From contig CBDAON010000004.1 in assembly GCA_965198065.1 (NCBI GenBank), forward strand, positions 1,568,001 through 1,632,000: a DNA stretch of 64,000 nucleotides. Reading direction: 5' to 3'. The notes beneath the pieces were generated by a model. That model ran no database searches. It worked only from the letters and a program-made list of their open reading frames with translations, and was not told the DNA's origin. Source of the stretch: Longimicrobiales bacterium. GTDB lineage: Bacteria; Gemmatimonadota; Gemmatimonadetes; Longimicrobiales; Gaopeijiaceae. Position 1 is the stretch's first letter; each line of letters begins with the position of its first letter. The position numbers and the translations under genes were made by a program. Positions 1 through 64,000 of the stretch are shown here, one piece after another.

Positions 1-736
1 CGGCGTCGAGTGGATCGGCTGGGCGTTCAACGCCTGGGCAAAGTATGAGAACTTCGAGCGAGATACCCTCGTTCCGGTGGCCGTCGCCGATCTGACGGGC
101 CGCCCGCTCGTTCGCGCCGAGCGCCCCGACACCGGGGGCGCGCTCGTGCTCGAGGGCGGCGGGATAGAGACGGACGGTCGGGGCGGCCTCCTCGTCACGG
201 AGGAGTGGCTCCTCTCGAGCGTGCAGGTCCGAAACCCGGGGATGACTCGCGAAGCGTACGAAGCGGCCTTCCAGGAGTACCTGGGCACGGAGCGCACGAT
301 CTGGCTCGGCGAGGGGGCGGTGGGCGACGACACGCACGGTCACGTGGACGACGTCGCCCGGTTCGTGGAGTCCCACACGGTGGTCGTGGCCCACGAGGCC
401 GATCCGTCCGACGAGAATCACCGACGGACGGCCGACAACCTCCGGCGCCTGGAGCTGGCCGGGAGGACGTGGCCGGGGGGGCTCGAGGTCGTGACGCTCC
501 CCTTCCCCGAGCCCGTGATCGTGGACGGGGAGCGGCTACCGGCGAGCTACGCCAACTTCTACGTCGCGAACGGGCTCGTGCTGGTCCCTACCTTCGACGA
601 CCCGGCCGATCGCGTCGCGCTCGCGACGCTCTCGGAGCTCTTCCCGGAGCGCTCAGTCGTGGGGATCCACTCCGTGGATCTGGTGTGGGGACTCGGGGCC
701 CTGCACTGCGTCACTCAGCAGCAGCCGGCGGCGTAA
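1..736 (+). CDS. aguA: Agmatine/peptidylarginine deiminase family protein (5' end outside window)
   Basis: LEGGGIETDG, DDTHGHVDD, ASYANFY and GALHCVTQQQP motifs; frame appears open to the window edge. Confidence 0.9.
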   Translation, partial: GVEWIGWAFNAWAKYENFERDTLVPVAVADLTGRPLVRAERPDTGGALVLEGGGIETDGRGGLLVTEEWLLSSVQVRNPGMTREAYEAAFQEYLGTERTIWLGEGAVGDDTHGHVDDVARFVESHTVVVAHEADPSDENHRRTADNLRRLELAGRTWPGGLEVVTLPFPEPVIVDGERLPASYANFYVANGLVLVPTFDDPADRVALATLSELFPERSVVGIHSVDLVWGLGALHCVTQQQPAA

Positions 737-2277
737 CGCGGGACGACAAGCCGCCCCCCAGGAACCTCAGGAACGCGACGTTGTCGGACTCGATCACGTA
801 GGGGTGGCCAAGAGTGTCCAGAAAGGTGCGGAACTCCCCTCGCTCCTCCTCGGGCACCTCGAACGCGGCGAGCACGCGCCCGCAATCCGCGCCATGGTTC
901 CGGTAGTGGAAGAGCGAGATGTTCCATCGCCCGCTCAGCATGTCGAGAAAGGTCATGAGGGCGCCCGGCCGCTCCGGAAACTCGAAGCGACACGCGATCT
1001 CGCTCGTCACGTCTAGGGGGGCATGACCGCCCACCATGTACCGCACGTGGAGCTTCGCGAGCTCGTTCTCGGTGAGGTCCTCGGCCCTGTAGCCCGCTTC
1101 GTTCAGCCGCCGACTCAGGTCCGCCGCGTCCTGGTGGGACTCAACGTTCAGGCCCACGAACACCTGCGCCGCTTCACGGCTGGAGAGGCGATAGTTGAAC
1201 TCCGTGATCACCTTGCGGCCGATTTTCGAGCAAAACTCGCGGAAGGCTCCCGGCCGCTCCGGGATCGTCACCGCGAAGAGCCGCTCCCGAGTCTCGCCCA
1301 GCTCCGCTCGCTCCACGACGTAGCGGAGCCGGTCGAAGTTCATGTTTGCGCCGCTGAGGATTGCGACCAGACGCTTTCCCCGTGATCCTGTCGCCTCGAT
1401 CCACCGCTTCATTCCCGCGACCGCCAGTGCTCCGGCGGGCTCCATGATCGAGCGCGTCTGGTGGAACACGTCCCTGATGGCCGCGCAGATCTCGTCGTTG
1501 GTCACGAACAACCTCGTGCACGGTGGCTTGGGCAATCTCGAAGCAGAGCTCGCCCACCTCCTGCACCGCGACGCCGTCGGCGAAGATGCCGACGTGGTCG
1601 AGTCTCACGCGCCTTCCGGCCTCGAGGGACCGATAGAGCGCGTCCGCCTCGAAGGGCTGGACGCCTACGATCTTCACGGACGGCGCAAGGTGTTGGAAGT
1701 AGCTCCCGATCCCGGCGATCAGCCCGCCCCCGCCGACCGGAACGAAGATCGCGTGGAGGTCGCCGCCGTAGCGGAGGATCTCGATGGCGATCGTGCCCTG
1801 TCCCGCGATCACGAGCGGGTCGTCGAACGGGTGGATGAAGGTGAGGCCGCTCTCTGACCGAAGCTCGTCACACTTCGCCTTGGCCTCGGGAAAGGCGTCT
1901 CCCGCCAGAACAACGTCGGCCCTCATTTCCCGAACGGCTTCGACCTTGATCCGCGGCGTGGTCTCGGGCATCACGATCGTGGCCCCGATCCCCAGGTGCC
2001 GCGCGGAGTAGGCCACACCCTGCGCGTGGTTGCCAGCGCTCGCTGCGATGACCCCCCGCGCTCGCTCTTCGGGCCCCAGCCTGGCCATCCGGTTGTACGC
2101 CCCACGGAGCTTGAAGCTGAACACGGGCTGGAGATCCTCCCGCTTGAGCAGAACGGCGCTCCCGGTCGAGGCGGAGAGACGCGGCGCGTCGTCGAGAGGG
2201 GTCTCTCGAGCGACCTCGTAGACGCGGCTCGTCAGGATCTCCCGGAAGAGATCCGTCGCTGTGCTCGGCGGGGTCAT
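711..2277 (-). pseudogene. ilvA: Biosynthetic threonine ammonia-lyase, frameshifted near 1510
   Basis: KREDLQPVFSFKLRGA, SAGNHAQG and VGGGGL in ORF 1174..2325; continuation VTNDEICAAIRD..EPAGAL and ACT domains (FEFPERPGAL, FHYRNHG) in ORF 711..1535; frame changes at EVVR/VTND. A sequencing error cannot be excluded. Confidence 0.85.
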
Positions 2278-2387
2278 CGGCCTCCTTCGGGGGTACTCGC
2301 CCGGATGGGGGCGAGGACCAAACATAGGGGGAGAACCATCAAGCGCCCATCAGGCGCGCGTTACTTCCGCCAGCGTTCGGGGGGCCG

Positions 2388-2864
2388 GTGATTTTCCGCC
2401 TCGGCTGCCTGTTCGTTCTCATCCCGCTGCTGGAGTTGGTGATCCTGATTCGGATCGGCCAGGGCGTGGGCCTCCTCCCGACGGTCGCGCTCGTGGCCGG
2501 CACAGGTTTCGTCGGGGCCTTCTTGGCACGGCGGGAGGGGCTCCGGGTGATCCGAGCAGTCCAGGGCGAGCTCGCCTCCGGAAAGCTTCCCACCCGGTCG
2601 CTTCTGCACGCGGCGGCCGTCCTCGTCGGGGGTGCGCTGCTCCTCACGCCCGGGATCGTCACGGACCTGGCCGGTCTGGGCCTTCTCCTGCCCCCGACGC
2701 GGCGCTTGTTTTCCTCCTGGGTACGGTCGAGAATGGCGCGGGCCCTGGAGAGCGGGACGCTCCGCGTCAACGTGTGGGAGCCGGGCGGGCGGCGTTCCGG
2801 GGCCGATCCGGGGCCGCCCGATTCGGCGACCGGCCCGAGGAAGGGGGAGATCATACAGGAGTAG
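2388..2864 (+). CDS. fxsA: FxsA family membrane protein
   Basis: IPLLEL..IGQ, GGALLLTPGIVTD..GL..LLPPTR pattern. Confidence 0.85.
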   Translation: MIFRLGCLFVLIPLLELVILIRIGQGVGLLPTVALVAGTGFVGAFLARREGLRVIRAVQGELASGKLPTRSLLHAAAVLVGGALLLTPGIVTDLAGLGLLLPPTRRLFSSWVRSRMARALESGTLRVNVWEPGGRRSGADPGPPDSATGPRKGEIIQE

Positions 2865-2918
2865 TGGTTCCGGGTGGGCCGGCGGGCCCACGCTCATCAG
2901 CGATGGAGGGAGGCGGCG

Positions 2919-3989
2919 ATGGGAGATCGGGTGGAGTTTCTGGAGAGGCTGCTCGAGGCACCCGGACCCTCGGGCTTCGAGTCCCGCCCTGCCCGCGTCT
3001 GGCGAACGGAGGCCGCCTCCTTTGCCGAGCCCGTCTGGGCCGATGTGCACGGCAACTCCTTCGCGGCGGTGGGCTGGGAGCGGAGGCCGAGGGTCATGCT
3101 GGCCGGCCACGTGGACGAGATCGGTCTCCAGGTGACCCACGTGGACGAGAAGGGATTCGTGTTCCTGGACACGATCGGGGGGTGGGATCCCCAGGTGCTA
3201 GTAGGTCAGCGCGTGCGGATCCTGGGCCGGAAGGGAGACGTGCCGGCAGTGGTGGGCAAGAAGCCGATCCATCTGATCAAGCCCGAGGACCGGAAGAAGG
3301 TGACCGAGATCCAGGAGGTATGGCTGGACCTGGGCGCTTCGTCGGCGGAGGAAGTGGCATCGCTCGGCGTCCGGGTGGGGGATCCGATGGTCCTAGACGC
3401 GCCCTTTCTGCGGCTCCATGGTGACCGCATCGCGTCCCGGGCCATCGACGACCGGGTCGGCGCTTACGTCGTGCTCGAGGCCTTGAGGCTCCTGGCCGAG
3501 GATCCGGCGCCCCACGCCGGCGCGGTGGCCGTCGCCACGGTTCAGGAAGAGATCGGTTACACCGGCGGCGGTGCGCGGAGCTCGGCCTTCCAGCTCGAGC
3601 CGGATGCGGCGGTGGTCGTGGACGTCACGTTCTCCACGGACGTACCCGATGCGAGCAAAAAGGAGCACGGAGAGCACACGGTCGGGGGCGGCCCGGTCCT
3701 CAGCCGGGGGTCGGCCATTCACCCGTTGGTCTTTGATCGGCTGATCGAGGTGGGAGAGAGCGAGAAGATCCCGTGCACGATTCAGGCCGCGCCTCGTGCC
3801 AGCCGTACGGACGCCGACGGGATCTTCCTCGTCCGGGCCGGCGTCCCCACGGGGCTCGTTTCCATTCCGAACCGCTACATGCACTCGCCCAACGAGGTCG
3901 TATCCATCGAGGATCTGCGGCGAGCGGCTCTTCTCCTCGCGGGATTCGTTCGCAGCCTGAAGGCCGATCACAGCTTCGTTCAGGACTGA
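2919..3989 (+). CDS. M42 family metallopeptidase
   Basis: GPSGFE, AGHVDEIG, AIDDRVG, VQEEIG, RYMHSPNE motifs; ATG at 2919 preceded by GGAGG. Confidence 0.9.
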   Translation: MGDRVEFLERLLEAPGPSGFESRPARVWRTEAASFAEPVWADVHGNSFAAVGWERRPRVMLAGHVDEIGLQVTHVDEKGFVFLDTIGGWDPQVLVGQRVRILGRKGDVPAVVGKKPIHLIKPEDRKKVTEIQEVWLDLGASSAEEVASLGVRVGDPMVLDAPFLRLHGDRIASRAIDDRVGAYVVLEALRLLAEDPAPHAGAVAVATVQEEIGYTGGGARSSAFQLEPDAAVVVDVTFSTDVPDASKKEHGEHTVGGGPVLSRGSAIHPLVFDRLIEVGESEKIPCTIQAAPRASRTDADGIFLVRAGVPTGLVSIPNRYMHSPNEVVSIEDLRRAALLLAGFVRSLKADHSFVQD

Positions 3990-4056
3990 TCGCTGCCCCG
4001 TGGCGTGCACCTGGAGTGGGCTGCCGGCGGCCGACCCGGATGCTTCGGCGGGGTCT

Positions 4057-5040
4057 CTATTCGGCAAGCGCTCCACGAGAGACGGGGCGCGAGGAGGCCT
4101 CCACGAGCCTCGACGCGCCCAGGAAGATGACACCGAGCCACAGGAGGTCGGCCAGGAAGAGGTGGAGAAGACGGAGCTGCACGGGCTGCAGCAGGAGGAT
4201 CGTGAGCGGTCCGATCACGAGCTGGGCCACGGCGAGCGCGCTCACGCCCGAGGCGATTGCCGACGTGGCCCGATCGGGAGCGCTTCGGCGGGCCGCGACC
4301 GCGAGTCGGAACAGCAGGTAGACCGCCCCGATCGCCACCGCGGGATGGAATATCCTTAGATAGATAAGCACGTGCTCCGGATCGACGTATTGCCCCGCAC
4401 CCTCCGAGAGGCTCTCGGCCGGGAACGCAGTCGTGGCGAGCCCCACCCAGGTGCCGCTCCAGGCGAGCGCGAGCACGGCGAGGCCGGCCAGGACCACCGG
4501 GCGGGCGCGGGGCTCCCAGAGCGACATGGCCCGGGCGACCCCGAGGTGGGCCCACCAGGCGGTGAGCCCCAGGGCGGCCATCAAGAGGAAGGTGTTCGTC
4601 ACGTGGAAGGGGCGGATCATGAGCCTCGCGGTCGAGACATCCGCCGCGACCAGGCCGAAGACCACGAGCACCGCCCCGAACGCGGACTCCGTTAGCGTGA
4701 AGAGTAAGGACCAGCCGGCAGCGCGACGAACCAGATGCCCCCGCGGATGCACGCGGAAGGCCCACACGGCCATGGCGGCGACAAGGACGAGAACGAGCCC
4801 CGAGGAGACGCGATGTCCGAACTCGACCCAGGTGGGAAAGGCCGCTCCCAAGGGAAGGGCTCCGCCGTTGCAGAGCGGCCAGTCCGTGCCGCATCCGTCC
4901 CCTGATTCTGAGAGGCGTAGGAAATACCCCCACAGGATCACGACCAGGGAGTACGCCAGAACGCCCCAGGCGAAACGGGGGAAGCCCCGGTCGCCCGAGC
5001 GCCGGAAGGGGGCAAGATCTCGCGTTGACGCTGTCTCCAA
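4057..5040 (-). CDS. ctaA: Heme A synthase (COX15/CtaA family)
   Basis: GCGTDWPLCNG loop, EFGHR, further conserved His residues in about 8 TM segments. Confidence 0.85.
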   Translation of the reverse strand: METASTRDLAPFRRSGDRGFPRFAWGVLAYSLVVILWGYFLRLSESGDGCGTDWPLCNGGALPLGAAFPTWVEFGHRVSSGLVLVLVAAMAVWAFRVHPRGHLVRRAAGWSLLFTLTESAFGAVLVVFGLVAADVSTARLMIRPFHVTNTFLLMAALGLTAWWAHLGVARAMSLWEPRARPVVLAGLAVLALAWSGTWVGLATTAFPAESLSEGAGQYVDPEHVLIYLRIFHPAVAIGAVYLLFRLAVAARRSAPDRATSAIASGVSALAVAQLVIGPLTILLLQPVQLRLLHLFLADLLWLGVIFLGASRLVEASSRPVSRGALAE

Positions 5041-5152
5041 GGGACGGTTAAACTAACGATTCCCGCGCGTCCCCGACCAGGTGAGGGTAGGGGCGCTTGG
5101 CCCGTCCTCGGCGGTGCCTGCCTCCCCGCAAACCGGCAACGGGATCCATCGA

Positions 5153-5623
5153 ATGGTCGAGGCCAAAGAGCTCGTGAAGGACCTTCAGGAGATGCGCGAC
5201 CAGGGCTACCTCGCGGACGCCCTCCTGCGCAAGGCGGTCACGACGATCGCGGCGGCGGACGATCGCTACGACTGGGTTGGCGCGTATCTGCTCCGCGAGG
5301 ACGGACAGTCGCTCTGGCTCCACAACTACGTCGGGCCCGCCGCCGAGCACTCGGAGATATCAGTGGGACAGGGAGTGTGCGGGACGGCGATCGAAGAGCG
5401 TGAGAACCAGAACGTGCCCGACGTCTCCGTGGTGGAGAACTATCTCCCGTGCAGCCCCGACGTTCAGTCCGAGCTGGTCGTGCTCATCCGGGCCGGTGAC
5501 GACGTTCTGGGCGAGCTCGACGTCAACAGCGAGCATCTCGCGGCCTTTGAGGCCGAGGACGAGTCGGCGCTCCAGGCCGTCGCGGACAAGCTCGCCGAGC
5601 AGCTCGCCGCAGAGCGCCGCTGA
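5153..5623 (+). CDS. GAF domain protein (free methionine-R-sulfoxide reductase-like)
   Basis: DWVGAY, GQGVCGTA, NYLPC..SELVV, GELDVNS motifs. Confidence 0.75.
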   Translation: MVEAKELVKDLQEMRDQGYLADALLRKAVTTIAAADDRYDWVGAYLLREDGQSLWLHNYVGPAAEHSEISVGQGVCGTAIEERENQNVPDVSVVENYLPCSPDVQSELVVLIRAGDDVLGELDVNSEHLAAFEAEDESALQAVADKLAEQLAAERR

Positions 5624-5645
5624 CGGGCCTCCCGTCCAACCCCAG

Positions 5646-7142
5646 GTGACTCCCATCGCAGCACCCGCACACACCCTGGACGCATCTCTCGTCCGGCGGC
5701 TACGCGCAGTCGTCGGGGGGGAGGGGGTATTCGTGGACCGGGATCGGCTCCTGGTCTACGAGTCGGATGGCCTCACGCAGTATCGTCACCCGCCTTCCGC
5801 GGTGGTACTTCCCCGCACGACCGACGAGCTGAGCCGCGTCTTGGCTCTCCTCCATGCCGAGGGCCGGGTCTTCGTGGCGCGGGGGTCGGGCACGGGACTG
5901 AGTGGCGGAGCACTCGCGATCGAGGGGGCGGTGCTCGTCGGGACCGCGCGCATGAACCGGATCCTCGAGATCGACCCGGAGAACCGGAGGGCGCGCGTTC
6001 AGCCGGGCGTCATAAACTCGGAGCTCACCCAGGCCACGCTTCCCCAGGGGCTCATTTACGCCCCGGATCCCTCGTCCCAGACCGCCTGCACGCTGGGGGG
6101 GAACGTCGCCGAGAACTCCGGCGGACCACACTGCCTGAAGTACGGCGTCACGAGCCGGTACGTGACGGGCCTCACTGTCGTGCTCCCCGACGGGGAGGTC
6201 GTCGAGCTCGGGGGTTTGGAGAGCGAAGAGGATGGGCTCGACCTCGTCGGCCCTTTCGTGGGCTCGGAGGGGTGCTTTGGGATGGCGGCGGAGATCGAGC
6301 TCGCGCTCATACCGGAGGCGGAGGGGGTCCGCACCTTGCTCGGGATCTTCGACTCGATGGAAGCGGCCGGGCGGGCCGTGACGGACATCATGGCCCGGGG
6401 GCTCCTCCCCGCGGCCCTCGAGATCGTGGACGCCGCGACGATCCGCGCGGTCGAGGCGTCGATCTTTGCTGCGGGATATCCGACGGACGCGGCCGCGGCC
6501 CTCGTGGTGGAGGTGGACGGCGTGGACGCGGCGTTGGACGAGGAGGTCCGGATCGCCGATTCCTGCTGCCACGCCGCCGGGGGGCGCGAGGTCAGGATCG
6601 CCGCGAACACGGAGGAGCGCCTGGCTCTCTGGAGGGGGAGGAAGAAGGCGTTCGGCGCGATGGGGAGGCTCGCCCCCGACCTCCTGGTCCAAGATGCGAC
6701 CGTGCCTCGAACCCGCCTTCCCGAGGTGCTCGGGCAGGTCGCCGAGATCGGTGAGAGGTACGGGATCCTCGTTGCGAACGTCTTCCACGCCGGGGACGGA
6801 AATCTCCACCCTAACTTCCTCTTCGATCGACGGGATCCAGAGCAGCTGAAGCGGGTCGAGGCCGCGTCGAAGGAGATCATGGAAATCTGCGTCCGTGCGG
6901 GGGGGACGATCACCGGGGAGCACGGCGTGGGGGTGGACAAGCGGCGATACATGCCTCTCGTGTGCTCGCCCGAGGTGCTCGAGGCGATGGCCCGCGTGAA
7001 GGAGGCGTTCGATCCGCTCGGGCGCTCGAACCCCGGGAAGGTCCTGCCGGACGGGTATGGCCCCGTCCGGCCGGGGCCGGCCCCCGCCGTGGCCACCACC
7101 GACACGCCCGCACGGCAGGAAGCGACCCGGAGCACGAGGTGA
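5646..7142 (+). CDS. glcD: FAD-linked oxidase, glycolate oxidase subunit D-like
   Basis: RGSGTGLSGG, PDPSSQTACTLGGNVAENSGGPHCLKYG, HAGDGNLHP, GEHGVG; start approximate. Confidence 0.85.
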   Translation: MTPIAAPAHTLDASLVRRLRAVVGGEGVFVDRDRLLVYESDGLTQYRHPPSAVVLPRTTDELSRVLALLHAEGRVFVARGSGTGLSGGALAIEGAVLVGTARMNRILEIDPENRRARVQPGVINSELTQATLPQGLIYAPDPSSQTACTLGGNVAENSGGPHCLKYGVTSRYVTGLTVVLPDGEVVELGGLESEEDGLDLVGPFVGSEGCFGMAAEIELALIPEAEGVRTLLGIFDSMEAAGRAVTDIMARGLLPAALEIVDAATIRAVEASIFAAGYPTDAAAALVVEVDGVDAALDEEVRIADSCCHAAGGREVRIAANTEERLALWRGRKKAFGAMGRLAPDLLVQDATVPRTRLPEVLGQVAEIGERYGILVANVFHAGDGNLHPNFLFDRRDPEQLKRVEAASKEIMEICVRAGGTITGEHGVGVDKRRYMPLVCSPEVLEAMARVKEAFDPLGRSNPGKVLPDGYGPVRPGPAPAVATTDTPARQEATRSTR

Positions 7143-8458
7143 ACCCGGCCCCGGAGCCCGCCGATCCCGGCTCAGTTCTCGAGCGCGTGCGCGAGGTCCT
7201 GGGGGCGGGCGCGGCGGTCGTGGAGGGGGGCCCGGTGACCGCGACTCCACGCTCGGACGAGGAAACCGCCGCACTACTCCGCGCGGCCCGCGAGCGGCAG
7301 TGGCGGGTGCTTCCCCGGGGAGCGGGGATCGGTTGGGAGACGCTCGGGGGTGCTCCGGACCTGATCGTCTCGACCCTCGGGATGTCGGGGCTCCTCGAGC
7401 ACGGGCCGGCCGACCTGATCTGCCGAAGCCGGGCCGGCCTTACGCTGTCCGCCCTCCAGGACGACCTCGCCGCCGAGCGGCAGTGGCTCGCCCTGGATCC
7501 GCCCGGCGGGCCGGGGATCACACTGGGAGGCATCGTCGCCACCGGGGCAGCGGGCCCCCTCCAGCTCCAGTACGGGCGCCCCCGAGACCAGCTCCTGGGG
7601 ATCACTCTCGTGGATGGGGAGGGCCGGATCCTCCGCCTGGGCGGTCGGGTCGTCAAGAACGTGGCGGGGTTCGACCTCGTTCGACTCACGACGGGCAGCC
7701 GGGGGACGATAGGGGTGATCACGGAGGTGACGTTCCGGGTGTACCCCCTGCCGGAAGAGGACCGGACCCTCGTCTGGTCTTGGGAGGAGCTCGAGGAAGC
7801 CTGGACGATGGGACGGAAGCTCGCGAACCTCCCGCTGCCGCTCGCCGCGGCCGAGCTCGTCGGCGGCATCTGGGCGCCGCCGCTGGACGACTCGGGGTAC
7901 CGCGTGATGATCCGGATCACAGGGTCTAAGACGGCTGTTGAGCGGATCTTCGACGTCTTCATGGACGAGTTGGGGCATCCCCTTCGGGAGCTCAAGGGAG
8001 ATGCGTCCCGGACGGCCGCGCGGGTGCTGTCGGAGGGGGACGGCATGGCTGCCGCCTCGTTCCGCGCGCACACGCTCCCGTCGCGGGGACGTGGGCTCCT
8101 CCAGCCCCTGGCCAGCCTGCCCCTCGAGAGGTGGGCACTCCACCTGAGCTCCGGGACGTTTCGCGGGACGCTCCACACCGCGTCCGCCGCCGACGTGTCG
8201 TCGGCGGGTGACGCGGCATCGGTGGGCCGGTCATCCACGGGCGACGCCGGCTGGGTAGAGGACACGATCCGGGCTCTGCGCGGGCCCTTGAACCACGCGG
8301 GCGGCACCCTGCGCTTGCGGAACGCGGCCGGGCTCGCCTCGGGGGTCGAGCGCACCGCCGCCAAACGCCTCGCTTCGAGGATCGTGCGCGGGTTCGATCC
8401 CGCAGGCACTCTGCCCGGCCGGTGGGGGGGCGGGACGCTGACGCGGGAGGCGGATTGA
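7139..8458 (+). CDS. glcE: FAD-binding subunit, glycolate oxidase E-like
   Basis: TLGGIVATG..GP, GGRVVKNVAGFDL; GTGA overlap with glcD. Confidence 0.8.
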   Translation: MNPAPEPADPGSVLERVREVLGAGAAVVEGGPVTATPRSDEETAALLRAARERQWRVLPRGAGIGWETLGGAPDLIVSTLGMSGLLEHGPADLICRSRAGLTLSALQDDLAAERQWLALDPPGGPGITLGGIVATGAAGPLQLQYGRPRDQLLGITLVDGEGRILRLGGRVVKNVAGFDLVRLTTGSRGTIGVITEVTFRVYPLPEEDRTLVWSWEELEEAWTMGRKLANLPLPLAAAELVGGIWAPPLDDSGYRVMIRITGSKTAVERIFDVFMDELGHPLRELKGDASRTAARVLSEGDGMAAASFRAHTLPSRGRGLLQPLASLPLERWALHLSSGTFRGTLHTASAADVSSAGDAASVGRSSTGDAGWVEDTIRALRGPLNHAGGTLRLRNAAGLASGVERTAAKRLASRIVRGFDPAGTLPGRWGGGTLTREAD

Positions 8459-9903
8459 GCGGGGGAAGCGCGGCTCGGGAAGGGCTCCGCACTGCGCTGG
8501 CGGCTCATCACGACCGCCTCTCGAACTGCGTGCACTGTGGGTTCTGCCTTCCTGCGTGTCCCACCTACGTGCGGCTTCACGACGAGGCAGACTCGCCCCG
8601 CGGGAGGCTCTATCTCATGGGCGCTGTCGTGGAGGGGAGACTCGATCCCGCGTCGGACGCGTTCCAGCGGCACATTGACCGCTGCCTGGGATGCCGCGCG
8701 TGCGAGACGGTCTGTCCCTCCGGCGTCGAGTACGGGTTCCTGTTCGAGCGGGCGAGGGGGGTGGCCGCGACGGCCCGGGAGCCATCCGCCTTCGCCCGCG
8801 CCCTGCTCGGCGCCATCGCGCGGCCAGCCCTGTTCCGGGTCTGGATGGGAGCGAGCCGCTTCCTCCGGTGGACTCGCGTTCCCTCGATCCTGGCCCGGCT
8901 GTTGCCGATCAGGGGTCCTGCGGCCACGCTCCGCTTCGGCATGGCGATGCTCGGCGCATCGGGGCCGTGGCGCCCCCCGGGGAACGGACGGGGGAGAGGC
9001 CGATCGGTTGCGGTCGCGAAGGAGGCGAGACGCACCACCGGGACGACAACGACCATGTCGGCCGGGCCGGCAGACGCTGACGCAACGGTCGAGGAGCGGG
9101 GCCGCGTCGCGTTCCTCGACGGATGCGTCCAGGCCCACTTGTTCCGGCGCGTGAACGAGGCCACCGCCCGGGTCCTTGCGATCAACGGCTGGGAGGTCGT
9201 CCACGTCCCCGGCCAGGGATGCTGCGGCGCGCTGCATGCCCACGGTGGGCGTCTTTCCGAGGCAGGCGAGATGGCTCGCCGGAACGTGAGAGCCTTTCGT
9301 ACCTCGGGCGTGGACTGGGTCGTCGCGAACGCCGCAGGGTGTGGAGCCACCATGCGGGAGTACGGTCACCTCGTGGGGGCCGAAGATGGCGAGGCTCCGG
9401 CCGAGGGCGGCGGATCGCACCCGGCGGGCGGCGTCCGGGGGGAGGACGGTGCGGCGTCCCGATGGTTCGCCGAGCGAGTTCGGGACGTCTCGGAGATCTT
9501 AGCTGGCGACGGGCGATCGGCGCGGCTCGGTGGGCCGCTTCCCGTTCGGGTCGCGTACGATCCGCCCTGCCACCTGCTCCACGGCCAGCGGGTGCGGACG
9601 CCTCCGCTCGCGCTCCTGGCCTCCATTCCAGAGCTCACCGTGATCCCCGTCCCAAACGGGGACGAGTGCTGCGGTGGTGCGGGGATCTACGGGATCACCC
9701 ATCCGGATCTGGGCGGCCGCATCGGCCGAGACAAGGTCACGGCCGTGCTCGAGACGGGCGCCGAGGTGCTGGCTACGGGGAACCCCGGTTGCGCAATGCA
9801 GATCGGGGCGGGGCTTCGCATGAGAGGATCCCGAGTGCAGGTTGCCCACCCCGTGGAGATTCTGGACGAGAGCTACCGGAGGGGAGGGTTATATGAGGAG
9901 TGA
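8455..9903 (+). CDS. glcF: Fe-S subunit, glycolate oxidase F-like
   Basis: CVHCGFCLPACPTY, CLGCRACETVCPSG and two CCG domains. Confidence 0.85.
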   Translation: MSGGSAAREGLRTALAAHHDRLSNCVHCGFCLPACPTYVRLHDEADSPRGRLYLMGAVVEGRLDPASDAFQRHIDRCLGCRACETVCPSGVEYGFLFERARGVAATAREPSAFARALLGAIARPALFRVWMGASRFLRWTRVPSILARLLPIRGPAATLRFGMAMLGASGPWRPPGNGRGRGRSVAVAKEARRTTGTTTTMSAGPADADATVEERGRVAFLDGCVQAHLFRRVNEATARVLAINGWEVVHVPGQGCCGALHAHGGRLSEAGEMARRNVRAFRTSGVDWVVANAAGCGATMREYGHLVGAEDGEAPAEGGGSHPAGGVRGEDGAASRWFAERVRDVSEILAGDGRSARLGGPLPVRVAYDPPCHLLHGQRVRTPPLALLASIPELTVIPVPNGDECCGGAGIYGITHPDLGGRIGRDKVTAVLETGAEVLATGNPGCAMQIGAGLRMRGSRVQVAHPVEILDESYRRGGLYEE

Positions 9904-10571
9904 AGCTGAAAGGGAGCCTGCCGCGTCCGGCGGTGAGCTGAGACCAAGACGGGATCCCCCCGCTCCCCACGAGGGGGAGAAGCCGGGCGCAGCGTGGGTG
10001 GAGCTGGCGGTCGATCGGCCCGTCTGGGAGCGGTTCTTTCTTCCCTTCCCACTGGTGCTGATCGGGAGGAAGGAGGGCGAGGGCTTCGACCTCGCGCGGA
10101 AGCACGTGGCGATGCCGATCGGTTGGGAGAACCACTTCGACTTCGTGTGCACGCCCCGGCATGGGACCTATCACAACGTGAAGCGCGACGGCTCGTTCGC
10201 CGTGAGCTTCCCCCGGCCGAGCCAACTGGTCGTAGCCAGCCTCGCTGCCAAGGCCAGGGGACCATCCGGAAAAACGGGGCTCGAGTTTCTCCCCACGGAG
10301 CCGGCGCGGGCTGTCGAGGGGGTCCTCCTCAGCGATGCCTAGTCTACAAATGGAGTGCGAGCTGCACCGGGTCATCGACGGATTCGGGGTCGACAGCCTA
10401 GTCGTAGGTACGGTCATTGCCGCGCGGGTGAGGGCCGGTTCGCTCCGTGAGTCGGAAGCAGACGAGGCCGGCCTGCTGGAACGCTTCCCTCTCGTGTATC
10501 TGCACCCTGGGCGGTTCGCCGAGATCTCGGCCTCCAGGCCCTTCCCCTTTCCCGCGGATTTCCGTTTGTGA
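9893..10571 (+). pseudogene. Flavin reductase-like (DIM6/NTAB) protein, frameshifted near 10340
   Basis: PLVLIG..DLA..H, T..NVKRDGSFAVS in ORF 9842..10342; continuation MECELHRV..LVVGTV in ORF 10335..10571; one extra base at gcctagtcta. Confidence 0.65.
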
Positions 10572-10581
10572 CCGAGCCTTG

Positions 10582-11820
10582 GTGACGCACGGCACGGAAA
10601 CGAGGGGACCGGCAGGAGCGGAGGCTGGCCGGGCCACCCGGATCCTGGAGGCGGTCCGGGCGAGACGGGGCGAGTGGGTGAGCTACCTGACACGCCTCGC
10701 GGCTCTAGAGTCTCCTACAAGGGAGCCGGCTGCACAGAGACCCCTCCAGGACCTCCTCTCCAGACGCCTGAGGGAGCTGGACTTCAAGGTTCGCCGGATC
10801 GCGGGGAACTCCAGTGGGGGGATGATCGTGGCGGTCGCCACCCGCCGGCCGCGAACCTGCTTTCAGCTCCTCGTGGGGCATACCGACACCGTGTGGCCAC
10901 GCGGCACTCTCGAGACAATGCGGGTCGAGGTGGAGGGGTCGATCCTCCGGGGCCCGGGTGTCTTCGACATGAAGGCAGGGCTCGCGAACGTGGTCACTGC
11001 GCTCGGGGTCCTCAGGGACCTCGGCCTCGAGCCGGCAGTGGCTCCCGTGGTGCTGTTCAACTCGGACGAGGAGACGGGAAGCCGGGACTCGACCCGGCAC
11101 ATTAGGCGGATCGGGAGCCGGGCGTCCCGGGTCTTCGTGCTCGAGCCGGCCCTGGGGCTCGAGGGAAAGATCAAGACAGCCCGGAAGGGGACGGGTGGGT
11201 TCAGCATCCGGATTCTCGGTCGCAGCGCGCACGCTGGAATGGAGCCGGAGAGGGGAGCGAGCGCCATTCAGGAGCTGGCCCTTCTGGTTCAGAGCCTCCA
11301 CGAGATGACCGATCCGGCGCGCGGGATCGTTGTGAACGTCGGTGAGATCCAGGGCGGTGTCGGACCGAACGTGGTGGCGGACGAGGCCCGAGCCGAGGTG
11401 GACTTCCGGGTGGACTCGGTCGAGCAGGGGCTCTGGGTTGCCGAGCGGATCCGAAGGCTCGAGCCCCGCGTCCCGGGGTGCCGGCTGGAGATCCGTGGGG
11501 GAGTGGTAAAGCCGCCGCTCGAGCGAACGCAGGGGAATCGCAGGCTCTGGAGAGAGGCTCGTCGAGTCGCGCTGGCGATGGGACTCCAACTGGAGGAGGG
11601 CCGGTCGGGGGGCGCGTCCGACGGAAACACGACGAGCCTCAGGACCCCGACGCTGGACGGACTGGGGGCCGTCGGGGACGGGGCCCACGCGTTGCACGAG
11701 TACGTCGACATCGACAGGTCGCTCGATCGATGCGCGCTCCTCGCCGGCCTGCTTCTCCTTGCGCCGATGCACGGCGCCGATCCGGTGGACGACCTCGGTG
11801 GGCCCGGACACGATGTGTGA
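10582..11820 (+). CDS. M20 family metallopeptidase (glutamate carboxypeptidase-like)
   Basis: GHTDTVWP, GPGVFDMKAG, SDEETGS, AHAG, GGASDGN, GAHALHE. Confidence 0.9.
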   Translation: MTHGTETRGPAGAEAGRATRILEAVRARRGEWVSYLTRLAALESPTREPAAQRPLQDLLSRRLRELDFKVRRIAGNSSGGMIVAVATRRPRTCFQLLVGHTDTVWPRGTLETMRVEVEGSILRGPGVFDMKAGLANVVTALGVLRDLGLEPAVAPVVLFNSDEETGSRDSTRHIRRIGSRASRVFVLEPALGLEGKIKTARKGTGGFSIRILGRSAHAGMEPERGASAIQELALLVQSLHEMTDPARGIVVNVGEIQGGVGPNVVADEARAEVDFRVDSVEQGLWVAERIRRLEPRVPGCRLEIRGGVVKPPLERTQGNRRLWREARRVALAMGLQLEEGRSGGASDGNTTSLRTPTLDGLGAVGDGAHALHEYVDIDRSLDRCALLAGLLLLAPMHGADPVDDLGGPGHDV

Positions 11821-12159
11821 CACGGCTCCGCTCGGTGAGCCTAGGCGCTTCGGACCGAACGAGAACTGGATCGAAAGCTCACTCACGCGCATCTGGCGGC
11901 CCAGCGGCCCAGCGGAGCGGCGATCACGGCGGAGCGTCTCGGAGGGGAGGGATGGGCGAGCGGGGATTACGTGCTGGCCGAGGTCATCGGTGATCCCGGG
12001 GGGCGGGGAGTCGAGCTGCCCAACGGACGTCTCGTGGAGTTGGCCGAGGGCGACCCTGTCATCGGTGCCCTGGGGAGTCGGTTTGCCCCGCTCGTGGCGA
12101 CGGGATCGTGGGAGGATGTCGGAGGCGACGGTCTGATGCATCTCCTCCGGTCGAAGTGA
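11813..12159 (+). pseudogene. Remnant of DUF1611-type protein N-terminus
   Basis: SLTRI..W.SGDYVLAEV..ELPNGRLVE..GD.VIGALG.R; an 8-bp tandem duplication (GCGGCCCA x2, 11896-11911) shifts the frame and the ORF ends after about 110 codons. Confidence 0.55.
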
Positions 12160-12166
12160 GGATGGC

Positions 12167-13285
12167 ATGAGAGTCCGCGGGGCGGAGCTCTCCGAGATCC
12201 GGCTCCCGCTGAGGGAGGCCTTCACCACGAGCAGGTCGGGGACGCGGCGCGGGCGGCGAGTCCTACTGGTGCGGGTGGTGGGGGAGGATGGGCTCGAGGG
12301 GTGGGGAGAGTGTGTGGCTGGAGAGGACCCGTCGTATTCGTACGAGACGACGGACACGGCCTGGGAGATCCTGACCCGCTTCCTTCTTCCCCACCTTCCG
12401 GGGCACGAGATCCCGGCTCCCGGGGACATCCTCGCGTCCTCAGGGTGGGTGCGCGGTCACCCGATGGCGAAGGCGGCCGTCGAGATGGCGGCCTGGGATC
12501 TTGAGGCCAAGGCACAGGGCGTGCCGCTCTGGGAGCTCCTGGGCGGCTCGGGCGAGCCAGTCCCCGTCGGCGTCGTCGTCGGGCTCGAGGCCGACGACGA
12601 CGCCCTCCTCTGCCGGGTGGAGGGCTACGTCTCGAGCGGGTATGCCCGAATCAAGCTCAAGATCGGCCCCGGGCGTGACGTCGGGATGGTTCGGGCCGTG
12701 CGCGATCGGTTTCCGGAGACGGCTCTGTCCGTGGACGGGAACGCCGCCTACTCGCTAGCGGACGAGGCCGTCTTCATCGAGCTGGACGAGCTGGGTTTGG
12801 TCATGATTGAGCAGCCGCTCGGCTCGGAGGACCTCCTCGACCACGCCCGGCTCCAGTCGCGGGTGCGCACGCCTGTGTGCCTCGACGAGTCGATCCGCTC
12901 GCCGGGCGACGCCGGGCTCGCGCTCGGGCTCGGCGCCTGCCGGATCGTGAACGTGAAGCCGGGGAGAGTTGGGGGGCACGCCTTGGCACGACAGGTCCAC
13001 GAGGTGTGCCGCGCCGTCGGAGCTCCGGTCTGGTGCGGGGGAATGCTCGAGACCGGAATCGGCCGTGCGCACAACCTGGCGCTCGCTACCCTTCCCGGCT
13101 TCACGCTCCCCGGGGACATCTCGGAATCGCGGCGCTATTGGACGCGGGACATCGTGACGCCGGAGCTCCGCATGGAGGAGGGCCGGATGGGGCCGACGTC
13201 CGCGCCGGGGATCGGGGTCGATCCGGATCGGGAACGGATCCTCGAGCTCACGGTTCGTGCGGCGAGCTTCGGATCGCTGGACTGA
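12167..13285 (+). CDS. menC: o-succinylbenzoate synthase / N-acylamino acid racemase (enolase superfamily)
   Basis: KLKIGP, VDGN, IEQP, LDESI, NVKPGRVGG, WCGGMLETGIGRAHN. Confidence 0.8.
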   Translation: MRVRGAELSEIRLPLREAFTTSRSGTRRGRRVLLVRVVGEDGLEGWGECVAGEDPSYSYETTDTAWEILTRFLLPHLPGHEIPAPGDILASSGWVRGHPMAKAAVEMAAWDLEAKAQGVPLWELLGGSGEPVPVGVVVGLEADDDALLCRVEGYVSSGYARIKLKIGPGRDVGMVRAVRDRFPETALSVDGNAAYSLADEAVFIELDELGLVMIEQPLGSEDLLDHARLQSRVRTPVCLDESIRSPGDAGLALGLGACRIVNVKPGRVGGHALARQVHEVCRAVGAPVWCGGMLETGIGRAHNLALATLPGFTLPGDISESRRYWTRDIVTPELRMEEGRMGPTSAPGIGVDPDRERILELTVRAASFGSLD

Positions 13286-13344
13286 CCCCCGGATGCGGGA
13301 CCTCGGAGGAGCCGGCGAGGCTCCGTGGCGGCACGAGAGCCGCC

Positions 13345-13986
13345 TTACCTCTCCCAGTCGAAGGCGGGGGTCCGCGCCTGGAACCGCTGGATGGGCAGCC
13401 CCAGGACCCGGACGAAGATCCGCCTGAGCCCGCGTCCCAGGGCGCTCCCTACCTCCGCGTCCCGGTCCATCGATGGAGCGAGGTCACCTTGGAGCCACCG
13501 CTCCAGCTCCTCCAGGTCCGAGAGCGCGAGCGTCTCCACCTCCAAGCGGGCGAGGTAGTAGTACCGGCCGGGATCGACGGGCGCCAGGGGAATGCGAACG
13601 GATCGAGAGAGGAGCCCGTCAGCCTCTTCCAGGGATGCGGCTTGGGCGATCGCCCCCTCCGTGGTCTCGACCCGATAGCTGTCGGCCAGGGGGTCGTGCC
13701 GGATCGTGGCTCGCCACTCGTACCGGCTCACCTGTGCGTCGAAGAAGCGGTCGCGCCAGAGCTCTGCGACGAAGAGAAGCCGAACCGGGAGCCCGGTTTC
13801 GAGCGAGCCTCGAATCCGGGGGCCGAGGAGGATCCCCGCCAGGTCCACCTGTGCTGTCCCGTCTGAGCTTCCCACGGTCATCCGAAGGGGCGCGTCCCCT
13901 TGGGCGCGGAGCGAGCACGGCGTCGCCAGGAGCAGGAGGAGCGCCACGAGCCCGAGAGGACCCGTGAGGGGGGGCCGGTGCCTCAC
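13345..13986 (-). CDS. DUF4390-like exported protein
   Basis: Signal peptide; GLPVRL.F..ELWR..FFD, HDPL..SY pattern; downstream of an NtrY/X-like pair. Confidence 0.55.
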   Translation of the reverse strand: MRHRPPLTGPLGLVALLLLLATPCSLRAQGDAPLRMTVGSSDGTAQVDLAGILLGPRIRGSLETGLPVRLLFVAELWRDRFFDAQVSRYEWRATIRHDPLADSYRVETTEGAIAQAASLEEADGLLSRSVRIPLAPVDPGRYYYLARLEVETLALSDLEELERWLQGDLAPSMDRDAEVGSALGRGLRRIFVRVLGLPIQRFQARTPAFDWER

Positions 13987-13994
13987 GGATCCGA

Positions 13995-15731
13995 TCAGAG
14001 CCGCTGTTCGAGCCTGACGAAGAAGTTCAGGCCGCGATCGCGCTGGTTCAGCGGATACGACCAGTAGAGCCTGAGCGGCCCGACGAAGAGCCCCACCCCC
14101 ACGTCGGCGCGTGTGGGGCTGTCAACTCGGGCGAGCCCGCTCAGGATCGAGCCTCGAGACCACCCCCGGCCCGCATCGAAGAAGACGGACCAGACAGGCC
14201 GCAGATCGAGCAGGGTAGCGAGCTCCGAGCCCTCCCACTCCGCGGGCAACGGGCGCCAGGAGAACGGGAGGAACCCCTGGACCTCGGCCTGAAAGAGGAC
14301 CGTACGGTCACATCCATAGGCAGGGAGCACCTCCACCCGCCCGGTGCCCCCATCCGCGTCCGCGGAGCTCGCGACGTAACGGCCCTCACGCGCTCCGCAG
14401 TCGATCGCGTACCTCCGATGGCCCGGGAGGCTTCCCTCGCCTCCCAAAGCGGTCTGGAGCTGGGGGGGGAGCGGCCCGTCGGAGAGGTTTCCCCTGGCCG
14501 CGGCGCGCAGGATCAGGCGCACGGTGGGGCCGACACGGGCGTAGCGGCGGACGTCGATGGCCCCGTGGGTGAAGCGGGGAATCGGATCTCCCTCGACCAG
14601 CGGGGGGGAGGACCCGCCTTCGGGGGGTGCCGGGGCGGAGGGGGGGAGCCGGAGCTCGCCCCCGACCTGGCGGGTCACCTCCAGGGAAAGCAGCCAGCCG
14701 TCCGACGGCTGGACGGGATCGTTCTGGGAGTTCCATGAGAGTGAGGCCCCGGCGCTTCGGAGCGGTCCCGTAGCCGCGAGCGGCATCGGACTCCACTCCT
14801 CCTCTCCCTCCCGAAGGGCCCACGGGCCTCGAACGGGGGCGGTGTCGTGCTCCTCGTAGGAGTACGTGAACATGGCCTGGAGAGGCGCCCGCGCGGGACG
14901 GACCTCGAAGAAGGCGGCCCAGCCCCTGCGGTCGTAGTGGTCCCGCACGTCCCGCCGGAGGAGGAAGGTCGATAGCGACGCCTCCAGGTCGCCGAGCCCC
15001 TGGTCCTCGATCGGGCTCGTGTCGTCCCAGGCCTCGGCTCCGATGAAGAGGTTGCCGCCGCCACCGACCGCTTGCCGCAGTCGGAACCAATAGCCCAGCT
15101 CCTCGGACTTCACGTGCAGCCCGGAGACGGATCGCCAGATCGCGAACGTCTCGAGTGAGAGCGGATTCGATCCGCCTGTGCGGATCATGGGACCCACGTG
15201 CACGGGCAGCCCTTCCACCCGGTTGTACGCGGCGGCCGCGCGGAGCCCCAGTCGGGCCTGCCCGAACCCCAGGTCGGCCAAGAGGAATCCGGACGGCAGG
15301 GCGTCATCCGGGCGCGCCTCGATCCGGCCCTCCTGGACGCGGTAGCTCAGGGGCGTGGTGTACATGCGGACGGCGCCGATCACCGCGGCCTGGTCCTCGC
15401 CGGAGAGCGCCCCTCCGACCACCAGCACGTTGCCCTCCACCCGCGCGCTCGGCGAGAGCCCGAGGTCACCGTTCACGACGAGGAGCGAGCCGGCGACGGT
15501 CCCGGCAACCTGAATGGATCCCGCGAGCACGGCGATGTCGCCGTCGATGCGGGATCCGGCCGGCACCCTCGCGGCACCCGAGAGGCGGAGCACGTCGGGC
15601 CCATTCAGGATGTCCAGAACTTCCTGGAGGACCTGCGGGGGGAGCGGCCCCTCGACGGCGGCAACCTGCCCCTGGATGGGCCGGGCCGCGAGGAAGAGCA
15701 GGAGAGAGGCGGCGACGGCGCGAGAGGACAC
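13995..15731 (-). CDS. Outer-membrane protein: beta-helix (bactofilin-like) N-terminus plus Omp85/BamA-like barrel
   Basis: Signal peptide, repeated G-D/N-hydrophobic-G strands, YNRVEG, FFDAGRGW, C-terminal FFVRLEQRL. Confidence 0.6.
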   Translation of the reverse strand: MSSRAVAASLLLFLAARPIQGQVAAVEGPLPPQVLQEVLDILNGPDVLRLSGAARVPAGSRIDGDIAVLAGSIQVAGTVAGSLLVVNGDLGLSPSARVEGNVLVVGGALSGEDQAAVIGAVRMYTTPLSYRVQEGRIEARPDDALPSGFLLADLGFGQARLGLRAAAAYNRVEGLPVHVGPMIRTGGSNPLSLETFAIWRSVSGLHVKSEELGYWFRLRQAVGGGGNLFIGAEAWDDTSPIEDQGLGDLEASLSTFLLRRDVRDHYDRRGWAAFFEVRPARAPLQAMFTYSYEEHDTAPVRGPWALREGEEEWSPMPLAATGPLRSAGASLSWNSQNDPVQPSDGWLLSLEVTRQVGGELRLPPSAPAPPEGGSSPPLVEGDPIPRFTHGAIDVRRYARVGPTVRLILRAAARGNLSDGPLPPQLQTALGGEGSLPGHRRYAIDCGAREGRYVASSADADGGTGRVEVLPAYGCDRTVLFQAEVQGFLPFSWRPLPAEWEGSELATLLDLRPVWSVFFDAGRGWSRGSILSGLARVDSPTRADVGVGLFVGPLRLYWSYPLNQRDRGLNFFVRLEQRL

Positions 15732-15839
15732 GACTGGCCTCCGGACTGCGGTGAGCGCGCTAACGCGTGAGCGAGTGTACCAGATTAGCTACGGAAGCGC
15801 TGCGTGTGTACGGTGCTCCGGGCCTCACAGGATCTCCAC

Positions 15840-17237
15840 CTAGTCCCGCGCTCGGATCCCCAACCGCCTCAGGCGGCGGTAGAGGTTGGCGCGGTCGGTC
15901 CGGAGCCTGCGGGCGGCCTCGGCCACGTTTCCGCTTGAGGCGTCGAGGGCGTCTCGGATCAGGCCGGCCTCGAATTCGTCCAGTCGGTCGGTCAGGGACC
16001 CGGTCTCCCTGGAGGGCCTCGGGGCTGGCGGGGCGCTCGTCTTGGTGGTGTCGAGGGTGCGGCGGATGCCCCCGGCTTCCACGGGGCGCCCTGCGTGGAG
16101 GATCGAGAGGCGCTCGAGAAGGTTGATGAGCTCGCGGACGTTTCCCGGCCAGGAGTGAGCCGCGAGCTCCGCGACCGCTGCCTCGGTGAGCTCGGGGGGG
16201 GTGAGGCCGTCTCTTTGTCGCAGCCGCTGCCCGATGTGGTCCACGAGGAGCGGCAGGTCCTCGGGCCGCTCCCTGAGTGGCGGCATCCGAAGGGGAACGA
16301 CGTCGAGTCGGAAGAGGAGGTCCTCCCGGAACCGCCCCGACCCGACGTCGGCGGGGAGGTCCCGGTTCGTGGCGGCGATCACCCTCACGTCCACCCGGAT
16401 CGGATCTCGTCCGCCGAGCCGCTCGAGCGCTCCGCTCTCGAGCACGCGAAGGAGCTTTCCCTGGGCCTCCGCGCCGAGATCCCCCACCTCGTCTAGGAAC
16501 AGCGTTCCCCGGTGCGCCAGCTCGAAGCGCCCGAGGCGCCGCGACGTGGCCCCCGTGAAGGCTCCCCGCTCGTGCCCGAACATCTCGCTCTCCACCAGGT
16601 CCCTCGGGATCGCCGCGCTGTTCACGCGCACGAACGGGCCGCCCGCCCTGGCCGACAACTCGTGTATCGCGGTGGCGGCGAGCTCCTTTCCCGTCCCGCT
16701 CTCGCCGACGATCAGGACGCGCGCCTCCGTCGGAGCCACCTTGGCGATCGTGTCGCGGACGCTCCGCATGGCGGGGCTGGACCCGACCAGGAGCTCGCCG
16801 GGGGCGGTCTCGTCCCGTAGGACCCGGGAGAGGGCCCGGGCGCGGCTCACCTCGAGGGCGCCCCGGAGGGTCACGAGGAGGGCTTCGGCCGAGAGGGGCT
16901 TCTCGAGGAAGTGGAACGCCCCCTCGCGGGTGGCTCGGACGGCGTGGGCCAGGGTGGCCTCGCCACTCATCATCACGATGGGTGTGCCCGGGAGCGCGTC
17001 CCTGAACCGGGGGAGGCTCTCGAGCCCCGAGGCTCCCGGGAGGACCAGGTCCAGCAGCACCGCCTCGGGGCGATGCTCCGCGAGAAGGCTAAGGCCCTTC
17101 TCGGCGCTTCCCGCCTCGACGACCGCGAACCCATTTTCCTCGAGGAGCGACCGGACCATCCGCCGGAGGTTCGCCTCGTCGTCGACGACCAGAATCTTCA
17201 CGACGGGGATCGGCCGGAAGGGGAGCCATCCTTCCAC
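15840..17237 (-). CDS. Sigma-54-dependent response regulator (NtrX/NtrC-like)
   Basis: REC domain (VDDE, LDLVLP, KP), GESGTGKE, GAFTGA, FLDEVG, WPGNVREL, C-terminal HTH; start may be about 17201. Confidence 0.93.
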   Translation of the reverse strand: MEGWLPFRPIPVVKILVVDDEANLRRMVRSLLEENGFAVVEAGSAEKGLSLLAEHRPEAVLLDLVLPGASGLESLPRFRDALPGTPIVMMSGEATLAHAVRATREGAFHFLEKPLSAEALLVTLRGALEVSRARALSRVLRDETAPGELLVGSSPAMRSVRDTIAKVAPTEARVLIVGESGTGKELAATAIHELSARAGGPFVRVNSAAIPRDLVESEMFGHERGAFTGATSRRLGRFELAHRGTLFLDEVGDLGAEAQGKLLRVLESGALERLGGRDPIRVDVRVIAATNRDLPADVGSGRFREDLLFRLDVVPLRMPPLRERPEDLPLLVDHIGQRLRQRDGLTPPELTEAAVAELAAHSWPGNVRELINLLERLSILHAGRPVEAGGIRRTLDTTKTSAPPAPRPSRETGSLTDRLDEFEAGLIRDALDASSGNVAEAARRLRTDRANLYRRLRRLGIRARD

Positions 17238-18589
17238 CGTCCGCTCTCCGGAGGCGCGTTATCCCCCGCTCCGGGGGCGTCGAACGGAAGCCGAACCACG
17301 AACCCCGAGCCCCCACCGTCCCTGTTGAACGCCCAGACGACGCCGCCATGCGCCTGAACGGCCTTCCGCACCAACGGAAGGCCGAGCCCGGTCCCCCGCC
17401 GCTTGGAGGTGAACTCGGGCTCCCACATGCGATCGAGAACCGGAGGTTGCATGCCGGGGCCCCGGTCGAGCACGCGGATCTCGGCCCCCGCCTCGAGCGA
17501 CCGGAGCGTCAGCCGAACGGAACGGCCGGCGCCGCTCTCTGTGGTGGCCTCCTGCGCGTTGGCGAGGAGGTTCCGCACGACGCGCTCGAGAGAGTCAAGA
17601 TATCCCAGCACCTCCACCGGACCCTGCGGCGCGTCCAGGTCGATCGGCACCTCGGGGGTCGAGAGCTTCCGAGCTAGCGATGTCACGAGCTCGGTCAGAT
17701 CGACGCGCGCCGGAGGCCCCTCGACGGGGCGACCGAAGTGGGCGAACGCTCGGGCTAGGGTCTCCAACCGCACGATCTCCTCGCGAAGGACATCCCCCGC
17801 CTCGGCGATCGGGGGCTCGCTCGAACGAGCCACCCGCTCGGCGGCGAGGCGCATGGGGGTGAGCGGATTCTTGAGCTCGTGGGCCACTCCTCTGGCCATC
17901 TCCGCCCAGCTCCGCGTACGGATCCGATCGGCCTCGCGGAGCCGCGCCTCCGCGAGACGCTCGGCTGTGGTGCGGAGCGCGCTCTTGAGGACGCCAAACT
18001 CCCGGATCTCCCTTCGCTCCGCTGCCTCATCAGGGAGAGGGAGCGGCTCACCGGCCCCCAGCGCGCGGGTCCAGCCGACGATCTCCTCGACCGGGCGAGA
18101 GAGCCTCTTCGAGAACCAGGTCGCGGTAACCAGGGCGAGGGCCGCAACGAGGAGGAGGAGGCCCGCGCTCAGAACCGGGACCAGCGACAGGAGCCGTCCT
18201 CCCAGAAAGCCGTAGAGCCTCGAGAACTGCACCGATTGGGCGAGCTCATCCCTGTGACGCTCAGCGACCGCCACGAGATCGGACGGGACGTCCTCCAGAG
18301 CCGAGAGCCCGTCGAGCAGTGCCTGGCCCGTGCGGCCGACTTGCTCCCAGGCGCCGGCGCTTCCCGTGGACCGGACCACCTCGCGGAGGCCGAACGCCCC
18401 CGCGCCGAGCAGGAGGACCGTCGGAACGAGCGCGACGAGCAGGAGGACGAGGAAGGTCTGCGTCCGGAACCCCCGGGAGCGGGTGGAATGCGACAGGACC
18501 GGAGCGCCGCCGGATCGGGCATCAGATCCTGGGCTGCTCCGTCCTTCTCGGGGCTGCGGGATGGGCCGGAAGGACGACGGTCCTGGCAT
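17198..18589 (-). CDS. HAMP-domain sensor histidine kinase (NtrY-like)
   Basis: Two TM segments, AHELKNPLTPM H-box, NLLANA, DRGPG, GTGLGL. Confidence 0.9.
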   Translation of the reverse strand: MPGPSSFRPIPQPREGRSSPGSDARSGGAPVLSHSTRSRGFRTQTFLVLLLVALVPTVLLLGAGAFGLREVVRSTGSAGAWEQVGRTGQALLDGLSALEDVPSDLVAVAERHRDELAQSVQFSRLYGFLGGRLLSLVPVLSAGLLLLVAALALVTATWFSKRLSRPVEEIVGWTRALGAGEPLPLPDEAAERREIREFGVLKSALRTTAERLAEARLREADRIRTRSWAEMARGVAHELKNPLTPMRLAAERVARSSEPPIAEAGDVLREEIVRLETLARAFAHFGRPVEGPPARVDLTELVTSLARKLSTPEVPIDLDAPQGPVEVLGYLDSLERVVRNLLANAQEATTESGAGRSVRLTLRSLEAGAEIRVLDRGPGMQPPVLDRMWEPEFTSKRRGTGLGLPLVRKAVQAHGGVVWAFNRDGGGSGFVVRLPFDAPGAGDNAPPESGRWKDGSPSGRSPS

Positions 18590-18826
18590 GAGACATCCGC
18601 CGGAATCGGGGGCGTCGGGCGGGGCAAGAAAGGTAGGACTCGCCTGCGGCAGCGGGCAAGAAAGCGAAACGACGGCGGAGCGCGACGCCTCGGGACTGCT
18701 CCTCGGTGAGGGTTGCGCTGAACCGGCTGGCCGACTGCCGTCTCCGGCTGAGGGAAGGAAACCCGGTGGAGCGGCGGCTTCGCGACGGGACGTGGGGGAG
18801 GTTCCCGCGCGCGTGACGGAGCCGGT

Positions 18827-20170
18827 TCAGGGATCGGGCGGAGCCCTCCGCAGGCATTCGGGGCAGTAGCGCCAGCCGCGCCTCAGGACCCGACCGCAGA
18901 TACACGCCTGCACCCTGCACCATCCGCAGTAGGGGCAGCCCCGACCGTCTCTCGGTACGCTCCCTCCGCAGCGTACGCAGGGAAGCGACTCGCCGGGATC
19001 CTCCCGGAGCACGCGTGCCACCTCGTGAAGCGTCGTGACCCCCTCGGACACCTTCCGCCGGGCGTTCTCGGCCATTGTGGCCATTCCGGCTTCCTCGGCC
19101 AGGCGCCGAAGCTCCCCGCCGGCCGCGCCTCTCGCGATGGCGTCCCGAATGCCCTCCGTGATGGTGAGCACCTGGAAGACCCCGATCCGGCCCCGATATC
19201 CATGATGACAGGCGGGGCACCCGGCGGGGTGCCCGTCGCAGCGGCGGCGGCTGCGCCGGATCAGCCGTTGGGCGACGATGCCCGAGAGCCCTCCGGCCAG
19301 GAGGTGCGGCTAGACCCCCATCTGGAGCAGGCGGGTGATCCCCGAGGGAGCGTCGATCGTGTGGACGGTCGACAGCACGAGGTGGCCCGTGACGGCCGCG
19401 GCCATCGCGATCTCGGCGGTCTCCCGATCGCGGATCTCCCCAATCATGATCACGTCCGGATCCTGCCGAAGCACGGAGCGGAGCGCCGAGGCGAACGTCA
19501 GACCCGAAGCCGGATTCATCTGCACCTGGTTCACGCCGGGGACGCGGTACTCGACCGGGTCCTCCAGCGTGACGACGTTCGAGGCCACGCGGTCGACCTC
19601 GCCGAGGGCGCCGAATAGGGTTGAGCTCTTCCCGCTTCCCGTGGGGCCGGCGGTGAGGACAACGCCCCGTCCGCCGCCAACCAGGGCGCGTACGCGGGAG
19701 AGGTCCTCCGGGGAGAACCCGAGGTCGGAGAGGTTCGCTGGAACCGCGCGCGGGTCGAGGAAGCGTAGGACCGCCTTCTCGCCTCCCTCGGCGGGGAGGG
19801 TCGAGACGCGGATGCTCAGGGACCGCCCCCCGTGAACGAACGGGAGCCCCCCGTCCTGGGGGCGTCGCTTGACCGAGATGTCCATCCCGGCCAGAACCTT
19901 GATGTGGGAGAGCACGGAGGCTCGCGCCCCCACGGGAAGGTCGGCCACCTTCTGGAGGACGCCGTCGATCCGCTCTCGCACGACGAGCTCTCCGGGGCCG
20001 TGCTCGACGTGCAGGTCGCTGGCGCCCGCGTCCACGGCGCGCCGGAGAAGGAGATCCACGACGCGAACCACAGGGGCGCCGGTAGGGTTGTCGTAACGGG
20101 CCTCCGGCTTCGCCGCTGAGGCCGTGCGGTCGGGACCGGAGGGAAGGGCGCGAGCTAGATCGGTCACCTC
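18827..20170 (-). pseudogene. GspE/PilB-type ATPase, 3' part (separated from its 5' part by an insertion; in-frame TAG at 19310-19312)
   Basis: ASDLHVE, PQDG, GPTGSGKSST, TLEDPVE, LRQDPDVIMIGEIRD, TGHLVLSTVH; MGV*PHLLA..AQRL continues in frame to a C-terminal double Zn ribbon. Confidence 0.88.
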
Positions 20171-20180
20171 GCTGACCGGG

Positions 20181-20546
20181 ATGGCACCGACCGCAGCCCT
20201 CTCGCCTGGCCGCTTCGGGAAACTGTTTCGTGGCGGCATGAGTGGCGGCGGCATGGGCGCCGGTGTCGTGAGTCCGACGATCGTGGGGAACACCGCGACC
20301 GCCGAGAACCTCTTTCCCGGCGCCGGCGTTCGGGCCGAGGGTCCCGGGGGCGGCGGGTTCTTCGACGGGATGAACGAGCTCGAGAAGGCATTCCTTCTCA
20401 CGGCGGGGCTGGGCACCATAGCCGACATCGGCGGCGGCATCTACGACCGCGTGAAGCAAAGCAAAGACGAGAAGCGGGAGCGCGAGCGAAAGGACCGGGC
20501 TGGCCGGTCCATATCAGCCGTCCTCAGCCGGCCGAGGAGCTACTAG
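20181..20546 (+). CDS. Small Gly-rich phage protein, putative ejection/internal virion protein (possibly 5'-truncated)
   Basis: Gly-rich stretch, hydrophobic AFLLTAGLGTIADIGGGI, charged C-terminus; first gene of the cassette. Confidence 0.5.
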   Translation: MAPTAALSPGRFGKLFRGGMSGGGMGAGVVSPTIVGNTATAENLFPGAGVRAEGPGGGGFFDGMNELEKAFLLTAGLGTIADIGGGIYDRVKQSKDEKRERERKDRAGRSISAVLSRPRSY

Positions 20547-20549
20547 GAG

Positions 20550-21398
20550 ATGGGTATCGGGGCGGTGCTGGGCGGCGCGGCCGAGGGAGCCGGGCCGGGA
20601 CTCGGCCGGTTCTCGAACGCCCTCCTCCAGGTGATGGGCTCTCAGCAGCAACGCCGCGGCATGGAGGAGCAGCGGGAGTTCAGGGCCTCCGAATCCGCGT
20701 ACCGCCGGCATCGTGACCAGGTCAGCGACGCGGCCAGCCGTGAGGCCCTCGATCTCCAGGAGCGCACCCTCGAGGCGAGGACGAGGGATGCGGACCGGAG
20801 CTTCGCTCATGCTCTCCGAGCGGGTGGTTGGGATTTCGACTATCACCCCGAGGGGGCGCCCGCCCCGGCGTCCTCCATGACGATCGGCCCCCCGCGTCCC
20901 ATCGTCGGCCCCGGGGGAGGACCGGCTGCGGAGCCGGCGGCCGCGGGCGAAGGCATGAAGTTCGAGCTCCCCCCCCGCCAGGGCGTGGGCGACCGAATCT
21001 CGCGCCGGTTCACGGTCGGAGACTACAACCCCGACCAGGACCCAGCCCTGCAACGCCGGCTTCGAGAGATCGAGGCGACCGCGGCCGCGAGGCCCGGGCC
21101 CGCAGGCCCGACGATGTCCGTCGGAGGGATGACGGCGCCGACCACCCCGGCGGGCCGCGCCACCATCGAGGACCACATGAACTGGCGGTCGTCCCTGCCC
21201 GGCCAGACGCCGGCCGGAGCTCGGGACCCCGCGCGGGATCAGCTCCTCATCGGTGGAGCTCTCGCCCGGATGCAGGGTGAAGACGGTGAGATCGACTATC
21301 TGCGCCTCGAGTCCGTCCTCGACGAGCTCCGCCGGCGTCCCGGCGTGACGAACGACGACCTGGACCTGATTCGGGATCGCTTCACCCGGCAGTACTGA
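20550..21398 (+). CDS. Putative phage ejection protein
   Basis: AGGAG RBS; Gly/Ala-rich N-terminus followed by a Q/R/E coiled-coil-like stretch; TGATG coupling to the giant gene. Confidence 0.55.
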   Translation: MGIGAVLGGAAEGAGPGLGRFSNALLQVMGSQQQRRGMEEQREFRASESAYRRHRDQVSDAASREALDLQERTLEARTRDADRSFAHALRAGGWDFDYHPEGAPAPASSMTIGPPRPIVGPGGGPAAEPAAAGEGMKFELPPRQGVGDRISRRFTVGDYNPDQDPALQRRLREIEATAAARPGPAGPTMSVGGMTAPTTPAGRATIEDHMNWRSSLPGQTPAGARDPARDQLLIGGALARMQGEDGEIDYLRLESVLDELRRRPGVTNDDLDLIRDRFTRQY

Positions 21399-24300
21399 TG
21401 GCCTCGCACGACCCTTGGGACGCGCTCTTCGGAGCGGGAGAGCTGGGCGAGCCCGGAGCTCCCACGGCCACCGCTCCTCCCGCCGGCTCTCCGGACCCCT
21501 GGGACGATCTCTTCGGAGCTCCCGCCTACGCCCCGCCGCCGGCCGCGCCCGAAGAGCCCCGCATGTCCATCGGCGCGCGGATCTCCGCGCCGTTCAGAGC
21601 AGGCTGGGAAGGGCTCAGGCGCGGTAGTGTCGCAACGGTGCCCGAGCTCGCGGGCAACGTGCTCGAGCAGTTCGGAGCGGAGGAGCTCGGTGGCCGCATA
21701 GAGGCGGGCGCCGAGCGGCGCGGGTCACGGTTGGCCGAACAGTGGGAGAGCCCGCAGTTCCGTGACGCCCCCGTCTCGTGGCTGGCCGAGAACCTCGGAC
21801 AAGCACTGCCCACGACGGTCCCGTCGATCGCCGGCGCAGCCGTCGGCTCCTTGCTCGGTCCGGCCGGCACGATCGCCGGCGCCGCCATCCCCGCCTACCT
21901 GATGGGTGTCGGCGACATCCGGGGCGAGCTCGAGGACGCGGGCATGGAAGAGGGCGCCGGCATGAGTGCCCTCACCCTGGGGGGAGCCGTCCCCTACGCG
22001 GCGGCCGACATCCTCATGCCCGCCCGTGTCGGGCGCGCGCTGGCGAGCGGCGGGGCCAAACGTGGATTCGGGGCGATGTTCCGCGCCGCGATGCGCGGCG
22101 GCGCCGAGGAGACGTTCGCGGAGGGTGCGCAGTCCCTCGTATCGCAGGGCGCGGCCGCGGTCGGCACCGGCCAGGAGATCGACCTCCGCCGGATCGGTGA
22201 GGAAGCGGTGCGCGGCGGCGCTGCGGGCGTCTTCCTCGGTGGCGGCGGCCAGGCGGCGGCATCCGTGCTCCCTGCCCGCGATACCGCCGACCCGTCAGCA
22301 GACCCGGGGGCCGCCCCCACCGCGCCCCAGAGAGACGAGGACCCGTGGGACTCCCTACCCGGCCACCCCGGCGGTCCCGGAGGCCGTACAGGACGACGTC
22401 GTGGCTCCGCCGGCGGCTCCCGAAACGGAGCTTATGCCAGAGGAGGCCGCACAGAATCTTCCGCCTGTAACTGAATCTGAAACAGAAACAGGCCCTGCAG
22501 TTTCTGAAACGCCCACGTGGGCCCGGGAGTCGATCGTCGACGAGGATCCGGACCAGGCTCCGGCTCCCCCCGAGCGCCGACAGCGTTCGATCTTTCCCGG
22601 GGACGACCGGAAGGTCGAGACCGAGTACACCGTGGTCGAGGCGGACCGGCTCAAGGCCAGTCACACGGCGAATTACGCGCAGCGGGCGCCCGAGGAGTTC
22701 CCGGCCGAGATCCAGGGCCGTGCCTATCACGGGCAGCGCGGCCGCCAGGCGCGCGAGCACACCGAGCAGATCGTGTCCGGCTTCGATCCGGACCGGGCGC
22801 TGGACCGGACGTCGTCGGCTGCCGAGGGCCCGCCGATCGTGACGCCGTCCGGGGTCGCGGTGGCAGGCAACGGCCGGATTATCGCGCAGCAGCGCCTCTA
22901 CGAGAGCGCCCCCGAGAGGGGAACCGAGCTGAAGGGTGCGCTCCAGGAGCGGGCGGCGGACTTCGGGCTCGATCCTGCCCAGGTCGCCGGTATGGAGCGG
23001 CCCGTCCTCGTCCGGCGGATCGTGGACCCCGAGGTGGACGTCACGAACGTCGAGCAGCTCCGCGAGCTCAACGCGAGCTCGGACCAGCCCATCGGGAAGA
23101 CGAAGGATCCGCTCTCGGAGGCGCAGGGGAAGGCGGCGCAGTTCCGCGAAGCCCGGGGGGCTCTCGACCACTTCGCGGCCACGGCCGATCCGGACGCGAC
23201 GATCCGGTCCTACCTGGGGACCGGGTCGGGGCGCGACTTCCTGGGCGAGCTCGTCGACGACGGGGTCATTTCCAAGGGGGAGCGGGCCCGATTCGCGGAC
23301 GCGACGACGGGGGTGGCCACCGAGGAGGGGCGCCAGCTCATCGAGCGGATGTTCTACGTGGCGGCGATCGGGGACCCGGATGTGATCTCGCGCGCGCCGC
23401 CGGCCGTGCTCCGCAAGCTGGACACCTCCCTACCGGCGATCATCCGCGCGGACCGGATCGGTGGCGGCTGGGAGATCGGGCCGCTCGTGAGGGAGTCGCT
23501 CGACCTTCTGGCGGGGGCGAGGGCGGGCGACATGAATCTCGACGACCTGGTCGCTCAGCGCGACTTCACCCGCCCGGCTCCCGACGAGCACGTGGTCGAG
23601 ATGGCCCGGTTCCTCGAGAGCGGGAAGGCCAACGTCCGCGACGCCTTCCGGGCCTACGCGAACCAGGCGGAAGCGTTCACCCGGGGCACCGCGTCCGACG
23701 ATCTCTTCGGGTTCGAGCCGGCGGGCCCCGAGGAGTCTCAGTCCATCTTCGGGAAGGCCGCGCTCGCGCCACGTGGCGATCCGCGTACGGCGCTCAGGCA
23801 GATGCTTTCCTTGCCGGGCGAGCCCTCCCAGGGGTCGGCGGCCGAGCCCGAGCGGATCTTCGGCCGGCGGGAGGAACGGGAACGCCAGGAGTGGGAACGG
23901 CTCGGCGAGGGCCTGTCCGAAGAGGATGCGGCCACCAGAGAGCGGATGTTCCCGTTCATCGCCAAGGCGCGGGAGAACCAGAAGCTGCAGTTCAGCGAGG
24001 AGGAGCTCGCGGCGGCCGCCGGCCGGGAGCAGCGCAGCCCCTACGATTTCCTAGAGACCAGGGCTGCGCGTGAGCGGGCCGCCAACGCTCCGCAGGACAC
24101 GTACCTGATAGACACTCCGGAGCGGCTCACGCTGCGCCGTAAGATCGCCGACCTGCTCTACAACACCCGCATCGCGGCGCGGAAGCGGGAGAAGCGGGCG
24201 TTTGTGGTCATCGGGCCCGCCGGCGCCGGCAAGACCCGGGTCGTCTCCGGCCGGCTCATCGACGAGCATGGCGCCCTCGAGATCGACGCCGACCTGGCCA

Positions 24301-27300
24301 AGCCTCACCTGCCGGAGTACGAGGGCGGCATCAACGCCAAGGGCGTCCACGTCGAGTCTTCCCTGATTGCGGAGGAGCGCGTGATGTCCCAGGCACTGGC
24401 GGCCGGCGACAATATCGTGCTGTCGAAGATCGGTAAGAACACCGCCTCCATGAAACCCATCCTCGACCAGCTCAGGGAAGCCGGGTACGTCACGGATCTC
24501 TACCTGGTCGATCTCGACCCCATGCTGGCCGCCGGTCGGGCGCTGACACGCTTCTACGAGGGTGGCCGGTTCGTCGACCCGGTCTATGGGATCGAGGATG
24601 TCGGCCGGAAGCCCCAGCAGACGTTCGTCGACTTGAAGAGCGATCCGGCTGTCAGTAGATTTACTTGGTTTGACAACGATGTGGAGAGGGGGCAACCGCC
24701 CCGCCTTGTAGAGGAAGGAAAGAATGGCCAAGCGCGATCCGATGGACTTCTCTTTCGCGAAGGGCCTCAAGCGGGAGGACTTCGAGAGGGACGGGATCCT
24801 GGACCTGGAGGGTATGGCCGACGCGGCCGCGGAGCTCGGGAGGAAGGCGGACCGGGCCGACGCGGCGAAGGAGAAGGCGGCACAGCAGTAGGTCCGTCCG
24901 CAGTACATCCGCTGGCCCCCACCGCCGAGGTATCCGAGCAGCTCCGTAGCGCCGGCACGTTCGCCGAGGGCACATCGATGGAGGCGCCCAAGGCCACGGC
25001 CATCGTGCGCGATCTCCAGAAGGTCCTGCACGTGCAGCTCGAGGGCCTGAAGGTCTCCGAGGGCAAGCTCCAGAAGCGGGGCATCTTCCGCCGGGCTCTC
25101 GCACAGGTGGACCCCCGGGCCCAGGTCGTACGCGCCGTCTCCCTCTCCGACGTCGCCTCGATCGGCCACGAGTACGGCCACCTCATGCAGAAGCTCCTCC
25201 TGGGCGCCTCGGAGGCCGGGGGGATCGACAACGCCACGCTCGCGCGCCTCCCGGGGGCCGTGCGCGGCGAGCTCCAGGACCTTGCCCAGGGGATCAGCAA
25301 CGAATCGCTCACCGAGGGATGGGCCGAGTTCTGGCGGATCTACCTGGACAACCCCGACACCCTCGGGACCGAGGCGCCCAACGTGCTCAACCACGTCGAG
25401 GGCCTCCTCGAGACCCACCCGGCCGTCAGGAACGCATGGACGGACGCCCGTGAGCAATGGAAGCTGCACCGCGACGCCTCGCCCCAGGCCAGGGTCCGGA
25501 GCCACATATCGGTCGGAGAGGGCGATCCGGACGCGCTCTCGATCGACGGTAAGTGGATGCGGTTCCGAACGAACGTGCTGGACGACTTCGAGGCGATCCG
25601 GAAGGTGGTCGCCCATGTGCGGGAGCGGACCGGCGACGAGCTCACCATCGCGGAGGACGTGGAGACGCTCGCCAGGCTGTCGCGCGGTGCGTCCGGGATC
25701 GCCGACATGTTCATCGGCGAGAAGCAGGGCGACCGCTTCATCGGCGGTCAGGTGGACTTCGGGACGCTCGAGCGGAGGCGGAAGAGCCTGACCGAGATCC
25801 TAGACCCCGTGGAGGACCAGCTCGACGACTTCCGCGATTACATCGTGGCCAGGCGCGCGCAGGAGCTCCACGGACGCGATCTCCTCACCGGGATCCGGGA
25901 CGAGGACGTCAAGTGGACGATCCGTCACCTCGAGGACCGCTACGGCGAGAGCTTCAAGCCGGCCTTCGACGAGCTTCAGGAGTACAACAAGGCGCTGCTT
26001 CGGTTCCTCGTCGACTCGGGTGTGATTTCAGAGGAGACCTTCGACCAGATCGTCGAGGTGAATCAGAATCACGTGCCGTTCTACCGGGTCCGCGAAGGGG
26101 GAGGCGGAGCCCTCGGCGCCGGATCCGGGTTCGGGACGCTCTGGAGCCCGGTCAAGCGGTTCAAGGGCAGCGGCCGGGACATCATCGACCCGCTCGAGAG
26201 CATCCTCAAGAACACGTACAACTACGTCCAGGTCGCACAGAACCAGCGAGTCTCGACCGCCCTCGCGAGCCTGGCCGAGAAGCCGGGCGTCGGCGACCTC
26301 TTCGAGCAGCTCCTCACGCCGATGAAGCGGCAACAATTCACCGTCGGGGAGATCGAGAAGGACCTGAAGGAATCCGTTCCCGGCTACGAGCAGCTCCTCG
26401 AGAAGCTCGAGAAGGCCGGCGTCGACCCGAGCTCGGAGCTCTTCGCCGTCTTCCGGCCGGGTGACTACCACGGGAAGGAGAACACGATCTCCGTCCTGGA
26501 GGAGGGGAAGCGGAAGTGGTTCGAGGTCGACCCCGAGCTCTACAAGGCGCTCGAGGGCCTGAACACCGAACAGCGTGACGCTTGGGTGCGGGCGATGTCC
26601 GCGCCGGCGCGCTGGCTTCGGGCCGGCGCCACGCTCAACCCCGCCTTCATGATCCGTAACTTCATACGCGATCAGCGCATGGCGTTCGTCCAGAGCGAGC
26701 ACGGGTACCGACCCGTCTGGGATTTCGCGCTCGGGGTCTTCGAGGCGGTCAAGAAGGGCGAGACGTACGAACAGTTCATGGTTTCCGGCGCGCACCGCGG
26801 GACCATGCTCGGTCTCGACCGGGATTCGCAGCAGCGCAACCTGCAGAAGCTCTTGAAGAGCGACGGTGTGCCGAACGTCCTCAAGAATCCGCTCGACATC
26901 CTGCGGGCCTTGTCCGAGCTGTCCGAGACGGGCACACGGATGGGCGAGTTCATGCGGGCCCGGGAGAAGCTCGGGGAATCGGGGGAGGCGCTCCAGAAGA
27001 GCGGTGCGGCCGCCCGGGAGGTGTCAGTCGACTTCGCCAGGCACGGTGCTAAGACGACCGCGCTTAGGGGGATGGCGGCTTTCTGGAACGCGCGGATGCA
27101 GGGCTACGACCGTTTGGGGCGCGCGGTGAAGAAGAGTCCCGTGAAGTTCATGGCGACGACGTTCGGTGCGGTGACGCTCCCCTCCATGCTCCTCTACTTC
27201 GTCAACCGTGACGAGCCGGAGTTTTGGGAGATTCCGCAGTGGCGGCGCGATCTCTTCGACATGGTGAAGGTGAACGACACCTGGCTCAGCATCCCGAAGC

Positions 27301-27938
27301 CGTTCGAGCTGGGGCTCTTGTTCGGGACGCTCCCGGTCCGCGTGCTCTCGGCGATCGAGAACACTCCCGGCGGTTCGGAGGAGCTCCGGAGGTTCTTCGA
27401 GGACACGCTCTCGAAGGAGCTGACCTCGATCGGGCCGGCGCCGACGGCCGTCATGCCGCTCATCGAGAACCTCACGAACTGGAGCTTTTTCCTCCAGCGG
27501 CCGATCGTGCCACGGAGCGAGGAGAACGTCCGCGACCGCGAGCAGGGGAACGAGCGGACTTCCGAGATCGCGAAGCTCCTGGCCCGGTGGTCGCCGGGCC
27601 CCGAGGGGATTTCTCCCCGCTCGATCGACAACCTCCTCTATTCGTGGACGGGAGGACTCGGCCGCCTCGCAAGCCGTGGGGTGGACCTGGGCGTCGACGT
27701 CGCTACGGGGAAGCCCCCCGGGCCGACCAGGCAGGCTGCGGACTATCCGGGGATCCGGGGCGTCACCATCCGCACACCCGGGCTCTCGTCAGAGTCCGTC
27801 GAGCGCCTCTACCGGGAGCTCGCGAAGGCTCGCACCGCTCGGGCCACGCTGCGCCACTTCGAGCGCGAGGGCCGCACGGAGGACTTCGAGCGTGAGGCCA
27901 GGGACCCCGAACAGGCGGAGCTCCGGGCACAGGCAACC
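21398..27938 (+). CDS. Large polyvalent protein (~2180 aa): Gly/Ala-rich N-terminus, DdrB-like ParB domain, zeta-toxin-like P-loop kinase, HExxH metallopeptidase-like region, LPD38; +1 frameshift near 22358 and 3'-truncated
   Basis: YTVVEADRLKASH/PIVTPSG..VAGNGR/PVLVRR (~22620-23020); GPAGAGKT..IDAD..HVESS..GRFVDP (~24200-24580); GHEYGH (25164-25181) with EGWAEF; IPKPFELG..ISPRSIDNLL..WTGGLG (~27220-27665). Confidence 0.78.
24633..24661 (+). promoter_or_regulatory. Internal sigma70-like promoter within the end of the zeta-toxin domain
   Basis: TTGAAG (24633-38), 17 bp, TAGATT (24656-61) in a locally AT-rich patch, 62 bp upstream of the nested ATG. Confidence 0.55.
24724..24891 (+). CDS. Nested +1-frame 55-aa protein MAKRDPMDFSFAKGLKREDFERDGILDLEGMADAAAELGRKADRADAAKEKAAQQ; candidate antitoxin/immunity protein
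   Basis: GAGGAAGGAAAGA RBS before ATG; 51 of 55 codons end in G/C in this frame, while the host frame becomes A/T-ending and G/R-rich; below the ORF track length cut-off. Confidence 0.7.
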   Translation: MAKRDPMDFSFAKGLKREDFERDGILDLEGMADAAAELGRKADRADAAKEKAAQQ

Positions 27939-28418
27939 CCTCGTGTACGCTGCCCGGAGGCCCTCCTGGAGCGCCGACGGCGTAGCTACGGCCGCTGCGA
28001 CCCTACGGCCGCTCTGGAACTGGAGGTCGTCCACAGTCGAGAGGTCGAGCGGGTCCTCCATGGCGACGAGGAGCGAGCGCCCGGTGAGGCGCAGGGGGAG
28101 TACCCTTCGCCTGCGCGCGAACCCGGCGTTGACGAGCCTCAAGGCTTCGGCCCCGGGCCGGAGGGGCCCGGCCTCGAACGGAAGCCCGAGCTGCCTGGCC
28201 AGGGTGCTGGCGACCTCGTCCTCGCCAGCGACCCCGAGCCGGGCAATCACCGCGCCGAGCCGCTCTCCGGATTCGCGTTGCGCCGCGAGCGCCCGCTCGA
28301 GGTCGCGGGGCCGGAGTGTCCCCTCCTCGACGAGGAGCGCGCCCAGCACGCGCGTTTTCGAGTCGGCGGCGTCGGGGAGGGCGGTCCTGGGGGCCACGCC
28401 GGACGATAAGGACGCCAC
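27939..28418 (-). pseudogene. GspE/PilB-type ATPase, 5' part (MshEN/T2SSE_N domain)
   Basis: Tandem MshEN-like motifs RVLGALLVEEG..LERALAAQ and RLGAVIARLG..LARQ, then VAMEDPLD..DDLQFQSG..LRAAY; ends at the insertion. Confidence 0.85.
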
Positions 28419-28569
28419 CGGAGCGGAAGGATGGGTCGATGGGTCGGTGGCGCTCCGGTCGGCGGTGTCCCCTGGGGGCGACGAGCCGGCTACGCCCGTC
28501 CAATCTCCGCCAGAACGCCGTCCCGACGTCGCCGCCCTGGAGTGGAGCTCGCGGGGCCGTCCGAGGGTG

Positions 28570-29127
28570 CTAGCTGGCCGGCCGCAGATCTATCGCAACG
28601 CGGACCGTAATGTGCCCGACATCGGCGCGCTCCCTCACCGCGTCCCGAAGTCGCTGCTCCATCTTCTTGTATGCTCCCATCACCCCGGAGCGGAGGTCTC
28701 CCCGGAGGATACGCAGAGCGTTGGCGTCCGGGCTGCTCGTCTTCGAGACCTTCCGGGTTTCGTCCAGACGGTCGGGCCGAATCTCGAACGGGCTGAGCCC
28801 GACGTCGTCGGGCCGATCATGGTCCAGGTACGAGACCGTGACGCTCACGTCTCCACGAGCGTGGTGGCTCGAGATGTCTCCAACGGTCTGGAACCTCTGT
28901 GCGAGGCGCCGCATCTCTAGACCGGACGCCGTTGCCACGTACGCCTTCTCGATGAGCCCGAAGATCCTGCGCAGGCGCTCGGCCGGCGTGGCGTCACCCG
29001 TCGGCACCTCCGTGCCGAGCTCGCGAGCCGCGGCCTCCCGCGCGAAGTCGTCTCGGCCCTCATCGTCCCGGCTGCGCTGGCGGTCGATGTGCTCGAGAAT
29101 GCGGTCCGGGTTCGTGCGAAAGCTCAT
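28570..29127 (-). CDS. Hypothetical protein
   Basis: Coherent protein-like ORF starting MSFRTNPDRILEHID with GGAG RBS and high GC3. Confidence 0.7.
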   Translation of the reverse strand: MSFRTNPDRILEHIDRQRSRDDEGRDDFAREAAARELGTEVPTGDATPAERLRRIFGLIEKAYVATASGLEMRRLAQRFQTVGDISSHHARGDVSVTVSYLDHDRPDDVGLSPFEIRPDRLDETRKVSKTSSPDANALRILRGDLRSGVMGAYKKMEQRLRDAVRERADVGHITVRVAIDLRPAS

Positions 29128-29459
29128 GTACGACTCCACGCGGGCATGAGGGACGGGAGTGGGGTGGTGGAGGATAACCGCGCGTGCGGGAGGGGCCAAG
29201 AGCGCCGTGCCCGTGCCCCTGCTGAGCCCACGGGGCCGCCAACTCGGAGCTGCGGGAAGTGGGTCTTCCGGCGGAGACGCGGCCGACGGGTGGTCGGGCC
29301 TACCGGCCCCTTCCCGTCCGGGTCGTCAAGATCCTGGTGCTCCGGGTCCGCGCTTTCGAGCGCTGCGCGAGAGCCCGGCGGCATGGGTGCTGCGGCCCTG
29401 TTGTTCCTGGTCATCCCGGCGCTGATGCCCAAGAGCCAGGGCCACCCATGGTGAGCGGA

Positions 29460-29948
29460 TCAGCGTGGGCCGAAGATCAGGCTCGCCCGGCTGCCCTCCC
29501 CGATTCCCCTTGAGGAAAACCATGCCCGCGGGACCTCCAACGCGAACATTGCGGGGCGATCGGAAAAGTGGAAGTACTCCGACTGCGGGTCCATCTGGCT
29601 GATGTTGATGACCGTGAACGCCCGATCGAGGAACGCCACGTCGAGCGGGATCAACGTGTCCTTCATCCAGAACGAGCGAATGGCCTCGTCGGTCCAGACG
29701 AAGAGCATCCCCTCCCCTTCCGCCAACTGCTCGCGGTACATGAGGCCCTGCTGCCTCGCGTCCTCAGTGTCCGCCACCTCAGCCGTGACGGTGTCCGCGC
29801 CGAAGGCGACCCAGGCGTACCCCTGAGGTGGGAACGCGCCCGCGCCGTCGGTACCGGACGGCCCGTCGTCGCCGGCACAGGCGAGGACGGTGAGCGAGAG
29901 CAGGTGAGTGAAGAGCACGGAGCGTATCGGCACGGTCGCAGCCTCCAT
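29460..29948 (-). CDS. DUF192 domain lipoprotein
   Basis: LAC lipobox; AEVADT..GLMYR..GMLFV..FWMKDTLIPLD..ALEV. Confidence 0.9.
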   Translation of the reverse strand: MEAATVPIRSVLFTHLLSLTVLACAGDDGPSGTDGAGAFPPQGYAWVAFGADTVTAEVADTEDARQQGLMYREQLAEGEGMLFVWTDEAIRSFWMKDTLIPLDVAFLDRAFTVINISQMDPQSEYFHFSDRPAMFALEVPRAWFSSRGIGEGSRASLIFGPR

Positions 29949-30058
29949 GGGTTAATGCTAAGTTAGCCGGGCCGTACTGCAACTCGGCTCTGGGGCCCAT
30001 CCGCCCCCGGGTCTCCAGGTGACCGCGTGGCGGTTGACAGCGAAATGGGGTCTTCAAG

Positions 30059-30316
30059 ATGCTGGATCCGGAGCTCCTGGAAATCCTGGTTTGCCCGGAA
30101 ACAAAGGCCCGGGTGCACCTGGCGGACGACGCTCTCGTCGAGCGGGTCAACGGCGCGATCGACGGAGGCAACCTGACGAACCGAGGCGGTCTCAAGGTGG
30201 GGCAGCGGATCGATGGCGGCCTCGTCCGCGAAGATCGCAAGCTTCTCTACCCGATCATCGATGGGATCCCGGTGATGCTCATCGACCAGGCCCTGCCCCT
30301 CGAGGGCCTCGTCTAG
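30059..30316 (+). CDS. Trm112 family protein
   Basis: LLEILVCP..YPIIDGIPVML. Confidence 0.85.
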   Translation: MLDPELLEILVCPETKARVHLADDALVERVNGAIDGGNLTNRGGLKVGQRIDGGLVREDRKLLYPIIDGIPVMLIDQALPLEGLV

Positions 30317-30562
30317 CTACCTGCTGAAGCACGCGACGTTCCGGCACGCCCAGCGGAACGTTCGCCGTGGAGGGCAGCGGGCCGATGGTCGGTTCCGATC
30401 CTTCTCCTCACTCACCATCGGCGGGTGCTCCAGGAACGGGGCCCTCATCATGTGGATCCCCGGTACGTTCGTTTTCTGGATGGCCATGACCGTCGTATTC
30501 TTCCGGTGGACGAAAGACGCGTACCGATCCTGGAAGGCCGACCCCGAAGCTCCGGCGCCCCT

Positions 30563-30778
30563 ATGATGTCTCTCATCGTCTTTCACCGCGGCCTCATCGC
30601 GACGGCGATCGTCTTCTGCTTCGGCTACGCCGGTTGGGAGATCCTGTCGTTTACGCGGGGGGGCGGGGCGCTCCCGCTCGTGATCGGGTGTATCTTCGCA
30701 ATTCTCGGTGGGGCGCTCGGGTACTATCTGGCGCGTCTCACGTACTTCCTGGGATACGACTCGCGGGACGAGGGGTAG
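30563..30778 (+). CDS. Small two-TM membrane protein
   Basis: MSLIVFHRGLIATAIVFCFGYAGW..; two hydrophobic helices. Confidence 0.55.
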   Translation: MMSLIVFHRGLIATAIVFCFGYAGWEILSFTRGGGALPLVIGCIFAILGGALGYYLARLTYFLGYDSRDEG

Positions 30779-30929
30779 CGCTCAAACGGTACGGTCGAAG
30801 GGATCGGTGGTGGGGGCCCATCACGGTCAGGCCGGCGATGAGGTTTTCGGCGAGCACCTCCACCGGCCCGAGGTGATCCCGCTCACCCAGGGCGCTGCGA
30901 AGCGATCGGCACCTGGGGCTCCGGGGTTC

Positions 30930-31139
30930 CTAGCTTGTTCGGTCGCGTGGCTCCTGACGGCGGGCGTTGAGATAGCGACGCAGCACGAAAATCCCGATCC
31001 CGACCGACAGTAGGATCGGAACGGCGGCCATCAGGAGACCGCCCCAGAACATGCCGGTCATCAGCGCGGCGTCCGCTTGCACGGCCTGGTCCACTGGTCC
31101 TCTCAGACTCCGGCCCGTCTGGCGTGCCGACCATCGCAA
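30930..31139 (-). CDS. Small membrane protein at end of cox operon (start uncertain, possibly degenerate)
   Basis: One TM GMFWGGLLMAAVPILLSVGIGIFVL followed by RR. Confidence 0.35.
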   Translation of the reverse strand: MRWSARQTGRSLRGPVDQAVQADAALMTGMFWGGLLMAAVPILLSVGIGIFVLRRYLNARRQEPRDRTS

Positions 31140-31161
31140 TACGCGCCTGAGCGCTGGAAGG

Positions 31162-31437
31162 TCAGCGGAACTCCTGCATGACCACGAGGATCAGGATCGC
31201 GATCAGGGGGATCGGGACCGCAGCCAGGAGCCAGAGTCGCTTCTGCTCGAAGCGCAAGTGCATGTAGTAGAGTGCGACGAGGAGCGCGCTCGTTATCGAG
31301 ATGATCACGAGCAGCACGATGGCGAGCCACTTGAGCCCGATCGCAAGAGAGACCACAACCTTCCCCGCCATCAGGACCGCCAGAACCCCGAAGATGAGCA
31401 TGTAGGGCGGATGAACCGTCTTTTCACCCGTTTGCAT
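31162..31437 (-). CDS. coxD: Cytochrome c oxidase subunit IV family
   Basis: Y..IFGVL, LVALYYMHLRFE. Confidence 0.85.
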   Translation of the reverse strand: MQTGEKTVHPPYMLIFGVLAVLMAGKVVVSLAIGLKWLAIVLLVIISITSALLVALYYMHLRFEQKRLWLLAAVPIPLIAILILVVMQEFR

Positions 31438-31450
31438 GTGAGCTCCCCTC

Positions 31451-32077
31451 CTAGATCAGGTAGACGATGGTGAAGAGCACGATCCACACCAAGTCCACGA
31501 AGTGCCAATATAATCCCACGATCTCCACGGGGCCCAGCTTCCCCGAGCTGAATGCCCCCGTCCGGGCGCGAAGCAGCACCCCGGTCAGCGCGAACACGCC
31601 GATCGTCACGTGCGTCCCGTGGAAGCTCGTCATGAGGTAGAACGTGGAGCCGTACAACGGCCCGCCCTCCGCCGCGTATAGATCGACGACCGGAACGAAG
31701 CCCTCGCGTGCTAGGCCGACGTACTCGTACAGCTGGATCCCCACGAAGGCCGAGCCCATGATGATCGTAGCCAGGAGCCAGAACTGAAGCCCCTTCTGGT
31801 CGTCCTGCTGGATCGCGGCGTACGCCTTCACCATCGTCACCGAGGAGCAAATCAGCATGAAGGTGTTGAACGCCGTGAGCTCGATGGAGAGGACTGCCCC
31901 GGGCTCCGGGAACTGATCCGGGTGGGCGAAGCGCAGGATGATGTACGCCCCGATGAGGGAGGTGAAGAACATCACCTCGGACAAAAGGAAGATCCACATC
32001 CCGAGCTTCAGGTTGTAGAACTCGAACGTGCGCTCGAGCTGAGTCTGGCTCCTCACCGCCGCCGCGTGACTGGTCAT
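31451..32077 (-). CDS. coxC: Heme-copper oxidase subunit III
   Basis: KLGMWIFLLSEVMFF, FHGTHV, LYWHFVDLVW. Confidence 0.93.
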   Translation of the reverse strand: MTSHAAAVRSQTQLERTFEFYNLKLGMWIFLLSEVMFFTSLIGAYIILRFAHPDQFPEPGAVLSIELTAFNTFMLICSSVTMVKAYAAIQQDDQKGLQFWLLATIIMGSAFVGIQLYEYVGLAREGFVPVVDLYAAEGGPLYGSTFYLMTSFHGTHVTIGVFALTGVLLRARTGAFSSGKLGPVEIVGLYWHFVDLVWIVLFTIVYLI

Positions 32078-32088
32078 CGTCCGTCTCC

Positions 32089-33867
32089 TCAGCGGGCGGG
32101 GTGGTGGGCGGGGGTGGGGACCTCGGCGCCGCCGGGTTCCCATTGTGGGGTGAAGTCCTCGGGGGCCCCGGGGACGCTGTACTCGTGCGGTCCACGATAG
32201 ACCCTCGGGATCTCCCGGAAGTTGCCGTGCGGAGGCGGCGATGGGGCGGACCACTCGAGGGTGGTCGCCTTCCACGGATTCTCATCCGCCTTCTTCCCCC
32301 ACCGGATCGAGTAGAGGAAGTTCACCATGAAGATCATCTGGAACGCGAAGAGCGCGAACGCCGAGTACGAGATAAAGGTGTTCAGGGGCTGGAATTGCTG
32401 GAGGAACGCGTACTGGTTCGGGTCGTAGAGCCGGCGCATCATCCCCTGAAGGCCGAGCTCGTGCATGGGGAAGAAGACCAGGTTGTAGAACACGAACGTG
32501 CCCCAGAAGTGGATCTTGCCCCACAGATCGTTCATAAGAGTTCCGAACATCTTCGGGTACCAGTAGATGATCCCCGCGAAGATCGCGAAGAGGCTCCCCC
32601 CGAAGAGCACGTAGTGGAGGTGGGCCACGATGAAGTAGGTGTCGTGGATCAGGATGTCCACCGGTGTCGCGGCCATGAAGACGCCTGAGAGGCCGCCGAT
32701 GATGAAGAGCGCCACGAAGGCCACCGCGTGGAGGAAGGGCACGTGGAAGACGATGTTCCCCTTCCAGAGCGTCCCCAGCCAGTTGAACACCTTGATGGCC
32801 GATGGGACCGCGATCACGATCGTCGTGAACATGAAGGTGGTGCCGAGCATCGGGTTCATCCCGCTCATGAACATGTGGTGGCCCCACACGATCCATCCGA
32901 GGAACGCGATCGAACAGAGTGCGAGCACCATCGCGTGGTATCCGAAGATCGGCTTCCGAGCGCCGTTCGAGATGACTTCCGAGACGATCCCCATGCCCGG
33001 CAGAATGAGGATGTAGACCTCGGGATGCCCGAAGAACCAGAAGAGGTGCTGCCAGAGTAGCGGCTCACCCTGGTTTGCCGGGAGGAAGAACGTCGTCCCC
33101 ACCGCGTGGTCGAAGAACAGCATGATGATCGCCCCTGCCAGGATCGGCATGGCCAGGAGCGCGAGGATCGCCGTGATGAAGAGCGCCCAGACGCTGAGTG
33201 GGAGCCGGAACCAGGTCAGCCCCGGCGCCCGCATGTTGATCACGGTCGTGATGTAGTTCACGGCTCCCGTGATGGACGAGAAGCCCAGGATGAAGAGGGA
33301 GAGGAGCCAGAGCCGCTGGCCCCAATAAACCCCCGTAAAATCGCCGTCGGCCGAGAGCGGAGCGTAAGCCGTCCATCCCGAACCCGCGGCTCCACCCACA
33401 GTGAAGAAGCTCGCGAGCATCAGGAAACCAGAGGGTACCGCGAGCCAGAACGAGAGCATGTTCAGCCTGGGGAAGGCCATGTCTGGGGCCCCGATCTGAA
33501 GCGGGATCAGGAGATTCCCGAAGACCCCCACGAGGAGCGGCATGATCGCGAAGAAGATCATGAACGTGCCGTGCATGGTGAGCAGGGAGTTGTAGAACTC
33601 GGGTAGGATGATCCCCCCCGGTGCCATCGTTTCCGGGAGGACCGTCCCTCCCGGCATGGGCTGTCCCGGAAAGCCCAGCTGCCACCTCATCATCAGGGCC
33701 ATGATCCCGCCCAAGAGCATGAAGATCAGGCTCATGAACAGAAACTGCTTCCCGATCGTCTTGTGGTCCGTCGAGAAGATGTACTTCCGGATGAACGGGA
33801 TCTCCTCGTGGTGCTCCTCGGCATAGGGGAGGAGGTCGTAATCCGTTCTCGTCGCCGTCACGCTCAT
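32089..33867 (-). CDS. coxA: Cytochrome c oxidase subunit I, A1 type
   Basis: MHGT, WFFGHPEVY, WGHHMF, HDTYFIVAHLHY, GMMRR. Confidence 0.96.
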   Translation of the reverse strand: MSVTATRTDYDLLPYAEEHHEEIPFIRKYIFSTDHKTIGKQFLFMSLIFMLLGGIMALMMRWQLGFPGQPMPGGTVLPETMAPGGIILPEFYNSLLTMHGTFMIFFAIMPLLVGVFGNLLIPLQIGAPDMAFPRLNMLSFWLAVPSGFLMLASFFTVGGAAGSGWTAYAPLSADGDFTGVYWGQRLWLLSLFILGFSSITGAVNYITTVINMRAPGLTWFRLPLSVWALFITAILALLAMPILAGAIIMLFFDHAVGTTFFLPANQGEPLLWQHLFWFFGHPEVYILILPGMGIVSEVISNGARKPIFGYHAMVLALCSIAFLGWIVWGHHMFMSGMNPMLGTTFMFTTIVIAVPSAIKVFNWLGTLWKGNIVFHVPFLHAVAFVALFIIGGLSGVFMAATPVDILIHDTYFIVAHLHYVLFGGSLFAIFAGIIYWYPKMFGTLMNDLWGKIHFWGTFVFYNLVFFPMHELGLQGMMRRLYDPNQYAFLQQFQPLNTFISYSAFALFAFQMIFMVNFLYSIRWGKKADENPWKATTLEWSAPSPPPHGNFREIPRVYRGPHEYSVPGAPEDFTPQWEPGGAEVPTPAHHPAR

Positions 33868-33898
33868 TTCCGCGCCCTCGTGGGTTAAGGCATGCTGG

Positions 33899-34648
33899 TC
33901 AATTGTCCGCCCCGGTTCCGCCGCTCTGGCTGGCCGCACCACCGTTCCCTCCTGCGGCGGCCAGATTCTGGGCTCCTGGGGCGGCTCGCGTCGCGATCTG
34001 CTCAGCCTCCCACGCCTCGAACTCGGCCTGGGTCTGCACGATGACCGTGCCGTCCATCGTGTAATGACCGAACCCGCAGAGTTCGGCGCACCCCAGCGTA
34101 TACTCTCCGGTGGTCGTCACCTCGAACCAGATCGGGATCGTCCGCCCGGGAATCGCGTCCTGCTTGATGCGAAACGGGTACACGAAGAAGGAGTGGAGCA
34201 CGTCCTCGGACTCGAGGTGGATCACCACCGGTCGGTTCACCGGTATGTTCAGGCGGTTCAGGAGCGTGAAGTCATCGGCCGTGCGGAGCTGGCCGTCCGC
34301 GCCCGGATAAGCTGCCTCCCACTCGAACTGACGCGCCGTCAGGACGATCTCGTAGCCGTTCGTGGGGAAGGCGCTCGGGTCCTTGAGTCTTTCCCACACG
34401 CCTTTGCTCATGAAGGCCAGCCCGATCACGATCACGGAGGGCACGACGGTCCAGATCACCTCGGCCTTCGTGCTCCCGTGAGTGTATTCGGCCTTCTGAC
34501 CTTCTCTCGCCCGGTACCGGAACAGGAAGTAGACCAGGAGGACCTCGGTGAGGACGAACACCGCGCCCGTGACGATCAGGATGGCGTAATAGAGGCGGTC
34601 GATGTCCGCGCCGTAAGTCGACACGCTCTCGGGGAGCAACCAGTTCAT
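33899..34648 (-). CDS. coxB: Cytochrome c oxidase subunit II (CuA, no fused cytochrome c)
   Basis: EVIWT, DVLHSF, KQDAIPG, CAELCGFGHYTM. Confidence 0.95.
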   Translation of the reverse strand: MNWLLPESVSTYGADIDRLYYAILIVTGAVFVLTEVLLVYFLFRYRAREGQKAEYTHGSTKAEVIWTVVPSVIVIGLAFMSKGVWERLKDPSAFPTNGYEIVLTARQFEWEAAYPGADGQLRTADDFTLLNRLNIPVNRPVVIHLESEDVLHSFFVYPFRIKQDAIPGRTIPIWFEVTTTGEYTLGCAELCGFGHYTMDGTVIVQTQAEFEAWEAEQIATRAAPGAQNLAAAGGNGGAASQSGGTGADN

Positions 34649-34698
34649 TCGCTCTCGTCTCCTGATCCCGCCGCTGACGGGACTCGGTCAGAGGTTGA

Positions 34699-35556
34699 TC
34701 AAAAACCTGCGGCGCTCATGGCGACCGGCCCGTGGTCGTGCGGATCGAGCGGCTCCCCTAGCGGAACGACCGCGTTCGCGATCATCCCCTCGTTGAACGT
34801 GAACGTGACCTCAGCCGTCTGCCCGGTCGTCACGGTAACCGTCTGCTCCTGGGTCCCGAGCTGCGAGTGCCAGGCCTCGATTACGTACTCACCCGGCGGG
34901 AGATCTCTCAGATCGAAGGTACCCCCGGCGTCCGAGGCCGCGTGATACGGGTGCGAAGTTACCCCGACGAACGCGTACATCCACCCGTGCACGTCGCACT
35001 CGATCGGAATCATGATCTCGGGAGAGGCGAGCGTTCGATTCATCGTCGGGACCGCCCCTGGCATCCCGAAGTTGAAGGGCCGGTTCGTGGAGGGCGACCC
35101 GCTGACGTTGTGGAGCACGCCGTCCGAGTTACGGAACGTGAGAGTCTGGTCCGCTTGCACGCCGACGACGTGAGGGATGTATTGGCAGCCGTCCTGGTTG
35201 ATCTCGACCGCGGCGCCCGGCACGGGGAAGGTCATGCCCTCGAGCCCCTCCCTCACGTAGATGAAGACGTCGGCCAGGTGCCCGTCTGCGACCTTGAAGT
35301 CCTCGGTCGTGGGGGGCGTCGGGTGCTTGGCCGCACACGCCTCCTCCGAGGATACGTCGATCGGGGAGTTGGCGGGTGCCGTTCCCTCGAACATAACTAT
35401 CCCGCTCACGTGTCCGGCCGTTGCCACGTCGAAGGGCATCTCCGCCGGAGCGGCCGCGGCGCCGCCGCCACCGGAGTCTCCCCCTCCGCATCCCACGGCC
35501 GCGACCGTGAGAACCGCGGGTGCCAGGGCCTTGAACAGCCTCTGCTTCTTTCTCAT
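34699..35556 (-). CDS. Lipoprotein with cupredoxin-like copper site and carboxypeptidase-regulatory-like beta-sandwich
   Basis: AVGC lipobox; NQDGCQYIPHV, LHNV, CDVHGWM (C-x2-H-x2-M); DLPPGEYVIEAWH. Confidence 0.7.
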   Translation of the reverse strand: MRKKQRLFKALAPAVLTVAAVGCGGGDSGGGGAAAAPAEMPFDVATAGHVSGIVMFEGTAPANSPIDVSSEEACAAKHPTPPTTEDFKVADGHLADVFIYVREGLEGMTFPVPGAAVEINQDGCQYIPHVVGVQADQTLTFRNSDGVLHNVSGSPSTNRPFNFGMPGAVPTMNRTLASPEIMIPIECDVHGWMYAFVGVTSHPYHAASDAGGTFDLRDLPPGEYVIEAWHSQLGTQEQTVTVTTGQTAEVTFTFNEGMIANAVVPLGEPLDPHDHGPVAMSAAGF

Positions 35557-35559
35557 GGT

Positions 35560-37221
35560 CTATCCCTCCGGAGTGAGTTCAAGTTCAGGATCAAGTCGAA
35601 GCGCCTGCGACCGCAGGGGCCGCTTCCACCCCCCCTCCTGCTCCCGCTTCTTCGCGCGCCCAACGGCGAGCAGCCCGAGGCCTCCGGTGAGCAGGAAGGC
35701 GACGAACGGCGCGATATAGGTGGAAGGAGGCGTCTCCTCCTCGAGGGTGAGGAAGTACCAGGTGCTGATGGCACCTCGCGTTCCGTCTTCACCACTGTCT
35801 CCGTCCCAGGCGAAGAACGCGACCGGGACCGGTCGGCCGAGCTCGAAACGCAGCTCGCCCTCCCCATCGGTCGGCTCGAACGCGCGGTGGAACACGACTT
35901 GCCACTGTCCGTCTATCCACTGGGCGTCGGAGGTGAGGCCCCCCGCCCCCATCGTCTGGATGTCGCCGATCCCCCGGGCGGTCGCCCGCTGGGCCCCCGC
36001 CTGGTCGCCCTGCCACTGCCAGAGATGGACCGGCGTGCGCGAATCCCCCATAAGAAAGTACGGCCTATCCATCGCTTCCGGGATCTCGACCGGGAGCTGC
36101 ACCGTGAGCCGGTCGGGCCGCGCCCCGGGCTCCCGCCCCGTTCCCTGCGGCTGGAGGGAGGCGAGCACGCGGGGCTGCCAGAGCTCGAGCCACTGGGGAT
36201 CGGGGCTCTGGGAGCGGTCGGTCCAACTCACCCGGATCGCCAGCTCCGCGCTGTCGTGGATGCCCTGGACCCACACGGACCTCACCGCCGGTTCGAACGC
36301 CCGGTCGCCCGTGATGATCTGTCCGACGAGGGGAACGTAGAACGACTCCACGCCGTTCCAGCGCTCGTCCGAGGCCGTTGTCGGAACCCCGGTTCCCTCC
36401 TCGGCGCGCTCGACCACGATGACCTCCCGGACCTCCGGAGGATCCTCGGGAGAGAGGCTGCGCACGTAATGGGCCAGGCTCCACATCTGCTCGTCGGTCA
36501 TGAATCCCGCGTCGAGCAGGTCGGCGAACTGCGGCATCGGGGTCCCGTCGAGCCCGGTGCGGAGCCTCCGAGAGATGTCCTCGACGCTGCCGCCGCCCGT
36601 GAACCGCCAGTTCTGCGTGAGATCGGCCGCGTGAATGGGGTTCTCCCAGTCGTCCTCGAGCTCGGCCGAGCCCGGGCCGTCGCCTCGCCCCGTCTGGCCG
36701 TGGCACTGCCAGCACTCGATCTCGTCGTAGAAGCGGCGTCCCTCCTCGAGCCGCTCCTCAGAGGCGCTCCCCGCGCCGGAGAAGCTGAGCGGAGTGGGAG
36801 CCGGCAGGCTCTCGAACTGCGGATAGAAGCTCTTCACGTACTGGACGAGCGCCTGGCGATCGCTCTCCGGGAGGAGGTCCTCCCACCCGGGCATCGTCGT
36901 GCCCGGCATCCCCAGATTGATCACCTCGAGGATGTCGTCGTCCGTCGGGATGTCGCCACCGGCGGTCGTCCGAATCTGGAAGAGCCCCCGCGTGAAGTCC
37001 CTCGGCCTAGGCAGCATGTACTCGGCGGCCACGCCCATCCCGTCGCCCTGGAGACCATGGCACTGGGAGCACCACTGCTCGTAAACGACCCGACCGGGCT
37101 CGACGTCCTGGGCCTGAGCGGGCGCGGGGACGAGCGTGCCTGCTGCGCCGAGCGTGCTCGTCAGGAGCATTGAAACCATCGCGCCGGTCACTACCGCGGG
37201 GATGCTCGTGGTTGGGCGCAT
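35560..37221 (-). CDS. Diheme cytochrome c fused to an ethylbenzene dehydrogenase gamma-like (DOMON heme b) domain, with C-terminal TM anchor
   Basis: CSQCH, CWQCH, PRPRDFT; PYFLMGD..HLWQW, GQWQVVFHR, PVAFFAWDG; true start 37221 (ATGA overlap). Confidence 0.8.
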   Translation of the reverse strand: MRPTTSIPAVVTGAMVSMLLTSTLGAAGTLVPAPAQAQDVEPGRVVYEQWCSQCHGLQGDGMGVAAEYMLPRPRDFTRGLFQIRTTAGGDIPTDDDILEVINLGMPGTTMPGWEDLLPESDRQALVQYVKSFYPQFESLPAPTPLSFSGAGSASEERLEEGRRFYDEIECWQCHGQTGRGDGPGSAELEDDWENPIHAADLTQNWRFTGGGSVEDISRRLRTGLDGTPMPQFADLLDAGFMTDEQMWSLAHYVRSLSPEDPPEVREVIVVERAEEGTGVPTTASDERWNGVESFYVPLVGQIITGDRAFEPAVRSVWVQGIHDSAELAIRVSWTDRSQSPDPQWLELWQPRVLASLQPQGTGREPGARPDRLTVQLPVEIPEAMDRPYFLMGDSRTPVHLWQWQGDQAGAQRATARGIGDIQTMGAGGLTSDAQWIDGQWQVVFHRAFEPTDGEGELRFELGRPVPVAFFAWDGDSGEDGTRGAISTWYFLTLEEETPPSTYIAPFVAFLLTGGLGLLAVGRAKKREQEGGWKRPLRSQALRLDPELELTPEG

Positions 37222-38006
37222 CACTCGAGCTCCTCCCAGGTCCGAGGTGCAACCCCGGCCTGCTCGTAGAGGAAGATGGTGACGGCCCAGATCTCTTCCG
37301 CGGTCAGGAACTCCTCCCACGCCGGCATCGCGGAGTTCCAGGGCGCCCCTTCGCTGGGAAGGCCGGGTCCCCCCTTCGCGATTCGCCAGAAGACAAAGCT
37401 CTCGGTGAGCTGCGCGATAGTGCCGCCGCCCCGGAGGGTAAGAGGCTGGGGATTGAACCCCAGGGCGAAGTGCCCGAGCCCGTCCAGGTAGTCTCCATGG
37501 CACGCGAGGCAGTTCTGGTAGTAGACCCTCTTTCCGACCTCGAAGGCCTCCTCCACCCGTCCCTCTTCCCGGAGCGGGTTTTCGAGCCCGTTCAGGACCA
37601 TCGTCTCGCCCCGGAACGTGATCTGCGTTGGGTTCGCGGGATGGATGGAGCGGAGCGAGGGCGGGGCCGCGAACTTCGGGCGCACGGTGTCGTAGGTGAC
37701 GACCGCGACCAGCGCCGGGACGAGCACCAGGAAAGTGGCCCTCAGGATCCGGCGCTCGGGCTTCACGAGGAGGCTCCAGATCGGACCCTGGAATGTCCTC
37801 CATCTCTCCTCGTCGGAGCTGACCCACACCAGGAGCCCCACCAGCACGGTCACCGTATACTGGAACACGACGCTCGACGGAACCGGCGCGCTGGCAACAC
37901 CCAGGACGGGCGGGACATAGGGGATCCCGAAGCGGATCACGACGAAAGCCAGGACGACGACGAGCACCGACTGCCAGAATGGGTGCCCGAGGAAGTGTTT
38001 CATCAC
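37221..38006 (-). CDS. Membrane-anchored monoheme cytochrome c
   Basis: About three N-terminal TM segments; CLACH; SAMPAW distal Met. Confidence 0.85.
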   Translation of the reverse strand: MMKHFLGHPFWQSVLVVVLAFVVIRFGIPYVPPVLGVASAPVPSSVVFQYTVTVLVGLLVWVSSDEERWRTFQGPIWSLLVKPERRILRATFLVLVPALVAVVTYDTVRPKFAAPPSLRSIHPANPTQITFRGETMVLNGLENPLREEGRVEEAFEVGKRVYYQNCLACHGDYLDGLGHFALGFNPQPLTLRGGGTIAQLTESFVFWRIAKGGPGLPSEGAPWNSAMPAWEEFLTAEEIWAVTIFLYEQAGVAPRTWEELE

Positions 38007-38788
38007 TGCATTCCCGAGAGGTAGCCGACCACCGCCTCGAGCTGGGTGGCGGACAGGCGATCCCCGAAATTGGGCGGCATCATCATCACGAGTTCCTCGT
38101 ACCCTGCCGACGCCTCCGCCTGCGGATCCAGGATCGCGCGGCGGATCTCCTCGGGCGTGAGCCGGGCGCCCACCTGGGTCAGGGGGGGGCCCACCGGAGT
38201 GCCCTCACCTCCGATCTGATGGCACTGGAAGCAGAGGGTCAGGGTGATCACGGCGGGATCGGTGGAAGCGATCTCGAACCCGCCGGCCGGAGTGGCCCCT
38301 TCGGGCGCTGCCTCGGGCGGGATGTCCGCCCCTGTGACCGTGACCTCGCCGCCGTTCGACTCCAGGTACGCCACGATGGACCAGATCTGGGCCTGGCTCA
38401 TTGTGCGGTCTAGCGCCAGCATGATGGGCGGGAAGTCGTCCACGAGGTGATCGGTGGGCGCCACAAGGGATTGATGAAGGTATTCCTTGCAGGACAGGCC
38501 TGAGATACGGGTGCCGCAGCGTGCGCCGATCGTGCCCTGGCCCTCGTAGTCAGAGAGCAGGTTCGGCGCGCGCGCACCCGGAGACTCGGCGTGGCAGGCG
38601 GTGCATCCTCCGGCGCCGGTGAAGAGCGCCTCTCCGGCCGAGACGAGCTCCTCTGGGGAGATGTCGGCCCCGAAGGCCAGCACTTCCGGCACCTCGGACT
38701 GGACCTGTGGAATGATGTTGGCCACCAGCGTATAGAACCCGATGGTGGCGAGCACCACCCCACCGACCTTCAGATCTATCGAACCCAT
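38003..38788 (-). CDS. Diheme cytochrome c
   Basis: CTACH and CFQCH; PIM and MMPP distal Met motifs. Confidence 0.88.
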   Translation of the reverse strand: MGSIDLKVGGVVLATIGFYTLVANIIPQVQSEVPEVLAFGADISPEELVSAGEALFTGAGGCTACHAESPGARAPNLLSDYEGQGTIGARCGTRISGLSCKEYLHQSLVAPTDHLVDDFPPIMLALDRTMSQAQIWSIVAYLESNGGEVTVTGADIPPEAAPEGATPAGGFEIASTDPAVITLTLCFQCHQIGGEGTPVGPPLTQVGARLTPEEIRRAILDPQAEASAGYEELVMMMPPNFGDRLSATQLEAVVGYLSGMQ

Positions 38789-38802
38789 GACCCTCGACCC
38801 CC

Positions 38803-40629
38803 TCAGTGGCCCGGGGCGGGTTGGAGCCCCGTGTCCAGGTCTCGTCCACGCCCCTCTTCAGGGCCGCCAGCCATCGCCGGACGGGGCGCCGGCGTCGCCT
38901 CACGGGCCTTCACGGGGGCGATCTCCGGCTTCGCGATCATCCCCCCGATCCAGAACACGAACGCGATCATGGCGAGGAACAGGAGCACGCACCCGCTGAT
39001 GACCTGCGCTGCGTACCCGAGGGCTGGCGTGGCCGCATAGTCGCTAGTGTCGCGCAAGACCTCGTAGACGTGCCAGTGCTGCCGGATCCCGCTTCTCGCG
39101 AATCCCATGAGGCCCATGAGCCACGTGAAGGTCACGACCAGCACGAAGAGGGCGTATTGCGACCGCGGGGGCATCTGCCCCCAGCGGATCTCGCCCCGCG
39201 ACTGGGCGCGGCGCGCGATCAGGATGTCGAGCGTGAGGACGGCGAAGATCGTGAAGATGACGATGAGCACCTGGTAGACCGAGAAGCCGATCCGCACGAT
39301 CGCCGGGACGAAGTAGCCCCAGATCCCGTAGAACAGGACCACGAGTGCCGCCACCCCGATCACGATCCCCTGGGTGATCGTCCCCGTCTTTGCCCACGAC
39401 ACGGCGGGAATCTTGTTCGCGCGACGGTAGAGGAGGAACGACAGGAACGTGGTCAGGATCATCAGGTTCACAGCCGTGTTCTTCGCGCTCATGACCCCGA
39501 GGGCGCCGAGGAAGGGGTGGAACGTGCCGCCCATGGCGGTCAGCTCCTCCCGGTCGGCAATCATCGAATGGGGCGTGGCCCACACGATCACGCCAATCAC
39601 GAGAACGAGGAGCATCCATTTCGTGTAGGGCGCGAACCGCTCGCCCCCGGGGATCCGTCCCAGGCCCACCCAGAGATAGTAGTTCCCAGCCAGGAAGAGG
39701 ACGCCGATGAGGAAGGCCTGCACGATCCAGAGCCAGCTCATGAAGCCGCCCATCATCGTGACGCCCAGCTGCTGGTTGAACTCGTAGATCTCACGGCCCA
39801 GCCAGTACCCGGCGAAGGGGAGGAGAAGGAAGGTCCCGATCGCGATGAAGTTCCCGACGTAGCCCATCCAGTCGTAGTGCGCCCGCTCCTCCTCGGACTC
39901 GGACTTGAGGAAGCGGTACGCGGCGTACGCGGCCACGATCGACCCGCCGAACACCACGTTCGCGATGAGCCGGTGGATGTTGATGGGCATCCAGGTGGCG
40001 TTCGCGAAGGCGCTCCAGAACTGGACCGTCTCGGGAGCGACGTCCGGCGTGAGCTCCCCGGGAGGGCTCATCATGAACGTGATCCACGCGTTCGCGATGA
40101 ACATCACGACCGTTCCCCAGACGTTCAGGAGCAGCCCCAGCCCCCAGTGGACGAGCTTCGCGCGTCCCTTCTTCCAGTGCTCCCACCCGTAGTAGTACGT
40201 GTAGAGCGTCGCCGACTCGAGGAAGAAGAGCGCCGCGTAGACCCACATGGAAACCCGGAACACGGAGCTCAGGTAGCTCCAGAGCTGCGGGTACTGCGTC
40301 GTGAGGAGGAAGAGGAAGAGCCCCCCGAGGAGCGCCGTGGCGCTGTATGCCACGAGGAGGAGGCGCGTGAACTCCTTTGCGAGGCCGTCGTAGCGCTTGT
40401 CGGTCCCGAAAATCCCGATCGCCTCCGCGATCACGGCGAACATAGGCACGCCGAGCACGAAGGCGGCGAACATGAGGTGTACCTGGGCCACGATCCACAC
40501 GGCGGCCCGGCTCCCGATGAGCGGCACGTCGGCCCCGTACGCGGGCGGGGCATAGCCCTGAGCGAAGAGCGGGATCGCCACGGCGGTCGCGGCGAGTGCC
40601 AGGAGCCCGGGCAGGATCCTCCGCTTCAT
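38803..40629 (-). CDS. Cytochrome bd-like oxidase subunit I (CydA-like, no Q-loop)
   Basis: HLMFAAFVLG, FFLES, IANAW..FMMSP, IHRLIAN, MGFARSGIRQHW; 13 or more hydrophobic segments. Confidence 0.8.
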   Translation of the reverse strand: MKRRILPGLLALAATAVAIPLFAQGYAPPAYGADVPLIGSRAAVWIVAQVHLMFAAFVLGVPMFAVIAEAIGIFGTDKRYDGLAKEFTRLLLVAYSATALLGGLFLFLLTTQYPQLWSYLSSVFRVSMWVYAALFFLESATLYTYYYGWEHWKKGRAKLVHWGLGLLLNVWGTVVMFIANAWITFMMSPPGELTPDVAPETVQFWSAFANATWMPINIHRLIANVVFGGSIVAAYAAYRFLKSESEEERAHYDWMGYVGNFIAIGTFLLLPFAGYWLGREIYEFNQQLGVTMMGGFMSWLWIVQAFLIGVLFLAGNYYLWVGLGRIPGGERFAPYTKWMLLVLVIGVIVWATPHSMIADREELTAMGGTFHPFLGALGVMSAKNTAVNLMILTTFLSFLLYRRANKIPAVSWAKTGTITQGIVIGVAALVVLFYGIWGYFVPAIVRIGFSVYQVLIVIFTIFAVLTLDILIARRAQSRGEIRWGQMPPRSQYALFVLVVTFTWLMGLMGFARSGIRQHWHVYEVLRDTSDYAATPALGYAAQVISGCVLLFLAMIAFVFWIGGMIAKPEIAPVKAREATPAPRPAMAGGPEEGRGRDLDTGLQPAPGH

Positions 40630-42044
40630 CCCTTCCCTCCGTTTCGAAGGAAGAAAGGAAGACGGCGGGAGAAATCCACGGGCATTCGCCGGCGAACTTC
40701 CGCGATGAGATCGAGATCGACGGTCTCGTGTCCCTCCCGGCGCGCGAACTCCTCCACCCGGTTCACTACGACTCCACGTACGAAGCTCGGGATCCGGTCG
40801 ATGCGGGCCTCAGCCTCGGCACTCCAGCGGAGCGTGCGCACGGCCTTCGCGCTGTAAGTCACGGCTGGCCGGGGCCGAACGACCGGCCGCCCGCCGGGCG
40901 GATCGTACGCGCAGGACTCGTCCGGGCCGAGGAGGTCGCCTGTTTCCGCGTGCGCGCGCGCCCTGCAGCCCCCGCACACCTCCCGGAACTCACAGCGACC
41001 GCACTTGCCGCCGAGCGTTCCGGCGCGAAGCGAGCGAAAGACGGGAGAGCCATCCCAGATCTCGCGGAAGGACGACTCCCTGAGATCGCCCGCGACGACC
41101 GGCGTATACGGGCACGGCGTCACCTTCCCTTCGGGCGTGATGCGGCAGTAGTGGAGGCCGCAGGGGCAGCGGGTCGCGTAATTCAGGAGCGGTGAGTCGG
41201 GATCGCCCAGGGAGACATGGCGCATCAGCTGTGGTTGGCACTTCGACCGGACCATCATCCGCCCGCGATAATCGGCCTCGAGGGTCATCAGCTCTCGAAG
41301 GACGTCTTCGTTCTCCGCCGCTGAGAGGCCCTCCATCTGCTTCCCCCGGCCCGTAGGCACGAGGAAATACACGTTGAACGAGACGGCTCCACGGTCCGCG
41401 GCCCACGCCGCGAGGCGGACCAACTCGCGCCGGTTTCCGCGGGTGAGGCTCGTCTGGATCACGAAGTCCAGCTCGTGCTCGACGAGGCGATCCACGGCGG
41501 CCAGCGTGTCCGTCAGGGCGCCCTTCCCGTGGCGGAAGCGGTCGTGGTACTCGGGGTCGAGCGAGTCCACGCTCACGGCGACGCCTGTCACTCCGGCTGC
41601 CTTGAGCGACCCGATCCGCGCGGACGTCAGCCGGGTGCCGTTCGTGCCGACCACCACGGTGGCCCCCCGCTCCGCCGCGTGCTCGGCGACCTCCTCCAGA
41701 TCCTCGCGGAGGAGCGGCTCTCCCCCCGACAGGATCAGCATGGGGCTCGGGTTCACCTCGAGGAGCTCGTCCAGGACTCGGTGACACTCGTCCGTCGACA
41801 GCTCGCCGTCCGCCGCGTGCCAGGAACCGGCCGAGATGTAGCAGTGGGCGCACGCGAGGTTACAACGCTTAGTGAGGTTCCACGCCACCACGTGTGGAAG
41901 GAACGTCTCCGCTTCCGAGCCGAGCGAGGCGAAGCGCTCGGCAAGGGCCCGGCGGCCCCACGGAGCCGGCCGGGGCGTCAGGAGGGCGCCGAGCCCCTCA
42001 CCGGAGCCCGCCGGTAGAGAGGTTCGATCGAGGGAAGAGCTCAC
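40626..42044 (-). CDS. Radical SAM/SPASM protein (AhbD/NirJ-like) with C-terminal PCP_red-like domain
   Basis: CNLACAHC, SGGEP, CPCG..VTPC..CGRC..CGGCRARA..C; tail WSAEAEARIDRIPSFVRG..VEEFAR. Confidence 0.85.
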   Translation of the reverse strand: MSSSLDRTSLPAGSGEGLGALLTPRPAPWGRRALAERFASLGSEAETFLPHVVAWNLTKRCNLACAHCYISAGSWHAADGELSTDECHRVLDELLEVNPSPMLILSGGEPLLREDLEEVAEHAAERGATVVVGTNGTRLTSARIGSLKAAGVTGVAVSVDSLDPEYHDRFRHGKGALTDTLAAVDRLVEHELDFVIQTSLTRGNRRELVRLAAWAADRGAVSFNVYFLVPTGRGKQMEGLSAAENEDVLRELMTLEADYRGRMMVRSKCQPQLMRHVSLGDPDSPLLNYATRCPCGLHYCRITPEGKVTPCPYTPVVAGDLRESSFREIWDGSPVFRSLRAGTLGGKCGRCEFREVCGGCRARAHAETGDLLGPDESCAYDPPGGRPVVRPRPAVTYSAKAVRTLRWSAEAEARIDRIPSFVRGVVVNRVEEFARREGHETVDLDLIAEVRRRMPVDFSRRLPFFLRNGGKG

Positions 42045-44071
42045 TCGTCGGCGTCCTCCGCCCCCGACATGAACCGTTCGACCGCGGCACGGGCGTCCTC
42101 CGGGGAGACCATCTTCAGGTCCACCGGGCACTTCTCGACCTGCTTCTCCACGTCCCGGATAGGGCAGCGGGTGATCCCCTGCGCCTTCGCCTCCTCGATG
42201 AACTTTCTCATCTCGGGGGTGAGCCCGTCCACGCCCTCGGCTGCCGCCCTGATCTGCTTGGTCTGGAGCTCACGGAACATCACGAGCATGGTGTCCATAT
42301 CGAACTCGTCGGCCTCGATCATGGCCTGTTTGTTCTCATCCATGATCGGGGTCGTGACCTGCCACACCGCGTGCTCCTTCGCGAAGCGCTCCACCGTGTT
42401 TCGAGCGAGAGGGCGGGCGACGAGCGGGACGGCGCGGAGCCGCTCGAACGCCTCCTCCGTCCAGACGATCGGGTCGTGGGCGTTCCGCTCGCGGGTCTGG
42501 AGGTGTCCCGTGTAGGGGCACGTCACCTCGATCGTGGGAGCTTCCGGTACCGGGTCCGCGTCGCTCCCCTGGACCACCGTGCGCCGCATCGCCTCCTCGG
42601 CCTTCACCTCGGCCAGCGCCAGTTCTTCGGCCGTCCCGATTCCCATGATGAGCTGCATGTGGGTGGGGAGGAGCTTCTGGATCGCTTCGTCAAGCCGCTC
42701 ACCCGTAACGGTCGGAAGCAGATCCATCGCGTGCGCCCCGTTCCCGTCCGAGCGGGCCGTCCGGCCCCCGTAATTCTCGAGGACGAACTCCTCCACCGCT
42801 TTTCGCGCGATGCCCAGCGCAAACGGCGGCACCCTCAGGATCCGGACTTCGGCGTCGGGCGCCCACTCGAGCCCCTTCTCGCCGTCCTCCTCGATCCACG
42901 GGATGTCGTCGGGGCGCACGTCGGTCGTCCCGACCAGCAGAACGTTCGTGGGCGCGAGCCGGCAGAGGTTTTCGGCCTGCGAGCCCATGTCCGTGCCCTC
43001 CACGCGGTGGCCGCCGTGACGGGCGACGATCAGGAGCGAGGGGTCGATCTCCTCAGCCCACTGCAAGATGCACTGGAAGGGCTTTCCGATGAGGATCTGG
43101 GTCTCCAGCTCCACGTCTGGGAACTCGCTCGCCATGATCTCGGCGCGCTTCAGGTTTGCCTGGCAGAGCTTCAGGAGCCCCTTGTCGATTATGTTGTTGT
43201 GGAGCTCCTCCTGCTCCTCGAACTTGAAGACCTTCGCGGCCTGCGCGGAGAGGACGTCCTTGATGTTGCCGAAGACGACGTGGTGATACTCCACGTCGAA
43301 GGCAGAGCAGGCGTACAGCTTTGCGCCGAACTCCCGGGCCAGCTCGAGCGCGACCCGCATCGCCTTGTAGGAATAGGACGACCCGTCCACGCAGATCATC
43401 CAGCGACCCCCCTCGAGCGGGCGGTCATTCCGGACGATCAGCGTGTCCTTCTCGACCCTCCGGATCACGCGCGAGACCACGCCGCCTAGCTGGGAGAAGG
43501 GCTGTCGCCCGATCCCGTGGGCTCCGATGCAGACGAGGTCGTAACGCCGGCCGCTCTCCCCAGCGAGCTTCTCGTCCTGGGATTCGTCCTCCGCCACGAT
43601 GCGGCCGTCCTCGTCGAGCCGGACGTCGCTTCGCACGGTTGAGCCCCCGTCGTACTTGTCCGCGATGTTGGGGTCGAAGCCGATGAGGCTCGGAAGCCGG
43701 CCCGCGCCTCGATCGGCCTCGCGGATGATCTCCTCGAAGTTGATCCCCTCGAGTAGCTGACGGGTGAGGGGAACGCCGGACTCCTGGCAGTACCGCTCGG
43801 TCTGATCCAGGAAAGAGTCCGAGATGAGCTGGAGGCCCTTCTCGATCAGCTTGTCGTGGACCTTTCTCTGCCGCTTGATCTCTTCGGGAGTCTGAAACTG
43901 CGCGGGGAGGCCGGTTTCGAGCTGCCGGAACCGAACGTCGTGGAGACGGGCGGCGTAGACGTGGTTCCCGGTGATACGGCCCTCGGATCTCTTGGTGATC
44001 TCGACGGCTCTCTGTACGGCCCACTGAGAATGGGACGAGTTATCGACCGGAACGAAGATCTCGCGGTACAT
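42041..44071 (-). CDS. Tandem universal stress protein domains plus two PCP_red-like domains
   Basis: MYREIFVPVDNS, IGAHG..GGV, CVDGS, ARHGG..GSQAE; WAPDAEVRILRVPPFALG and WTEEAFERLRAVPLVARP. Confidence 0.8.
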   Translation of the reverse strand: MYREIFVPVDNSSHSQWAVQRAVEITKRSEGRITGNHVYAARLHDVRFRQLETGLPAQFQTPEEIKRQRKVHDKLIEKGLQLISDSFLDQTERYCQESGVPLTRQLLEGINFEEIIREADRGAGRLPSLIGFDPNIADKYDGGSTVRSDVRLDEDGRIVAEDESQDEKLAGESGRRYDLVCIGAHGIGRQPFSQLGGVVSRVIRRVEKDTLIVRNDRPLEGGRWMICVDGSSYSYKAMRVALELAREFGAKLYACSAFDVEYHHVVFGNIKDVLSAQAAKVFKFEEQEELHNNIIDKGLLKLCQANLKRAEIMASEFPDVELETQILIGKPFQCILQWAEEIDPSLLIVARHGGHRVEGTDMGSQAENLCRLAPTNVLLVGTTDVRPDDIPWIEEDGEKGLEWAPDAEVRILRVPPFALGIARKAVEEFVLENYGGRTARSDGNGAHAMDLLPTVTGERLDEAIQKLLPTHMQLIMGIGTAEELALAEVKAEEAMRRTVVQGSDADPVPEAPTIEVTCPYTGHLQTRERNAHDPIVWTEEAFERLRAVPLVARPLARNTVERFAKEHAVWQVTTPIMDENKQAMIEADEFDMDTMLVMFRELQTKQIRAAAEGVDGLTPEMRKFIEEAKAQGITRCPIRDVEKQVEKCPVDLKMVSPEDARAAVERFMSGAEDADE

Positions 44072-44384
44072 TACGAACCTCTGACTCGGAGCCGCAGTTT
44101 CCTTCGTTCCCCCGGTCACACCACCACCAGTGATCCCACTCCGCGGATCGGTCGGGTCTATGGCCCGCACTCGCCACCGGCTCTCCGTCGGGGAGCCAAC
44201 CCACGAGCCCTTCGGGGCCGCGCTCTGGGACGGCTCACTTGTACGAGATTCTCTGCGAAACCGAGACCGATAGCGGGAGGACCCGGTCAGGCACAGTCGG
44301 ACACGGGAGCCGAACCCCGACTGCGCCCGAGGATAGCCCGTCCGTTCGGACGATCCGCGCCCTCCAAGACCGCACCGCGTGGCC

Positions 44385-44413
44385 AGTATATCTGGCCCCT
44401 ATATGGCTGTCAA
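44385..44413 (-). promoter_or_regulatory. Near-consensus sigma70 promoter with palindrome over the -10
   Basis: Minus strand TTGACA-17 bp-TATACT; inverted repeat GGCCAG-TATAT-CTGGCC at 44381-44397. Confidence 0.75.
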
Positions 44414-44450
44414 CTCGCTTTCGTGACGCATCCGTGCGGGGAGTGAAACG

Positions 44451-45170
44451 CTATCGGAGAGCAGCGCTGATCCGTTTGAGGAGGGCGCTCGACAGGGCCG
44501 TCGAAGCCAGGAGAAAGAAGACCAGAACCGCTGCGGCCGGTAGCATGTCCCAGCCCCCCGGGGGTGCAACCCCCTGCGCTCCCGCCAGGAAGACCTCGTG
44601 AAGGGGACGGTAGGGAAGAATCATCTCGATCCGGGCCCCGAGGCTGCCTGGAGCCGGCGTTCGGAAGACTCCGGATCCGTGGAGCAGGAAGAGGGAGAGG
44701 ACCGCGGCGAGAAGGGCGCCCTCGGCCATCGAGGCCGCGAAGGCCGCGACCCAGAGCCCGACGAGGTTTGCGGTGAGGAGGGCGAGGAACAGGGCCGGGA
44801 CGACGGCCGTCCATACCGTGACCCCGGCGCGGCCCGCTCCGAGTACGAGCGCCATGGCCGGGAGGAGCTGGAGGAGATCGAGGGCGGTTCCCGCCATCAT
44901 GCGCTCGACCACGAACCTCGGCTCCGGGAAGCCGCTTAGGATGATTCTCCGAAGTGGTCCACCGTCGGCCTCCCGGAGGAGCGGGATCGTGGAACCGAAC
45001 GTTCCAAAGAGGACGAAGAGCACCGCGTAGGTCGCGGACGCGTGGTACGCCGGCGCGCCCCCGAGCGCGAGCGGCGCGACGAGTAGCACGGGCGTCGCGA
45101 CGTTGAACGCCATGAGGCGCCTGCGCCGGAGCGCGATCCGCCACTCGACCGCGAAGACGTCGAGGCTCAC
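44451..45170 (-). CDS. ABC-2 type exporter permease
   Basis: About six TM segments; coupled to the ABC ATPase gene. Confidence 0.7.
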   Translation of the reverse strand: MSLDVFAVEWRIALRRRRLMAFNVATPVLLVAPLALGGAPAYHASATYAVLFVLFGTFGSTIPLLREADGGPLRRIILSGFPEPRFVVERMMAGTALDLLQLLPAMALVLGAGRAGVTVWTAVVPALFLALLTANLVGLWVAAFAASMAEGALLAAVLSLFLLHGSGVFRTPAPGSLGARIEMILPYRPLHEVFLAGAQGVAPPGGWDMLPAAAVLVFFLLASTALSSALLKRISAALR

Positions 45171-46201
45171 GGCCGTTCCGGAGACGGGAGATCGGCCGAG
45201 AGCTCGAGCGGCTCTCCCGTGACAGCGTGGAACAGGTCGCCCAGCTCGGGCTCGCGAACCCGGACCCGCGTGATCGAGACGCCCTTTGCGAGAAGCCGGG
45301 TAAGGAGCTCGGGGAGCGGAGTGGATCCGCGGGTGCTCTGAACGACGATGGCCTCCCCTCGGCCATCCGACGACACCGCCCGCCGGACCGACTCCGCCCC
45401 CGGCACCGTCTCCAGCTCCCAGGTCGAGCCTGTGCGCTCACGGTCGTGGTCCGGCCGGAGGGTGCCGACGAGCTCGATCTCGATCGTGGTCTTCCCATCG
45501 AGTCGATCGAGGAGCTCGGCGAGCGGGGCGTCGATCGCGATCGATCCCCGATGGAGGAAGAGGATGCGATGAGCCCACCGGGAGGCTGCCCGGGTATCGT
45601 TCGTCGCAATCACGGCGGCGCCTCCGGCGGCTGCGCGCTCGCGGACGGCTTCCTCGAGCGCACGGGTCCCCGCGGGGTCGAGCCCGACCGTGGGTTCGTC
45701 CAGGAGCAGGAGAGGGGGTCGGAAGGCCAGGGTCTCCACGAGAAGGAGCTTCCGCCGCATCCCGAACGAGAGCTCGCTCACGGGCACGTCTCCGACCTCC
45801 TCCAGGCCGAAGGCCGCGAAGAGCTCCGAGACGCAGGCCCCTCCACGGCCATCCCGGCCGCCCCGGAGCCCCGTGAAGAAGCGGACGCTCTCGCGCGCCG
45901 TGAGGTGTGCGAAATGGCGGGGGCTGTCGGGTGCGTACCCAATCCCGGGTCGGAGCCGGCGAACGGACCCGCGGACGCGCTTGCTCAGGAGCGAAAGCGA
46001 GCCCACGGTCGGGCGGAGATCGGTCGCCAGGAGCCTGAGCAGCGTGCTCTTTCCGGAGCCGTTCGGGCCGATGGCCGTCACGATCTCACCCGGACCCACG
46101 GAGAAGCTCACGGGACCGAGACCGGTCCGCCCCGACCGGTACCGGTATCCCATCCCCTCCGCGAGGATCAGAGGTCCCAGCCGGCCCGTGCCAGCATCCA
46201 C
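45167..46201 (-). CDS. ABC transporter ATP-binding protein
   Basis: GPNGSGKST, LSFGMRRK, LLLDEPTVGLDP; start approximate. Confidence 0.88.
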   Translation of the reverse strand: MDAGTGRLGPLILAEGMGYRYRSGRTGLGPVSFSVGPGEIVTAIGPNGSGKSTLLRLLATDLRPTVGSLSLLSKRVRGSVRRLRPGIGYAPDSPRHFAHLTARESVRFFTGLRGGRDGRGGACVSELFAAFGLEEVGDVPVSELSFGMRRKLLLVETLAFRPPLLLLDEPTVGLDPAGTRALEEAVRERAAAGGAAVIATNDTRAASRWAHRILFLHRGSIAIDAPLAELLDRLDGKTTIEIELVGTLRPDHDRERTGSTWELETVPGAESVRRAVSSDGRGEAIVVQSTRGSTPLPELLTRLLAKGVSITRVRVREPELGDLFHAVTGEPLELSADLPSPERP

Positions 46202-46581
46202 AGGTTTCCGACCACGATGACCATCGCGGTGACATAGAAAGAGGACGGAAGCTCCGAGCCGGGGAGTGGGAAGAACGCCCCCTGGATGAGGGCGGGGAGG
46301 CGAAGCCCGTGAAGGGCCCAGATGACCCTCGCCAGCCACGGGTTCTGCCAGCTCCAGAGCCCCCACGTCACGCTGGCGAGGATCGCCGTGCCGAGGAGGA
46401 GCCAGAGCCACACCGGTCCGCGCTCCGCCGGGAGGACTCCAGCCCGAGACATGGCCCAGACCGAGAAGAGATAGAGGAGGCCTACGTGCAGGTAGACCAT
46501 CGCGGCCTGCCGGAACTTCCGGCTCCGTGAGGCGGCCTCGGGGGTCCCCTCGAGCCCGGGCACCGAGGCGTCGGGAGTCAT
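46168..46581 (-). CDS. Four-TM membrane protein
   Basis: KFRQAAMVYLHVGLLY..MLARAGWDL; ATG 46581 coupled to the upstream stop. Confidence 0.7.
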   Translation of the reverse strand: MTPDASVPGLEGTPEAASRSRKFRQAAMVYLHVGLLYLFSVWAMSRAGVLPAERGPVWLWLLLGTAILASVTWGLWSWQNPWLARVIWALHGLRLPALIQGAFFPLPGSELPSSFYVTAMVIVVGNLWMLARAGWDL

Positions 46582-47027
46582 CACATGCCTTCGAGCCCGA
46601 GCTCCGACCTGGCCGTGTCCATGACCTCGGGGGTCAGAACGCGGATGTCCCGCTCCCGCGCGTAATCCGTGTAGATGCGCTTCACCATCCCGCGAACGAA
46701 ACCGGGAACGCGCTGGAGACGCTCGACCGCTTCGGGGCTCCACTCCACGGGTCCCGGCCCACCTCCTGCCTCGGGCGGCTGAAACGCCGACTCGCTTCCC
46801 GCCTCGAGCGTGCTGCGCGTGACCTCGAGCGGTTGAGCGGGCACCTCGCGTCCCCCGATTCTCACTCCCATCGAGCTCACGAGCTGCGTTTCCATGGGGT
46901 TCGTGAGGAGCGCCATCTCGCGCCGACACTTGCCGCACGAGAAGACCGCCGCGAGCGTGCCGTCGCCCGGGATCTGGCGCTCGACGAACTCCATGACCTG
47001 ATCGCACTCGACGCAGAGGAACTTCAT
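46581..47027 (-). CDS. CxxC..CxxC metal ribbon plus PCP_red-like domain protein
   Basis: MKFLCVECD..CGKC; WSPEAVERLQRVPGFVRGMVK..YARE..TPEVMD. Confidence 0.8.
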   Translation of the reverse strand: MKFLCVECDQVMEFVERQIPGDGTLAAVFSCGKCRREMALLTNPMETQLVSSMGVRIGGREVPAQPLEVTRSTLEAGSESAFQPPEAGGGPGPVEWSPEAVERLQRVPGFVRGMVKRIYTDYARERDIRVLTPEVMDTARSELGLEGM

Positions 47028-47968
47028 GGGACCTCTTTCGGCTTCGACGAGCGACCTTCCCCGGACGCGCTCGACGGGCGGCTCGCGCCGGCCTGCTCGA
47101 CGCGCTCTGCAAGCGCGCGGAAGGCTCTGCCCACGGTCCCATCGGGGACCTCGAGGACAATGGGTTGCCCCCGGTCCGTGCTCTCGGCCAGGCGGGGGTC
47201 GAAGGGGATTTGCCCCCACACGGCCACCCCGCTCTCCGAGGAGAGGCGCTCAATCCCGTCACCCCGGAAGATCGGCTCCGATCGACCGCAACCGGGACAG
47301 ACGTACTCGGTCATGTTGGCTACGAGCCCGATCTGGGGCACGCCAGCCTCGCGGATCAGACGGATGGACCGCGAAACGACGGCGCGGGACATCTCCGAGG
47401 GTGTCGAAACCACGAGGACCGTCGGCAGATCGGGCACGAGCTCCAGGAGCCTCCGGATCTTGTCTGTTCCGGGCGGGACGTCCACTAGGAGGAAGTCTGG
47501 GGATCCCCACGCCACGTCGCCGAGAAACTCGCGGAGGGCCGTCGCCTCCATGCTGCTCTGCCAGAGGAAGGTATCGGAGGCGGGCTCCTTCCATCTGAGC
47601 GGTGCGTCCTGGGCATCCTGGAGGAGCTCCATCGAGATGACGCGCACACCTCCGGCTCCGGAGACGGGGACGACCCCCCCCTCGCCGTCCTCTAGGCTTC
47701 GGCCGGTAACCCCGAGCATCCTCGCGAGGGACGGTCCGTTCAGGTCGGCGTCCACCACACCCACATGCTGACCGCGGGCCGCGAGCGTCGCGGCGAGGTT
47801 GGCGGTGACGGCGCTCTTCCCGACTCCCCCCTTCCCGCTTGCGACGGCCAGGACCATACCGACGCCGGACAGGCGCTCTGCGAGCCGAGCTCTTTGTTCC
47901 AGGACTTGCTCCAGGAGCTCGGACCCCGTGCCGTGGTCTACCTCGTGATAGGTTCGGAACTTTCTCAC
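47024..47968 (-). CDS. Mrp/NBP35/ApbC Fe-S carrier P-loop ATPase
   Basis: ASGKGGVGKS, DVPPGT, NM..CPGC, IPFDP. Confidence 0.88.
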   Translation of the reverse strand: MRKFRTYHEVDHGTGSELLEQVLEQRARLAERLSGVGMVLAVASGKGGVGKSAVTANLAATLAARGQHVGVVDADLNGPSLARMLGVTGRSLEDGEGGVVPVSGAGGVRVISMELLQDAQDAPLRWKEPASDTFLWQSSMEATALREFLGDVAWGSPDFLLVDVPPGTDKIRRLLELVPDLPTVLVVSTPSEMSRAVVSRSIRLIREAGVPQIGLVANMTEYVCPGCGRSEPIFRGDGIERLSSESGVAVWGQIPFDPRLAESTDRGQPIVLEVPDGTVGRAFRALAERVEQAGASRPSSASGEGRSSKPKEVP

Positions 47969-48216
47969 GGAACAATCTGTTTCCCGTCGGGGTCATGTAC
48001 TTGGATGGCGTCCACCGGGCAACTTCGGCACGCCGCGACGAGTTCGGCGTGCTCGACGGCAGAAGCCCCTGGGCGCAGCACCGCGATTCCTTCTCCATCG
48101 AGCTCGAAGGCCTCCGGGCTCGCCTTGATGCAATCCCCGAACCCAACGCAAATGAGCCGGTCGATACGAATCGTGAGCTCGCCGATCCGCTTCTGCTCGA
48201 AATGGGCCAAGATCAC
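47965..48216 (-). CDS. Ferredoxin (probably [3Fe-4S])
   Basis: CVGFGDC..CPVDAI; AGGAG RBS. Confidence 0.85.
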   Translation of the reverse strand: MILAHFEQKRIGELTIRIDRLICVGFGDCIKASPEAFELDGEGIAVLRPGASAVEHAELVAACRSCPVDAIQVHDPDGKQIVP

Positions 48217-48306
48217 GTTACTCCTGGCGGAGCGCCCGACATTTGGGCAACTTTTAGGAAGCTGTCGTCTGTTTCCGCCCCACGGCAAGGGGAGGCGTTC
48301 TTGAGC

Positions 48307-49101
48307 ATGTCCGTTTGGGGTCCGGCGCTCGCCCTCGCCCTGGTGGCGTCCGCCGGGCTGGTATGGGCTCCCGGGTCCGCGCACGCCCAGGACGAGGCCG
48401 AGGAGGCCGAGGACCTCTGGGCAATCGAGGCCGAGCTGGGGGGAACCCTGTTCTTCGGGAACAAGGTGCAGTCGCAGTTCACGTCCAAGACTGAGATCGA
48501 AGGTGTCCTTGCGCGGGCCGAGGTGGGCACCGAGATCGAGTTCACCTACGGCGTTGCGGAGGATAAAAAGTCGGGGGAGACGACCGTCAGCCGTCGCAAC
48601 TGGAACGTCGACAACACGCTCGACTTCAGGCCGGAAGCCCTCTGGCGGCCGTTCCTGTCGGGGGCGGTCCAGTCGAATTACCAGAAGAAGATCGCATTCC
48701 GTTACCAGGCGGGCGTGGGGCTCAAGTACGATCGCCAGGAGAACCGGAACAACCGGATCGAGTTTTCAATCGCCGTCCTCGGCGAGAAGACAGACGCACG
48801 CCCGTCGAGCAAGCCGGTCGACGAGGGGAGCCGCGCGCGCTGGTCGTCCACCGCACGCATCCGAAAGACCTTCTTCGAGGACGATCGGCTCGGGATCGAT
48901 CTTAAGGGGGAGTACCAGCCGGTCTTCGACGACGCCGGGAACTACACCTGGGAAGCCGACGCTTCCGTCACGTTCAACCTCACAGAGATCGTCGGGCTGC
49001 GGATGAGCACGAAGCTGGAGTACGATTCACGAGCCGTGGCAAGGGGGGCGAAGACGAACCAGGACGGGAAGTCCCAGATGTCGGTCGTAGTGGAGCTCTG
49101 A
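48307..49101 (+). CDS. DUF481/YdiY-like outer-membrane beta-barrel
   Basis: Signal peptide, amphipathic strands, RYQAGVGLKY, LEYDSR. Confidence 0.65.
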   Translation: MSVWGPALALALVASAGLVWAPGSAHAQDEAEEAEDLWAIEAELGGTLFFGNKVQSQFTSKTEIEGVLARAEVGTEIEFTYGVAEDKKSGETTVSRRNWNVDNTLDFRPEALWRPFLSGAVQSNYQKKIAFRYQAGVGLKYDRQENRNNRIEFSIAVLGEKTDARPSSKPVDEGSRARWSSTARIRKTFFEDDRLGIDLKGEYQPVFDDAGNYTWEADASVTFNLTEIVGLRMSTKLEYDSRAVARGAKTNQDGKSQMSVVVEL

Positions 49102-49130
49102 TCGGCGGCAGCCGTCGCCGAGGTCACCCC

Positions 49131-50420
49131 TCACCCGGCGCGCCGCCGCTTCCCCCTCAGGAAGTCCATCATCACGTACTGCCCCAGCGTGAGCGTGGAG
49201 GCGAAGTACGCCTTTCCCCGACCGATCTGGCTCACCCGCTCGACGAAGCGGACCAGATACGGGTCGCGGGCGAGCATGAAGGTGTTGATCGAGATGCCCG
49301 CCTTCCGGCAGGCAAGCACCTCACGGTAGCTGCGACGCAGGATCGCTGGATCAAGCCCTCCCGAGTTCGTATAGATGCGCCCGTCGGGGAGCGTCATGGC
49401 TGACGGCTTCCCGTCCGTGATCATGACGATCTGTCGCATTTCCTTCTTCTGGGAGAGGAGGGTCCTTCGCGCGAGCTCAAGCCCTTCGGCCGTGTTCGTG
49501 TGGTAGGGCCCGACCTGGGCCTTCGCGAGCCGGGAGAGAGGAATCTCCTGCGCGCGGTCCCCGAACGTGATCACCCGAAGCGAGTCCCCCGGGAACTGGG
49601 TTCGGATCAGGTGGGAGAGCGCTAGCGCGACCCGCTTCGCGGGCGAGAAGCGGTCCTCTCCGTAGAGGATCATCGAGTGCGAGACGTCCAGCAGGAGCAC
49701 CGTGGCGCAGGAGGATCGGTACTCCGCCTGGTGGACCATGAGGTCCCCATAGTCGAGTGCAAGGGGGACGCCGGGTCCCTCCCGTTGGATCGCGCGTTGA
49801 AGCGTGGCGGGGATGTCGAGGTTCATCGTGTCCCCGAACTCATAAGGGCGGCTAGCGGCCCCCGATTCGACGCCGGTCGCAAGCTGGGGCGTGTCGTGCG
49901 CGCCCATGGAGGATTGACCGGTCGCGGCCATCAGTTCCCGGAGCGCCCGGTACCCGAGGAAGTCGAGTCCCTTTCGCGTGAGTGAGAAGTCCACGCCGAG
50001 CGCTGCTCGCCTCGCCTCGTCGATGTTCCCTTCGCCCGCTGGCTGACCTCCCGGGGGGACCAGGCTATCGGCAGAATCCGTGGAGATGTACCCCTCCTCC
50101 ACGAGCCGCTGAACCAGGTCGTCGAGCAGCTCCACGATGCTCGCCCGCAGCGCGTCGTCCCCCTCCCCCTCCCCCCGCAGCTCCTCCAGCATCTCCTGCG
50201 TGAGCTGCCCGCTCTCGAACAGGGCCCGGAGGAGCGCTTGCTTCAGCGCTTCGGTGGACGAGTGGTCCTGGTCTCCGGACCACCCCCAGAACCGGTGGAA
50301 GTGAGGTCCACCCGCGAACCCACCGTCCAGGAGAAAGTCCGAAAGCCGATCGAGCAGCGCCTCGAGGTTCAGAGCGTCGAGGAAGCTGCCCCGGTACTTC
50401 ATATAGGTGGTGAAGCGCAT
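49131..50420 (-). CDS. VWA domain protein
   Basis: [25 protein letters not shown]. Confidence 0.88.
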
Positions 50421-50600
50421 CGCGGGGAGCTCAAGGGAGGAGGCGGAGGGAAGCCGACCTCTGATACCGGAGGTCGAGGGTTCGGTTCCGGGGGGCCGCC
50501 CGTTTTTTCGCCACCGCATCATGCCGCCCCATGCCGGGGTGTAACTGAAAGAAACACAGCAGGGCAGCCAGTCGAGGACTTGGTCGGGGGGAAACCGTAA

Positions 50601-50960
50601 ATGAGAAGCCGGAGCATTGTCGCTCCTTTCGCGGTGGTTCTCGTGATCGGTTGCGGGGACTTGGGGCCTCAGGAATCGGCCCGCATCCGGACCGATTCAC
50701 ATGGTGTATCGCCTTGAGCACTATGTCGAACCAGACGGCCGCCTCGCCCCCGACATCTACCACGTGGTGGTCTCCGTGCCATGGCCGCGCTCGTCTCGGG
50801 CAGCCACGGGAGGGCGCGCGCGACTCGCACCTTCTCACGCGCAGTACCCTTGTCCGGCGCTGGCGCGCGGACGTCTCGGCGGCCAGGCACGCGGTGCGCC
50901 CGCCGAGCCGACGGCCGGCCCTTCCGAGCCACGGTCCCGATTACCGTCTCCGACCGGGGC
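50601..50960 (+). pseudogene. Possible degraded lipoprotein gene
   Basis: ATG 50601 gives MRSRSIVAPFAVVLVIGC (lipobox) then an early stop; a protein-like continuation follows in another frame. Confidence 0.25.
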
Positions 50961-50967
50961 CCGCCTG

Positions 50968-52282
50968 GTGAGCCGGCCCCTCGATCTCGACGATCTGACG
51001 CCGCGCCAGGTGCGCGCCTTCCGGCGCTCCATCCTCCGCTTCTACGACGAGCGCGGGCGCGATCTGCCGTGGCGGGAGACCCAAGATCCGTATGCGATCC
51101 TCGTCTCGGAGGTGATGCTCCAACAGACGCGCGTCGAGACGGTGGTTCCGTACTACGAGAAGTGGATCGCGCGCTTCCCCAGCATCGGCGCACTGGCCGA
51201 AGCGGAGACGGACGAGGTGCTCAAGCTCTGGGAGGGGTTAGGGTACTACGCGCGTGCGCGGAACCTCCGTTACGAGCAGACTTGATGTTCGTCCAATAGT
51301 CGGGTACTACGCGCGTGCGCGGAACCTCCACCGAGCCGTGCGAGAGATCGAGGCCCGCTACGACGGCTGGATCCCCGGGGACCCTGACGAGCTCCGGGGC
51401 CTCCCGGGGATCGGCGCGTACACGGCTGGGGCGGTGGCCTCGATCGCGTTCGACGTGCCGGTCCCCGCGGTGGACGGGAACGTGCGTCGCGTCCTCGCCC
51501 GGTTGGCCGACGACCCGGCGCCTCCCCTGGCCCGGCTCGAACGCTGGGCGTCACGCCTCGTGGATCCGGACCGGCCCGGTGCGTTCAACCAGGATCTGAT
51601 GGAGCTTGGGTCGACGTTGTGCACGGCCCGCGCCCCCGTGTGTGGCAGCTGCCCGGCCGGCAGGTGGTGCCGAGCGCGCCAGTCGGGCACCGTCGAGATG
51701 CGGCCGCGTCGGAACCCCAAGCGCGGCGTCCCCACTCTGACAGAAGCCGTCGTGATCCTCGTCGACCTAGCTGACGGGGACTGGAGGATTCTGCTGAGGA
51801 AGCGACCGGAGCAAGGGCTCCTGGCCGGGCTGTGGGAGTTCCCGGGCCGACCCGTGGGGTCGAGGCGGAGCGCACGGGCCGAGGCGCTGACCTGGCGTGG
51901 GAGCTGGTGGGGGCGGAGCGGGGGCCGAAGAACGGAGTCTGGTCTGCGCCCGATGCCGGGGACGCGGTGGCCGGTCTGCTCTTCGGTCGCGAGGCCGTCG
52001 CGCTACCCCCTCTCGAACACGCCTTCTCTCATCGGCGAGTGCGGTATTTGCCGTTCCTTAGTCTCGGTGGATGGGGCTTGCCGCGACGAGGGGCCCGAGA
52101 GTGGTATGCCGAGAACCGGAGGGGGCGAGAGTGGGTCGGGGTCTGGACGACCGGTGGGGGGAGCGCCTCGGTGGATCCACCGAGGCGAGGAATCGGATCT
52201 CGCACTTCCCTCGGCTCAGCGAGAGCTACTCCGGCGTGCCTGGGACCAGCTTTCGGAGCTCGCCCGTAGAAGACGGACGTGA
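50968..52282 (+). pseudogene. mutY: A/G-specific adenine glycosylase disrupted by a 61-bp insertion and further frameshifts
   Basis: RDLPWR, VSEVMLQQT, GLGYYARARNL, LPGIGAYTA, VDGNVRRV, CxxxxxxCxxCxxxxxC, GLLAGLWEFP, HAFSH. Confidence 0.92.
51241..51329 (+). CRISPR. Single repeat-spacer-repeat unit (28+33+28 bp) inside mutY; candidate off-target type I-E spacer integration
   Basis: Exact repeats GGGTACTACGCGCGTGCGCGGAACCTCC at 51241-68 and 51302-29; insert GTTACGAGCAGACTTGATGTTCGTCCAATAGTC (15/33 GC); no cas genes in window. Confidence 0.6.
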
Positions 52283-52286
52283 CGGC

Positions 52287-53702
52287 TCAGCTCCCGTGCC
52301 GTGCCCTCACGTAGCCGCCGTCCGTTCGGGAGATCCGCCGCTCCGCGACGAGCGCCTCGAGCGCGAGCTCGCAGGCGGCAACGCGGACGCCGTCGCTGGC
52401 CTTGGCCGAAGCGAGTCCGGTGGCGACCACGAGCTGGAGCAGGCCGGTGACCTGCTCGAAGCCCTGAACGCACGCTCGAGCACCGGCGTCTGCCGAGATC
52501 TGGAGCGCTCCCCCGGACTCGAAGTAATCCACGATGTCCTCGACATCGGCGCCTCCGGCGCGCTCGTCGAAGGCGTCCCGCGCGGCGGCCGCAATAAGGT
52601 CCCGAGCGATCCGCGCCGATCCCTGTAGCTCGCCGTCGTACTCGAGCTCCATCTTCCCGGTGATCATCGGGAGCGCGGCGACCACGTCTCCGATCCGCGG
52701 GACCACGCAATCCTCCTGGAGCCGGAGGGCCCGCCGCTCCGCGCTGGAGACCGCTCCCTCGAGCACCGAGATCGGCAGCCGCTGGCTCACGCCGGAGCGC
52801 TGGTCTATGCGCTTGTCGCTCCGGGCGAGGAAAGCGATCCGCTCGATTAATTCCGAGAGGAAGTCCGGGATCTCAACCGGCACCCCGTCCCGCTCGACCC
52901 ACGCCTCCTGCTGAGTGATCGTTGTCCCGGTCTCGACGTCGTGCGGGTAGTGCGTTCGGATCTCCGAGCCGATCCGGTCCTTCAGAGGAGTGATGATCTT
53001 GCCCCGTGCCGTATAGTCCTCTGGGTTGGCTGTGAAGACCATCAGGACGTCTAGGGGGAGCCGGATGGGGAACCCCTTGATCTGGATGTCTCCCTCCTGG
53101 AGGATGTTGAACAGGCCGACCTGGATCTTCCCGGATAGGTCGGGGAGCTCGTTGATCGCGAAGATCCCCCGGTTCGCTCTTGGGAGGAGTCCGTAGTGGA
53201 TCGTTAGCTCGTCCGAGAGGAGGTGGCCTCCCCGGGCGGCCTTGATCGGGTCAACGTCTCCAATGAGGTCGGCCACCGTCACGTCGGGCGTGGCCAGCTT
53301 CTCCACGTAGCGGGCGTCGCGCTCAACCCACGCGATCGGTGCGTCGTCCCCAGCTTCCTCGAGGAGCAGCCTCCCCTCCCTGGAGATGGGGGAGAAGGGG
53401 TCGTCGTTGACCTCGCTTCCCTGGAGCACGGGGATCTCCGGGTCGAGGAAGCGCACGAGCTCCCGGAGGATCCGGCTCTTCGCCTGTCCGCGGAGGCCAA
53501 GGAGGACGAAGGCGTGCCGCGCGAGGAGCGCGTTCACGATCTGCGGGATGACCGTGTCGCCGTATCCGCGAATGCCGGGCAAGAGCTCTCCGCCTTCCCG
53601 GATCGTGCGGACCAGGTTTCCACGCACCTCGTCCCTGACGGGGCGGGACCGATACCCGGCTTCTCTTAGGGCTCCGAGGGTCGAGGGGCGACCCCTGGTC
53701 AC
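52287..53702 (-). CDS. MoxR/Mg-chelatase-like AAA+ ATPase
   Basis: GLRGQAKSR, FAINELPDL, FTANPEDYT; likely partner of the VWA protein. Confidence 0.85.
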   Translation of the reverse strand: MTRGRPSTLGALREAGYRSRPVRDEVRGNLVRTIREGGELLPGIRGYGDTVIPQIVNALLARHAFVLLGLRGQAKSRILRELVRFLDPEIPVLQGSEVNDDPFSPISREGRLLLEEAGDDAPIAWVERDARYVEKLATPDVTVADLIGDVDPIKAARGGHLLSDELTIHYGLLPRANRGIFAINELPDLSGKIQVGLFNILQEGDIQIKGFPIRLPLDVLMVFTANPEDYTARGKIITPLKDRIGSEIRTHYPHDVETGTTITQQEAWVERDGVPVEIPDFLSELIERIAFLARSDKRIDQRSGVSQRLPISVLEGAVSSAERRALRLQEDCVVPRIGDVVAALPMITGKMELEYDGELQGSARIARDLIAAAARDAFDERAGGADVEDIVDYFESGGALQISADAGARACVQGFEQVTGLLQLVVATGLASAKASDGVRVAACELALEALVAERRISRTDGGYVRARHGS

Positions 53703-55819
53703 TGGCACGTCACTGACTCCGCGCAGCTGTAAAGGGCTGCGTACACCCGGGCGTACTGCTGCACCCGCCTCACGTAGTTCCGGGTCTCCGGGAACGGGAT
53801 GTGTTCCAGGAAGACGTCCGGGTCCCGGTACGCCGCGATCTGCTGCCATTGCCTCGTTCGGCCGGGGCCCGCGTTGTAGGCCGATAGGACGGCTTCGGGA
53901 CGGGCGCCAAACCGGCTGGTCATCTGGGCCAGGTACGTGGTTCCGAGCCGGATGTTCGTCTCGGGGTCCGTGAGCACCTCGGGGGAATACACGATGCCGA
54001 GGGAGCCCGCGACCTCGCGAGCCGTGGGAGGCATGAGCTGCATGAGCCCCACGGCGCCCGACGAGCTCATGATGGGAGCGTGAAAGAGCGACTCCTGACG
54101 GATGACTCCCGCCACGAAATGGGGATCGAGCCCCCGAGCCTGGGCTTCGCGCGCCACGGCATCCCGGTACGGGAACGGATAGACGATGCGAAGGAGGCGG
54201 AGGTTCCACTCTCCCTCCCGGCGAAACAGCTCCCAACCCAGCGCGATCCCTTCGAGAGGGAACCCGTCATGGATTAGCGCCTCCGCAAAGTCGTAGCCGC
54301 CGTCGCCCCGGGCGTGGAAGTGCGCCGAGAGCCTGTCCACCTCGAAGTCCACGGTTCCCGGGATGTCTAGGATGCGGAGGACCTTCAGGCGAAGGAGGGC
54401 GTTTCTGAGCTCGAGCTCCAGGCCCGGCACCGGGTCAGGCCCCTCCCCCAGGTCGGCAGGGATTACAGGGATGGCGAGCCGCTCCCCCGCTCGGAGCCCG
54501 TAGTAGGAGAACGGATCTTCCGCGTGCGTCTCGGCCCAGACCGTCTCGGCGGCGGGTGTGTCCCCCGCTCGCTCCCGAACGAGGGCCGTCCAGTAAGCGG
54601 CCTGCTGCCGCGCCGCCGTGCCACGGCCTGCGCCCCGGTAGCGCTCGAAGACGCTGGCGGCGGCCTCGTACTCCCCCGCCAGGTAGGAATCGGCGCCGAG
54701 CTGGGTCACGAGGCTCTCGGCGGAGACTCCCGTCACGCTAACGGAAAGCAGATCGTCCAGAAGCGCGCGAGCCCGGGGTCCGAAGCCGGTCGACCGCTCT
54801 CGCTCGAGGAGGAGGGTCAGGCCGTCGGCGGCGAGCGACGACCCCGGATCCACCTCACCGATTCGGCGGAACGCGGTCCTGGCTTCGTCCATGGCCCCGC
54901 GGGCCATGGCGGAGCGTCCCGTCCAGAACAGCGCCGCCGGCGTGTAGTCGGACGGGGGATCCGCGCTGGCGAGGGGGGCCAGCACTCGGGTGGCCTCCGC
55001 GTATCGGCGGATCTCGGCGAGCCCCCGGCCCAGGGCGGCCAGGACCTCGTCCCCCTCGGAGGACGCGAACCGGTCACCCGACAGGTGAGACGCGAGCCGT
55101 CGAACGGCCTCCTCCCACTCTCCCGCGGCGAGGAGGGCCCGGCCGAGCGCGAGATTCCGTTCTTCGTCCAACTCACCCTCGATCTCGTCGAGCAGCGCCG
55201 CTGCGTCCCGGGCCCCGCTGTAGCGGTCACCGAGGGCCAGAGCCTCCCACAAATCCTCCCTGGTCTGCGCGGTGTCTCCGGCCGCAAGGGACAGCTGTCC
55301 CGCCTGGAGCCACAGGCGCGCCTGGACCGAGGCCTCGGGGCCGGCCCGCACACCGTCCACGGCGACCTCGCGGGCCCCGTCCAGGTCCTCCGCTCGCTCG
55401 TGGGCGTCGATCAGGATCCGCCGGCCCCAGCGGGAGTCGAGATCCGGCACGGGCGCGAGGTCGCCCAGGGCCTGCCGCGTGCCCGCGGGATCCGCGGCCC
55501 GCGAGTGGACCTCCGCCCGGAGGAGTGGGCTCCAGTCCTCGATAGGGGCGAGATCCTCCAGGATGGAGGCGGCCAGTGCGGCGCGCTCCGGCGCCTCGCC
55601 CTCCCTGACGTCTTCGACGGCCTCCTCGAGCTGCTCGAGGAGCGCGGTCTCGGCCCCGGCGTCGAGGGCCGGGCGGGAGAGATAGTACGGGAGCGGATCC
55701 TGCTCGCCGACCTCGTCCGCCAGGGCCTCGACGGCGCCGCGGTCGATCGGGGCCGTGCATGACGCCTGGAGGAGGAGGACGAGCCCCGACCAGGCCGGGA
55801 TCCTCGACCAGATCCTCAT
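53699..55819 (-). CDS. Lytic transglycosylase (SLT) with TPR-like region
   Basis: IRQES, GAVGLMQLMP, AYNAGP, IPFPETRNYV. Confidence 0.9.
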   Translation of the reverse strand: MRIWSRIPAWSGLVLLLQASCTAPIDRGAVEALADEVGEQDPLPYYLSRPALDAGAETALLEQLEEAVEDVREGEAPERAALAASILEDLAPIEDWSPLLRAEVHSRAADPAGTRQALGDLAPVPDLDSRWGRRILIDAHERAEDLDGAREVAVDGVRAGPEASVQARLWLQAGQLSLAAGDTAQTREDLWEALALGDRYSGARDAAALLDEIEGELDEERNLALGRALLAAGEWEEAVRRLASHLSGDRFASSEGDEVLAALGRGLAEIRRYAEATRVLAPLASADPPSDYTPAALFWTGRSAMARGAMDEARTAFRRIGEVDPGSSLAADGLTLLLERERSTGFGPRARALLDDLLSVSVTGVSAESLVTQLGADSYLAGEYEAAASVFERYRGAGRGTAARQQAAYWTALVRERAGDTPAAETVWAETHAEDPFSYYGLRAGERLAIPVIPADLGEGPDPVPGLELELRNALLRLKVLRILDIPGTVDFEVDRLSAHFHARGDGGYDFAEALIHDGFPLEGIALGWELFRREGEWNLRLLRIVYPFPYRDAVAREAQARGLDPHFVAGVIRQESLFHAPIMSSSGAVGLMQLMPPTAREVAGSLGIVYSPEVLTDPETNIRLGTTYLAQMTSRFGARPEAVLSAYNAGPGRTRQWQQIAAYRDPDVFLEHIPFPETRNYVRRVQQYARVYAALYSCAESVTCQ

Positions 55820-57015
55820 GATTCCATCAGGCCCACGCGGTCGAGCCGCCGGGTGATGTCCGTGCCCGAGATGATCCCAAGAACCTCGCGCTCGTGGGCG
55901 ACGAGCGCGCGGTGGGTCTCCGATTCGCGCATGCGCTCCAGCACCGTCGTCATGGGCGTCTCCGGCCCGACCACGAGGGTCTCGTCCAGCGGTGCCATGA
56001 CGTCCGCCACCGTCTTCGTCTGCCAGTCCTCGCGCGGAACCTGCTTTACCCGGCCGAGAGTGATAAGCCCGACCAGGAGGCCGCCGCTCGCGACCGGGAA
56101 CGAGTTGTACGGCCGGCGCAGAAAGTACTCGTGGACCAGGGCGTCGAGCGATAGGTCGGGGGAAACCGTCTCCGGCTCGGGAGACATCGCCTCCCTCGCG
56201 GTGAGGGGCCGTAGGAGCTCCTGGAGGAGCACCTGCTGATAGCTGGCTCGAGCCGCGTTAGAGAGGAACCAGCCGATGAAGACGAGCCACAGCCCACCGA
56301 TGTAACCGCCCGCCACGACAAAGGCGTAGATCCCCAGCGCGATGATCCCCCACCCCAGAAGCCTTCCGGCCCCCGTCGCTATCCTGGTCGCCCGCCGAAG
56401 GGAGCCGGTCGTCTTCCAGAGCGTGGCCCGAAGGAGCCGACCGCCGTCCAGCGGGAACCCGGGCAGCAGATTGAAGACCGCGAGCGTGACATTAAGGAAA
56501 CCGAGGTATTCCGCTACGACCGCGGTGGCCAGCCCGAACCCCAGAGCCCCGGAGCCGGCCGCCGCGCCGTAGAACAGGGCCGCGAGGGCGAAGGAGGCCA
56601 GCGGCCCGACGCCGGCAATCACGAACTCGTCTCCGGGGGACGATGCCTCGCTCGCCGTCCGGGCCATGCCGCCGAAGATGAAGAGCGTGATGCCCTCCAC
56701 CTCAATTCCCTTCGCGCGCGCCACGAACGAGTGGGCAAGCTCGTGGAGCAGGAGCGACGTGAAGAAGAGGAGCGTCCCCGTCACCCCCATCACCAGATAC
56801 GCGACGCGGCTGAGACCCGGCACCCCCCCCGGGAACACGGCGCCCGTGAAGGTGGCCAGGATCACGAAGAAGATGATGAACCACGAATAGTCGAGAGAGA
56901 TCTCGAATCCACGTACGGACCCCAGTCGGAGCGCCCCGCGACCGCTCGCGTGCCGCGATCCGACCGCCGCGGCCGAGAGGCCTGGGGGACCAGTCGTCTC
57001 GGCGGAAGGAGCCAT
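55816..57015 (-). CDS. Site-2 protease (M50) with CBS pair
   Basis: HELAH, FNLLPGFPLDGGR, two CBS domains. Confidence 0.92.
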   Translation of the reverse strand: MAPSAETTGPPGLSAAAVGSRHASGRGALRLGSVRGFEISLDYSWFIIFFVILATFTGAVFPGGVPGLSRVAYLVMGVTGTLLFFTSLLLHELAHSFVARAKGIEVEGITLFIFGGMARTASEASSPGDEFVIAGVGPLASFALAALFYGAAAGSGALGFGLATAVVAEYLGFLNVTLAVFNLLPGFPLDGGRLLRATLWKTTGSLRRATRIATGAGRLLGWGIIALGIYAFVVAGGYIGGLWLVFIGWFLSNAARASYQQVLLQELLRPLTAREAMSPEPETVSPDLSLDALVHEYFLRRPYNSFPVASGGLLVGLITLGRVKQVPREDWQTKTVADVMAPLDETLVVGPETPMTTVLERMRESETHRALVAHEREVLGIISGTDITRRLDRVGLMES

Positions 57016-57207
57016 GTGTGGACGCTCTCGAAGGCTACGACGCACGCTCATCAGCGGTTTCCCGGGTCATTTTGACAGAACCCCCGCCGGAGAGGCACGT
57101 TCCGAGGGCGCAGATCGTGGCAGGGTTCGTGCCGTGTCAAGCACCGCTTCCGGGTCGTCCGTCCCTGAAGCGCGTGGTGGTACGAGAACCAGAGGGGCTG
57201 ACCCGAG

Positions 57208-59859
57208 ATGGCCGAGCGATTCAAACTCCCCGTCCTTCCTCTGAGGGACACGGTCGTATACCCCGGCGTAGCCGTGCCGATCTCGGCCGGCCGGCCCGGG
57301 ACCGTGGAAGCCGTGCAAAAAGCGCTCGAAGGGGATCGCCGACTCTTCGCGGTCGCGCAGAAGGAGAATGCCGAGGACGCCACCGCCGAAGTCCTGTACT
57401 CCGTGGGCGTCGTCGTGCGAGTCATCCAGGCCCATCGGGTCCGGGGAGGCCTCCAGCTTCTGGTTCTGGGAGACCAGCGGGCCGAGGCCATCCATTACGA
57501 GTCGGCTGGGACGAACACGCTCCACGCTACGCTCATCGGCTTGAACCGCTTCCCGCCCCGGAGCCTGGAGGACCCCCCCTTCCAGGCGTTGGACAAGGAG
57601 CTGCGCGACCGCTCCGCGGAGCTGGGGACGCGGCGGGGCCTACCGGCGGAGGCGCTGAACCAGCTGATCCAGGGCGTGGACGACCCCGGGTCGTTCGCGG
57701 ACCTCGTGGCCTTCTATCTCGATCTCCCCGCAGCCGACAAGCAGAAGCTCCTCGAGGTGCTGGACGACGAGGAGCGCATGCGGCGCGCGCTCGTCGGCGT
57801 TGAGCGGGAGCTGGCCCGGATCGAGGCGCAGGAGGAGATCCAGGCGCGGGTCCAAGAGGAGCTGGGAGAGCGCCAGCGGGAGATGCTCCTGCGCGAGCAG
57901 ATGAAGCAGATTCAACGCGAGCTCGGTGACGAGGACGAGAAGCAGGAAGTCGAGGAGTTGGGGGCGAGGATCGAGGCCCTCGACCTCGACGAGGATGCAC
58001 GGGTGGAGGTGGAGCGCGAGCTCCGGCGCCTCGAGCGGACGACGCCACAGTCGGCCGAGTACCAGGTGATCCGCACGTTCCTCGAATGGGTGACCGAGTT
58101 GCCGTGGAACCAGCGGACCGAGGACAAGATCGACCTCGACATCGCGCAGGAGATCCTTCACGAGGACCATTACGGGCTGGAGGACGTGAAGGACCGGGTC
58201 CTTGAGTTCTTGGCCGTCCGGAAGCTCCAGATGGAGCGGAGCCCCAAGCCGGCTCCGGACGAGGGTGCGAACGGCGGTGCGGAGACCCTGCCGGTGGACG
58301 AGGTGCTCGAGCCGGCGGGCGCCGGCGCTGTAGGCCGCAGGGTCGGGAACGGCCAGGCCGAAGGTGATCAGGCCGGAAACGGGAAGGCGGGGACCCCCTC
58401 GGAGGGAGAACCACTGGTGACACCGGAGTCGCCGGCGGAGCCGGCCGGCCCCGAGCGACCCGCAGAACGGACGGGCCAACCGACCGGGGAGCTCGTGGGG
58501 AAGGGACCGATCCTCCTGTTCACGGGTCCGCCGGGAGTCGGTAAGACGTCTATCGCCCAGTCCATCGCGAGAGCGCTCGGGCGGAAATACGTGAGGATCT
58601 CCCTCGGCGGAGCGCGGGACGAGGCCGACATACGCGGCCATCGCCGCACTTACGTGGGCGCCATGCCCGGGCGGATCCTTCAGGGGATTAGGCAGGCCAA
58701 ATCCAAGAACCCCGTGTTCCTCCTGGACGAGGTGGACAAGCTGGGGATCTCCTTCCAGGGCGATCCGTCCGCGGCGCTGCTCGAGGTCCTGGACCCCGCC
58801 CAGAACTCCTCGTTCACGGACCACTACCTGGGGATCCCGTTCGACCTCTCCGAGGTGTTGTTCATCGCCACGGCGAATTACGTGGACCGGATTCCGGGGC
58901 CGCTCCTCGACCGGATGGAGCGGGTGGACTTCTCGGGATACACCGAGCAGGAGAAGCTGGAGATCGCGAAGCGCTACCTCCTACCCCGCCAGAGGGACGA
59001 GGCGGGGCTGAAGGAGGAGGAGCTCGCGATGACGGACGAGTCGATTGCGGCCCTCACGTCGCAGTACACGCGGGAAGCAGGAGTCCGGCAGCTGGAGCGG
59101 GCGCTGGGCAAGGTTGCCCGGAAGGTGGCTCGGCGGATCGCGGCCGGTGAAGCGGACGAGTTCGTGGTCACGCCGGCGCAGATCCGCGAGCTCCTCGGCC
59201 GCCCGAGGGTGCACCCCGAGAAGATGCGGACGGAGGACGCGGCGGGCGTCGCGACCGGGATGTTCTATACGCCCATGGGGGGCGACATCATGTTCGTGGA
59301 AGCCAGCGTGATGCCTGGTGAAGGGGGGCTGGTGCTCACCGGGCAGCTGGGCGACGTCATGAAGGAGTCCGGACGCGCGGCCTGGAGCTTCGCGAAGAGC
59401 CATTGGCGGGAGTATGGAATCCCCGAGAAGTACCTGAAGGGGACGGAGGTCCACATCCACGTGCCCATGGGAGCCATCCCCAAGGACGGACCATCGGCGG
59501 GGATCACGATGGCGACGGGGCTCGTTTCCGCCTTGTCGGGAGAGAAGGTCCGGAGGGACGTGGCGATGACGGGCGAGCTGACCCTGACCGGGCGCGTGCT
59601 TCCAATCGGTGGAGTGAAGGAGAAGGTGCTCGGTGCAGTACGGGCGGGGATCCACGAGATCGTCCTGCCGGCCGAGAACGAGGCGGCCCTGGAAGATATT
59701 CCCGAGTGGGTCAGGGAGACGCTTACCATCCACTTGGTGCACCATCTGGACGACGTGCTCCAGGTGGCGCTCGGCCCCGCATTCGTGCGGCCCGTCGAGA
59801 CCGTGCCGCCGGTCCCAGGTCCGAAGCGGCGGAAGAGGACGCGGACCGAGGTGGGGTGA
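57208..59859 (+). CDS. lon: ATP-dependent protease La
   Basis: LPLRD, DHYGL..VKDR, GPPGVGKTS, KDGPSAG, IGGVKEK. Confidence 0.96.
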   Translation: MAERFKLPVLPLRDTVVYPGVAVPISAGRPGTVEAVQKALEGDRRLFAVAQKENAEDATAEVLYSVGVVVRVIQAHRVRGGLQLLVLGDQRAEAIHYESAGTNTLHATLIGLNRFPPRSLEDPPFQALDKELRDRSAELGTRRGLPAEALNQLIQGVDDPGSFADLVAFYLDLPAADKQKLLEVLDDEERMRRALVGVERELARIEAQEEIQARVQEELGERQREMLLREQMKQIQRELGDEDEKQEVEELGARIEALDLDEDARVEVERELRRLERTTPQSAEYQVIRTFLEWVTELPWNQRTEDKIDLDIAQEILHEDHYGLEDVKDRVLEFLAVRKLQMERSPKPAPDEGANGGAETLPVDEVLEPAGAGAVGRRVGNGQAEGDQAGNGKAGTPSEGEPLVTPESPAEPAGPERPAERTGQPTGELVGKGPILLFTGPPGVGKTSIAQSIARALGRKYVRISLGGARDEADIRGHRRTYVGAMPGRILQGIRQAKSKNPVFLLDEVDKLGISFQGDPSAALLEVLDPAQNSSFTDHYLGIPFDLSEVLFIATANYVDRIPGPLLDRMERVDFSGYTEQEKLEIAKRYLLPRQRDEAGLKEEELAMTDESIAALTSQYTREAGVRQLERALGKVARKVARRIAAGEADEFVVTPAQIRELLGRPRVHPEKMRTEDAAGVATGMFYTPMGGDIMFVEASVMPGEGGLVLTGQLGDVMKESGRAAWSFAKSHWREYGIPEKYLKGTEVHIHVPMGAIPKDGPSAGITMATGLVSALSGEKVRRDVAMTGELTLTGRVLPIGGVKEKVLGAVRAGIHEIVLPAENEAALEDIPEWVRETLTIHLVHHLDDVLQVALGPAFVRPVETVPPVPGPKRRKRTRTEVG

Positions 59860-59860
59860 C

Positions 59861-60325
59861 TCAGCCCCGCGAGAGCTCGAGGATGGCCTCGAGCTCGGCC
59901 TTCCTCACGGGCTGCACCGAGAGCCGGCTCTGCTTCACGAGCACCATTTCCCGGAGGGCCGGCTTCTCCTTTATCTCTGCGAGCGAGACGATCCGGGGAA
60001 GCTTCTCGACGAAGCCGACGTCCACCAGCCACCACCTGGGCTCGTCCCTCGTGGCTCTCTCGTCGTAATAGCGGCTCTTCGCGTCGAACTGCAGGGGATC
60101 CGGGTACGCCTGGCTCGCGACGCGCGCCACCCCGACGACGCCGCTCGGATCGGCGTTCGAGTGATAGAAGAGGATGGGGTCCCCTACCCTCATCTCGTCC
60201 CGCATGTAGTTACGCGCCTTGTAGTTCCGGACGCCGGTCCAGGGTGTGCGCCGGTCCCTTGCCAGGTCGTCGATCGAGTAATCCCCGGGCTCGCTCTTCG
60301 TCAGCCATCCCCCAGCCTGAGGCAT
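59861..60325 (-). CDS. EVE domain protein
   Basis: WLTKSEP, WTGVRNYKARN, FYHSN, RLSVQPV. Confidence 0.92.
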   Translation of the reverse strand: MPQAGGWLTKSEPGDYSIDDLARDRRTPWTGVRNYKARNYMRDEMRVGDPILFYHSNADPSGVVGVARVASQAYPDPLQFDAKSRYYDERATRDEPRWWLVDVGFVEKLPRIVSLAEIKEKPALREMVLVKQSRLSVQPVRKAELEAILELSRG

Positions 60326-60512
60326 CGGCCCTCCCCCCTGACAGGTCGCCGTCGGTGACCCCACAAACGTGGCGTGCGCGCTTGCCTCCGTCTACCGAGC
60401 CGGCAAGCTTGCCACTCCACCGGTTCGCCGAACGCCCGAGATTTTCTGAATCGGACCGCCTTCATCCGACCCAGGGTATGACCACTTCCCGCCTACGATC
60501 CCCCGCCGACGA

Positions 60513-61433
60513 ATGCTGAGAACGGTCCCCTTCCTGACAGCAGTTCTGCTCACGCTGCCCAGCCCCGGGGCCGCGCAGGAGGCCTGCGCGGACGGGATGA
60601 TCGGCGCCGTGGAGATCCGTAACCACTCCATCTTCAGCCCGGAGTCGCTCCCCCCGGAGGATGGGCTCGCCTGGACGTACCGGCTCGCGAGTGCGCTCCA
60701 CATCCGCACGACCGCGGCGTTCATAGAGGGTGCCCTCCTCTTCCGGGAGGGCGATTGCCTGGATCCGGTCGCCCTGAGCGAGAGCGTTCGGGTGCTTCGC
60801 GAGTACCGTTTCATCGCGAGCGCCGATGTGTCCGCCGTCGAAGGAGCGGGCGGTGCTCCCCGCGTGGTCGTGGAGACGAGGGACGAGTGGACCACTCGGG
60901 TCAGAGCCCTGCTGAGGATCGAAGAGGGAGTCCGCTTCGAGGGGGTGTCGCTCTTCGAGGAGAACCTGCTGGGACAGGGTGTCACGGTCGGAGTCTTTCA
61001 CGTCGATCGTGACGAGCGGCGCGACACCGGTTTTGCCATCGAGTCTCCGAGAATCGCGGGGACGTCGTTGGACGCCCTCCTCCGCGTCAGTCGAACCCGC
61101 AGAGGGGATGCCGTCGAGCAGGGGCTATTCGTTCCCTTCCACGGGGAGCGCACCGGGCCGGCCTTTCGGGAGTGGTCCTACCGGCGCAGGGATCTCCTCT
61201 CGTATGTGCTCCCGGAGGACGACGAGTTCTCGCACGTGGTCCTGCCGCTCGAGATCGAGCGAATCGAGCTCTCGTCGGCCCTTCGCCTCGGGACTCCGGG
61301 CCGTCTCTACGTAGCGGGCGGCGGGATCTCATTCGAGCGGATCGACGTCGGAGGAGCGGACTCGGCCGAGGGGGTACGGAGCGGAATGCGGATCGGGTAC
61401 GACGGGGTGGCGCGTGAGGGAGGGGGCTGGTGA
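60513..61433 (+). pseudogene. POTRA/Omp85-like surface protein, apparently 3'-truncated
   Basis: Signal peptide, LHIRT..LLFREGD..ESVRVLR, VETRDEWT, EENLLGQG; ends well before a complete barrel. Confidence 0.5.
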
Positions 61434-62137
61434 CCTTCGGCTTGGCTCGACGGGCGCGCGGGGAGGAGCTCATGGACCGGCCGGACGTGCCGGAGGAGGA
61501 GCTCCGGGTCGCTCTCGAGCACGTGGCCGAAGCCAACTACCGCTTCGCGGGACTTCGGTCCCTCGTTCGCCACCTCGCCCCTTACGCGGCCGGCAGGGCG
61601 GAGCTTTCGCTCCTCGACGTCGGGGTCGGAAACGGGGCGATCTGCCGCGATGTCTCGCGGGCGTTTGCCCGGCGCGGCGTGCGAGTCCGGTGGGTGGGAC
61701 TCGATCTGCATCCGGTGGCGCTCAGAATCGCGAGGGCCGAGCTCGCGGGTGCGGACGGGCTCGGCGGCCTCGTGCGGGGGGAGGCGACGCGTCTCCCCTT
61801 CTTGGACGGCGCGTTCGACGTGTCCACGGCAACGCTCACGATGCATCATCTGGTCGATGCGGACTGCGTGGCGACGCTCTCGGAGATGGCGCGCGTGAGC
61901 CGGCTCGCGGTCGTCGTGAGCGACCTCGAGCGCGGGCTCGTGAACTATCTGGGCGCGCAGCTCCTCTCGATGACGCTCTGGCGGAGGGATCGCTTGACGC
62001 GACACGACGCCGGGCTCTCGGTTCGCCGTTCGTTCACGGCGAGTGAGCTGCTCGCGCTGGGACGGCGGGCCCCGTTCGCGTCCGTTCGCGTGCGGCGGCA
62101 CTTCCCCTTCCGACTGGTCCTGGAGGGGCGGCGATGA
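61430..62137 (+). CDS. Class I SAM-dependent methyltransferase
   Basis: ELMD, LLDVGVGNG, LPFLDGAFDV..MHH, HDAGLSVRRSF. Confidence 0.88.
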   Translation: MTFGLARRARGEELMDRPDVPEEELRVALEHVAEANYRFAGLRSLVRHLAPYAAGRAELSLLDVGVGNGAICRDVSRAFARRGVRVRWVGLDLHPVALRIARAELAGADGLGGLVRGEATRLPFLDGAFDVSTATLTMHHLVDADCVATLSEMARVSRLAVVVSDLERGLVNYLGAQLLSMTLWRRDRLTRHDAGLSVRRSFTASELLALGRRAPFASVRVRRHFPFRLVLEGRR

Positions 62138-63357
62138 CCCCGCGGGTCGAGAGAGCGGAAGTCGTCGTGGTGGGCGCGGGTCCCGCGGGCAGCGCGCTCG
62201 CCGGGGAGCTCGCCGCTCGCGGCAGGAAGGTGCTTCTGGTGGACCGGCGCCTCTTTCCGCGGGCGAAGCCCTGCGGGGAGTGCGTGAGCCCGGGCGGGGT
62301 CCGCGCCCTCCGGCGGCTCGGGCTGTCCGGGGCCGTCGAGGGGACCGGGCCCGTTCCTCTCGACGGCTGGTCCCTCTCCACCCCTTCCGGCGCTCGCGCC
62401 TGGGCCGCGTTTCCGCGGTCCGAGCGTGGATGGGGCGTGGATCGGGGCACGTTCGATGCCGCTCTCCTCGGGGAGGCGCGACGGCGCGGTGCGAAGGTGA
62501 TTGAGGGGGTGCACGTCCGCCGCGTGGCCACCGGGTGCGCCTTGGAGCTCCCTCGGGCCTGGGGCGTGGCGGCCGGGGGTGAGGAGTGGTGCCTGACCGG
62601 CTCGGTGCTCGTCGGGGCTGACGGGCTCCGATCCGTCGTCGCGAGGGAGATTGGAGCGCTCCGGCGACAGCCCCGGCTCCGCAAGGTCTCGCTCACGTGG
62701 CGGATCCGCGGCACCGGCCCCCCGGACGACCGCGGACACCTCCTCCTAGGGGGCGAGGTCACGGTAGGACTCGCCCCGGTTCCGAGCCCCAGCGGCGAGC
62801 GAGACCGATGGAACGCGACGCTCGTGGTGGATGCCCCTAGGCTTGGGCGGGAGCTGCCCCAACGCGGGTGGGACCTCCTGACTCGGGGACTCCAGCTCCT
62901 CACGGGCGCGTGGGCGTCAGGGCCTGTGGCGTGCGACGGGCCCTGGGCCAGTGGACCGTTCGACTGGTCCACGGATCGGGTGCGCAAGGATCGCGTCGTT
63001 CTGGTGGGCGACGCCGCAGGGTACTACGATCCCCTGACGGGTCAGGGGATCTATCGGGCCCTCAGGGGGGCGGAGCTCGCGGCTGGCGTCATCGACGGGG
63101 CTCTCGTGAATCGAGGCTCGCCGCCGCGCTGGCCGGTCGCCGCCGGAGGGCTTGAGGAGTGCGGGCTCTCTACGTTTGCGGAAACGGTGGGCGGAGCCTT
63201 CACGGCCGGAGAGCGGGTCCAGCGGATGATCGAGGGCGTGCTCTCGCGCCCGACGCTCCGGGAGCCGGCGCTCTCGTTCCTCGGGTGGAGTCCGCGAGCG
63301 AGCTCGTTCCTCGCGGGGATCGTGGGGGACGTGCCGACTCGCCGACCCTTCGCGTGA
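62134..63357 (+). CDS. FAD-dependent oxidoreductase (geranylgeranyl reductase/halogenase-like)
   Basis: VGAGPAGS, FPRAKPCGE, GADG, VGDAAG..DPLTGQGI. Confidence 0.85.
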   Translation: MTPRVERAEVVVVGAGPAGSALAGELAARGRKVLLVDRRLFPRAKPCGECVSPGGVRALRRLGLSGAVEGTGPVPLDGWSLSTPSGARAWAAFPRSERGWGVDRGTFDAALLGEARRRGAKVIEGVHVRRVATGCALELPRAWGVAAGGEEWCLTGSVLVGADGLRSVVAREIGALRRQPRLRKVSLTWRIRGTGPPDDRGHLLLGGEVTVGLAPVPSPSGERDRWNATLVVDAPRLGRELPQRGWDLLTRGLQLLTGAWASGPVACDGPWASGPFDWSTDRVRKDRVVLVGDAAGYYDPLTGQGIYRALRGAELAAGVIDGALVNRGSPPRWPVAAGGLEECGLSTFAETVGGAFTAGERVQRMIEGVLSRPTLREPALSFLGWSPRASSFLAGIVGDVPTRRPFA

Positions 63358-63400
63358 GGCAACGGGGGGTCGTCGAGGAGCGTTCACCGGAGGCGAGACC

Positions 63401-63877
63401 TTGAAGCGCGTGGACGAGGCCGCAGCCCTGGCGCCCGCCGACATCTGCTTCCGCGTCGCCTCCGACGTGGAGCGCTGGCCCGAGATCCTTCCCCATTACC
63501 GTTGGGTGCGGTTCCGGACGAAGCACGGTCCCGGTCGCGGTGTCGTGGAGATGGCGGCCTGGAGGCCCTTCCCGCTCTTCCGATGGCCCACGTGGTGGGT
63601 TTCGGAAATGGAGTCGGACGCGTCGGGCCGCACCGTTCGCTATCGCCACGTGGAGGGGATTACGAAGGGAATGAACGTCGTCTGGGAGGTGCGACCCGAG
63701 GCGGATGGGCGCACGAGGCTTCGGATCGTGCACGAGTGGGGCGGCCCGAGGTGGCCCGTGATCGGGGGCGCCCTGGCTCAGCTCGTGATCGGTCCCGGAT
63801 TCATCTCGCCCATTGCCGGGCGCACCCTCGGCGGCGTCGTACGCGAGGCCGAGTCGCGCGCCGGAGCCGCCGGATGA
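63401..63877 (+). CDS. SRPBCC (polyketide cyclase/aromatase-like) protein
   Basis: DVERWPEILPHY, HVEGITKGMNVVW. Confidence 0.8.
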   Translation: MKRVDEAAALAPADICFRVASDVERWPEILPHYRWVRFRTKHGPGRGVVEMAAWRPFPLFRWPTWWVSEMESDASGRTVRYRHVEGITKGMNVVWEVRPEADGRTRLRIVHEWGGPRWPVIGGALAQLVIGPGFISPIAGRTLGGVVREAESRAGAAG

Positions 63878-64000
63878 TTCGAGAGGGAGCCCGGCCACGC
63901 CGGGTGGCGATTACCGGGATCGGCGTCATCACGGCGGCGGGCATCGGGATCGACGAGCTCTGGCGGAACCTCCGGGTCTACCGGTCACCGGTGAGGGAGG
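63874..64000 (+). CDS. Beta-ketoacyl-ACP synthase (FabF/KS-like), partial
   Basis: RRVAITGIGVITAAGIG..LW; runs off the window. Confidence 0.75.
   Translation, partial: MIREGARPRRVAITGIGVITAAGIGIDELWRNLRVYRSPVRE

Follow-up and report, generated by a model that had tools for sequence, protein, structure and literature searches.

The ejection or internal virion proteins of podoviruses are encoded as gene trios, gp14-16 in T7 and gp7/20/16 in P22. Recombination between infecting phages and defective prophage remnants was reportedly described by De Paepe in 2014. HExxH motifs are reported for polyvalent proteins in the main text of Iyer et al. 2017 (PMC5512222), which also proposes a defensive use for polyvalent remnants acquired by hosts. 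The LPD38-bearing gp47 of phi24B is virion-associated and, according to the available text of bioRxiv 10.64898/2026.04.10.717836, a proposed ejection protein. Capture of foreign DNA through non-homologous end joining (NHEJ), with fill-in of 5' overhangs, is reported as shown in S. meliloti (Dupuy et al., PMC6379672).

The window analysed here is a stretch of 64,000 nucleotides from a Longimicrobiales bacterium, in which phage DNA splits a host gene for an MshEN-T2SSE-DZR ATPase. The account that we favor, and consider probable, is a single end-joining capture into an ATPase gene that had likely lost its function earlier, followed by refreshing of the insert through homologous recombination with related phages. 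The locus would then be a natural snapshot of integrase-free entry of phage DNA and its rewriting by related phages in near-clonal hosts.

Borders of the inserted fragment

18827..20173, minus strand: 3' half of the host ATPase gene (T2SSE and double zinc ribbon; PF00437, PF12773)
20172..20173, no strand: CT dinucleotide of the host, with a second copy at 27940-27941; placed by the sequence, the graph fork after 20173 and the ortholog Ser codon
20174..27941, plus strand: inserted phage fragment, 7,768 bp, counting one copy of the duplicated CT
20174..20389, plus strand: first 216 bp of the insert, the same in both alleles; the left crossover likely lies inside
27942..28418, minus strand: 5' half of the host ATPase gene (MshEN; PF05157, E=1.7e-20); start codon uncertain

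The insertion is real and not a chimera. All sequencing runs were examined as contigs rather than reads, and contigs of two studies span both junctions. X1 contigs covering 16000-26321 and 26942-32000 show 0 differences from the window, both junctions are bridged in X3, from the second study, and the left junction is bridged in X4 and X5. The MshEN and ATPase halves flank the insert as the earlier note had proposed, with domain matches at 27942-28418 and 18827-20173, and the MshEN half is syntenic with the same-genus ortholog. That ortholog is uninterrupted across the insertion point, where it reads TAC GCG AGC GAG (Y-A-S-E), and the X2 assembly graph forks directly after 20173. The Ser codon and the fork together place the insert at 20174-27941. 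The intact gene therefore reads AAY-T-S-EVTDL at this site, not AAY-T-R-EVTDL, and the join of 27939 to 20170 given in the earlier note is 3 bp off. Its view that the gene was split almost without loss is borne out by the ortholog and the X2 graph, as 0 host bases are missing and the 2-bp CT is doubled. The 5-bp CCTCG occurs at both ends, but joining there would break the reading frame, so it is not a target duplication. The longest repeats between the two insert ends are 7-bp words, and GC content does not separate the insert (0.64-0.73) from its flanks (0.65-0.74).

The ejection genes and the nested frame

20181..20546, plus strand: g1, small Gly-rich first trio gene, 121 aa counted from the first ATG; its 5' end is probably missing
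20550..21398, plus strand: g2, middle trio gene, 282 aa, intact; homologs at 37-56%
21398..27939, plus strand: g3, gene for a polyvalent (ejection-type) protein; this allele has a frameshift near 22360
22602..23021, plus strand: ddrB-like ParB domain of g3 (PF18763, E=4.7e-18)
24020..24863, plus strand: swappable module (Zeta-like kinase and nested gene), replaced in allele B
24177..24722, plus strand: Zeta-toxin-like P-loop kinase domain of g3 (PF06414, E=4.3e-11)
24724..24891, plus strand: overprinted gene of 55 codons, +1 frame relative to g3; predicted antitoxin
25164..25181, plus strand: HExxH (GHEYGH) zincin-like metallopeptidase motif of g3, kept in the G144 homolog
27216..27752, plus strand: LPD38 domain of g3 (PF18857, E=2.2e-35)

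The insert carries three coupled genes of rising size on the strand opposite to the host gene. The g2 stop overlaps the g3 start (TGATG), and g3, which lacks about 53 C-terminal amino acids, reads on through 157 codons of antisense host DNA to 28409, as the earlier note had seen. No family match was found for g1 in Pfam and PHROG scans; first trio genes in relatives span 158-229 aa, and g1 has probably lost its 5' end. Both the phage origin and the ejection-trio identity held up on comparison with phage contigs. Homologs at 70-72% are located on 48-49-kb contigs, and in metagenome contigs this trio stands between tail-like genes on one side and holin/M15-endolysin genes on the other. In HTVC034P the g3 homolog, gp44 (31% identity), comes third, behind an 'internal virion protein B-like' gene. 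On the model of phi24B gp47, proteins of the g3 type may be packaged in the virion and ejected.

Polyvalent-protein genes of the relatives sit among late and virion genes; the copy in the window is stranded. Neither the parent phage nor a second copy, for both of which the earlier note had proposed a search, was found: nothing closer than ~77% aa turned up outside the two alleles described below, viral-contig scans with g3 and g2 queries and a genome-contig scan with g2 confirmed no relative, and the host genome holds no second copy of the insert. Terminase_6N was not found in the host genome (88% complete), where 138 ORFs from related phage loci matched g3 or generic host genes alone. The insert ORFs showed no integrase or transposase in Pfam and PHROG scans, and no terminal repeat exceeds 7 bp, in agreement with the earlier note. 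The insert thus shows none of the marks of an integrated prophage, namely integrase, att repeats, and head and packaging genes; its sole head-related match is a weak phrog 'minor head protein' over the Zeta-like stretch.

In g3, ddrB-ParB, Zeta_toxin and LPD38 all score above cut-off, giving at least two conflict domains in one large polypeptide. Relatives have RelA/SpoT, GGDEF or GNAT domains replacing Zeta or in addition to it. The kinase domain has a profile match to 1GVN (E=4.6e-10) and carries equivalents of the Walker A Lys, the catalytic Asp67 and Glu100. A pairwise alignment, weak at E=0.15, puts Ile and Lys at the UNAG-contact positions Thr118 and Arg120, and for this reason we call the domain Zeta-like.

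Directly behind the Zeta-like domain lies the 55-codon nested gene, whose ribosome-binding site falls inside g3 'EEG' codons. Its GC3 is 0.93 against 0.42 for the main frame, and it is the sole such ORF in 1,840 codons; nested gene homologs share 36% identity. The coding signal in the +1 frame recurs behind the Zeta-like domain in all 17 distinct viral loci among the matches listed, drawn from at least 25 viral loci after setting aside five close kin (L088, L089, L090, L092, L098) and L081, L094 and L097, in which the domain ends its ORF. It looks like a general feature of the Zeta-like domain in phage polyvalent proteins. Start sites gave a weaker signal than coding, with 5/19 against 12/499 in a strict test, kin included, and 3/19 against 33/484 (p=0.15) in a relaxed one. 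Substitution patterns show that main-frame constraint is lost at the nested gene, while purifying selection in the +1 frame is not clear. Prediction of a complex between the Zeta-like domain (38-row alignment) and the nested peptide (3 rows) gave a score of 0.01 with partner pLDDT <50, which speaks neither for nor against a pairing. The peptide had one weak genome match, no usable Atlas or family match and no homolog candidate in the protein collection, the last being expected if gene callers skip nested frames. As a small adjacent partner with a coding signal, the nested gene is laid out like a type II toxin-antitoxin partner, and it is predicted to encode the antidote of the Zeta-like module. 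The import of a toxin/immunity module suggested in the earlier note stands insofar as the module present is toxin-like and likely has a partner; the immunity part is a prediction.

Alleles, capture and rival readings

A second host lineage carries allele B, which has the same junctions and a different interior. In the X4 and X5 contig pieces compared, some of them overlapping, there is 1 difference from the window in 4,266 flank bases and 113 in 3,616 insert bases, and the interior is ~3% diverged between alleles. The left junction shows 0 differences in X3, X4 and X5, and 32 listed differences (of 33) all fall at 20390-21106; zero differences in 20174..20389 would have a probability of 6.5e-5 at the adjoining rate. 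The X3 contig has about 870 different letters in place of 24020..24863, and this module in P0157, the allele B g3, is ~55% identical to that of the window at the amino acid level, with sharp edges and identical residues on both sides. P0157 (2,349 aa) is in frame, and its read-through tail past the right junction is identical to that of the window. It comes from an independent assembly, whose 308,895-bp contig encodes allele B, with 17 of the 282 g2 residues changed and agreement with X3 at all 14 comparable changes. A second allele in X2 is seen as the fork and a depth step alone (14.2 vs 6.0); X1, from the same sample, has no fork.

We infer that phage DNA was the donor of the second allele, and the captured interior was likely renewed by homologous recombination with related incoming phages. 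Such refreshing would explain the swapped Zeta-like module together with its nested predicted antitoxin gene. The word aged in the earlier note calls for qualification: near-clonal host flanks in different lineages make the capture recent at the strain scale, even though its interior has by now been exchanged.

The fragment might also be a selected anti-phage cassette, with the nested gene neutralizing an injected Zeta-like effector and module swaps tracking phage variants as in orphan immunity arrays. We regard this as unlikely. It would suit the frameshift of g3 upstream of the toxin domain, with the nested gene and its ribosome-binding site intact, and the proposal of defensive remnants in the main text of PMC5512222. 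It would also suit the recurrence of host-side 'Zeta C-terminus + nested ORF' fragments, mostly without Walker A (three repeats in the same genome at C4:1486199-1487321, two units in a duplicated block of G144, and others in G004 and G333). However, the toxin domain stays in frame in allele B, several orphan nested ORFs are frameshifted, and the Zeta-like domain was matched in only 4 of 314 family genomes. A promoter/terminator scan gave 0 sites and found nothing promoter-like. With the many IS copies and broken genes of the host genome, neutral debris is also to be expected. Equally doubtful is a wider scheme in which ejection proteins would carry overprinted antitoxin genes, bacteria would harvest toxin-end plus antitoxin units and so gain acquired immunity, and the capture would serve as a self-updating landing pad. 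If true, it would be a recombinase-free, CRISPR-free memory of phage effectors, holding the module of the last related phage to inject.

For the capture itself, the genome encodes full-length Ku and a LigD frame of 863 codons on contig C1, and the joints lack long homology. A podovirus-type ejection-gene fragment of 7.8 kb was thus likely, we infer, joined once by Ku/LigD end joining. A 2-bp duplication has a 1-in-16 probability by chance and is compatible with other routes too. Capture free of any recombinase, as the earlier note supposed, is supported by the lack of a recombinase in the insert; searches of the host genome found no resolvase, serine recombinase or Cas1, and returned 34 tyrosine-recombinase matches as well as copies of IS110 that have a CT core at their ends. 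These copies bear on a less likely reading still, that of a non-autonomous mobile unit moved in trans by the IS110 bridge recombinase or a similar enzyme with CT as its 2-bp core, with precise excision yielding the second X2 allele. The CT at both ends, the intact host sequence, the CT core at the IS110 ends and, in X2, the forked graph and change of depth at the junction all fit such a unit. Against it, the flanks do not match an IS110 guide: in a test of the 5' non-coding end of the full-length copy alone, no match of the empty-site and circle-joint sequences exceeded 6 bases. Further, no serine recombinase was found, the right end falls inside a structural gene, and the genome has no second copy.

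The end-joining account has the target gene likely dead before the insertion. The ATPase half contains an internal TAG at 19310-19312, a nonsense codon reported in the earlier note and confirmed by X2 and X4 contigs with 0 differences. It is present in every allele seen, and also in a deeper X2 flank contig that apparently includes a second allele. Amber recoding was rejected, as there is no CUA tRNA among 50 tRNAs and orthologs have variable sense codons at this position. An exact look-up of the host halves found no other alleles (1 of 10 queries was present in the collection). The TAG probably came first. The ortholog of the sister species has independently lost its 3' third, the canonical pilB of the host is truncated, and no T2SSF (PilC) or secretin gene was found in the 88%-complete host genome. 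This evidence does not support the proposals that the insertion destroyed a working motor and that loss of a receptor was selected. Phages are known to use pili as receptors, and the ATPase orthologs form one intact frame in most relatives aligned, but given the shared TAG, the truncations and the genes not found, selection for knocking out a pilus or secretion motor is very improbable. Least credible of all is an assembly artefact, either a chimeric insertion or an allele B that mixes host and free-phage sequence: depths are low (3-6) and the data are contigs alone, but two studies bridge the junctions, X3, X4 and X5 carry common variants, and allele B recurs with its junction in the separate 309-kb assembly.

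Comparison with known systems

The second allele with its swapped Zeta-like module and the overprinted 55-codon gene are new findings. Like the polyvalent proteins in the main text of PMC5512222, g3 and its relatives join ddrB-ParB, LPD38, HExxH and Zeta-like or RelA/SpoT domains in one polypeptide, and host-acquired remnants and cassette-like variability are described there as well. Here, in contrast, the remnant splits a host gene and a module is swapped in place between alleles. The same main text does not use the term 'overlap'; its available passages describe no nested partner gene, nor does the literature searched (mostly open-access; titles and beginnings of abstracts) for any polyvalent protein.

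The fragment resembles the podoviral ejection trio of HTVC034P (gp46-44) in its three coupled genes, which grow in size from first to last and in relatives adjoin tail genes. With T7 and P22 the likeness is one of gene layout, and the trio in the window is truncated and stranded in the chromosome. As with the defective prophage remnants treated in the available text of PMC8136500, chromosomal phage DNA would here exchange with incoming relatives; unlike them, the window has no att sites or integrase, its ends are not those of a prophage, and the flow would run from phage to chromosome. The NHEJ capture in the available text of PMC6379672 is matched by Ku and LigD, a clean junction and a possible 2-base fill-in, but here the fragment is natural phage DNA and the mechanism a proposed one.

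The predicted nested partner suggests how a phage could produce a toxic effector carried in its virion while the producing cell survives, an answer open to direct test, and alleles A and B supply cognate and non-cognate pairs for examining specificity. The Zeta-like domain shares the Walker A Lys and the Asp67 and Glu100 equivalents with the epsilon/zeta system PezAT, as presented in the available text of PMC3062530. It differs in the change of Thr118 to Ile and in its partner, which lies downstream in an overprinted frame and lacks any family or Atlas match. This partner resembles the arrangement of free-standing Zeta-like genes that are followed by a small +1-frame gene.

The insert and the gene it splits

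Phage ejection genes have been captured cleanly at this locus, and the capture is real. The window belongs to a contig of 2.87 Mb in a genome of 3.05 Mb that is 88% complete. Domain matches on both sides bear out an earlier note in placing three plus-strand genes (g1, g2 and the giant polyvalent gene g3) between the MshEN half and the T2SSE/DZR half of a single ATPase gene. In most aligned relatives one unbroken frame encodes the protein, its 'AY' and 'E/D-L' motifs separated by two residues, and the ortholog in the sole same-genus genome, which is syntenic, reads Y-A-S-E-V-S-D-L through the insertion site. The intact window gene is therefore AAY-T-S-EVTDL, which fixes the insert and leaves zero host loss. 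The join AAYTREVTDL proposed earlier is in frame but lies 3 bp off.

Features of the locus
20174-27941, plus-strand genes: insert, zero host loss, CT at both joints (ortholog comparison)
24724-24891, +1 frame of g3: nested gene, 55 codons, starting just after the Zeta-like domain

A 5-bp CCTCG at both ends was rejected as a target duplication, as it joins out of frame. Immediately ahead of the right joint, the bases at 27933-27939 encode A-T, in contrast to L-P or H-D in close phage relatives; these bases could be non-templated filler or just divergence of the parent.

The stretch is present in five public runs (X1–X5) from two studies, represented here by contigs rather than reads. Both junctions are crossed by X1 contigs with 0 differences and by X3, from the second study, while X4 and X5 cross the left junction with 0 differences. 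Contigs of two studies bridge both junctions, and the insertion is real. In X2, which shares its sample with X1, a flank contig of depth 14.2 stops at 20173 and an insert contig of depth 6.0 starts at 20144. We interpret the 30-base overlap as a fork in the assembly graph, with a second allele departing exactly where an empty site would; X1 contains no fork.

The g3 product carries ddrB-ParB, Zeta_toxin and LPD38 domains and an HExxH motif. The same small-medium-giant trio recurs on metagenome contigs, preceded by tail-like genes and followed by a holin or M15 endolysin, and HTVC034P has its g3 homolog as the third gene after an 'internal virion protein B-like' gene. This order, with the polyvalent domains, supports the suggested ejection-trio origin. 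The nearest named phage records have genomes of 35-39 kb, contigs of 48-49 kb carry g3 relatives at 70-72%, and some of the close relatives bear a Gemmatimonadota MAG label. Compared with the 70-72% relatives g3 is ~53 C-terminal residues short, it has a frameshift near 22360 in this genome, and a search of the genome did not find the remainder of the phage. 'xLAP' motifs (ALAPR/HPLAPT-like) occur in g3 (~23770, ~24910) and its homologs, bracketing variable modules in several homologs; speculatively, the HExxH peptidase could cleave its own protein at these sites.

Two alleles of the insert

Of 33 differences counted here between X3 and the window version (allele A), the 32 listed all fall within 20390-21106; no listed difference touches 2,571 bases of flank or the insert's initial 216 bases. 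The printed pieces of X4 and X5 have 1 difference in 4,266 flank bases versus 113 in 3,616 insert bases. The frameshift is absent from X3 and X4, and both have 103 other letters at 22420-22512, a short A+T-richer g3 linker forming a second hypervariable patch. In X3, 24020-24863 is replaced by ~870 other letters. A separate 308,895-bp assembly encodes allele B, and its g2 agrees with X3's changes. Its g3 protein, P0157, is in frame, identical from 27580 through a 157-residue antisense tail, and carries a different Zeta-like module (~55% identity) between identical flanking residues. The slot is modular in relatives, with RelA/SpoT in another host genome (G144) and GGDEF or GNAT domains in others.

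Independent captures could yield two such alleles only with identical ends, which is unlikely, and point mutation in place cannot yield near-identical flanks with a diverged interior. A single capture, followed by homologous replacement of the interior from related phage DNA, fits best.

A gene overprinted in the Zeta-like module

The ribosome-binding site of the nested gene is built from g3's 'EEG' codons. GC3 over the nested gene is 0.93 in its own frame versus 0.42 in the main frame, and no other such ORF occurs within 1,840 codons. Homologs (36%) occupy the equivalent position in host genome G004 and a second locus in this genome. For generality, at least 25 viral loci were fetched and 17 kept as distinct, with the domain embedded in a long ORF. 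Among the matches listed, a +1 ORF spans the end of the domain in all 17, with a stop 31-57 codons later and an ATG lying within codons -45 to +10; 12 are open with ≥20% E/K/D, versus 6/425 control windows. A-ending codons at main-frame four-fold sites are likewise enriched among these 17 (195/465 inside versus 1,111/8,081 outside, higher inside in every locus), as in the window's own locus (16/43 versus 40/999). A plain R/G-rich linker does not explain this signal, because R/G-rich controls reach only 79/799. Ribosome-site tests gave a mixed outcome, and a substitution test did not show purifying selection on the +1 frame.

Three genomes of the order have a free-standing Zeta-like gene followed by a small +1-frame gene, which suggests that the module began as two paired genes and was later absorbed into the giant ORF. 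The Zeta-like domain keeps equivalents of Walker A, Asp67 and Glu100, but not Thr118. From position, size, charge and co-swapping, the nested gene is predicted to be an antitoxin. A related polyvalent gene may contain another overprinted +1 ORF upstream of its GGDEF domain (L045:~3615-3920; 101 aa, ribosome-binding site present).

The Zeta-like domain was matched in only 4/314 family genomes. Fragments centred on the Zeta end and nested ORF occur in G004, G144, G333 and at C4:1486199-1487321 of this genome, the last as three ~57-bp repeats of Zeta C-terminal DNA with nested-ORF homologs. They resemble the collection of orphan immunity genes, but are equally compatible with debris in mobile islands. 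Around the repeats (locus L029, C4:1485985-1487330), there is a broken DUF1501-like gene, its 3' half on contig C1 at ~10588; after it come a 210-bp element end with 80% copies at C4:1344949 and 2867846, the repeats, and a helicase gene judged cas3-like by eye. G144 is a second host with related phage material (C13:520279-529617, L040 and L041; C3:234198-242427, L074): 4.2 kb of the same phage gene, its variable slot occupied by the RelA/SpoT module, and two Zeta-end/nested-ORF units within an 8.2-kb block present in two copies at 99.98% identity.

Entry, target and known systems

A prophage was rejected, and the insert is not a demonstrated mobile element. Genome searches found no resolvase, large serine recombinase or Cas1; all 34 tyrosine-recombinase matches lie outside the window; and, although the genome has IS110 copies showing a CT core, the tested end does not match the insert joints. 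Ku adjoins an 863-codon LigD frame on C1, which is assigned to this genome because the two have IS copies in common and because it carries the 3' half of the DUF1501-like gene. Because of these findings, the fragment likely entered by Ku/LigD end-joining. Foreign-DNA capture by NHEJ and 5'-overhang fill-in are both shown in PMC6379672.

Heavy IS expansion is present (several 0.9-1.4-kb families, at least 15 near-identical copies each). Together with the tyrosine-recombinase matches and a same-genus genome of only ~1.6 Mb (92% complete), this looks as if the genome is being reduced. The left end of a full-length IS110 with a CT core (C4:2683238-2684408; partial copies at 1721391 and 2057428) begins TGTAT, like that of IS621. 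Elsewhere, 18 tRNA genes are arrayed in 2.4 kb (C4:1710874-1713237).

Selection for receptor loss, raised in the earlier note, is disfavored. The nonsense codon in the ATPase half (TAG, 19310-19312) is common to all observed alleles, the deep X2 flank contig included; the sister species' ortholog lacks its 3' third; canonical pilB is cut after 'RRVPQ'; and no PilC/GspF or secretin was found in the genome (controls matched in 13/14 and 6/14 genomes). One PilB-like paralog retains an 871-codon frame. The insertion is probably not a receptor knockout, and the split gene looks like a relic, a safe landing place.

In the titles and opening abstract lines of the papers listed by literature searches, we found no description of an in-place module swap between near-clonal hosts or of an overprinted partner gene in a polyvalent protein. 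Prophage-phage exchange is already known (PMC8136500). Host-acquired polyvalent remnants are likewise known from PMC5512222, whose phage-type polyvalent proteins the g3 domain set matches.

Follow-up and report, generated by a model that had tools for sequence, protein, structure and literature searches.

A small +1-frame gene nested behind the zeta-toxin-like kinase domain of a giant phage polyvalent protein: a candidate inhibitor exchanged together with its domain

Introduction

In the operons that encode the toxin-antitoxin pairs epsilon/zeta and PezAT, the antitoxin gene comes first. Partner genes may also share the same stretch of DNA, as in the Rz/Rz1 spanins of phage lambda, where one phage gene contains the whole of a smaller gene in its +1 frame and the two products are partners; these are lysis lipoproteins, unrelated in sequence and role to the pair described here. 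Excerpts of Jamet et al. (2017; PMC5576092) report a small ORF behind 89.4% of 191 muf toxin genes of temperate phages, and an excerpt of PMC5491322 places the AvrRxo1 gene upstream of its small inhibitory partner Arc1. Passages of Iyer et al. (2017; PMC5512222) mention a zeta-like kinase among the domains of polyvalent and MuF-fused proteins, and they predict virion packaging. The main text of that paper never uses the word 'overlap', and no partner gene of the kinase is suggested in these passages. A literature search of titles and the beginnings of abstracts, with subscription papers largely outside it, returned no description of nested partner genes in polyvalent proteins.

We analysed a 64,000-nucleotide stretch of DNA from a Longimicrobiales bacterium (the window), which encodes a giant protein with the same domain set (zeta-like kinase, DdrB-ParB, MPTase, LPD38) and the same phage context as the polyvalent proteins in the passages of Iyer et al. 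(PMC5512222). As with the MuF toxins in the excerpts of PMC5576092, its toxin domain is carried by a phage and has a small ORF behind it, and a homologous zeta domain in one surveyed locus (L061) sits downstream of MuF sequence. However, those MuF toxins are C-terminal and are followed by an ordinary downstream gene, whereas the window domain is internal and its partner is overprinted in the +1 frame. The AvrRxo1/Arc1 pair, as described in the excerpt of PMC5491322, resembles the window in having the kinase gene first and the small partner next, and AvrRxo1 is delivered to another cell. It differs in that AvrRxo1 is a type III effector and NAD kinase and that Arc1 is a separate gene and not a nested one. 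In comparison with epsilon/zeta and PezAT (excerpts of PMC3062530, PMC5923241 and PMC10532202), the window domain has the same fold, the Walker A lysine and the equivalent of Asp67 (D65 here), but Glu116 and Thr118 are replaced by Ser and Ile, the domain lies within a giant protein, and the partner is a 55-residue peptide that matches no Pfam family.

Results

The giant phage polyvalent protein gene spans positions 21398-27939 on the plus strand of the window and combines several conflict domains in one polypeptide, including the phage-type LPD38 and DdrB-ParB. On the giant ORF (21966-28409, 2147 codons), Pfam placed ddrB-ParB at residues 213-352, Zeta_toxin at 738-874 and LPD38 at 1751-1929, and an HExxH motif was read from the translation. 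Comparison with other contigs and with homologs corrected the first-pass annotation of this DNA: the true start lies at 21398, the copy of the gene in this strain has a frameshift near 22360 (absent from the X3 contig and the homologous protein P0002), and its 3' end is cut at ~27940, from where the frame reads on through antisense host DNA to 28409. The gene belongs to a 7768-bp phage remnant (20172-27939) inserted in a minus-strand host gene of the pilB/gspE type. One X2 contig shows the empty-site joint of 20171 to 27940, an MshEN domain lies at 27792-28418, and the ATPase-like reading, judged by eye, resumes below 20171. P0002 has the same chimeric C-terminus, indicating that the insertion is common to relatives. 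A scan of 22 ORFs outside the giant gene detected no head or packaging family and no capsid, portal or terminase. Since the element is a remnant in this strain, virion delivery would not happen here. An AT-rich, strain-variable segment at 22420-22530, with the inverted repeat CAGAAAC...GTTTCTG and a low giant-frame GC3, is a possible operator or promoter.

The zeta-toxin-like P-loop kinase domain is encoded at 24099-24722 on the plus strand (Pfam PF06414, E 5.5e-11). Numbered from 24099, it contains the Walker A lysine K45, the catalytic D65, and R147 and R151, and its structure was modelled with a pLDDT of 95.4. The closest solved folds in Foldseek were AvrRxo1, PezT and zeta, at E about 1e-8 and all three solved with their antitoxins. 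AvrRxo1 was the top match (E 8e-9, TM 0.71-0.73, 20% identity), and TM between the model and the toxin folds of epsilon/zeta and PezAT was 0.69-0.78. The catalytic lysine and aspartate are intact in 91/92 homologs. With its P-loop kinase fold, Walker A lysine and catalytic aspartate, the domain belongs to the zeta/PezT kinase family. The zeta segment E116-G-T118-G-R120 aligns with S-K-I-G-K in the window domain, and the equivalent of Thr118, Ile here, is Thr in 11/100 representatives of the family. An excerpt of PMC3062530 describes contact of zeta Thr118 with UNAG. Thr118 and Arg120 are not kept in the window domain, and because Thr118 is not kept we do not file the domain as a UNAG 3'-kinase. 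The substrate of the kinase is probably not UNAG bound as it is in zeta, and the presence of the domain in archaeal viruses would also point away from UNAG. A separate zeta clade (SH-aLRT 99; L051, L053-L055, L058, L060, L061, L063 and L068) lies at protein C-termini and mostly has D-G-T in place of the E-G-T of zeta; an acidic helix begins the genes that follow it, and some of these genes have a Cys-rich domain.

Directly behind the domain, at 24724-24891 on the plus strand, lies a 55-codon ORF that runs from ATG to TAG in the +1 frame relative to the giant ORF. A Shine-Dalgarno (SD) sequence, GAGGAAGG (24711-24718, plus strand), stands 5 nt upstream of the ATG and overlaps the final codons of the zeta domain (E-E-G). 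The +1 frame is shut 5 codons upstream of the ATG by an in-frame TAG (24709-24711). The ORF has G/C-ending codons at 51/55 positions, and the GC3 of the giant frame falls to 0.40-0.47 at 24696-24875, compared to ~0.9 in most of the gene. The ORF, its ribosome binding site and its codon count, all part of the first-pass annotation, were thus re-derived from the sequence. The codon log-likelihood ratio of the +1 over the giant frame, scored with the codon usage of the giant gene itself, was 57.9 over the nested ORF, and none of the other 338 windows of 55 codons in the gene exceeded -6.4. Over 19500-26321 (run X1) and 20144-26321 (run X2), contigs from one sample, possibly the source sample of the window, aligned to the window without a single difference or gap; a 151-nt piece from a different sample (X4, 24642-24792) matched exactly across the start of the nested ORF. 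The two compensating indels that could have made this frame part of the giant protein, named in the first-pass annotation as a possible refutation, are therefore absent. Initiation signals of its own, selection acting in that frame and an open host frame are characteristic of an embedded same-strand overlapping gene; the region has all three, and it is almost certainly a real hidden gene.

The nested peptide matched no Pfam family at E 0.1, no PHROG family and no entry of the ESM Atlas. It showed no detectable likeness to the epsilon/PezA-type antitoxins invoked in the first-pass annotation, and its gene follows the toxin. A phmmer search with the peptide gave 10 matches, of which one, the 55-residue P0016, is a true homolog and two others examined are repeat proteins; a search with P0016 recovered P0016 itself only. 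No terminator was found. The predicted shape, taken from the homologous peptide of locus L002, is a short and a longer helix (pLDDT 51-66).

The closest complete counterpart is L005, from another genus, which keeps both promoter hexamers and their spacing, the SD (GAGGAGGG, in the same place as GAGGAAGG), the ATG and a 56-residue homolog, with frame 0 open. Indels between the window and L005 within the nested ORF are multiples of three. The peptides of L005, L002 and P0016 are 31-48% identical to the nested peptide, with P0016 at 51% in the phmmer match. The linkers of the proteins P0002 and P0003, from which +1 products can be inferred at the protein level, are compatible with a homologous peptide, scoring 30.8 and 47.1 compared to maxima of 26.1 and 26.6 in 500 shuffles; frame 0 is open across the homologous or compatible +1 peptide in L005, P0002 and P0003. 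Peptides outside the clade of the window showed no significant similarity to the window peptide (E 0.36 or worse). In public data, gene callers had recorded 4/8 tested homologous peptides with the predicted starts, the window peptide not being among them. The expectation that standard gene callers would miss the gene is thus true for the window copy and too broad for its homologs. In the same genome, L002 (G000:C4:1484959-1488516), which lies upstream of a helicase-like ORF, is by eye a second relic that has been rearranged and contains three zeta C-terminal pieces. Behind one of these pieces, a peptide homolog is joined in frame, N-terminally, to another zeta domain. AlphaFold modelled the peptide of this natural fusion as helical (pLDDT 51-66, pTM 0.76), with docking that was not readable. 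Relic copies of the small gene (the second copy in L002, L009/L011) are decaying, and a reading of them as orphan immunity genes was dropped, the cases being few and several of them decayed.

We surveyed the family using three collection scans, which yielded at least 150 loci (for the viral collection, the best 80 of 114); a single-protein scan of viral contigs found nothing. With genome matches, 156 loci formed 100 clusters at 80% identity, comprising 72 internal domains (giant frame open for at least 60 codons past the domain), 27 terminal domains and 1 that was too short. Nested genes were counted in the 70 internal representatives with enough training sequence, as an SD with an ATG or GTG and an ORF of at least 25 codons at the zeta C-terminus, and compared with a null of synonymous-codon resampling at fixed amino acids (300 draws). 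Such a gene was present in the +1 frame in 45/70, compared to 12.1±3.0 in the null (maximum 19 in 300 draws), and in the +2 frame in 0/70; the loci are related, and the counts therefore overstate independence. An open +1 frame with a ribosome binding site is thus a feature of most of these homologs, as the first-pass annotation had required of its gene. The +1 frame was open in 60/70 (null 33.8±2.9). Along the gene, the 45/70 fall in the zeta C-terminal bin, with 5 or fewer in 38 of the 39 other bins and 12/59 in the remaining one.

The start of the nested ORF sits 59-65 nt inside the domain in most homologs, and its SD falls within K-E-G or E-E-G codons. Codons for Tyr or His followed by G create an ATG in 17/19 loci without an ATG at -65 and in 5/18 loci with one, a comparison in which kin are not independent; the alternative start sites complement each other. 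A quick-version tree, used for this purpose only, placed nested genes in several clades. The amphipathic moment of the peptides was weakly above that of shuffles (41/55, mean z 0.63). Roughly 7 internal domains keep their catalytic residues and yet lack a clear nested gene. In its place, L014 and L027 carry a helical tail in frame, an extra in-frame domain is present in L031, L042, L048 and L083, and nothing is evident in L039. The extra domain is ~120 residues long, without a Pfam match in the two tested, and is possibly a cis-acting inhibitor or a second effector. In marine phage homologs (L084, L092, L094, L099, L110, L124, L129, L139, L144 and L146) a second conserved +1 ORF with an SD lies behind a ParB-like domain, ~1.1-1.2 kb upstream of the zeta end; the GHxR motif of that domain was seen in L084 and L092. 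Nested +1 genes are thus not special to the zeta-like toxin.

We determined frame-specific selection in 11 close pairs. Pooled pN/pS in the domain was 0.18 in frame 0 and 1.39 in the +1 frame, while the nested region gave 0.89 in frame 0 and 0.53 in the +1 frame; among the pairs with differences in the nested region, 6/9 favoured the +1 frame and 3/9 did not. These ratios indicate that selection moves to the +1 frame over the nested region. The cultured haloviruses HVTV-1 (L166:3240, gene 115, NC_020158.1 position 69727) and HCTV-5 (L167:3240, gene 114, record 71916) carry an unannotated acidic +1 ORF of 39 and 44 codons, respectively, ~110 nt behind the zeta domain, each with a GGTG-type SD candidate upstream. 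Counted at the first, second and third giant-frame codon positions, substitutions between the two viruses number 4/6/50 across the domain, compared to 13/1/1 across the nested ORF. No nested gene was present in the stretch of cyanophage PSS2 that was read.

Comparison with relatives showed that the zeta domain and the nested gene lie in an exchanged block (23874-24864, plus strand), within which relatives differ and beside which the flanks are nearly identical. P0002 is 35-72% identical to the window protein over 23874-24833 and 93-100% identical in the flanking 40-residue blocks, and the X3 contig departs from the window sequence at 24019 and returns at 24864. Taken together, the patterns of P0002 and X3, one protein and one contig that may be the same allele, suggest that domain and small gene were swapped as a single block. 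Such exchange of a toxin and its partner between conserved flanks is the pattern of polymorphic toxin-immunity pairs.

The small gene also stays directly downstream of the toxin domain, as a nested ORF in 45/70 internal cases, as an overlapping ORF in 9/27 terminal ones (frame ending within 60 codons of the domain), and as a separate gene in others. In the 9/27 this +1 ORF begins within the domain and reads past the stop codon of the zeta frame; at zeta domains that lie at the end of a protein, the partner is a downstream gene or an in-frame tail. An acidic helix resembling DGED-x-TLD, in another clade, begins 7 downstream genes and forms one in-frame tail, a weak resemblance at 37% column identity. 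Complex prediction for domain and peptide gave 0.02, 0.50 and 0.01 in three runs, with a median below the 0.32 mark, and weighs neither for nor against binding. The first-pass proposal of a cassette holds as regards a nested gene tied to the zeta-like domain, which is conserved, selected, separately initiated and exchanged with the domain.

The candidate sigma70 promoter TTGAAG-17-TAGATT lies at 24633-24661 on the plus strand, within the zeta-coding sequence, and matches the consensus at 8/12 positions; a promoter scan with a threshold of 9/12 called no promoter there. Synonymous resampling produced a site as good in 1% of 300 draws, and the site is made of codons that are rare for their residues (AGT 2/91 Ser, AGA 1/162 Arg, TTT 4/66 Phe, ACT 4/87 Thr, TTG 5/158 Leu). 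L005 has identical hexamers and spacing, L002 has TTAAAA-17-TAGATT, L015 has a perfect TTGACA-17-TATAAT, and most homologs have a TATAAT-like box within T-Y-N codons. Promoter-like sites of at least 9/12 were modestly enriched (24/70 homologs, null 14.7±2.7), and those of at least 8/12 were not (36/70, null 30.6±3.1). The promoter proposed in the first-pass annotation is thus present and written in rare codons, but it falls below the scan threshold and has moderate family support. An internal promoter before the nested gene is plausible, not proven.

Discussion

The reading that we favour, with moderate confidence, is that the nested gene encodes a cognate inhibitor, an antitoxin or immunity protein, of the zeta-like kinase. 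Judged by its sequence, the locus has the anatomy of a toxin-immunity pair, with the partner overprinted behind an internal domain. The small gene occupies the +1 frame of the linker that follows the kinase domain, and is inherited and exchanged with that domain. Because the toxin domain is internal, an immunity gene directly downstream of it could be kept only by overprinting. An internal promoter would allow the peptide to be made independently of late-gene expression; the peptide would bind the kinase and protect cells producing or carrying the giant protein, and the packaged giant protein would reach a new host without the peptide. Excerpts of PMC4284463 list HVTV-1 and HCTV-5 as virulent and describe the role of their zeta toxins as unknown. 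Since these viruses are virulent, protection of the producing cell would be a more general role than protection of lysogens. The lysogen role put forward at first does not hold in general, virulent haloviruses having the same design and the window element being a remnant.

Three other readings accept the +1 coding signal as genuine. It is rather unlikely, in our judgement, that the nested gene is real and yet its product is a chaperone, a packaging or processing adaptor, an activator or another regulator of the domain and not a protective antitoxin, with the kinase perhaps harmless to the producer. The nested genes behind the ParB-like domain and the several intact domains without a nested partner would fit such a regulator, and with Thr118 replaced by Ile here, and Thr in 11/100, toxicity is not assured. 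On the other hand, the exchange as a block with a hypervariable domain and the direct downstream placement fit toxin-immunity pairs (as in the excerpts of PMC5576092), and the closest solved folds are toxins of toxin-antitoxin systems. A programmed +1 frameshift near the end of the domain, giving a shorter protein in which the helix is a cis-acting tail (auto-inhibition as in EzeT) and no separate product, appears improbable. Selection on SD and ATG, the TAG that shuts the window's +1 frame 5 codons before the start, and the lack of a shared slippery site in the aligned DNA (judged by eye) speak against it. The natural in-frame tails of L014, L027 and L060, the peptide homolog fused N-terminally to a zeta domain in L002 (a locus that is, however, a rearranged relic), and the in-chain antitoxin domain known from EzeT (excerpts of PMC10532202) speak for it.

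That the peptide is functional and independent of the kinase, using a permissive linker and acting on host or phage elsewhere, we regard as quite improbable. In frame 0 the linker evolves almost neutrally (pN/pS 0.89) and could therefore host any gene, but the partner stays behind the domain where there is no linker, in the 9/27 terminal loci and as separate downstream genes, and it is exchanged together with the domain. An artefact or chance origin, through a pair of compensating indels or a frame left open at random in GC-rich DNA, retains a negligible probability. The giant gene is indeed frameshifted elsewhere in this strain, and an open +1 frame by itself is expected from the linker amino acids in 95% of null draws. 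Against this, the contigs agree without gaps, frame 0 is open across homologous or compatible +1 peptides in L005, P0002 and P0003, indels between the window and L005 come in multiples of three within the ORF, and selection changes frame. The 45/70 count set against its null, the pN/pS shift, the gapless contigs and the halovirus substitutions together refute this reading.

The inhibitor reading, which we prefer, admits a wider and more tentative extension, which we would hold as a conjecture somewhat short of probable. Polyvalent proteins of phages and archaeal viruses may be strings of cassettes, each an internal effector with an overprinted, separately promoted inhibitor whose promoter, SD and start codon lie in the enzyme's own C-terminal codons. 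The zeta-like domains would constitute an uncharacterised clade of kinases that act on a new substrate, because the clade is also found in viruses of archaea that lack peptidoglycan, and the helical inhibitors of 40-65 residues would form an unannotated family. An overprinted inhibitor would be a possible answer to how a phage can make a protein that harbours toxic domains and yet spare the cell in which it is made. Annotation omits a layer of small genes within these giant ORFs, and the cultured HVTV-1 and HCTV-5, with their unannotated copies, make the question directly testable. If the inhibitor reading is true, the domain-peptide pairs would be new kinase-inhibitor modules. A G/R-rich dual-coding stretch was also seen by eye in L035, L046, L153 and L156-L162, where it apparently lies inside the zeta domain, before the last two strands.

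Follow-up and report, generated by a model that had tools for sequence, protein, structure and literature searches.

The 64,000-nucleotide window analyzed here, from a contig of a Longimicrobiales bacterium, encodes a bd-like protein that belongs to the OR-N group of the cytochrome bd superfamily and probably to the OR-N2 subfamily; its gene lies in a conserved run that leads through three cytochromes c and a cupredoxin into an aa3 oxidase. Our favored reading, close to probable though still short of it, is that the bd-like subunit and the three cytochromes form a cytochrome c-fed O2 reductase parallel to aa3. Such a second c-fed, O2-reducing branch is likelier than the stand-in for complex III proposed by a sequence-only reading of the window, since the genome encodes a complete alternative complex III (ACIII). 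Our literature searches returned no OR-N protein tied to both an A1 oxidase and a cupredoxin in a genome lacking NXR.

A conserved gene run and the genes that precede it

As the sequence-only reading had described, nine co-oriented genes lie on the minus strand. The run opens with the OR-N (bd-like) CydA homologue (608 amino acids; 38803..40629), followed by a membrane-anchored diheme cytochrome c (38003..38788), a monoheme cytochrome c for which three membrane helices are predicted (37221..38006), a 553-amino-acid diheme cytochrome c with an EB_dh (DOMON-type) domain and a C-terminal membrane helix (35560..37221), and a cupredoxin lipoprotein (34699..35556). CoxB (33899..34648; above the TIGR02866 cut-off), CoxA (32089..33867), CoxC (31451..32077 from its likely start, the longest open reading frame reaching 32275), and CoxD (31162..31437) complete the run. 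Intergenic gaps range from -4 to +50 bp, with 31 bp between coxB and coxA and 11 bp between coxA and coxC when measured from the likely starts.

We surveyed 200 Gemmatimonadota genomes (phylum taken from homologue names), of which 58 carry a module orthologue and 142 do not; phyla beyond Gemmatimonadota and Nitrospirota were represented by 77 metagenome loci only. Gene order is conserved far beyond chance, with no order violations in the 58 orthologous loci. The diheme cytochrome c follows the bd-like gene in 58/58, and the expected synteny with cox held as well, coxA following in unchanged order in 54/58 loci while the remaining four reach contig ends first.

The transcription unit is larger than nine genes. 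A radical SAM/SPASM protein with a PCP_red domain (40626..42131, minus strand) and a USP-domain protein with PCP_red domains (42041..44071, minus strand, from a likely ATG start; longest open reading frame to 44170) precede the run, behind a conserved sigma-70-type promoter-like site (TTGACA-17-TATACT, 44385..44413, minus strand, 11/12 matches) that, judged by its sequence, is likely the start of the unit. TTGACA occurs ≤250 bp upstream of usp in 33/52 loci, compared with 1.55 in shuffles. FNR or Rex control was rejected; scanning with what we take to be the consensus boxes returned an FNR-like box in none and a Rex box in one of the same 52 upstream regions.

The usp gene lies upstream of the module in 57/58 loci, the 58th being cut, and every one of the 58 module genomes has a radical-SAM orthologue (E<1e-160), against 0 of the 142 others. 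This enzyme is AhbD/NirJ2-like, below both cut-offs, and N. defluvii has a homologue (39-41%) beside a USP gene. The USP protein is likely an accessory factor, and the radical-SAM protein is possibly a dedicated heme-maturation enzyme. A role as housekeeping heme b synthase is less likely, with a ferrochelatase and a ChdC-family gene elsewhere in the genome; an anaerobic backup for heme b synthesis is conceivable. Our literature search returned no linkage of such a pair to such a module.

CoxA is the only PF00115 gene found in the source genome. As an A1-type subunit I it has six His ligands, HPEVY, and residues that we take to be those of the D- and K-channels. CoxB carries the CuA motif noticed earlier, with no CxxCH and hence no fused heme c. 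A heme A synthase gene outside the run (ctaA, 4060..5040, minus strand) supports the aa3 label predicted for this oxidase.

The bd-like subunit and its relatives

Two trees separate the bd-like protein from canonical CydA, in agreement with the sequence-only reading. On a long branch, its clade splits at 100/100 from three canonical CydA rows in the first and from six in the second, two truncated canonical sequences having been left out of the latter; in these trees it groups with Nitrospirota bd-like proteins. Its structural model matches CydA first (Z 32-35, rmsd 3.5-4.5, ~355 aligned) and ActC chains next (Z 19-20, rmsd 4.1-4.4, ~325 aligned). PF01654 covers the protein over profile positions 2-241 of 418 only, which bears out the earlier observation that a large Q-loop is missing, and the Q-loop quinol site (K252/E257) is accordingly not found; long helices occupy the model where canonical CydA has the Q-loop half of that profile. 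With 13 long helices (model of residues 24-588) and an N-terminal hydrophobic segment (residues 5-23), the protein has ~14 membrane helices, as described for OR-N N1/N2.

Relative to canonical bd oxidases (qOR; E. coli, G. thermodenitrificans), the fold and equivalents of H19, E107, H126, H186, and M393 are retained. The b595/b558 ligand histidines recognized earlier are His51 and His219, aligned at His19 and His186, while M393 and E107 are kept as M380 and E138. The differences are the loss of CydB and the Q-loop, extra helices, and family-wide replacement of Glu99 by Tyr (Y131) and of Glu445 by Ser (S513, placed by counting back from R516); alignment also bore out that GFARSGIRQHW stands where canonical CydA has E-x-GRQPW. 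H51, Y131, E138, and H219 are invariant in 62/62 Gemmatimonadota sequences. All 13 positions checked (H51, Y131, E138, H161, H219, M380, K383, M505, M508, R512, S513, R516, and H520) are identical in the N. defluvii copies at 877 kb and 3263 kb, and one anammox-type locus (L178) has the identical residue set.

A CydA core without a quinol site, and without a heme c motif in subunit I, places the protein in the OR-N family (bioRxiv 10.1101/2021.01.16.426971), and it resembles the "NIDE0901-like OR-N2" proteins (PMC12342949) in its CydA fold, ~14 hydrophobic segments, and lack of a quinol site and CydB. Its best N. defluvii match scores 611 bits (others 565, 475, and 276) in a family whose tree backbone is unresolved, and it is 52% identical to the copy at 877 kb, for which the locus tag NIDE0901 was inferred from gene order. 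OR-N proteins often occur without a second CydA-like gene. Here the bd-like gene is linked to an A1 oxidase and is the sole CydA-family gene, which precludes the proposed N1+N2 pair unless the assembly lacks a gene. The window has no cydB, as stated earlier, and no PF02322 match occurs in the source genome (87.6% complete), which speaks against a CydB partner encoded elsewhere. In the module genomes checked (e.g., G186, G060, and G033), the CydB gene adjoins its own canonical cydA.

Cytochromes, cupredoxin, and complex III

The bd-like gene, two cytochromes c, and an EB_dh-type protein occur in the order of TO_1/alt_NxrC_2 clusters, and this four-gene unit matches Nitrospira bd-like_3/alt_NxrC_2 (PMC6606698), Manganitrophus TO_1 (bioRxiv 10.1101/2021.11.15.468770), and Kuenenia kustd1712-1709 (PMC6423088). 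The N. defluvii cluster at 3263 kb shares these four genes in identical order; it has cupredoxin homologues nearby, with a USP/radical-SAM pair elsewhere in the genome. Unlike those clusters, the locus described here has the USP and radical-SAM genes adjacent, continues into coxBACD, and lies in a genome in which no NXR was found.

The diheme/EB_dh protein is the equivalent of alt_NxrC_2 and matches 6h5l_B (E 2e-52) and 2ivf_C (E 4.5e-6). It had been described as a diheme protein with a DOMON domain; the domain assignment stands, but the Lys at the EbdC heme-ligand position is missing (G, M, or S in 57/60 rows), while Met391 is present. Relatives include natural fusions of the diheme cytochrome c with the bd-like subunit (P0122, 34% identity, E 6e-41). 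The cupredoxin model matches amicyanin and pseudoazurin, and the residues of its predicted type 1 copper site (H149/C187/H190/M193) sit on a cupredoxin fold and are invariant in 53 sequences. The Cyc2-diheme c-AcoP-aa3 system of Acidithiobacillus (PMC4059628) similarly joins a diheme cytochrome c and a membrane-bound cupredoxin to a CuA aa3 oxidase. Here, however, the amicyanin-like cupredoxin carries an additional Ig-like domain, and an inner-membrane bd-like module rather than a porin-cytochrome stands upstream.

The absence of ActABC from the window, as first reported, is correct but misleading because a complete actABCDEF operon lies ~23 kb beyond the right edge. ActC occurs in the source genome and in 57/58 module genomes, and a PF00033 cytochrome b gene occurs in 27/58, so the suggested anticorrelation with bc1/ACIII is not seen and the reading as a complex III substitute is not borne out. 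Nor was the idea unrecognized, since a role for bd-like proteins like that of alternative complex III was proposed in 2013 (PMC3578206). ActC distantly matches the CydA fold, but the module lacks ActA, ActB, and NrfD genes, no act genes (ActA multiheme, ActB Fe-S, ActC NrfD) occur within the 58 module loci, and the real ACIII is encoded separately. Presence of ActC in 191/201 sampled Gemmatimonadota suggests that ACIII is nearly universal among them, in contrast to its annotation in <10% (PMC9426454).

Possible functions of the module

In the favored scheme, ACIII would supply both the bd-like module and aa3 by a cytochrome c and cupredoxin wire common to the two. Electrons would pass from menaquinol through ACIII to the diheme/EB_dh protein and the cupredoxin, and from there either through CuA to aa3 or through the two membrane cytochromes c to the H219/M380 heme (b558 site) and on to the H51 heme. 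E138 and H161 would preserve a path for protons to the H51 heme, and Y131, present throughout the family, may donate an electron, replacing the third-heme site with its lost Glu. In the weakest step, the USP/radical-SAM pair would mature a cofactor for the bd-like subunit.

Several observations argue for an O2 reductase fed by cytochrome c. Quinol oxidation is already provided for by ACIII, both here and in 57/58 module genomes; the bd-like protein has no match to the Q-loop half of PF01654; the four invariant residues and the 13 positions shared with both N. defluvii copies point the same way, as do the natural fusions with cytochrome c. Murali et al. classed OR-N proteins as reductases with another donor. 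PMC8026999 reports an aerobic nitrite oxidizer with bd-like proteins only, lacking a heme-copper oxidase and canonical bd, which by elimination makes O2 reduction by some member of the family probable. Three genomes of one family (f8) that have the CoxA clade without the module all carry canonical CydB, and another (f7) has the module in 11/11 genomes and CydB in 0/11. Overall, however, the module and canonical bd show weak complementarity, with CydB in 13/58 module genomes versus 56/142 others, and in 0/9 versus 1/15 within the source's own family, and the kin compared are not independent. Further points against the c-fed reductase are that no purified or characterized OR-N enzyme was found in the literature, that the Glu99 and Glu445 equivalents are lost, that the anammox-type locus has the same residues, and that the Kuenenia cluster tracks nitrite oxidation rather than O2 (PMC6423088). 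A promoter of the housekeeping type that lacks an FNR box is also odd for a low-oxygen backup, and in other Gemmatimonadota a Cyc2-like electron input fills the slot before diheme-cupredoxin-cox.

That last arrangement (L079-L081) has the operon grammar, input followed by diheme c, cupredoxin, and coxBA, expected if the module were instead a second menaquinol:cytochrome c oxidoreductase on the CydA fold, feeding aa3 in parallel with ACIII. We regard this as unlikely, if a serious contender. H219/M380, the ligand pair of b558, is retained, ActC chains rank next to CydA in structure, the 2013 proposal envisaged such a role in reverse, and redundancy appears to be tolerated, as in the PF00033-bearing module genomes. 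One metagenome contig (L170) places the bd-like gene after actA-actB-actE with no actC/D/F between, but it is a single, partial contig. The known quinol-site residues are absent, ActC is almost always present already, three genomes have this CoxA clade but no module, and other members of the source's own family rely on CuA-only oxidases with no module beside them (L071-L075). A third complex III architecture alongside ACIII, with a bd fold, a radical-SAM-modified heme, and a cupredoxin-wired supercomplex with aa3, seems unlikely as well.

Improbable, too, is a detoxifying reductase for NO, nitrite, or peroxide, co-expressed to shield aa3. Relatives in anaerobic anammox clusters, the nearness of the radical-SAM gene to NirJ2/AhbD heme enzymes, and a putative proton route and open heme site would suit such chemistry. 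Nitrogen-oxide genes are nevertheless absent from the conserved run, and the bd-like-only nitrite oxidizer of PMC8026999 would be left unexplained. Most doubtful is a hub at which a periplasmic oxidoreductase would dock and its electrons branch, some going forward to aa3 and some uphill to quinone, as has been suggested with NXR in Nitrospira (PMC6606698, PMC3578206) and is echoed by a metagenome locus (L180) in which two modules adjoin a Rieske and molybdopterin enzyme pair: the 87.6% complete source genome yielded no NXR or other type II DMSO-family donor, its three PF00384 matches look like ActB, NuoG, and a formate dehydrogenase-like protein, and the EB_dh domain lacks the heme-ligand Lys.

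For O2 reduction in Nitrospira and Nitrospina, a question still to be settled, OR-N proteins are the main candidates. The locus described here offers a simpler test case, with one CydA-like gene in place of four paralogues, no NXR, and two candidate maturation genes (USP and radical SAM), which an expression construct would probably need to include. Either outcome would matter, be it a bd-type oxidase fed by cytochrome c or a quinol oxidase with a new fold.

Gene order and conservation of the locus

The nine genes named by the sequence-only reading (encoding the CydA-like, or bd-like, subunit, a diheme, a monoheme and a diheme plus EB_dh cytochrome c, a cupredoxin lipoprotein and coxBACD) are all present, in minus-strand orientation, between window positions 40629 and 31162. 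The window spans C4:1568001-1632000 of a 3.05-Mb assembly that is 87.6% complete. Close homologues with names are 72-85% identical and labelled Gemmatimonadota or Longimicrobiales. Upstream, the conserved run takes in a radical-SAM/SPASM gene and, before it, a USP/PCP_red gene (usp), which is preceded by a sigma-70-like site. The hexamer TTGACA is found no more than 250 bp ahead of usp in 33 of 52 loci, versus 1.55 in shuffles. We infer a single transcript across the run. The stretch farther upstream (window 44451-47968) encodes an ABC transporter pair, a small protein with a PCP_red domain and an Fe-S carrier of the mrp/ApbC type. Most loci have mrp ahead of usp, and three proteins in this neighbourhood carry PCP_red domains. 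Elsewhere in the window (21966-28409), a 2147-aa protein combines ddrB-ParB, zeta-toxin-like kinase and LPD38 domains, a set typical of large polyvalent proteins of mobile elements. The same contig (C4) encodes at least eight paralogous secreted monoheme proteins of roughly 460-490 aa with near-identical N termini, several in tandem (e.g., at 118000, 1757632-1760827, 2708074 and 2779504-2786848).

For comparison we took 200 further genomes from the phylum, most of which belong to one class; kin among them are not independent, and the unpublished genome G155 is counted. Orthologues of the bd-like gene (E<1e-250) were found in 58 of the 200, spread over 7 families and 29 genera, and all 58 loci were fetched. 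The proposed linkage to cox is conserved, as coxA lies downstream in 54 of these loci and the remaining four contigs stop first, 2.2-4.8 kb past the gene start. The full set of 11 genes is present in 48/58 loci, with no violation of order. Module-linked CoxA forms a clade (100/98) that includes three sequences of family f8 from module-free genomes, so the oxidase can exist without the module. Within the source's own family, the module-linked type is the sole CoxA match in all nine module genomes, and the other 15 genomes have one CoxA each, of a different type. Three genomes (L063-L065) hold a second, roughly 50% paralogous module with no adjoining cox genes. Among 77 metagenome loci, L224 has a divergent module (55%) followed by cupredoxin and cox genes, and the modules of L172, L178, L180 and L241 are not so followed. 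In L180 (46-20839), two tandem bd-like modules follow an NrfD gene, a pair of genes for diheme peroxidase-like proteins, and genes for a Rieske protein and for a molybdopterin enzyme that resembles arsenite oxidase or iodate reductase.

At E<1e-160, the genomes with a radical-SAM orthologue are precisely the 58 that have the module; matches then drop to 1e-66 and 1e-61, and two module-free Gemmatimonadota genomes gave no homologue at E<=1e-15. In N. defluvii and one further Nitrospira genome, a homologue (39-41%) sits behind a USP/PCP_red gene, apart from the modules. A ferrochelatase gene and a ChdC-family gene lie elsewhere in the source genome. The upstream pair may encode dedicated maturation factors.

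Alternative complex III in module genomes

The suggestion that the module substitutes for complex III is refuted. A PF03916 search led outside the window to a complete alternative complex III (ACIII) operon, a six-gene run on the minus strand at C4:1655378-1662997 of the source genome (L003:9379-16998). It encodes a five-heme ActA, a 1002-aa ActB, ActC, ActD (PF11821, E 8e-43), a monoheme ActE and a putative ActF, a 433-aa membrane protein assigned solely by position. No oxidase gene adjoins the operon, and no PF00033 gene was found in the 87.6% complete genome. Scored by ActC alone rather than by whole operon (E<=1e-40), ACIII is present in 191/201 genomes overall and in 57/58 with the module, all but G183, which gave a strong cytochrome b match. 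PF00033 matches occur in 27/58 module genomes versus 83/142 others, and CydB matches in 13/58 versus 56/142. The module therefore does not replace complex III.

PMC9426454 annotates ACIII in <10%, against the 191/201 found here for ActC. It also gives a 'cytochrome bd oxidase' figure of 53%, which may include OR-N proteins; in our sample any CydA-family match was found in 104/201 genomes and CydB in 69/201. On one metagenome contig (L170:3478-12355; half of the contig covered), actA-actB-actE, mrp and a PCP_red gene accompany a gene for a bd-like protein with a fused cytochrome c, and none of actC, actD and actF lies between actA-actB-actE and that gene. This single locus could hint at the bd-like subunit as membrane arm of an ActAB complex.

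The bd-like subunit and its partners

The PF01654 match in the bd-like subunit is confined to residues 40-285. Its AlphaFold2 model (pLDDT 93.6, 101 sequences) has 13 long helices, and a structure search returned CydA chains at Z 32-35, followed by ActC chains at Z 19-20. Alignment to canonical CydA pairs H51 with His19, E138 with Glu107, H161 with His126, H219 with His186, M380 with Met393 and R516 with Arg448, and places Tyr131 at Glu99 and Ser513 at Glu445. The E. coli numbering follows Murali et al. in part. Y131 is unchanged in 62/62 Gemmatimonadota sequences, and all four N. defluvii paralogues share Tyr there.

Among its partners, the lipoprotein has invariant H149, C187, H190 and M193 and a predicted amicyanin-like fold. 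The diheme portion of the EB_dh protein matches 6h5l_B (E 2e-52), which we take to be anammox Kustc0457, and the EB_dh domain lacks the Lys position. CoxA is of A1 type, no second PF00115 gene was found in the genome (87.6% complete), and CtaA is encoded within the window.

In trees, a 100/100 split parts the bd-like subunit from canonical CydA, and the subunit falls inside OR-N, the bd-like branch of the superfamily, whose backbone these trees leave open. The closest N. defluvii match is the 877 kb copy (52%), by gene order the NIDE0901-type protein, which is named OR-N2 in PMC12342949; the four-gene order is identical to that of the N. defluvii 3263 kb cluster. Cytochrome c domains are fused in three of the scanned representative proteins, one fusion spanning the entire diheme protein. 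The literature searched, mostly outside subscription journals, gave no paper that describes this operon in its title or opening abstract lines, and none that joins Gemmatimonadota with bd-like proteins. The OR-N1/N2 definitions and taxon tables of bioRxiv 10.1101/2021.01.16.426971 are placed in its supplements, which may list Gemmatimonadota or a cox link. Further sources cited are 10.1101/2021.11.15.468770, PMC6606698, PMC10839748, PMC3578206, PMC6423088, PMC4059628 and 10.1101/2020.07.02.185504.

Possible function of the module

We tentatively favour a role in which the module would be a cytochrome c-fed O2 reductase working beside aa3, because ACIII is able to oxidise quinol, because the module is without known quinol residues, and because one aerobic nitrite oxidiser is reported, in PMC8026999, with bd-like proteins only. 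The anammox occurrence and the loss of two glutamates argue against it, as do operons in three other Gemmatimonadota genomes (L079:7836-14815, L080 and L081). There, a gene with a Cyc2-like porin-cytochrome motif, a diheme c gene, a cupredoxin lipoprotein gene of the family seen here and cox genes form one run that resembles an outer-membrane electron uptake chain, in which the upstream gene would be the electron input.

A second quinol oxidase we regard as unlikely. Detoxification is improbable, and a docking hub slightly more so. The O2 reductase reading concerns a subunit whose family is known but uncharacterised, encoded in a locus that is real and conserved.

Follow-up and report, generated by a model that had tools for sequence, protein, structure and literature searches.

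The OR-N family of CydA-like proteins has been proposed to account for oxygen reduction in Nitrospira and related oxidisers of nitrite and manganese, as far as the accessible portions of the two reports go (10.1101/2021.01.16.426971; 10.1101/2021.11.15.468770). The terminal oxidase in question, TO_1, is described in those portions as having a long CydA-like subunit and no CydB; two c-type cytochromes and a heme b protein of the periplasm come next. An OR-type relative functions with b hemes only (10.1101/2021.01.16.426971). For the Nitrospira enzyme a copper site was proposed (PMC8115632, accessible text). No demonstrated oxygen reductase activity of the OR-N family was found in the literature searched, part of which was available as excerpts, and the same excerpts on TO_1 make no mention of maturation genes (10.1101/2021.11.15.468770; 10.1101/2021.01.16.426971). 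Dedicated gene sets that yield a special heme are exemplified by the nir genes for heme d1, as outlined in partially available sources. CtaAB, CydDC and HemW are further oxidase cofactor kits that follow this logic of dedicated genes.

The window analysed here, a stretch of 64,000 nucleotides from a Longimicrobiales bacterium (Gemmatimonadota), holds on its minus strand an operon with the composition of TO_1. Its CydA-like ('bd-like') subunit of the OR-N family (38803..40629; Pfam, alignment and model) has the N-terminal helices of CydA with the conserved His, is longer than CydA, has no CydB and adjoins two membrane-anchored cytochromes, one c-type (38003..38788) and one monoheme cytochrome c (37221..38006; both Pfam), and a protein that joins a diheme cytochrome c to a heme b domain of the ethylbenzene-dehydrogenase type (35560..37170, start uncertain; family profiles). 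Nitrospira loci show the same order, and Nitrospira paralogues match the oxidase profile at E < 1e-200. The window differs from TO_1 in that its oxidase is single-copy and shares one operon with a cupredoxin-like lipoprotein bearing a likely type-1 copper site (34699..35556; sequence pattern H...CxVHGWM) and with coxB, coxA, coxC and coxD (31162..34648; family profiles), which encode an A-family heme-copper oxidase whose coxA is the only one found in the genome.

Upstream of the oxidase, and also on the minus strand, lies a radical SAM/SPASM enzyme gene (40626..42044; Pfam, family scores and tree), the start of which overlaps the stop of a gene for a 676-aa tandem USP (42041..44071; Pfam Usp and PCP_red) and the stop of which overlaps the oxidase start. 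Further upstream are an ABC-2 permease with about six hydrophobic segments (44451..45170; Pfam), an ABC-2 type, DrrA-like ATPase (45167..46201, start uncertain; Pfam), a small membrane protein that matches no known family (46168..46581), a 148-aa CxxC...CxxC protein (46581..47027; Pfam), an Mrp/ApbC-type P-loop ATPase (47024..47968; Pfam ParA/NUBPL) and a single-cluster ferredoxin (47965..48216; Pfam Fer4_15/Fer4_13). Pfam agrees with the preliminary description on the Mrp protein, the ferredoxin and the ABC-2 pair; as for its '4-TM' protein, the membrane nature stands (three clear hydrophobic peaks, no Pfam family), while the number of four helices is plausible. The gene order is maintained in 18/18 fetched related loci, all of which contain the Mrp and ferredoxin genes; the small membrane protein (12/18) and the ABC pair (5/18) are both optional. 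Identification of this pair as a CcmAB or CydDC heme exporter was rejected on its scores (CcmA 106.7 of 131.6; CydD 71.7 of 435). No description of this module was found in the literature searched.

The oxidase subunit keeps H51, E138 and H219, has Tyr131 and Ser513 at two positions that are Glu in canonical CydA and carries an additional H161 and H520. A canonical quinol-oxidising CydAB was rejected, since the locus contains no CydB and Tyr131 and Ser513 stand at the equivalents of Glu99/101 and Glu445/378; the placement of Ser513 is one that we assume from the match between RQHW and RQPW and from the customary residue numbering. Tyr131, Ser513 and His520 recur in 20/20 OR-N proteins from enzyme-bearing genomes, and His161, like Tyr131 and His520, is invariant in OR-N. 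Glu is found at the Tyr131 and Ser513 positions in one Rubrobacteraceae subunit whose genome lacks the enzyme, a contrast drawn from a single Rubrobacteraceae pair. A crude scan yields 11 hydrophobic peaks and the predicted structure, of moderate quality (pLDDT 64), 15 long helices; this model and that of the USP showed only the expected folds.

The claim, made in the preliminary description, that the module serves the bd-like complex specifically is supported by co-occurrence in two phyla. Among 301 genomes of Gemmatimonadota, the window's phylum, cassette and OR-N oxidase are both present in 85, discordant in one genome each way and both absent from 214; among 151 Nitrospirota genomes both are present in 53, two and one are discordant and 95 have neither. 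In Nitrospira the co-occurrence holds although the module genes sit far from the oxidase, and in three Nitrospirota genomes oxidase, cytochromes, USP and radical SAM enzyme form one run. In one genome the module is divergent, and the search for an OR-N gene there found none. These data support the view that gains and losses of the cassette coincide with those of the OR-N ('bd-like', TO_1-type) oxidase, whose CydA-like subunit is likely its client. The aa3 oxidase is not followed: it is present without the module in 3/3 genomes tested and was not found in one module-bearing Nitrospira, so that a module serving aa3 was rejected. A replacement of complex III was likewise dismissed, as ActC-like genes occur in 5/5 genomes with and without the module. 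Seven Rubrobacteraceae genomes, searched with positive controls, contain USP and CydA-like genes and no such radical SAM enzyme; therefore, this enzyme is dispensable for at least some OR-N-like oxidases. Nothing on Rubrobacter was found among the literature matches listed. In three Nitrospirota genomes a single PCP_red domain, carried by the radical SAM protein, is present, and Mrp was not found in five such minimal-module Nitrospirota genomes. Because these minimal versions have one PCP_red and no Mrp found, the core of the module is USP plus radical SAM.

The nearest named families of the radical SAM enzyme are NirJ2 and AhbD, and it scores below all NCBIfam cut-offs (AhbD, TIGR04545, 277.7 of 500; NirJ2, TIGR04055, 285 of 500; NirJ, 176 of 515), whereas true AhbDs reach 516-535 bits with TIGR04545. 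Assignment to NirJ and the heme d1 pathway was rejected on these scores and on the absence of nir genes from the locus. Once long branches are removed from the tree, the enzyme forms its own clade (98/99), outside the AhbD clade and sister to AhbD plus TIGR04053 (99/98); with all 57 rows, support is 88/85 and the clade takes in a long-branched NirJ2-like protein. Like these relatives, it has the radical SAM and full eight-Cys SPASM sets, C61/65/68 (CxxxCxxC) and C269, 293, 311, 348, 351, 357, 360 and 378, all invariant in 19/19 rows, a pattern that corresponds to the three clusters of M. barkeri AhbD (PMC10452713). It differs from AhbD, NirJ2 and TIGR04053 in its C-terminal PCP_red, its extra invariant Cys295 and its tie to OR-N.

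Its distribution also sets it apart from AhbD. The window's genome encodes HemE, HemH, a HemY-like protein and ChdC, and the ChdC family is present in 79/86 oxidase genomes. In the seven genomes without ChdC, all of them drafts (91-97% complete, none closed), HemC was detected in 0/7 and HemB in 0/7, against 72/73 in the others, and an intact radical SAM enzyme is retained. Five genomes carry the module enzyme beside an AhbD that scores above the cut-off. Since the oxidase is absent from 28/34 AhbD genomes and from 56 ChdC genomes, the enzyme follows the oxidase and not the heme pathway. The alternative foreseen in the preliminary description, a plain AhbD for bulk heme b, thus loses ground, and from its sequence and distribution the module enzyme is probably neither a bulk AhbD nor a supplier of bulk heme b.

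The tandem USP is predicted to share the fold of the tandem USPs Rv2623 and TTHA0350 (model of moderate quality, mean pLDDT 63), and its ATP-binding motifs are common to these and UspE. It departs from all three (14-18% identity) by long helical inserts with paired invariant His, by its single copy and by tracking an oxidase. H37, H44, H72, H263, H291 and H355 are conserved in 83-85 of 85 distant representatives, and identity across the class is 66-81%. A search for shorter homologues returned fragments only. Three Cys-Pro motifs are present, with C518, C636 and C648 invariant in 18 close rows; we take these motifs to resemble heme-regulatory motifs. The protein is a predicted heme or metal carrier.

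Four copies of a PCP_red-like domain in three neighbouring genes had been noted beforehand, and the Pfam model (PF08369; gathering cut-off 32.5 bits) recovers them: the radical SAM protein scores 48.0, the USP 46.8 over two stretches and the CxxC protein 50.8 bits. A genome-wide search returned four matches, every one in the cassette locus: 46608-46742, which belongs to the CxxC protein (53.5 bits), 40692-40826 in the radical SAM gene (53.5), and 42329-42463 (37.3) and 42776-42865 in the USP. The last, at 22.6 bits and model positions 1-30, is alone below the cut-off; in the alignment a variable-length loop splits it and the last helix picks up after the loop. In the six-frame translation, 6.1 million residues long, the motif by which the domain was originally recognised, shortened by its last position, turns up exactly four times, always within the locus and each time in full. 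PDB matches are the C-termini of BchB/ChlB, 2KRU and 2L09; the domain is thus, by Pfam and PDB, that of DPOR, here attached to the radical SAM enzyme, the USP and the CxxC protein. A nitrogenase-like reductase (DPOR/COR) was rejected, given that the locus has no Oxidored_nitro domain and the genome no PCP_red-bearing BchB; nothing on the domain was found in the DPOR-related literature searched. PCP_red copies range from 1 to 13 per genome. The earlier suggestion that PCP_red is a shared docking tag, above all for Mrp, is weakened by the three single-PCP_red genomes and the five in which Mrp was not found; this genome evidence speaks against docking on Mrp, conceived by analogy with BchB-BchL, as a general arrangement. 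The domain may instead be a small interaction or capping domain, with the USP core a likelier constant partner than Mrp.

The remaining proteins could supply Fe-S clusters and electrons. The module Mrp has the features of its family (PF10609, 231 bits; an invariant deviant Walker A, SGKGGVGKS; C224/C227 in at least 90%), scores below the ApbC and MrpORP equivalog cut-offs and lacks the N-terminal domain found in the housekeeping copy, a paralogue elsewhere in the genome that is 38% identical. This dedicated Mrp likely loads Fe-S clusters. Its gene adjoins the CxxC gene in Nitrospira and Manganitrophaceae too, and the CxxC protein (4182 homologues; four Cys invariant in 34/34 aligned) is likely a scaffold for metal or Fe-S clusters that partners Mrp. 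In the consensus of related loci the ferredoxin pattern is CxxFxxC...CP with the second Cys replaced, which we take to be typical of 3Fe-4S ferredoxins; the protein likely donates electrons to the radical SAM enzyme or accepts them from it.

Collectively, the cassette is gained and lost with the oxidase and retained where heme synthesis seems absent, and it is therefore plausible, with a probability of about 0.5, that heme b is modified by the AhbD-related radical SAM enzyme and then delivered to the OR-N oxidase by the His-rich tandem USP. The substrate would be an iron porphyrin, given that AhbD, NirJ and related enzymes work on the propionate side chains that iron tetrapyrroles carry, and specifically heme b, because cells without the pathway would import it; a remaining propionate would be the most likely target. 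We know of no heme in which the heme b propionates are modified by a radical SAM enzyme. The USP could bind substrate or product through its paired His (H44/H72, H263/H291) and release it in an ATP-dependent manner, with Mrp, CxxC protein and ferredoxin as accessory suppliers, and the heme pocket of the oxidase, altered by Ser and Tyr for two Glu and by extra His, would accept the new cofactor. Apart from the radical SAM superfamily, such a module would have no component in common with the nir, CtaAB, CydDC and HemW kits, its ABC pair being optional and not CcmA/CydD.

The main rival is delivery without modification, in which radical SAM protein and USP would take up unaltered heme b and place it in the oxidase, much as HemW, a radical SAM-fold chaperone, is reported to deliver heme. 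This reading, unlikely but serious, accommodates the co-occurrence, the USP histidines, the retention without heme synthesis and the Rubrobacteraceae, in which USP alone suffices; however, the full invariance of the radical SAM and SPASM cysteines speaks against it, and the dedicated Mrp and ferredoxin present in most lineages would be costly for a chaperone. The binding of iron porphyrin by AhbD independently of its auxiliary clusters also fits it (PMC10452713). The enzyme could otherwise mature a protein or metal site, by cross-linking the oxidase (e.g., at Tyr131 or a His) or by building a non-heme metal site for which the USP His carry copper or iron. SPASM enzymes often act on proteins, the best PDB matches are SkfB and PqqE, Tyr131, His161 and His520 are invariant in OR-N, a CopD/DUF4149-like gene follows the enzyme gene in Nitrospirota loci, and the copper site proposed in the accessible text on Nitrospira (PMC8115632) points the same way. 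Nevertheless, such maturation seems quite improbable for an enzyme that branches with tetrapyrrole enzymes, scores 278-285 bits with their families against 150 or less with peptide maturases, and is cytoplasmic while the target site lies in the membrane.

An oxygen-independent or salvage AhbD, turning home-made or scavenged coproheme into heme b for a respiratory operon used at low oxygen, would agree with the sister clade and nearest families, with the heme genes that lie near the module in some genomes and with the coexistence of ChdC and AhbD for aerobic and anaerobic use in Haloferax volcanii (PMC5746218) and coproporphyrin-pathway bacteria (PMC13564367), as given in the accessible parts of both sources. 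Its persistence beside true AhbD in five genomes, its retention in seven with no detectable route to coproheme and the many AhbD and ChdC genomes without oxidase make this reading improbable as well, slightly more so than site maturation. Least probable by far is that the USP senses stress or oxygen and that no more than co-regulation links the genes to the respiratory operon: the co-occurrence in Nitrospira persists with genes far from the oxidase, and the USP is 66-81% identical across the class. The Cys-Pro motifs, presumably akin to heme-regulatory ones, would suit such a sensor. UspA proteins are also elevated at low oxygen in Nitrospira marina (PMC8115632, accessible text).

Taking heme tailoring and delivery as the preferred reading, a broader and more tentative proposal, which we hold at somewhat below even odds, is that the cofactor of OR-N oxidases, among them the enzyme suspected to be the terminal oxidase in Nitrospira, is an undescribed heme, which a new subfamily of radical SAM enzymes derives from heme b and which the USP hands over as an ATP-driven heme chaperone. 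PCP_red would then be a domain for tetrapyrrole hand-off in general, shared with the synthesis of chlorophyll, and in some Rubrobacteraceae a nitrogenase-like ring reductase may load the same carrier instead. If true, this would be the first concrete role for a USP subfamily and for PCP_red outside photosynthesis. The cassette predicts an unusual heme in OR-N, detectable by LC-MS, and the two-gene core that tracks OR-N in two phyla names candidate genes for co-expression, the entire set being available in Gemmatimonadota as a compact single operon.

Regarding its expression, no conserved FNR/CRP-like box was found upstream of the USP gene, with loose matches in 4/19. Because a near-consensus sigma-70 promoter-like site (44385..44413, minus strand; TTGACA-17-TATACT, 11/12 matches) lies between the permease and USP genes, preceding the USP-radical SAM-oxidase operon, the gene run is probably split there into two transcription units. 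Two such sites were found against 0.4 expected, and 6/18 related loci have a similar site no more than 400 bp from the USP start.

The cassette reads on the minus strand, with a ferredoxin, Mrp, a CxxC protein carrying PCP_red (PF08369), a small membrane protein and an ABC-2 pair, followed by a 380-bp gap that contains a near-consensus sigma-70 site. Beyond the gap lie the genes for USP, the radical SAM enzyme, the bd-like subunit (38803..40629), two c-type cytochromes, a diheme c/heme b fusion, a cupredoxin-like lipoprotein and coxBACD; successive stop and start codons overlap among the first three of these. The bd-like protein resembles CydA across its first helices, by sequence and by fold, CydB is absent, and genes for two cytochromes c and one heme b protein follow. 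The same layout (CydA-like subunit without CydB, two cytochromes c, heme b protein) is described for TO_1 in the accessible portion of one report (10.1101/2021.11.15.468770), and TO_1 falls within the OR-N family according to that of another (10.1101/2021.01.16.426971). Nitrospira loci show the same gene order as the window. The protein retains H51, E138 and H219, and its Tyr131 stands at E101 of G. thermodenitrificans CydA; Ser513 occupies what we take, from an RQHW/RQPW match and CydA numbering, to be the position of the Glu heme ligand. Tyr131, Ser513, H161 and H520 are present in 20/20 aligned OR-N proteins, all from genomes bearing the radical SAM enzyme. A second OR-N paralogue, about 50% identical, occurs in two genomes (loci L019 and L020, genomes G125 and G058); it comes with a separate set of cytochromes and a pair of cupredoxin-like genes, and no maturation genes adjoin it.

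Among 301 genomes of the phylum, PCP_red occurs in 103 (at least three copies in 86) and an oxidase orthologue in 86; 85 genomes hold both cassette and oxidase and 214 neither, counts given without a p-value because kin are not independent. Three of the 17 genomes with one or two copies were looked at: G118 and G178 carry module pieces at contig breaks, G178 without an oxidase match, and the PCP_red of G101 belongs to BchB. An exception is G050, a 98% complete draft in which a search for OR-N gave no match and a divergent module lies on a contig of 9.6 kb amid mobile-type genes. This module (locus L027, contig C4) has about 40% identity and is split by toxin-antitoxin and Fic-type genes. In 18 loci from positive genomes, chosen for long contigs and family spread, the ferredoxin, Mrp, CxxC, USP and radical SAM genes lie upstream of the oxidase in every case; 12 of the loci have the membrane protein and 5 the ABC pair, none both. 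Across 151 Nitrospirota genomes, the histidine-bearing USP and OR-N occur together in 53 and are both missing from 95, the two discordant classes holding 2 and 1; in one set of Nitrospirota loci, the oxidase was never within the flanks fetched around the module. An aa3 oxidase is present in 3/3 genomes without the module, and a search of one module-positive Nitrospira found none; ActC-like genes occur in 5/5 genomes, module-positive and module-negative alike. It is very likely that OR-N is, in one way or another, the client of the cassette.

The preliminary description had read four PCP_red copies across three proteins, and this holds: each protein scores above the Pfam cut-off, and the genome contains these four matches only. 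Likewise, the motif W-x-x-[ED]-A-x-x-R-[IL]-x-x-[VI]-P-x-[FV] occurs 4 times in 6.1 million translated residues, always at the cassette locus. The first USP copy is a weak match because a variable loop splits it. Copy number is 12 in 11 of the 13 Nitrospirota genomes first examined, and is one, in the radical SAM enzyme only, in three others; the USP of one single-copy genome lacks PCP_red, and a search of five such genomes found no Mrp. Thus, neither a PCP_red tag common to several proteins nor docking on Mrp is needed. The Mrp and CxxC-PCP genes travel as a pair, and the cassette Mrp is a dedicated paralogue, both of which are consistent with a supply of Fe-S. Nitrospirota loci also contain genes for a four-PCP_red protein and for a two-PCP_red protein heading an OR-N operon, as well as, behind the radical SAM gene, a membrane gene that is CopD/DUF4149-like (L122:18603-19604, L123:13809-14309, L110:14254-15817, L079:13662-14171). 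In Rubrobacteraceae, a stand-alone PCP_red gene and an ABC-2 pair resembling that of the window are arranged head to head (L127:5431-7414), and three loci (L032, L038, L041) have such a pair close to the USP gene.

The radical SAM enzyme scores 285 against NirJ2, 278 against AhbD and 256 against TIGR04053, each under the family cut-off, and its full cysteine pattern is like that of three-cluster AhbD, as far as the accessible part of PMC10452713 describes it. A catalytic-core tree of all 57 rows places the module enzymes in a single clade (88/85), next to which stands a NirJ2-like protein on a long branch; with five long-branch and sixteen redundant rows taken out, the 36-row tree gives a module clade (98/99) sister to AhbD plus TIGR04053. 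An anaerobic or salvage AhbD is improbable, the least likely of the roles considered here other than pure regulation. ChdC and AhbD do coexist elsewhere for aerobic and anaerobic growth (PMC5746218 and PMC13564367, accessible parts), and the enzyme could use scavenged coproheme. However, it is kept in three backgrounds that argue against bulk heme b supply. One is beside ChdC, which the window genome encodes elsewhere with HemE, HemH and a HemY-like gene, and whose family occurs in 79/86 oxidase genomes. Another is beside true AhbD: over-cut-off AhbD occurs in 34 Nitrospirota genomes, 6 of them with OR-N and USP (one OR-N match weak), and five of these 6, when examined, all keep a separate module enzyme, three within an intact oxidase-cytochromes-USP-radical SAM run. 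The third comprises the seven oxidase genomes without ChdC, 91-97% complete drafts from six genera in which absence means "not found": HemC and HemB were each found in 0/7 (HemB 72/73 elsewhere; 80 of the 86 genomes searched), HemH and AhbC in none of five, and the URO-D family as weak matches only in 2/5, with the radical SAM enzyme intact in 7/7. Chance loss is unlikely given the control rate.

Some genomes have heme genes near the module. In G044, G060, G071, G059 and G056, chdC lies about 9 kb beyond the oxidase gene, or hemB/hemC no more than about 3 kb from where the cassette starts. The ChdC family was not found in 166/301 phylum genomes, nor were HemC, HemH and ChdC in the closed genome G062, which has coxA and ActC-like genes, suggesting that heme auxotrophy is widespread in the phylum. 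A CtaA-like heme A synthase lies at window 4057-5040, 26 kb from the cox genes.

The USP is the most constant cassette part, a tandem USP by fold with helical inserts. Of 85 representatives, picked from 150 listed relatives for their distance and for spanning the tandem core, 84 keep H37, H44 and H72, all 85 keep H263 and H291, and 83 keep H355; H44/H72 and H263/H291 form pseudo-symmetric pairs. Among the related clusters are rubredoxin-bearing forms from Nitrospinota and Pseudomonadota. All 7 USP-bearing Rubrobacteraceae genomes have a CydA-like pair, around Rieske and cytochrome b genes in the one locus fetched, and a search of these genomes for the module radical SAM found none (best 57 bits vs 449 and 836 in controls). 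In the pair of that one locus, one subunit has Glu at both sites where the other aligned proteins have Tyr and Ser, a single lineage contrast that fits a product of the enzyme accompanying an altered oxidase pocket. Non-phototroph-looking Rubrobacteraceae genomes also encode a pair resembling nitrogenase component 1, with PCP_red at the end of its second subunit (L120:6490-7938, L121:4587-7336); these genomes lack the module radical SAM. In 6/7 such genomes, though not in G305, a long frame of that size bears PCP_red.

In the most likely reading (probability about 0.5), the radical SAM enzyme would modify heme b, probably at a propionate since its relatives act there (PMC7242693, accessible part), the USP would carry the heme under ATP control, and the OR-N oxidase would receive it. 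Delivery of unmodified heme b to the oxidase is unlikely, maturation of a protein or metal site by the cassette is more doubtful still, if marginally less so than the AhbD role, and regulation only is very improbable. The OR-N family itself is already described (10.1101/2021.01.16.426971, accessible part); no description of the cassette was found in the literature searched, including the accessible parts of PMC12342949, PMC8115632, PMC13474568, PMC12022308 and PMC13297055, and supplements of the OR-N paper may mention its genes. The cassette is best classed as a kit of undescribed parts for an oxidase cofactor, and a new heme, if found, would make it more than that.

Elsewhere in the window, an exact 28-bp duplication flanking a 33-bp unique insert breaks mutY (51241-51329; 61-bp period). 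The CRISPR-like arrays of the genome (C4:1501850-1503272 and from C4:1749917) also have a 61-bp period, as do two further isolated duplications (C4:740642, C4:1860216). The mutY duplication looks like an off-target spacer integration, with a read artefact as the alternative. Additionally, window 18827-28409 holds a probable mobile insertion: a PilB/GspE-like ATPase lies there in minus-strand pieces (MshEN part 27789-28397, ATPase part 19310-20071), and one of the plus-strand genes between them encodes a large polyvalent protein of 1925 aa, in which ddrB-ParB, zeta-toxin-like and LPD38 domains are recognised.

Follow-up and report, generated by a model that had tools for sequence, protein, structure and literature searches.

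A spacer-like 28+33 insertion in mutY and two further scars point to natural off-target type I-E CRISPR integration in a Longimicrobiales bacterium

In type I-E adaptation, as set out in the accessible portion of PMC10011333, the acquired unit is a protospacer of 33 bp that starts with the PAM-derived G of AAG, gap filling copies the repeat, and Cas1-Cas2 alone integrates outside the array in vitro too. Off-target integration is known mainly from Cas1-Cas2-overproducing Escherichia coli and from purified proteins. The E. coli type I-E case, in which off-target integration yields a neo-CRISPR, was described by Nivala, Shipman and Church in 2018, a study known to us through texts that cite it (10.1101/148544, PMC7054753, PMC6698737). 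According to the parts of these texts available, its evidence from nature was circumstantial and concerned two other species (10.1101/148544), and off-target events are rare under Cas1-Cas2 overproduction (PMC7054753); the available part of PMC11394691 merely cites the 2018 work. For Pyrococcus furiosus and Thermotoga profunda, the sections at hand report that the sites chosen off target by Cas1-Cas2 in vitro share features of the repeat, and that the fidelity of integration depends on a DNA-bending host protein, which suppresses off-target choice (PMC6698737, PMC13769266).

The locus described here resembles the E. coli neo-CRISPR, so far as those partial sources describe it, in combining a spacer-sized insert outside an array with a target duplication of repeat length at a repeat-like site. 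Unlike that case, it belongs to a wild lineage without overexpression, is fixed across samples, has empty alleles in sister strains and involves two broken genes; moreover the cas operon appears to have been lost here, so that the scar would be unable to act as an array. It likewise shares with canonical adaptation at the leader-repeat junction (PMC10011333, as available) the G-first 33-bp unit and the 28-base duplication, and departs from it in having neither leader nor array and a target that is only 14-18/28 repeat-like, IHF guidance being evidently absent, as we infer. The P. furiosus and T. profunda cases differ in that they concern other CRISPR types, purified proteins and plasmid targets, and the available parts of the papers describe no natural gene knockouts. 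A natural off-target spacer in mutY was not found in the literature that we searched, and subscription papers or supplements may hold one. We consider that natural off-target integration by a type I-E Cas1-Cas2 accounts for the mutY insertion and for two further scars with a probability of about 0.85, and the claim that this genome is a new, well-controlled natural example with filled and empty alleles is well supported.

The mutY insertion and its alleles

The window, a stretch of 64,000 nucleotides from assembly GCA_965198065.1, holds within mutY two exact 28-nt copies spaced 61 apart, and between them 33 nt that begin with G (Table 1). A sequence-only reading of this DNA had claimed that the insertion shifts and stops the reading frame and that removing 61 bp restores it. 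The letters at 51241-51329 agree with the claimed duplication and insert, and translation bears out the rest: the insert-bearing frame terminates after ...GYYARARNLRYEQT, and without the 61 bases it stays open through ...LGYYARARNLHRAVRE, the single-copy form of the target reading through as GLGYYARARNLHRAVRE. The 5' part is 74% identical to the MutY of the only same-genus genome, G001 (alignment A1), the closest MutY among named genomes being that of a Gemmatimonadota bin (63%), which makes this phylum the likely one for the organism; the middle part contains the helix-hairpin-helix, a cysteine cluster motif and the start of a NUDIX-like domain. At the second frameshift the same-genus MutY is continuous and fits the second frame (ALPPLEHAFSHRR segment). 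A perfect 12+12 palindrome lies at 52164-52187 of the window, near the 3' end of the gene. The low G+C content noted earlier stands as a number, 15/33 (45%) in flanks whose 100-nt bins range from 62 to 78%, and is not diagnostic because the array spacers of this genome range from 33 to 76% and the remaining inserts have 55% and 73%.

Table 1. Positions of the scars, the mutY segments and the CRISPR arrays (window coordinates where no contig is given; G000 is this genome, C its contigs, L a fetched locus)
Feature	Position	Strand	Remarks
28-bp target, first copy (mutY codons GYYARARNL plus one base)	51241..51268	+	exact duplicate; mimics type I-E repeat
33-bp spacer-like insert, G first	51269..51301	+	single copy in genome
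28-bp target, second copy	51302..51329	+	exact duplicate; empty allele of run X5 joins 51240 to 51302, 28 letters shared
mutY 5' part, 105 codons, premature stop inside insert	50968..51285	+	TIGR01084 positions 2-93; HhH-GPD; putative GTG start
mutY middle part, out of frame with 5' part	51302..51890	+	TIGR01084 positions 78-262; HHH, HhH-GPD, NUDIX_4
mutY 3' end, another frame	51880..52269	+	second, independent frameshift near 51880-51895 (assembly sequence)
Second 28+33 scar, in clpB	G000:C4:740643-740731 (L001:5643-5731)		removing 61 bases reopens clpB frame
Third 28+33 scar, intergenic	G000:C4:1860217-1860305 (L002:6217-6305)		directly after stop codon of DUF4159 gene
Array 1, truncated IS1595 transposase and cas5e fragment	G000:C4:1501851-1504320 (L003:9852-12321)		putative relic of a deleted I-E operon
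Type I-E array 2	G000:C4:1749917-1750690 (L004)		no leader; begins directly after open frame
Type I-G array	G000:C1:1-3400 (L005)		contig start; graded, degenerating trailer; behind csb1 and csb2

The alleles were compared in contigs of four runs (X1, X2, X4 and X5), in which rare excised molecules are invisible. Contigs of three of the four, X1, X2 and X4, span the insert with 0 differences, and these represent two studies, X1 being possibly the source of the assembly, X2 belonging to another study and X4 to another sample. In run X5, which belongs to a third study, precisely the 61 bases are missing from mutY, and three other differences occur. The filled allele is thus derived, since X5 holds the empty allele and the mutY of G001 is unbroken, and it is common to a clonal lineage; the empty allele is carried by a sister strain that differs by about 0.4% here. 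This empty allele reads as ancestral rather than revertant, because its haplotype carries the three other differences. That an adapter, a barcode or a chimera produced the insertion in the assembly or the library could be entertained insofar as the evidence consists of contigs and X1 may be the assembly's own source. We regard it as scarcely credible and rule out an assembly artefact at mutY, given the identical filled allele in X2 and X4, and the three inserts of this genome differ from one another.

Two further scars and their repeat-like targets

The 3.05-Mb assembly was scanned for exact duplications of at least 16 bases at spacings of 30-130. Spacing 61 yields the two arrays and exactly three isolated sites, in mutY, in clpB and in an intergenic region, all of which resolve to 28+33, and outside the arrays there are no such duplications at spacings 55-59, 62-63 and 65-70. 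The mutY duplication is therefore not a matter of chance, as spacing 61 has three isolated sites and the neighbouring spacings none. The two matches at spacing 60 are one tandem duplication and one glycine-rich repeat; tolerating degeneration (at least 22/28) added no older 61-period site in the genome. For clpB, among four runs, the empty allele occurs in X5 (with four other differences) and X6 (with five), X2 and X10 giving no cover; the filled state of both the clpB and the intergenic scar is known only from the assembly. As separate observations, perfect head-to-tail duplications of 60, 49 and 50 bp lie at G000:C4:297493, 624517 and 1706541; they could be slippage or long-read errors, and the 49-bp one may frameshift a gene. 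Contig C4 also carries a dispersed repeat family with many identical 28-nt matches (e.g., at 2688476, 2673561 and 2552043), likely an IS or MITE.

Apart from the first G, the three inserts have nothing in common at their ends; they lack terminal inverted repeats and have no counterpart elsewhere in the genome. One could envisage that mobile elements duplicated 28 bases at each site and later left 33 bases behind in a genome that is indeed rich in multi-copy DNA, with 1,736 self-matches of at least 400 bp vs 20 in the part read of G116, a relative with an intact I-E locus, and with IS1595, IS3-type and Mutator transposases. Insertion sequences duplicate about 2-14 bp of their target, far less than 28, and an insertion-sequence footprint was rejected for want of inverted repeats or shared ends. 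The mobile-element explanation is further opposed by inserts that are unrelated and unique, by a constant 28+33 that is the unit of the arrays, and by targets that mimic the I-E repeat in register, so that we hold it to be very improbable.

The resemblance of the targets to the repeat can be put in numbers. Compared with the genome's two I-E repeats, the mutY target matches 16 and 15 of 28 positions, the clpB target 18 and 14, and the intergenic target 14 and 15; moving the register by one base, two sites having two possible registers, gives 5-12/28 vs 14-18/28. The earlier claim of a 17/28 match between the mutY 28-mer and the E. coli-type repeat holds, and a repeat with the quoted letters occurs in locus L264. 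An independent matrix was also derived from the I-E repeats of other organisms' loci, 16 distinct sequences of which one (L256) is out of register. By this matrix the fraction of positions on both strands that score as high is 3.9e-4 for mutY, 2.5e-3 for clpB and 7.8e-4 for the intergenic site (7.8e-3, 8.8e-3 and 4.9e-2 in the opposite orientations), and the combined p for the three targets is about 4e-6 with orientation and register allowed for. In the best-scoring orientation all three inserts (3/3) begin with G, which is weak evidence by itself. Nine positions are common to the three targets and both genome repeats (G1, C9, G10, G16, C17, G18, G20, G21 and C27). The flanks of the sites do not have the AAGA/AAGT ending typical of most of the I-E leaders compared, and the events were therefore leaderless.

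The targets are GC-rich imperfect palindromes whose DNA hairpins range from -2.1 to -6.9 kcal/mol. This property, together with the plain tandem duplications of 49-60 bp present in the genome, would suit break repair or template switching in which 28 local bases are copied around a captured fragment and no CRISPR enzyme takes part. Such repair would not be expected to give the identical geometry at three sites, empty neighbouring spacings and in-register mimicry of the repeat, and we consider it improbable. Off-target type I-E integration, the core of the earlier reading, gains strength from the additional scars in clpB and between genes, from the empty alleles, from the two I-E arrays and from the cas5e relic. 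In mutY, Cas1-Cas2 would have docked on the CG-rich imperfect palindrome within the GYYARARNL codons; a prespacer of 33 bp would then have been joined by both its 3' ends, at points 28 bases apart on opposite strands, and gap filling would have copied the 28 bases as at a genuine first repeat.

A donor for the inserts did not emerge from the sequences searched. None of the three has an exact match in viral contigs, the mutY insert has none in metagenome contigs, blastn against phages and plasmids gave chance-level hits (best E 0.3-4), and the 313 family genomes gave chance-level hits too, including one 19-nt match (E 0.005). The comparison of the 33-mer with phage, plasmid and virome sequences that the earlier reading had called for thus gave no counterpart in that material. 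The possibility that the 33-mer copies nearby host DNA could be set aside, no second copy of any insert occurring in the genome itself or in the fetched loci.

Type I-E arrays and the candidate integrase

Both type I-E arrays have a 61-bp period, and their two repeats differ. Array 1 comprises 24 identical repeats of 29 nt ending in G, and 23/23 of its spacers measure 32 nt; under the convention that counts this repeat-terminal G as the first spacer base (PMC10011333, available portion), that is, as 28+33, all 23 spacers are G-first. Array 2 has a 28-nt repeat with 9/9 spacers of 33 nt whose first bases vary. In array 2 two spacers are duplicated in tandem and the end is cut off by an IS3-like fragment; its orientation flips where two 5' repeat halves join through the palindrome centre, as if the array had been inverted through the palindrome of the repeat itself.

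The sequence-only reading had called for a type I-E cas1/cas2 locus in this genome. Neither gene, nor an I-E cas7, was found in the assembly, which is 87.6% complete in 4 contigs; what is present are the arrays and a cas5e fragment of about 100 codons at C4:1503979-1504320 (TIGR01868 casD_Cas5e, E 8e-17). When I-E operon proteins from four family genomes and six metagenome loci were used as queries, this fragment was the only I-E relic, and of the six related I-E operons only Cas5 has a match in the genome. Some 700 bp separate the fragment from the leader end of array 1, a gap occupied by a truncated IS1595 transposase that runs up to the first repeat. This arrangement points to an I-E operon that once stood beside array 1, where a deletion would have removed cas6e, cas1, cas2 and the leader. 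If the operon and leader were indeed deleted beside the IS1595 fragment, the mutY scar would be an inert one-spacer relic. The scars were also rejected as functional CRISPR arrays, with one spacer per site, no leader-like flank and no I-E effector beyond the cas5e fragment. NYN, TPR and SIR2-STAND genes near array 1 suggest a defence island. A Cas3-like helicase lies at C4:1487681-1488757, 13 kb from array 1 and far from the type I-G array. Of three matches to the HU/IHF family one is best as HU-beta and a 44-codon piece is best as IHF-beta, all being under cut-off; Rfam gave 0 matches in 6 sources.

The nearest relatives of the cas5e relic have mostly G-first I-E arrays, like array 1, and the G at the start of the inserts and of the array 1 spacers would suggest a system like that of E. 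coli, with an AAG PAM. The 61-base mutY insertion is best described as a scar of the 28+33 kind, recent and strain-specific, for which the type I-E integrase of the lineage itself is the likely maker, and we are less sure which I-E system acted than of the mechanism. A different type I-E Cas1-Cas2, whether belonging to the array 2 system, brought by a plasmid or phage, or encoded at a locus missing from the assembly, may have done the same work, an option that is contained in the overall probability given above and that we consider possible, though it falls well short of even odds. It draws on the presence of two different I-E repeats, on the 14-15/28 match of the sites to the array 2 repeat, on the incompleteness of the assembly, and on the rarity of I-E cas1, which exceeds the cut-off in 4/151 family genomes; the I-E system is patchy in the family because cas1 passes in those four genomes only. 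The three inserts begin with G as do the spacers of array 1, and the varying first bases in array 2 oppose this option. The type I-G array on C1 was rejected as the source of the scars, its period being 71-72 with a 36-37-nt repeat vs a scar period of 61; the assembly contains no cas1 for it, and isolated scars of 71-73 period were not found.

The relative with an intact I-E locus including cas1, G116, shows 0 such scars in the 2.47 of 2.86 Mb (86%) that were read; the contrast is only suggestive, as about 2.4 scars would be expected there at the rate of the present genome.

Consequences for mutY, clpB and the lineage

The sequence-only reading had further proposed that the mutY motif is a recurrent hotspot, that the insertion creates a mutator and that excision could reverse it; none of the three ideas gained ground. 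As for the hotspot, 2,405 positions of the genome reach the score of the mutY site, and the 28-mers of 34/34 other mutY genes score lower (best 3.2e-3, median about 3e-2). The motif would thus be mildly repeat-like in general and the synonymous codons of this lineage would have made it a good target, a view that we draw from the lower scores of all 34 others. The full-length mutY cut-off is passed by 222/301 family genomes. Sixteen genomes below it, chosen mainly by the E-values expected of a split gene, were opened and showed contig ends, other frameshifts or only a paralogue, with the insert in none of them; an isolated 61-period duplication occurs in 0/148 fetched loci, and the 61-bp insertion is hence absent from the other mutY genes of the family genomes examined.

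Regarding the mutator, 122 private changes in multi-copy DNA comprise C>T 39, C>G 33, T>C 20, T>G 13, C>A 11 and T>A 6, so that C>A accounts for 11/122 with no enrichment of G:C-to-T:A, although this is a weak test with no control and many of the changes may predate the insertion. The reversal envisaged earlier is countered by the second frameshift downstream in mutY and by an empty allele that reads as ancestral, not revertant. Both broken genes are in fact dead twice over, mutY through its second frameshift and clpB through the in-frame absence of about residues 66-219. G001 has no full-type clpB match, only a ClpC-like one, and clpB therefore looks dispensable in the genus.

Drift within a clonal lineage rich in IS elements probably fixed the mutY scar. 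General gene decay was rejected as a strong reason for its retention, as only 1/263 orthologue-like genes is split (241 are whole and 21 partial). G001 (L128, L279), of about 1.6 Mb at 92% completeness, has an intact mutY and no Cas1, and the genus appears to include genomes at different stages of reduction. It is tempting to speculate that a spacer was the first to hit a working mutY and created a repair-deficient lineage, that clpB was hit too, and that the damage favoured the loss of the I-E operon, driving early genome reduction; we regard this scenario as rather doubtful. What the scars do suggest is that CRISPR, in writing its memory, can disrupt housekeeping genes, while the three targets indicate which repeat bases a natural integrase tolerates. 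The 28+33 signature offers, across genomes, a simple count of the off-target cost of adaptation, even after the loss of the cas genes.
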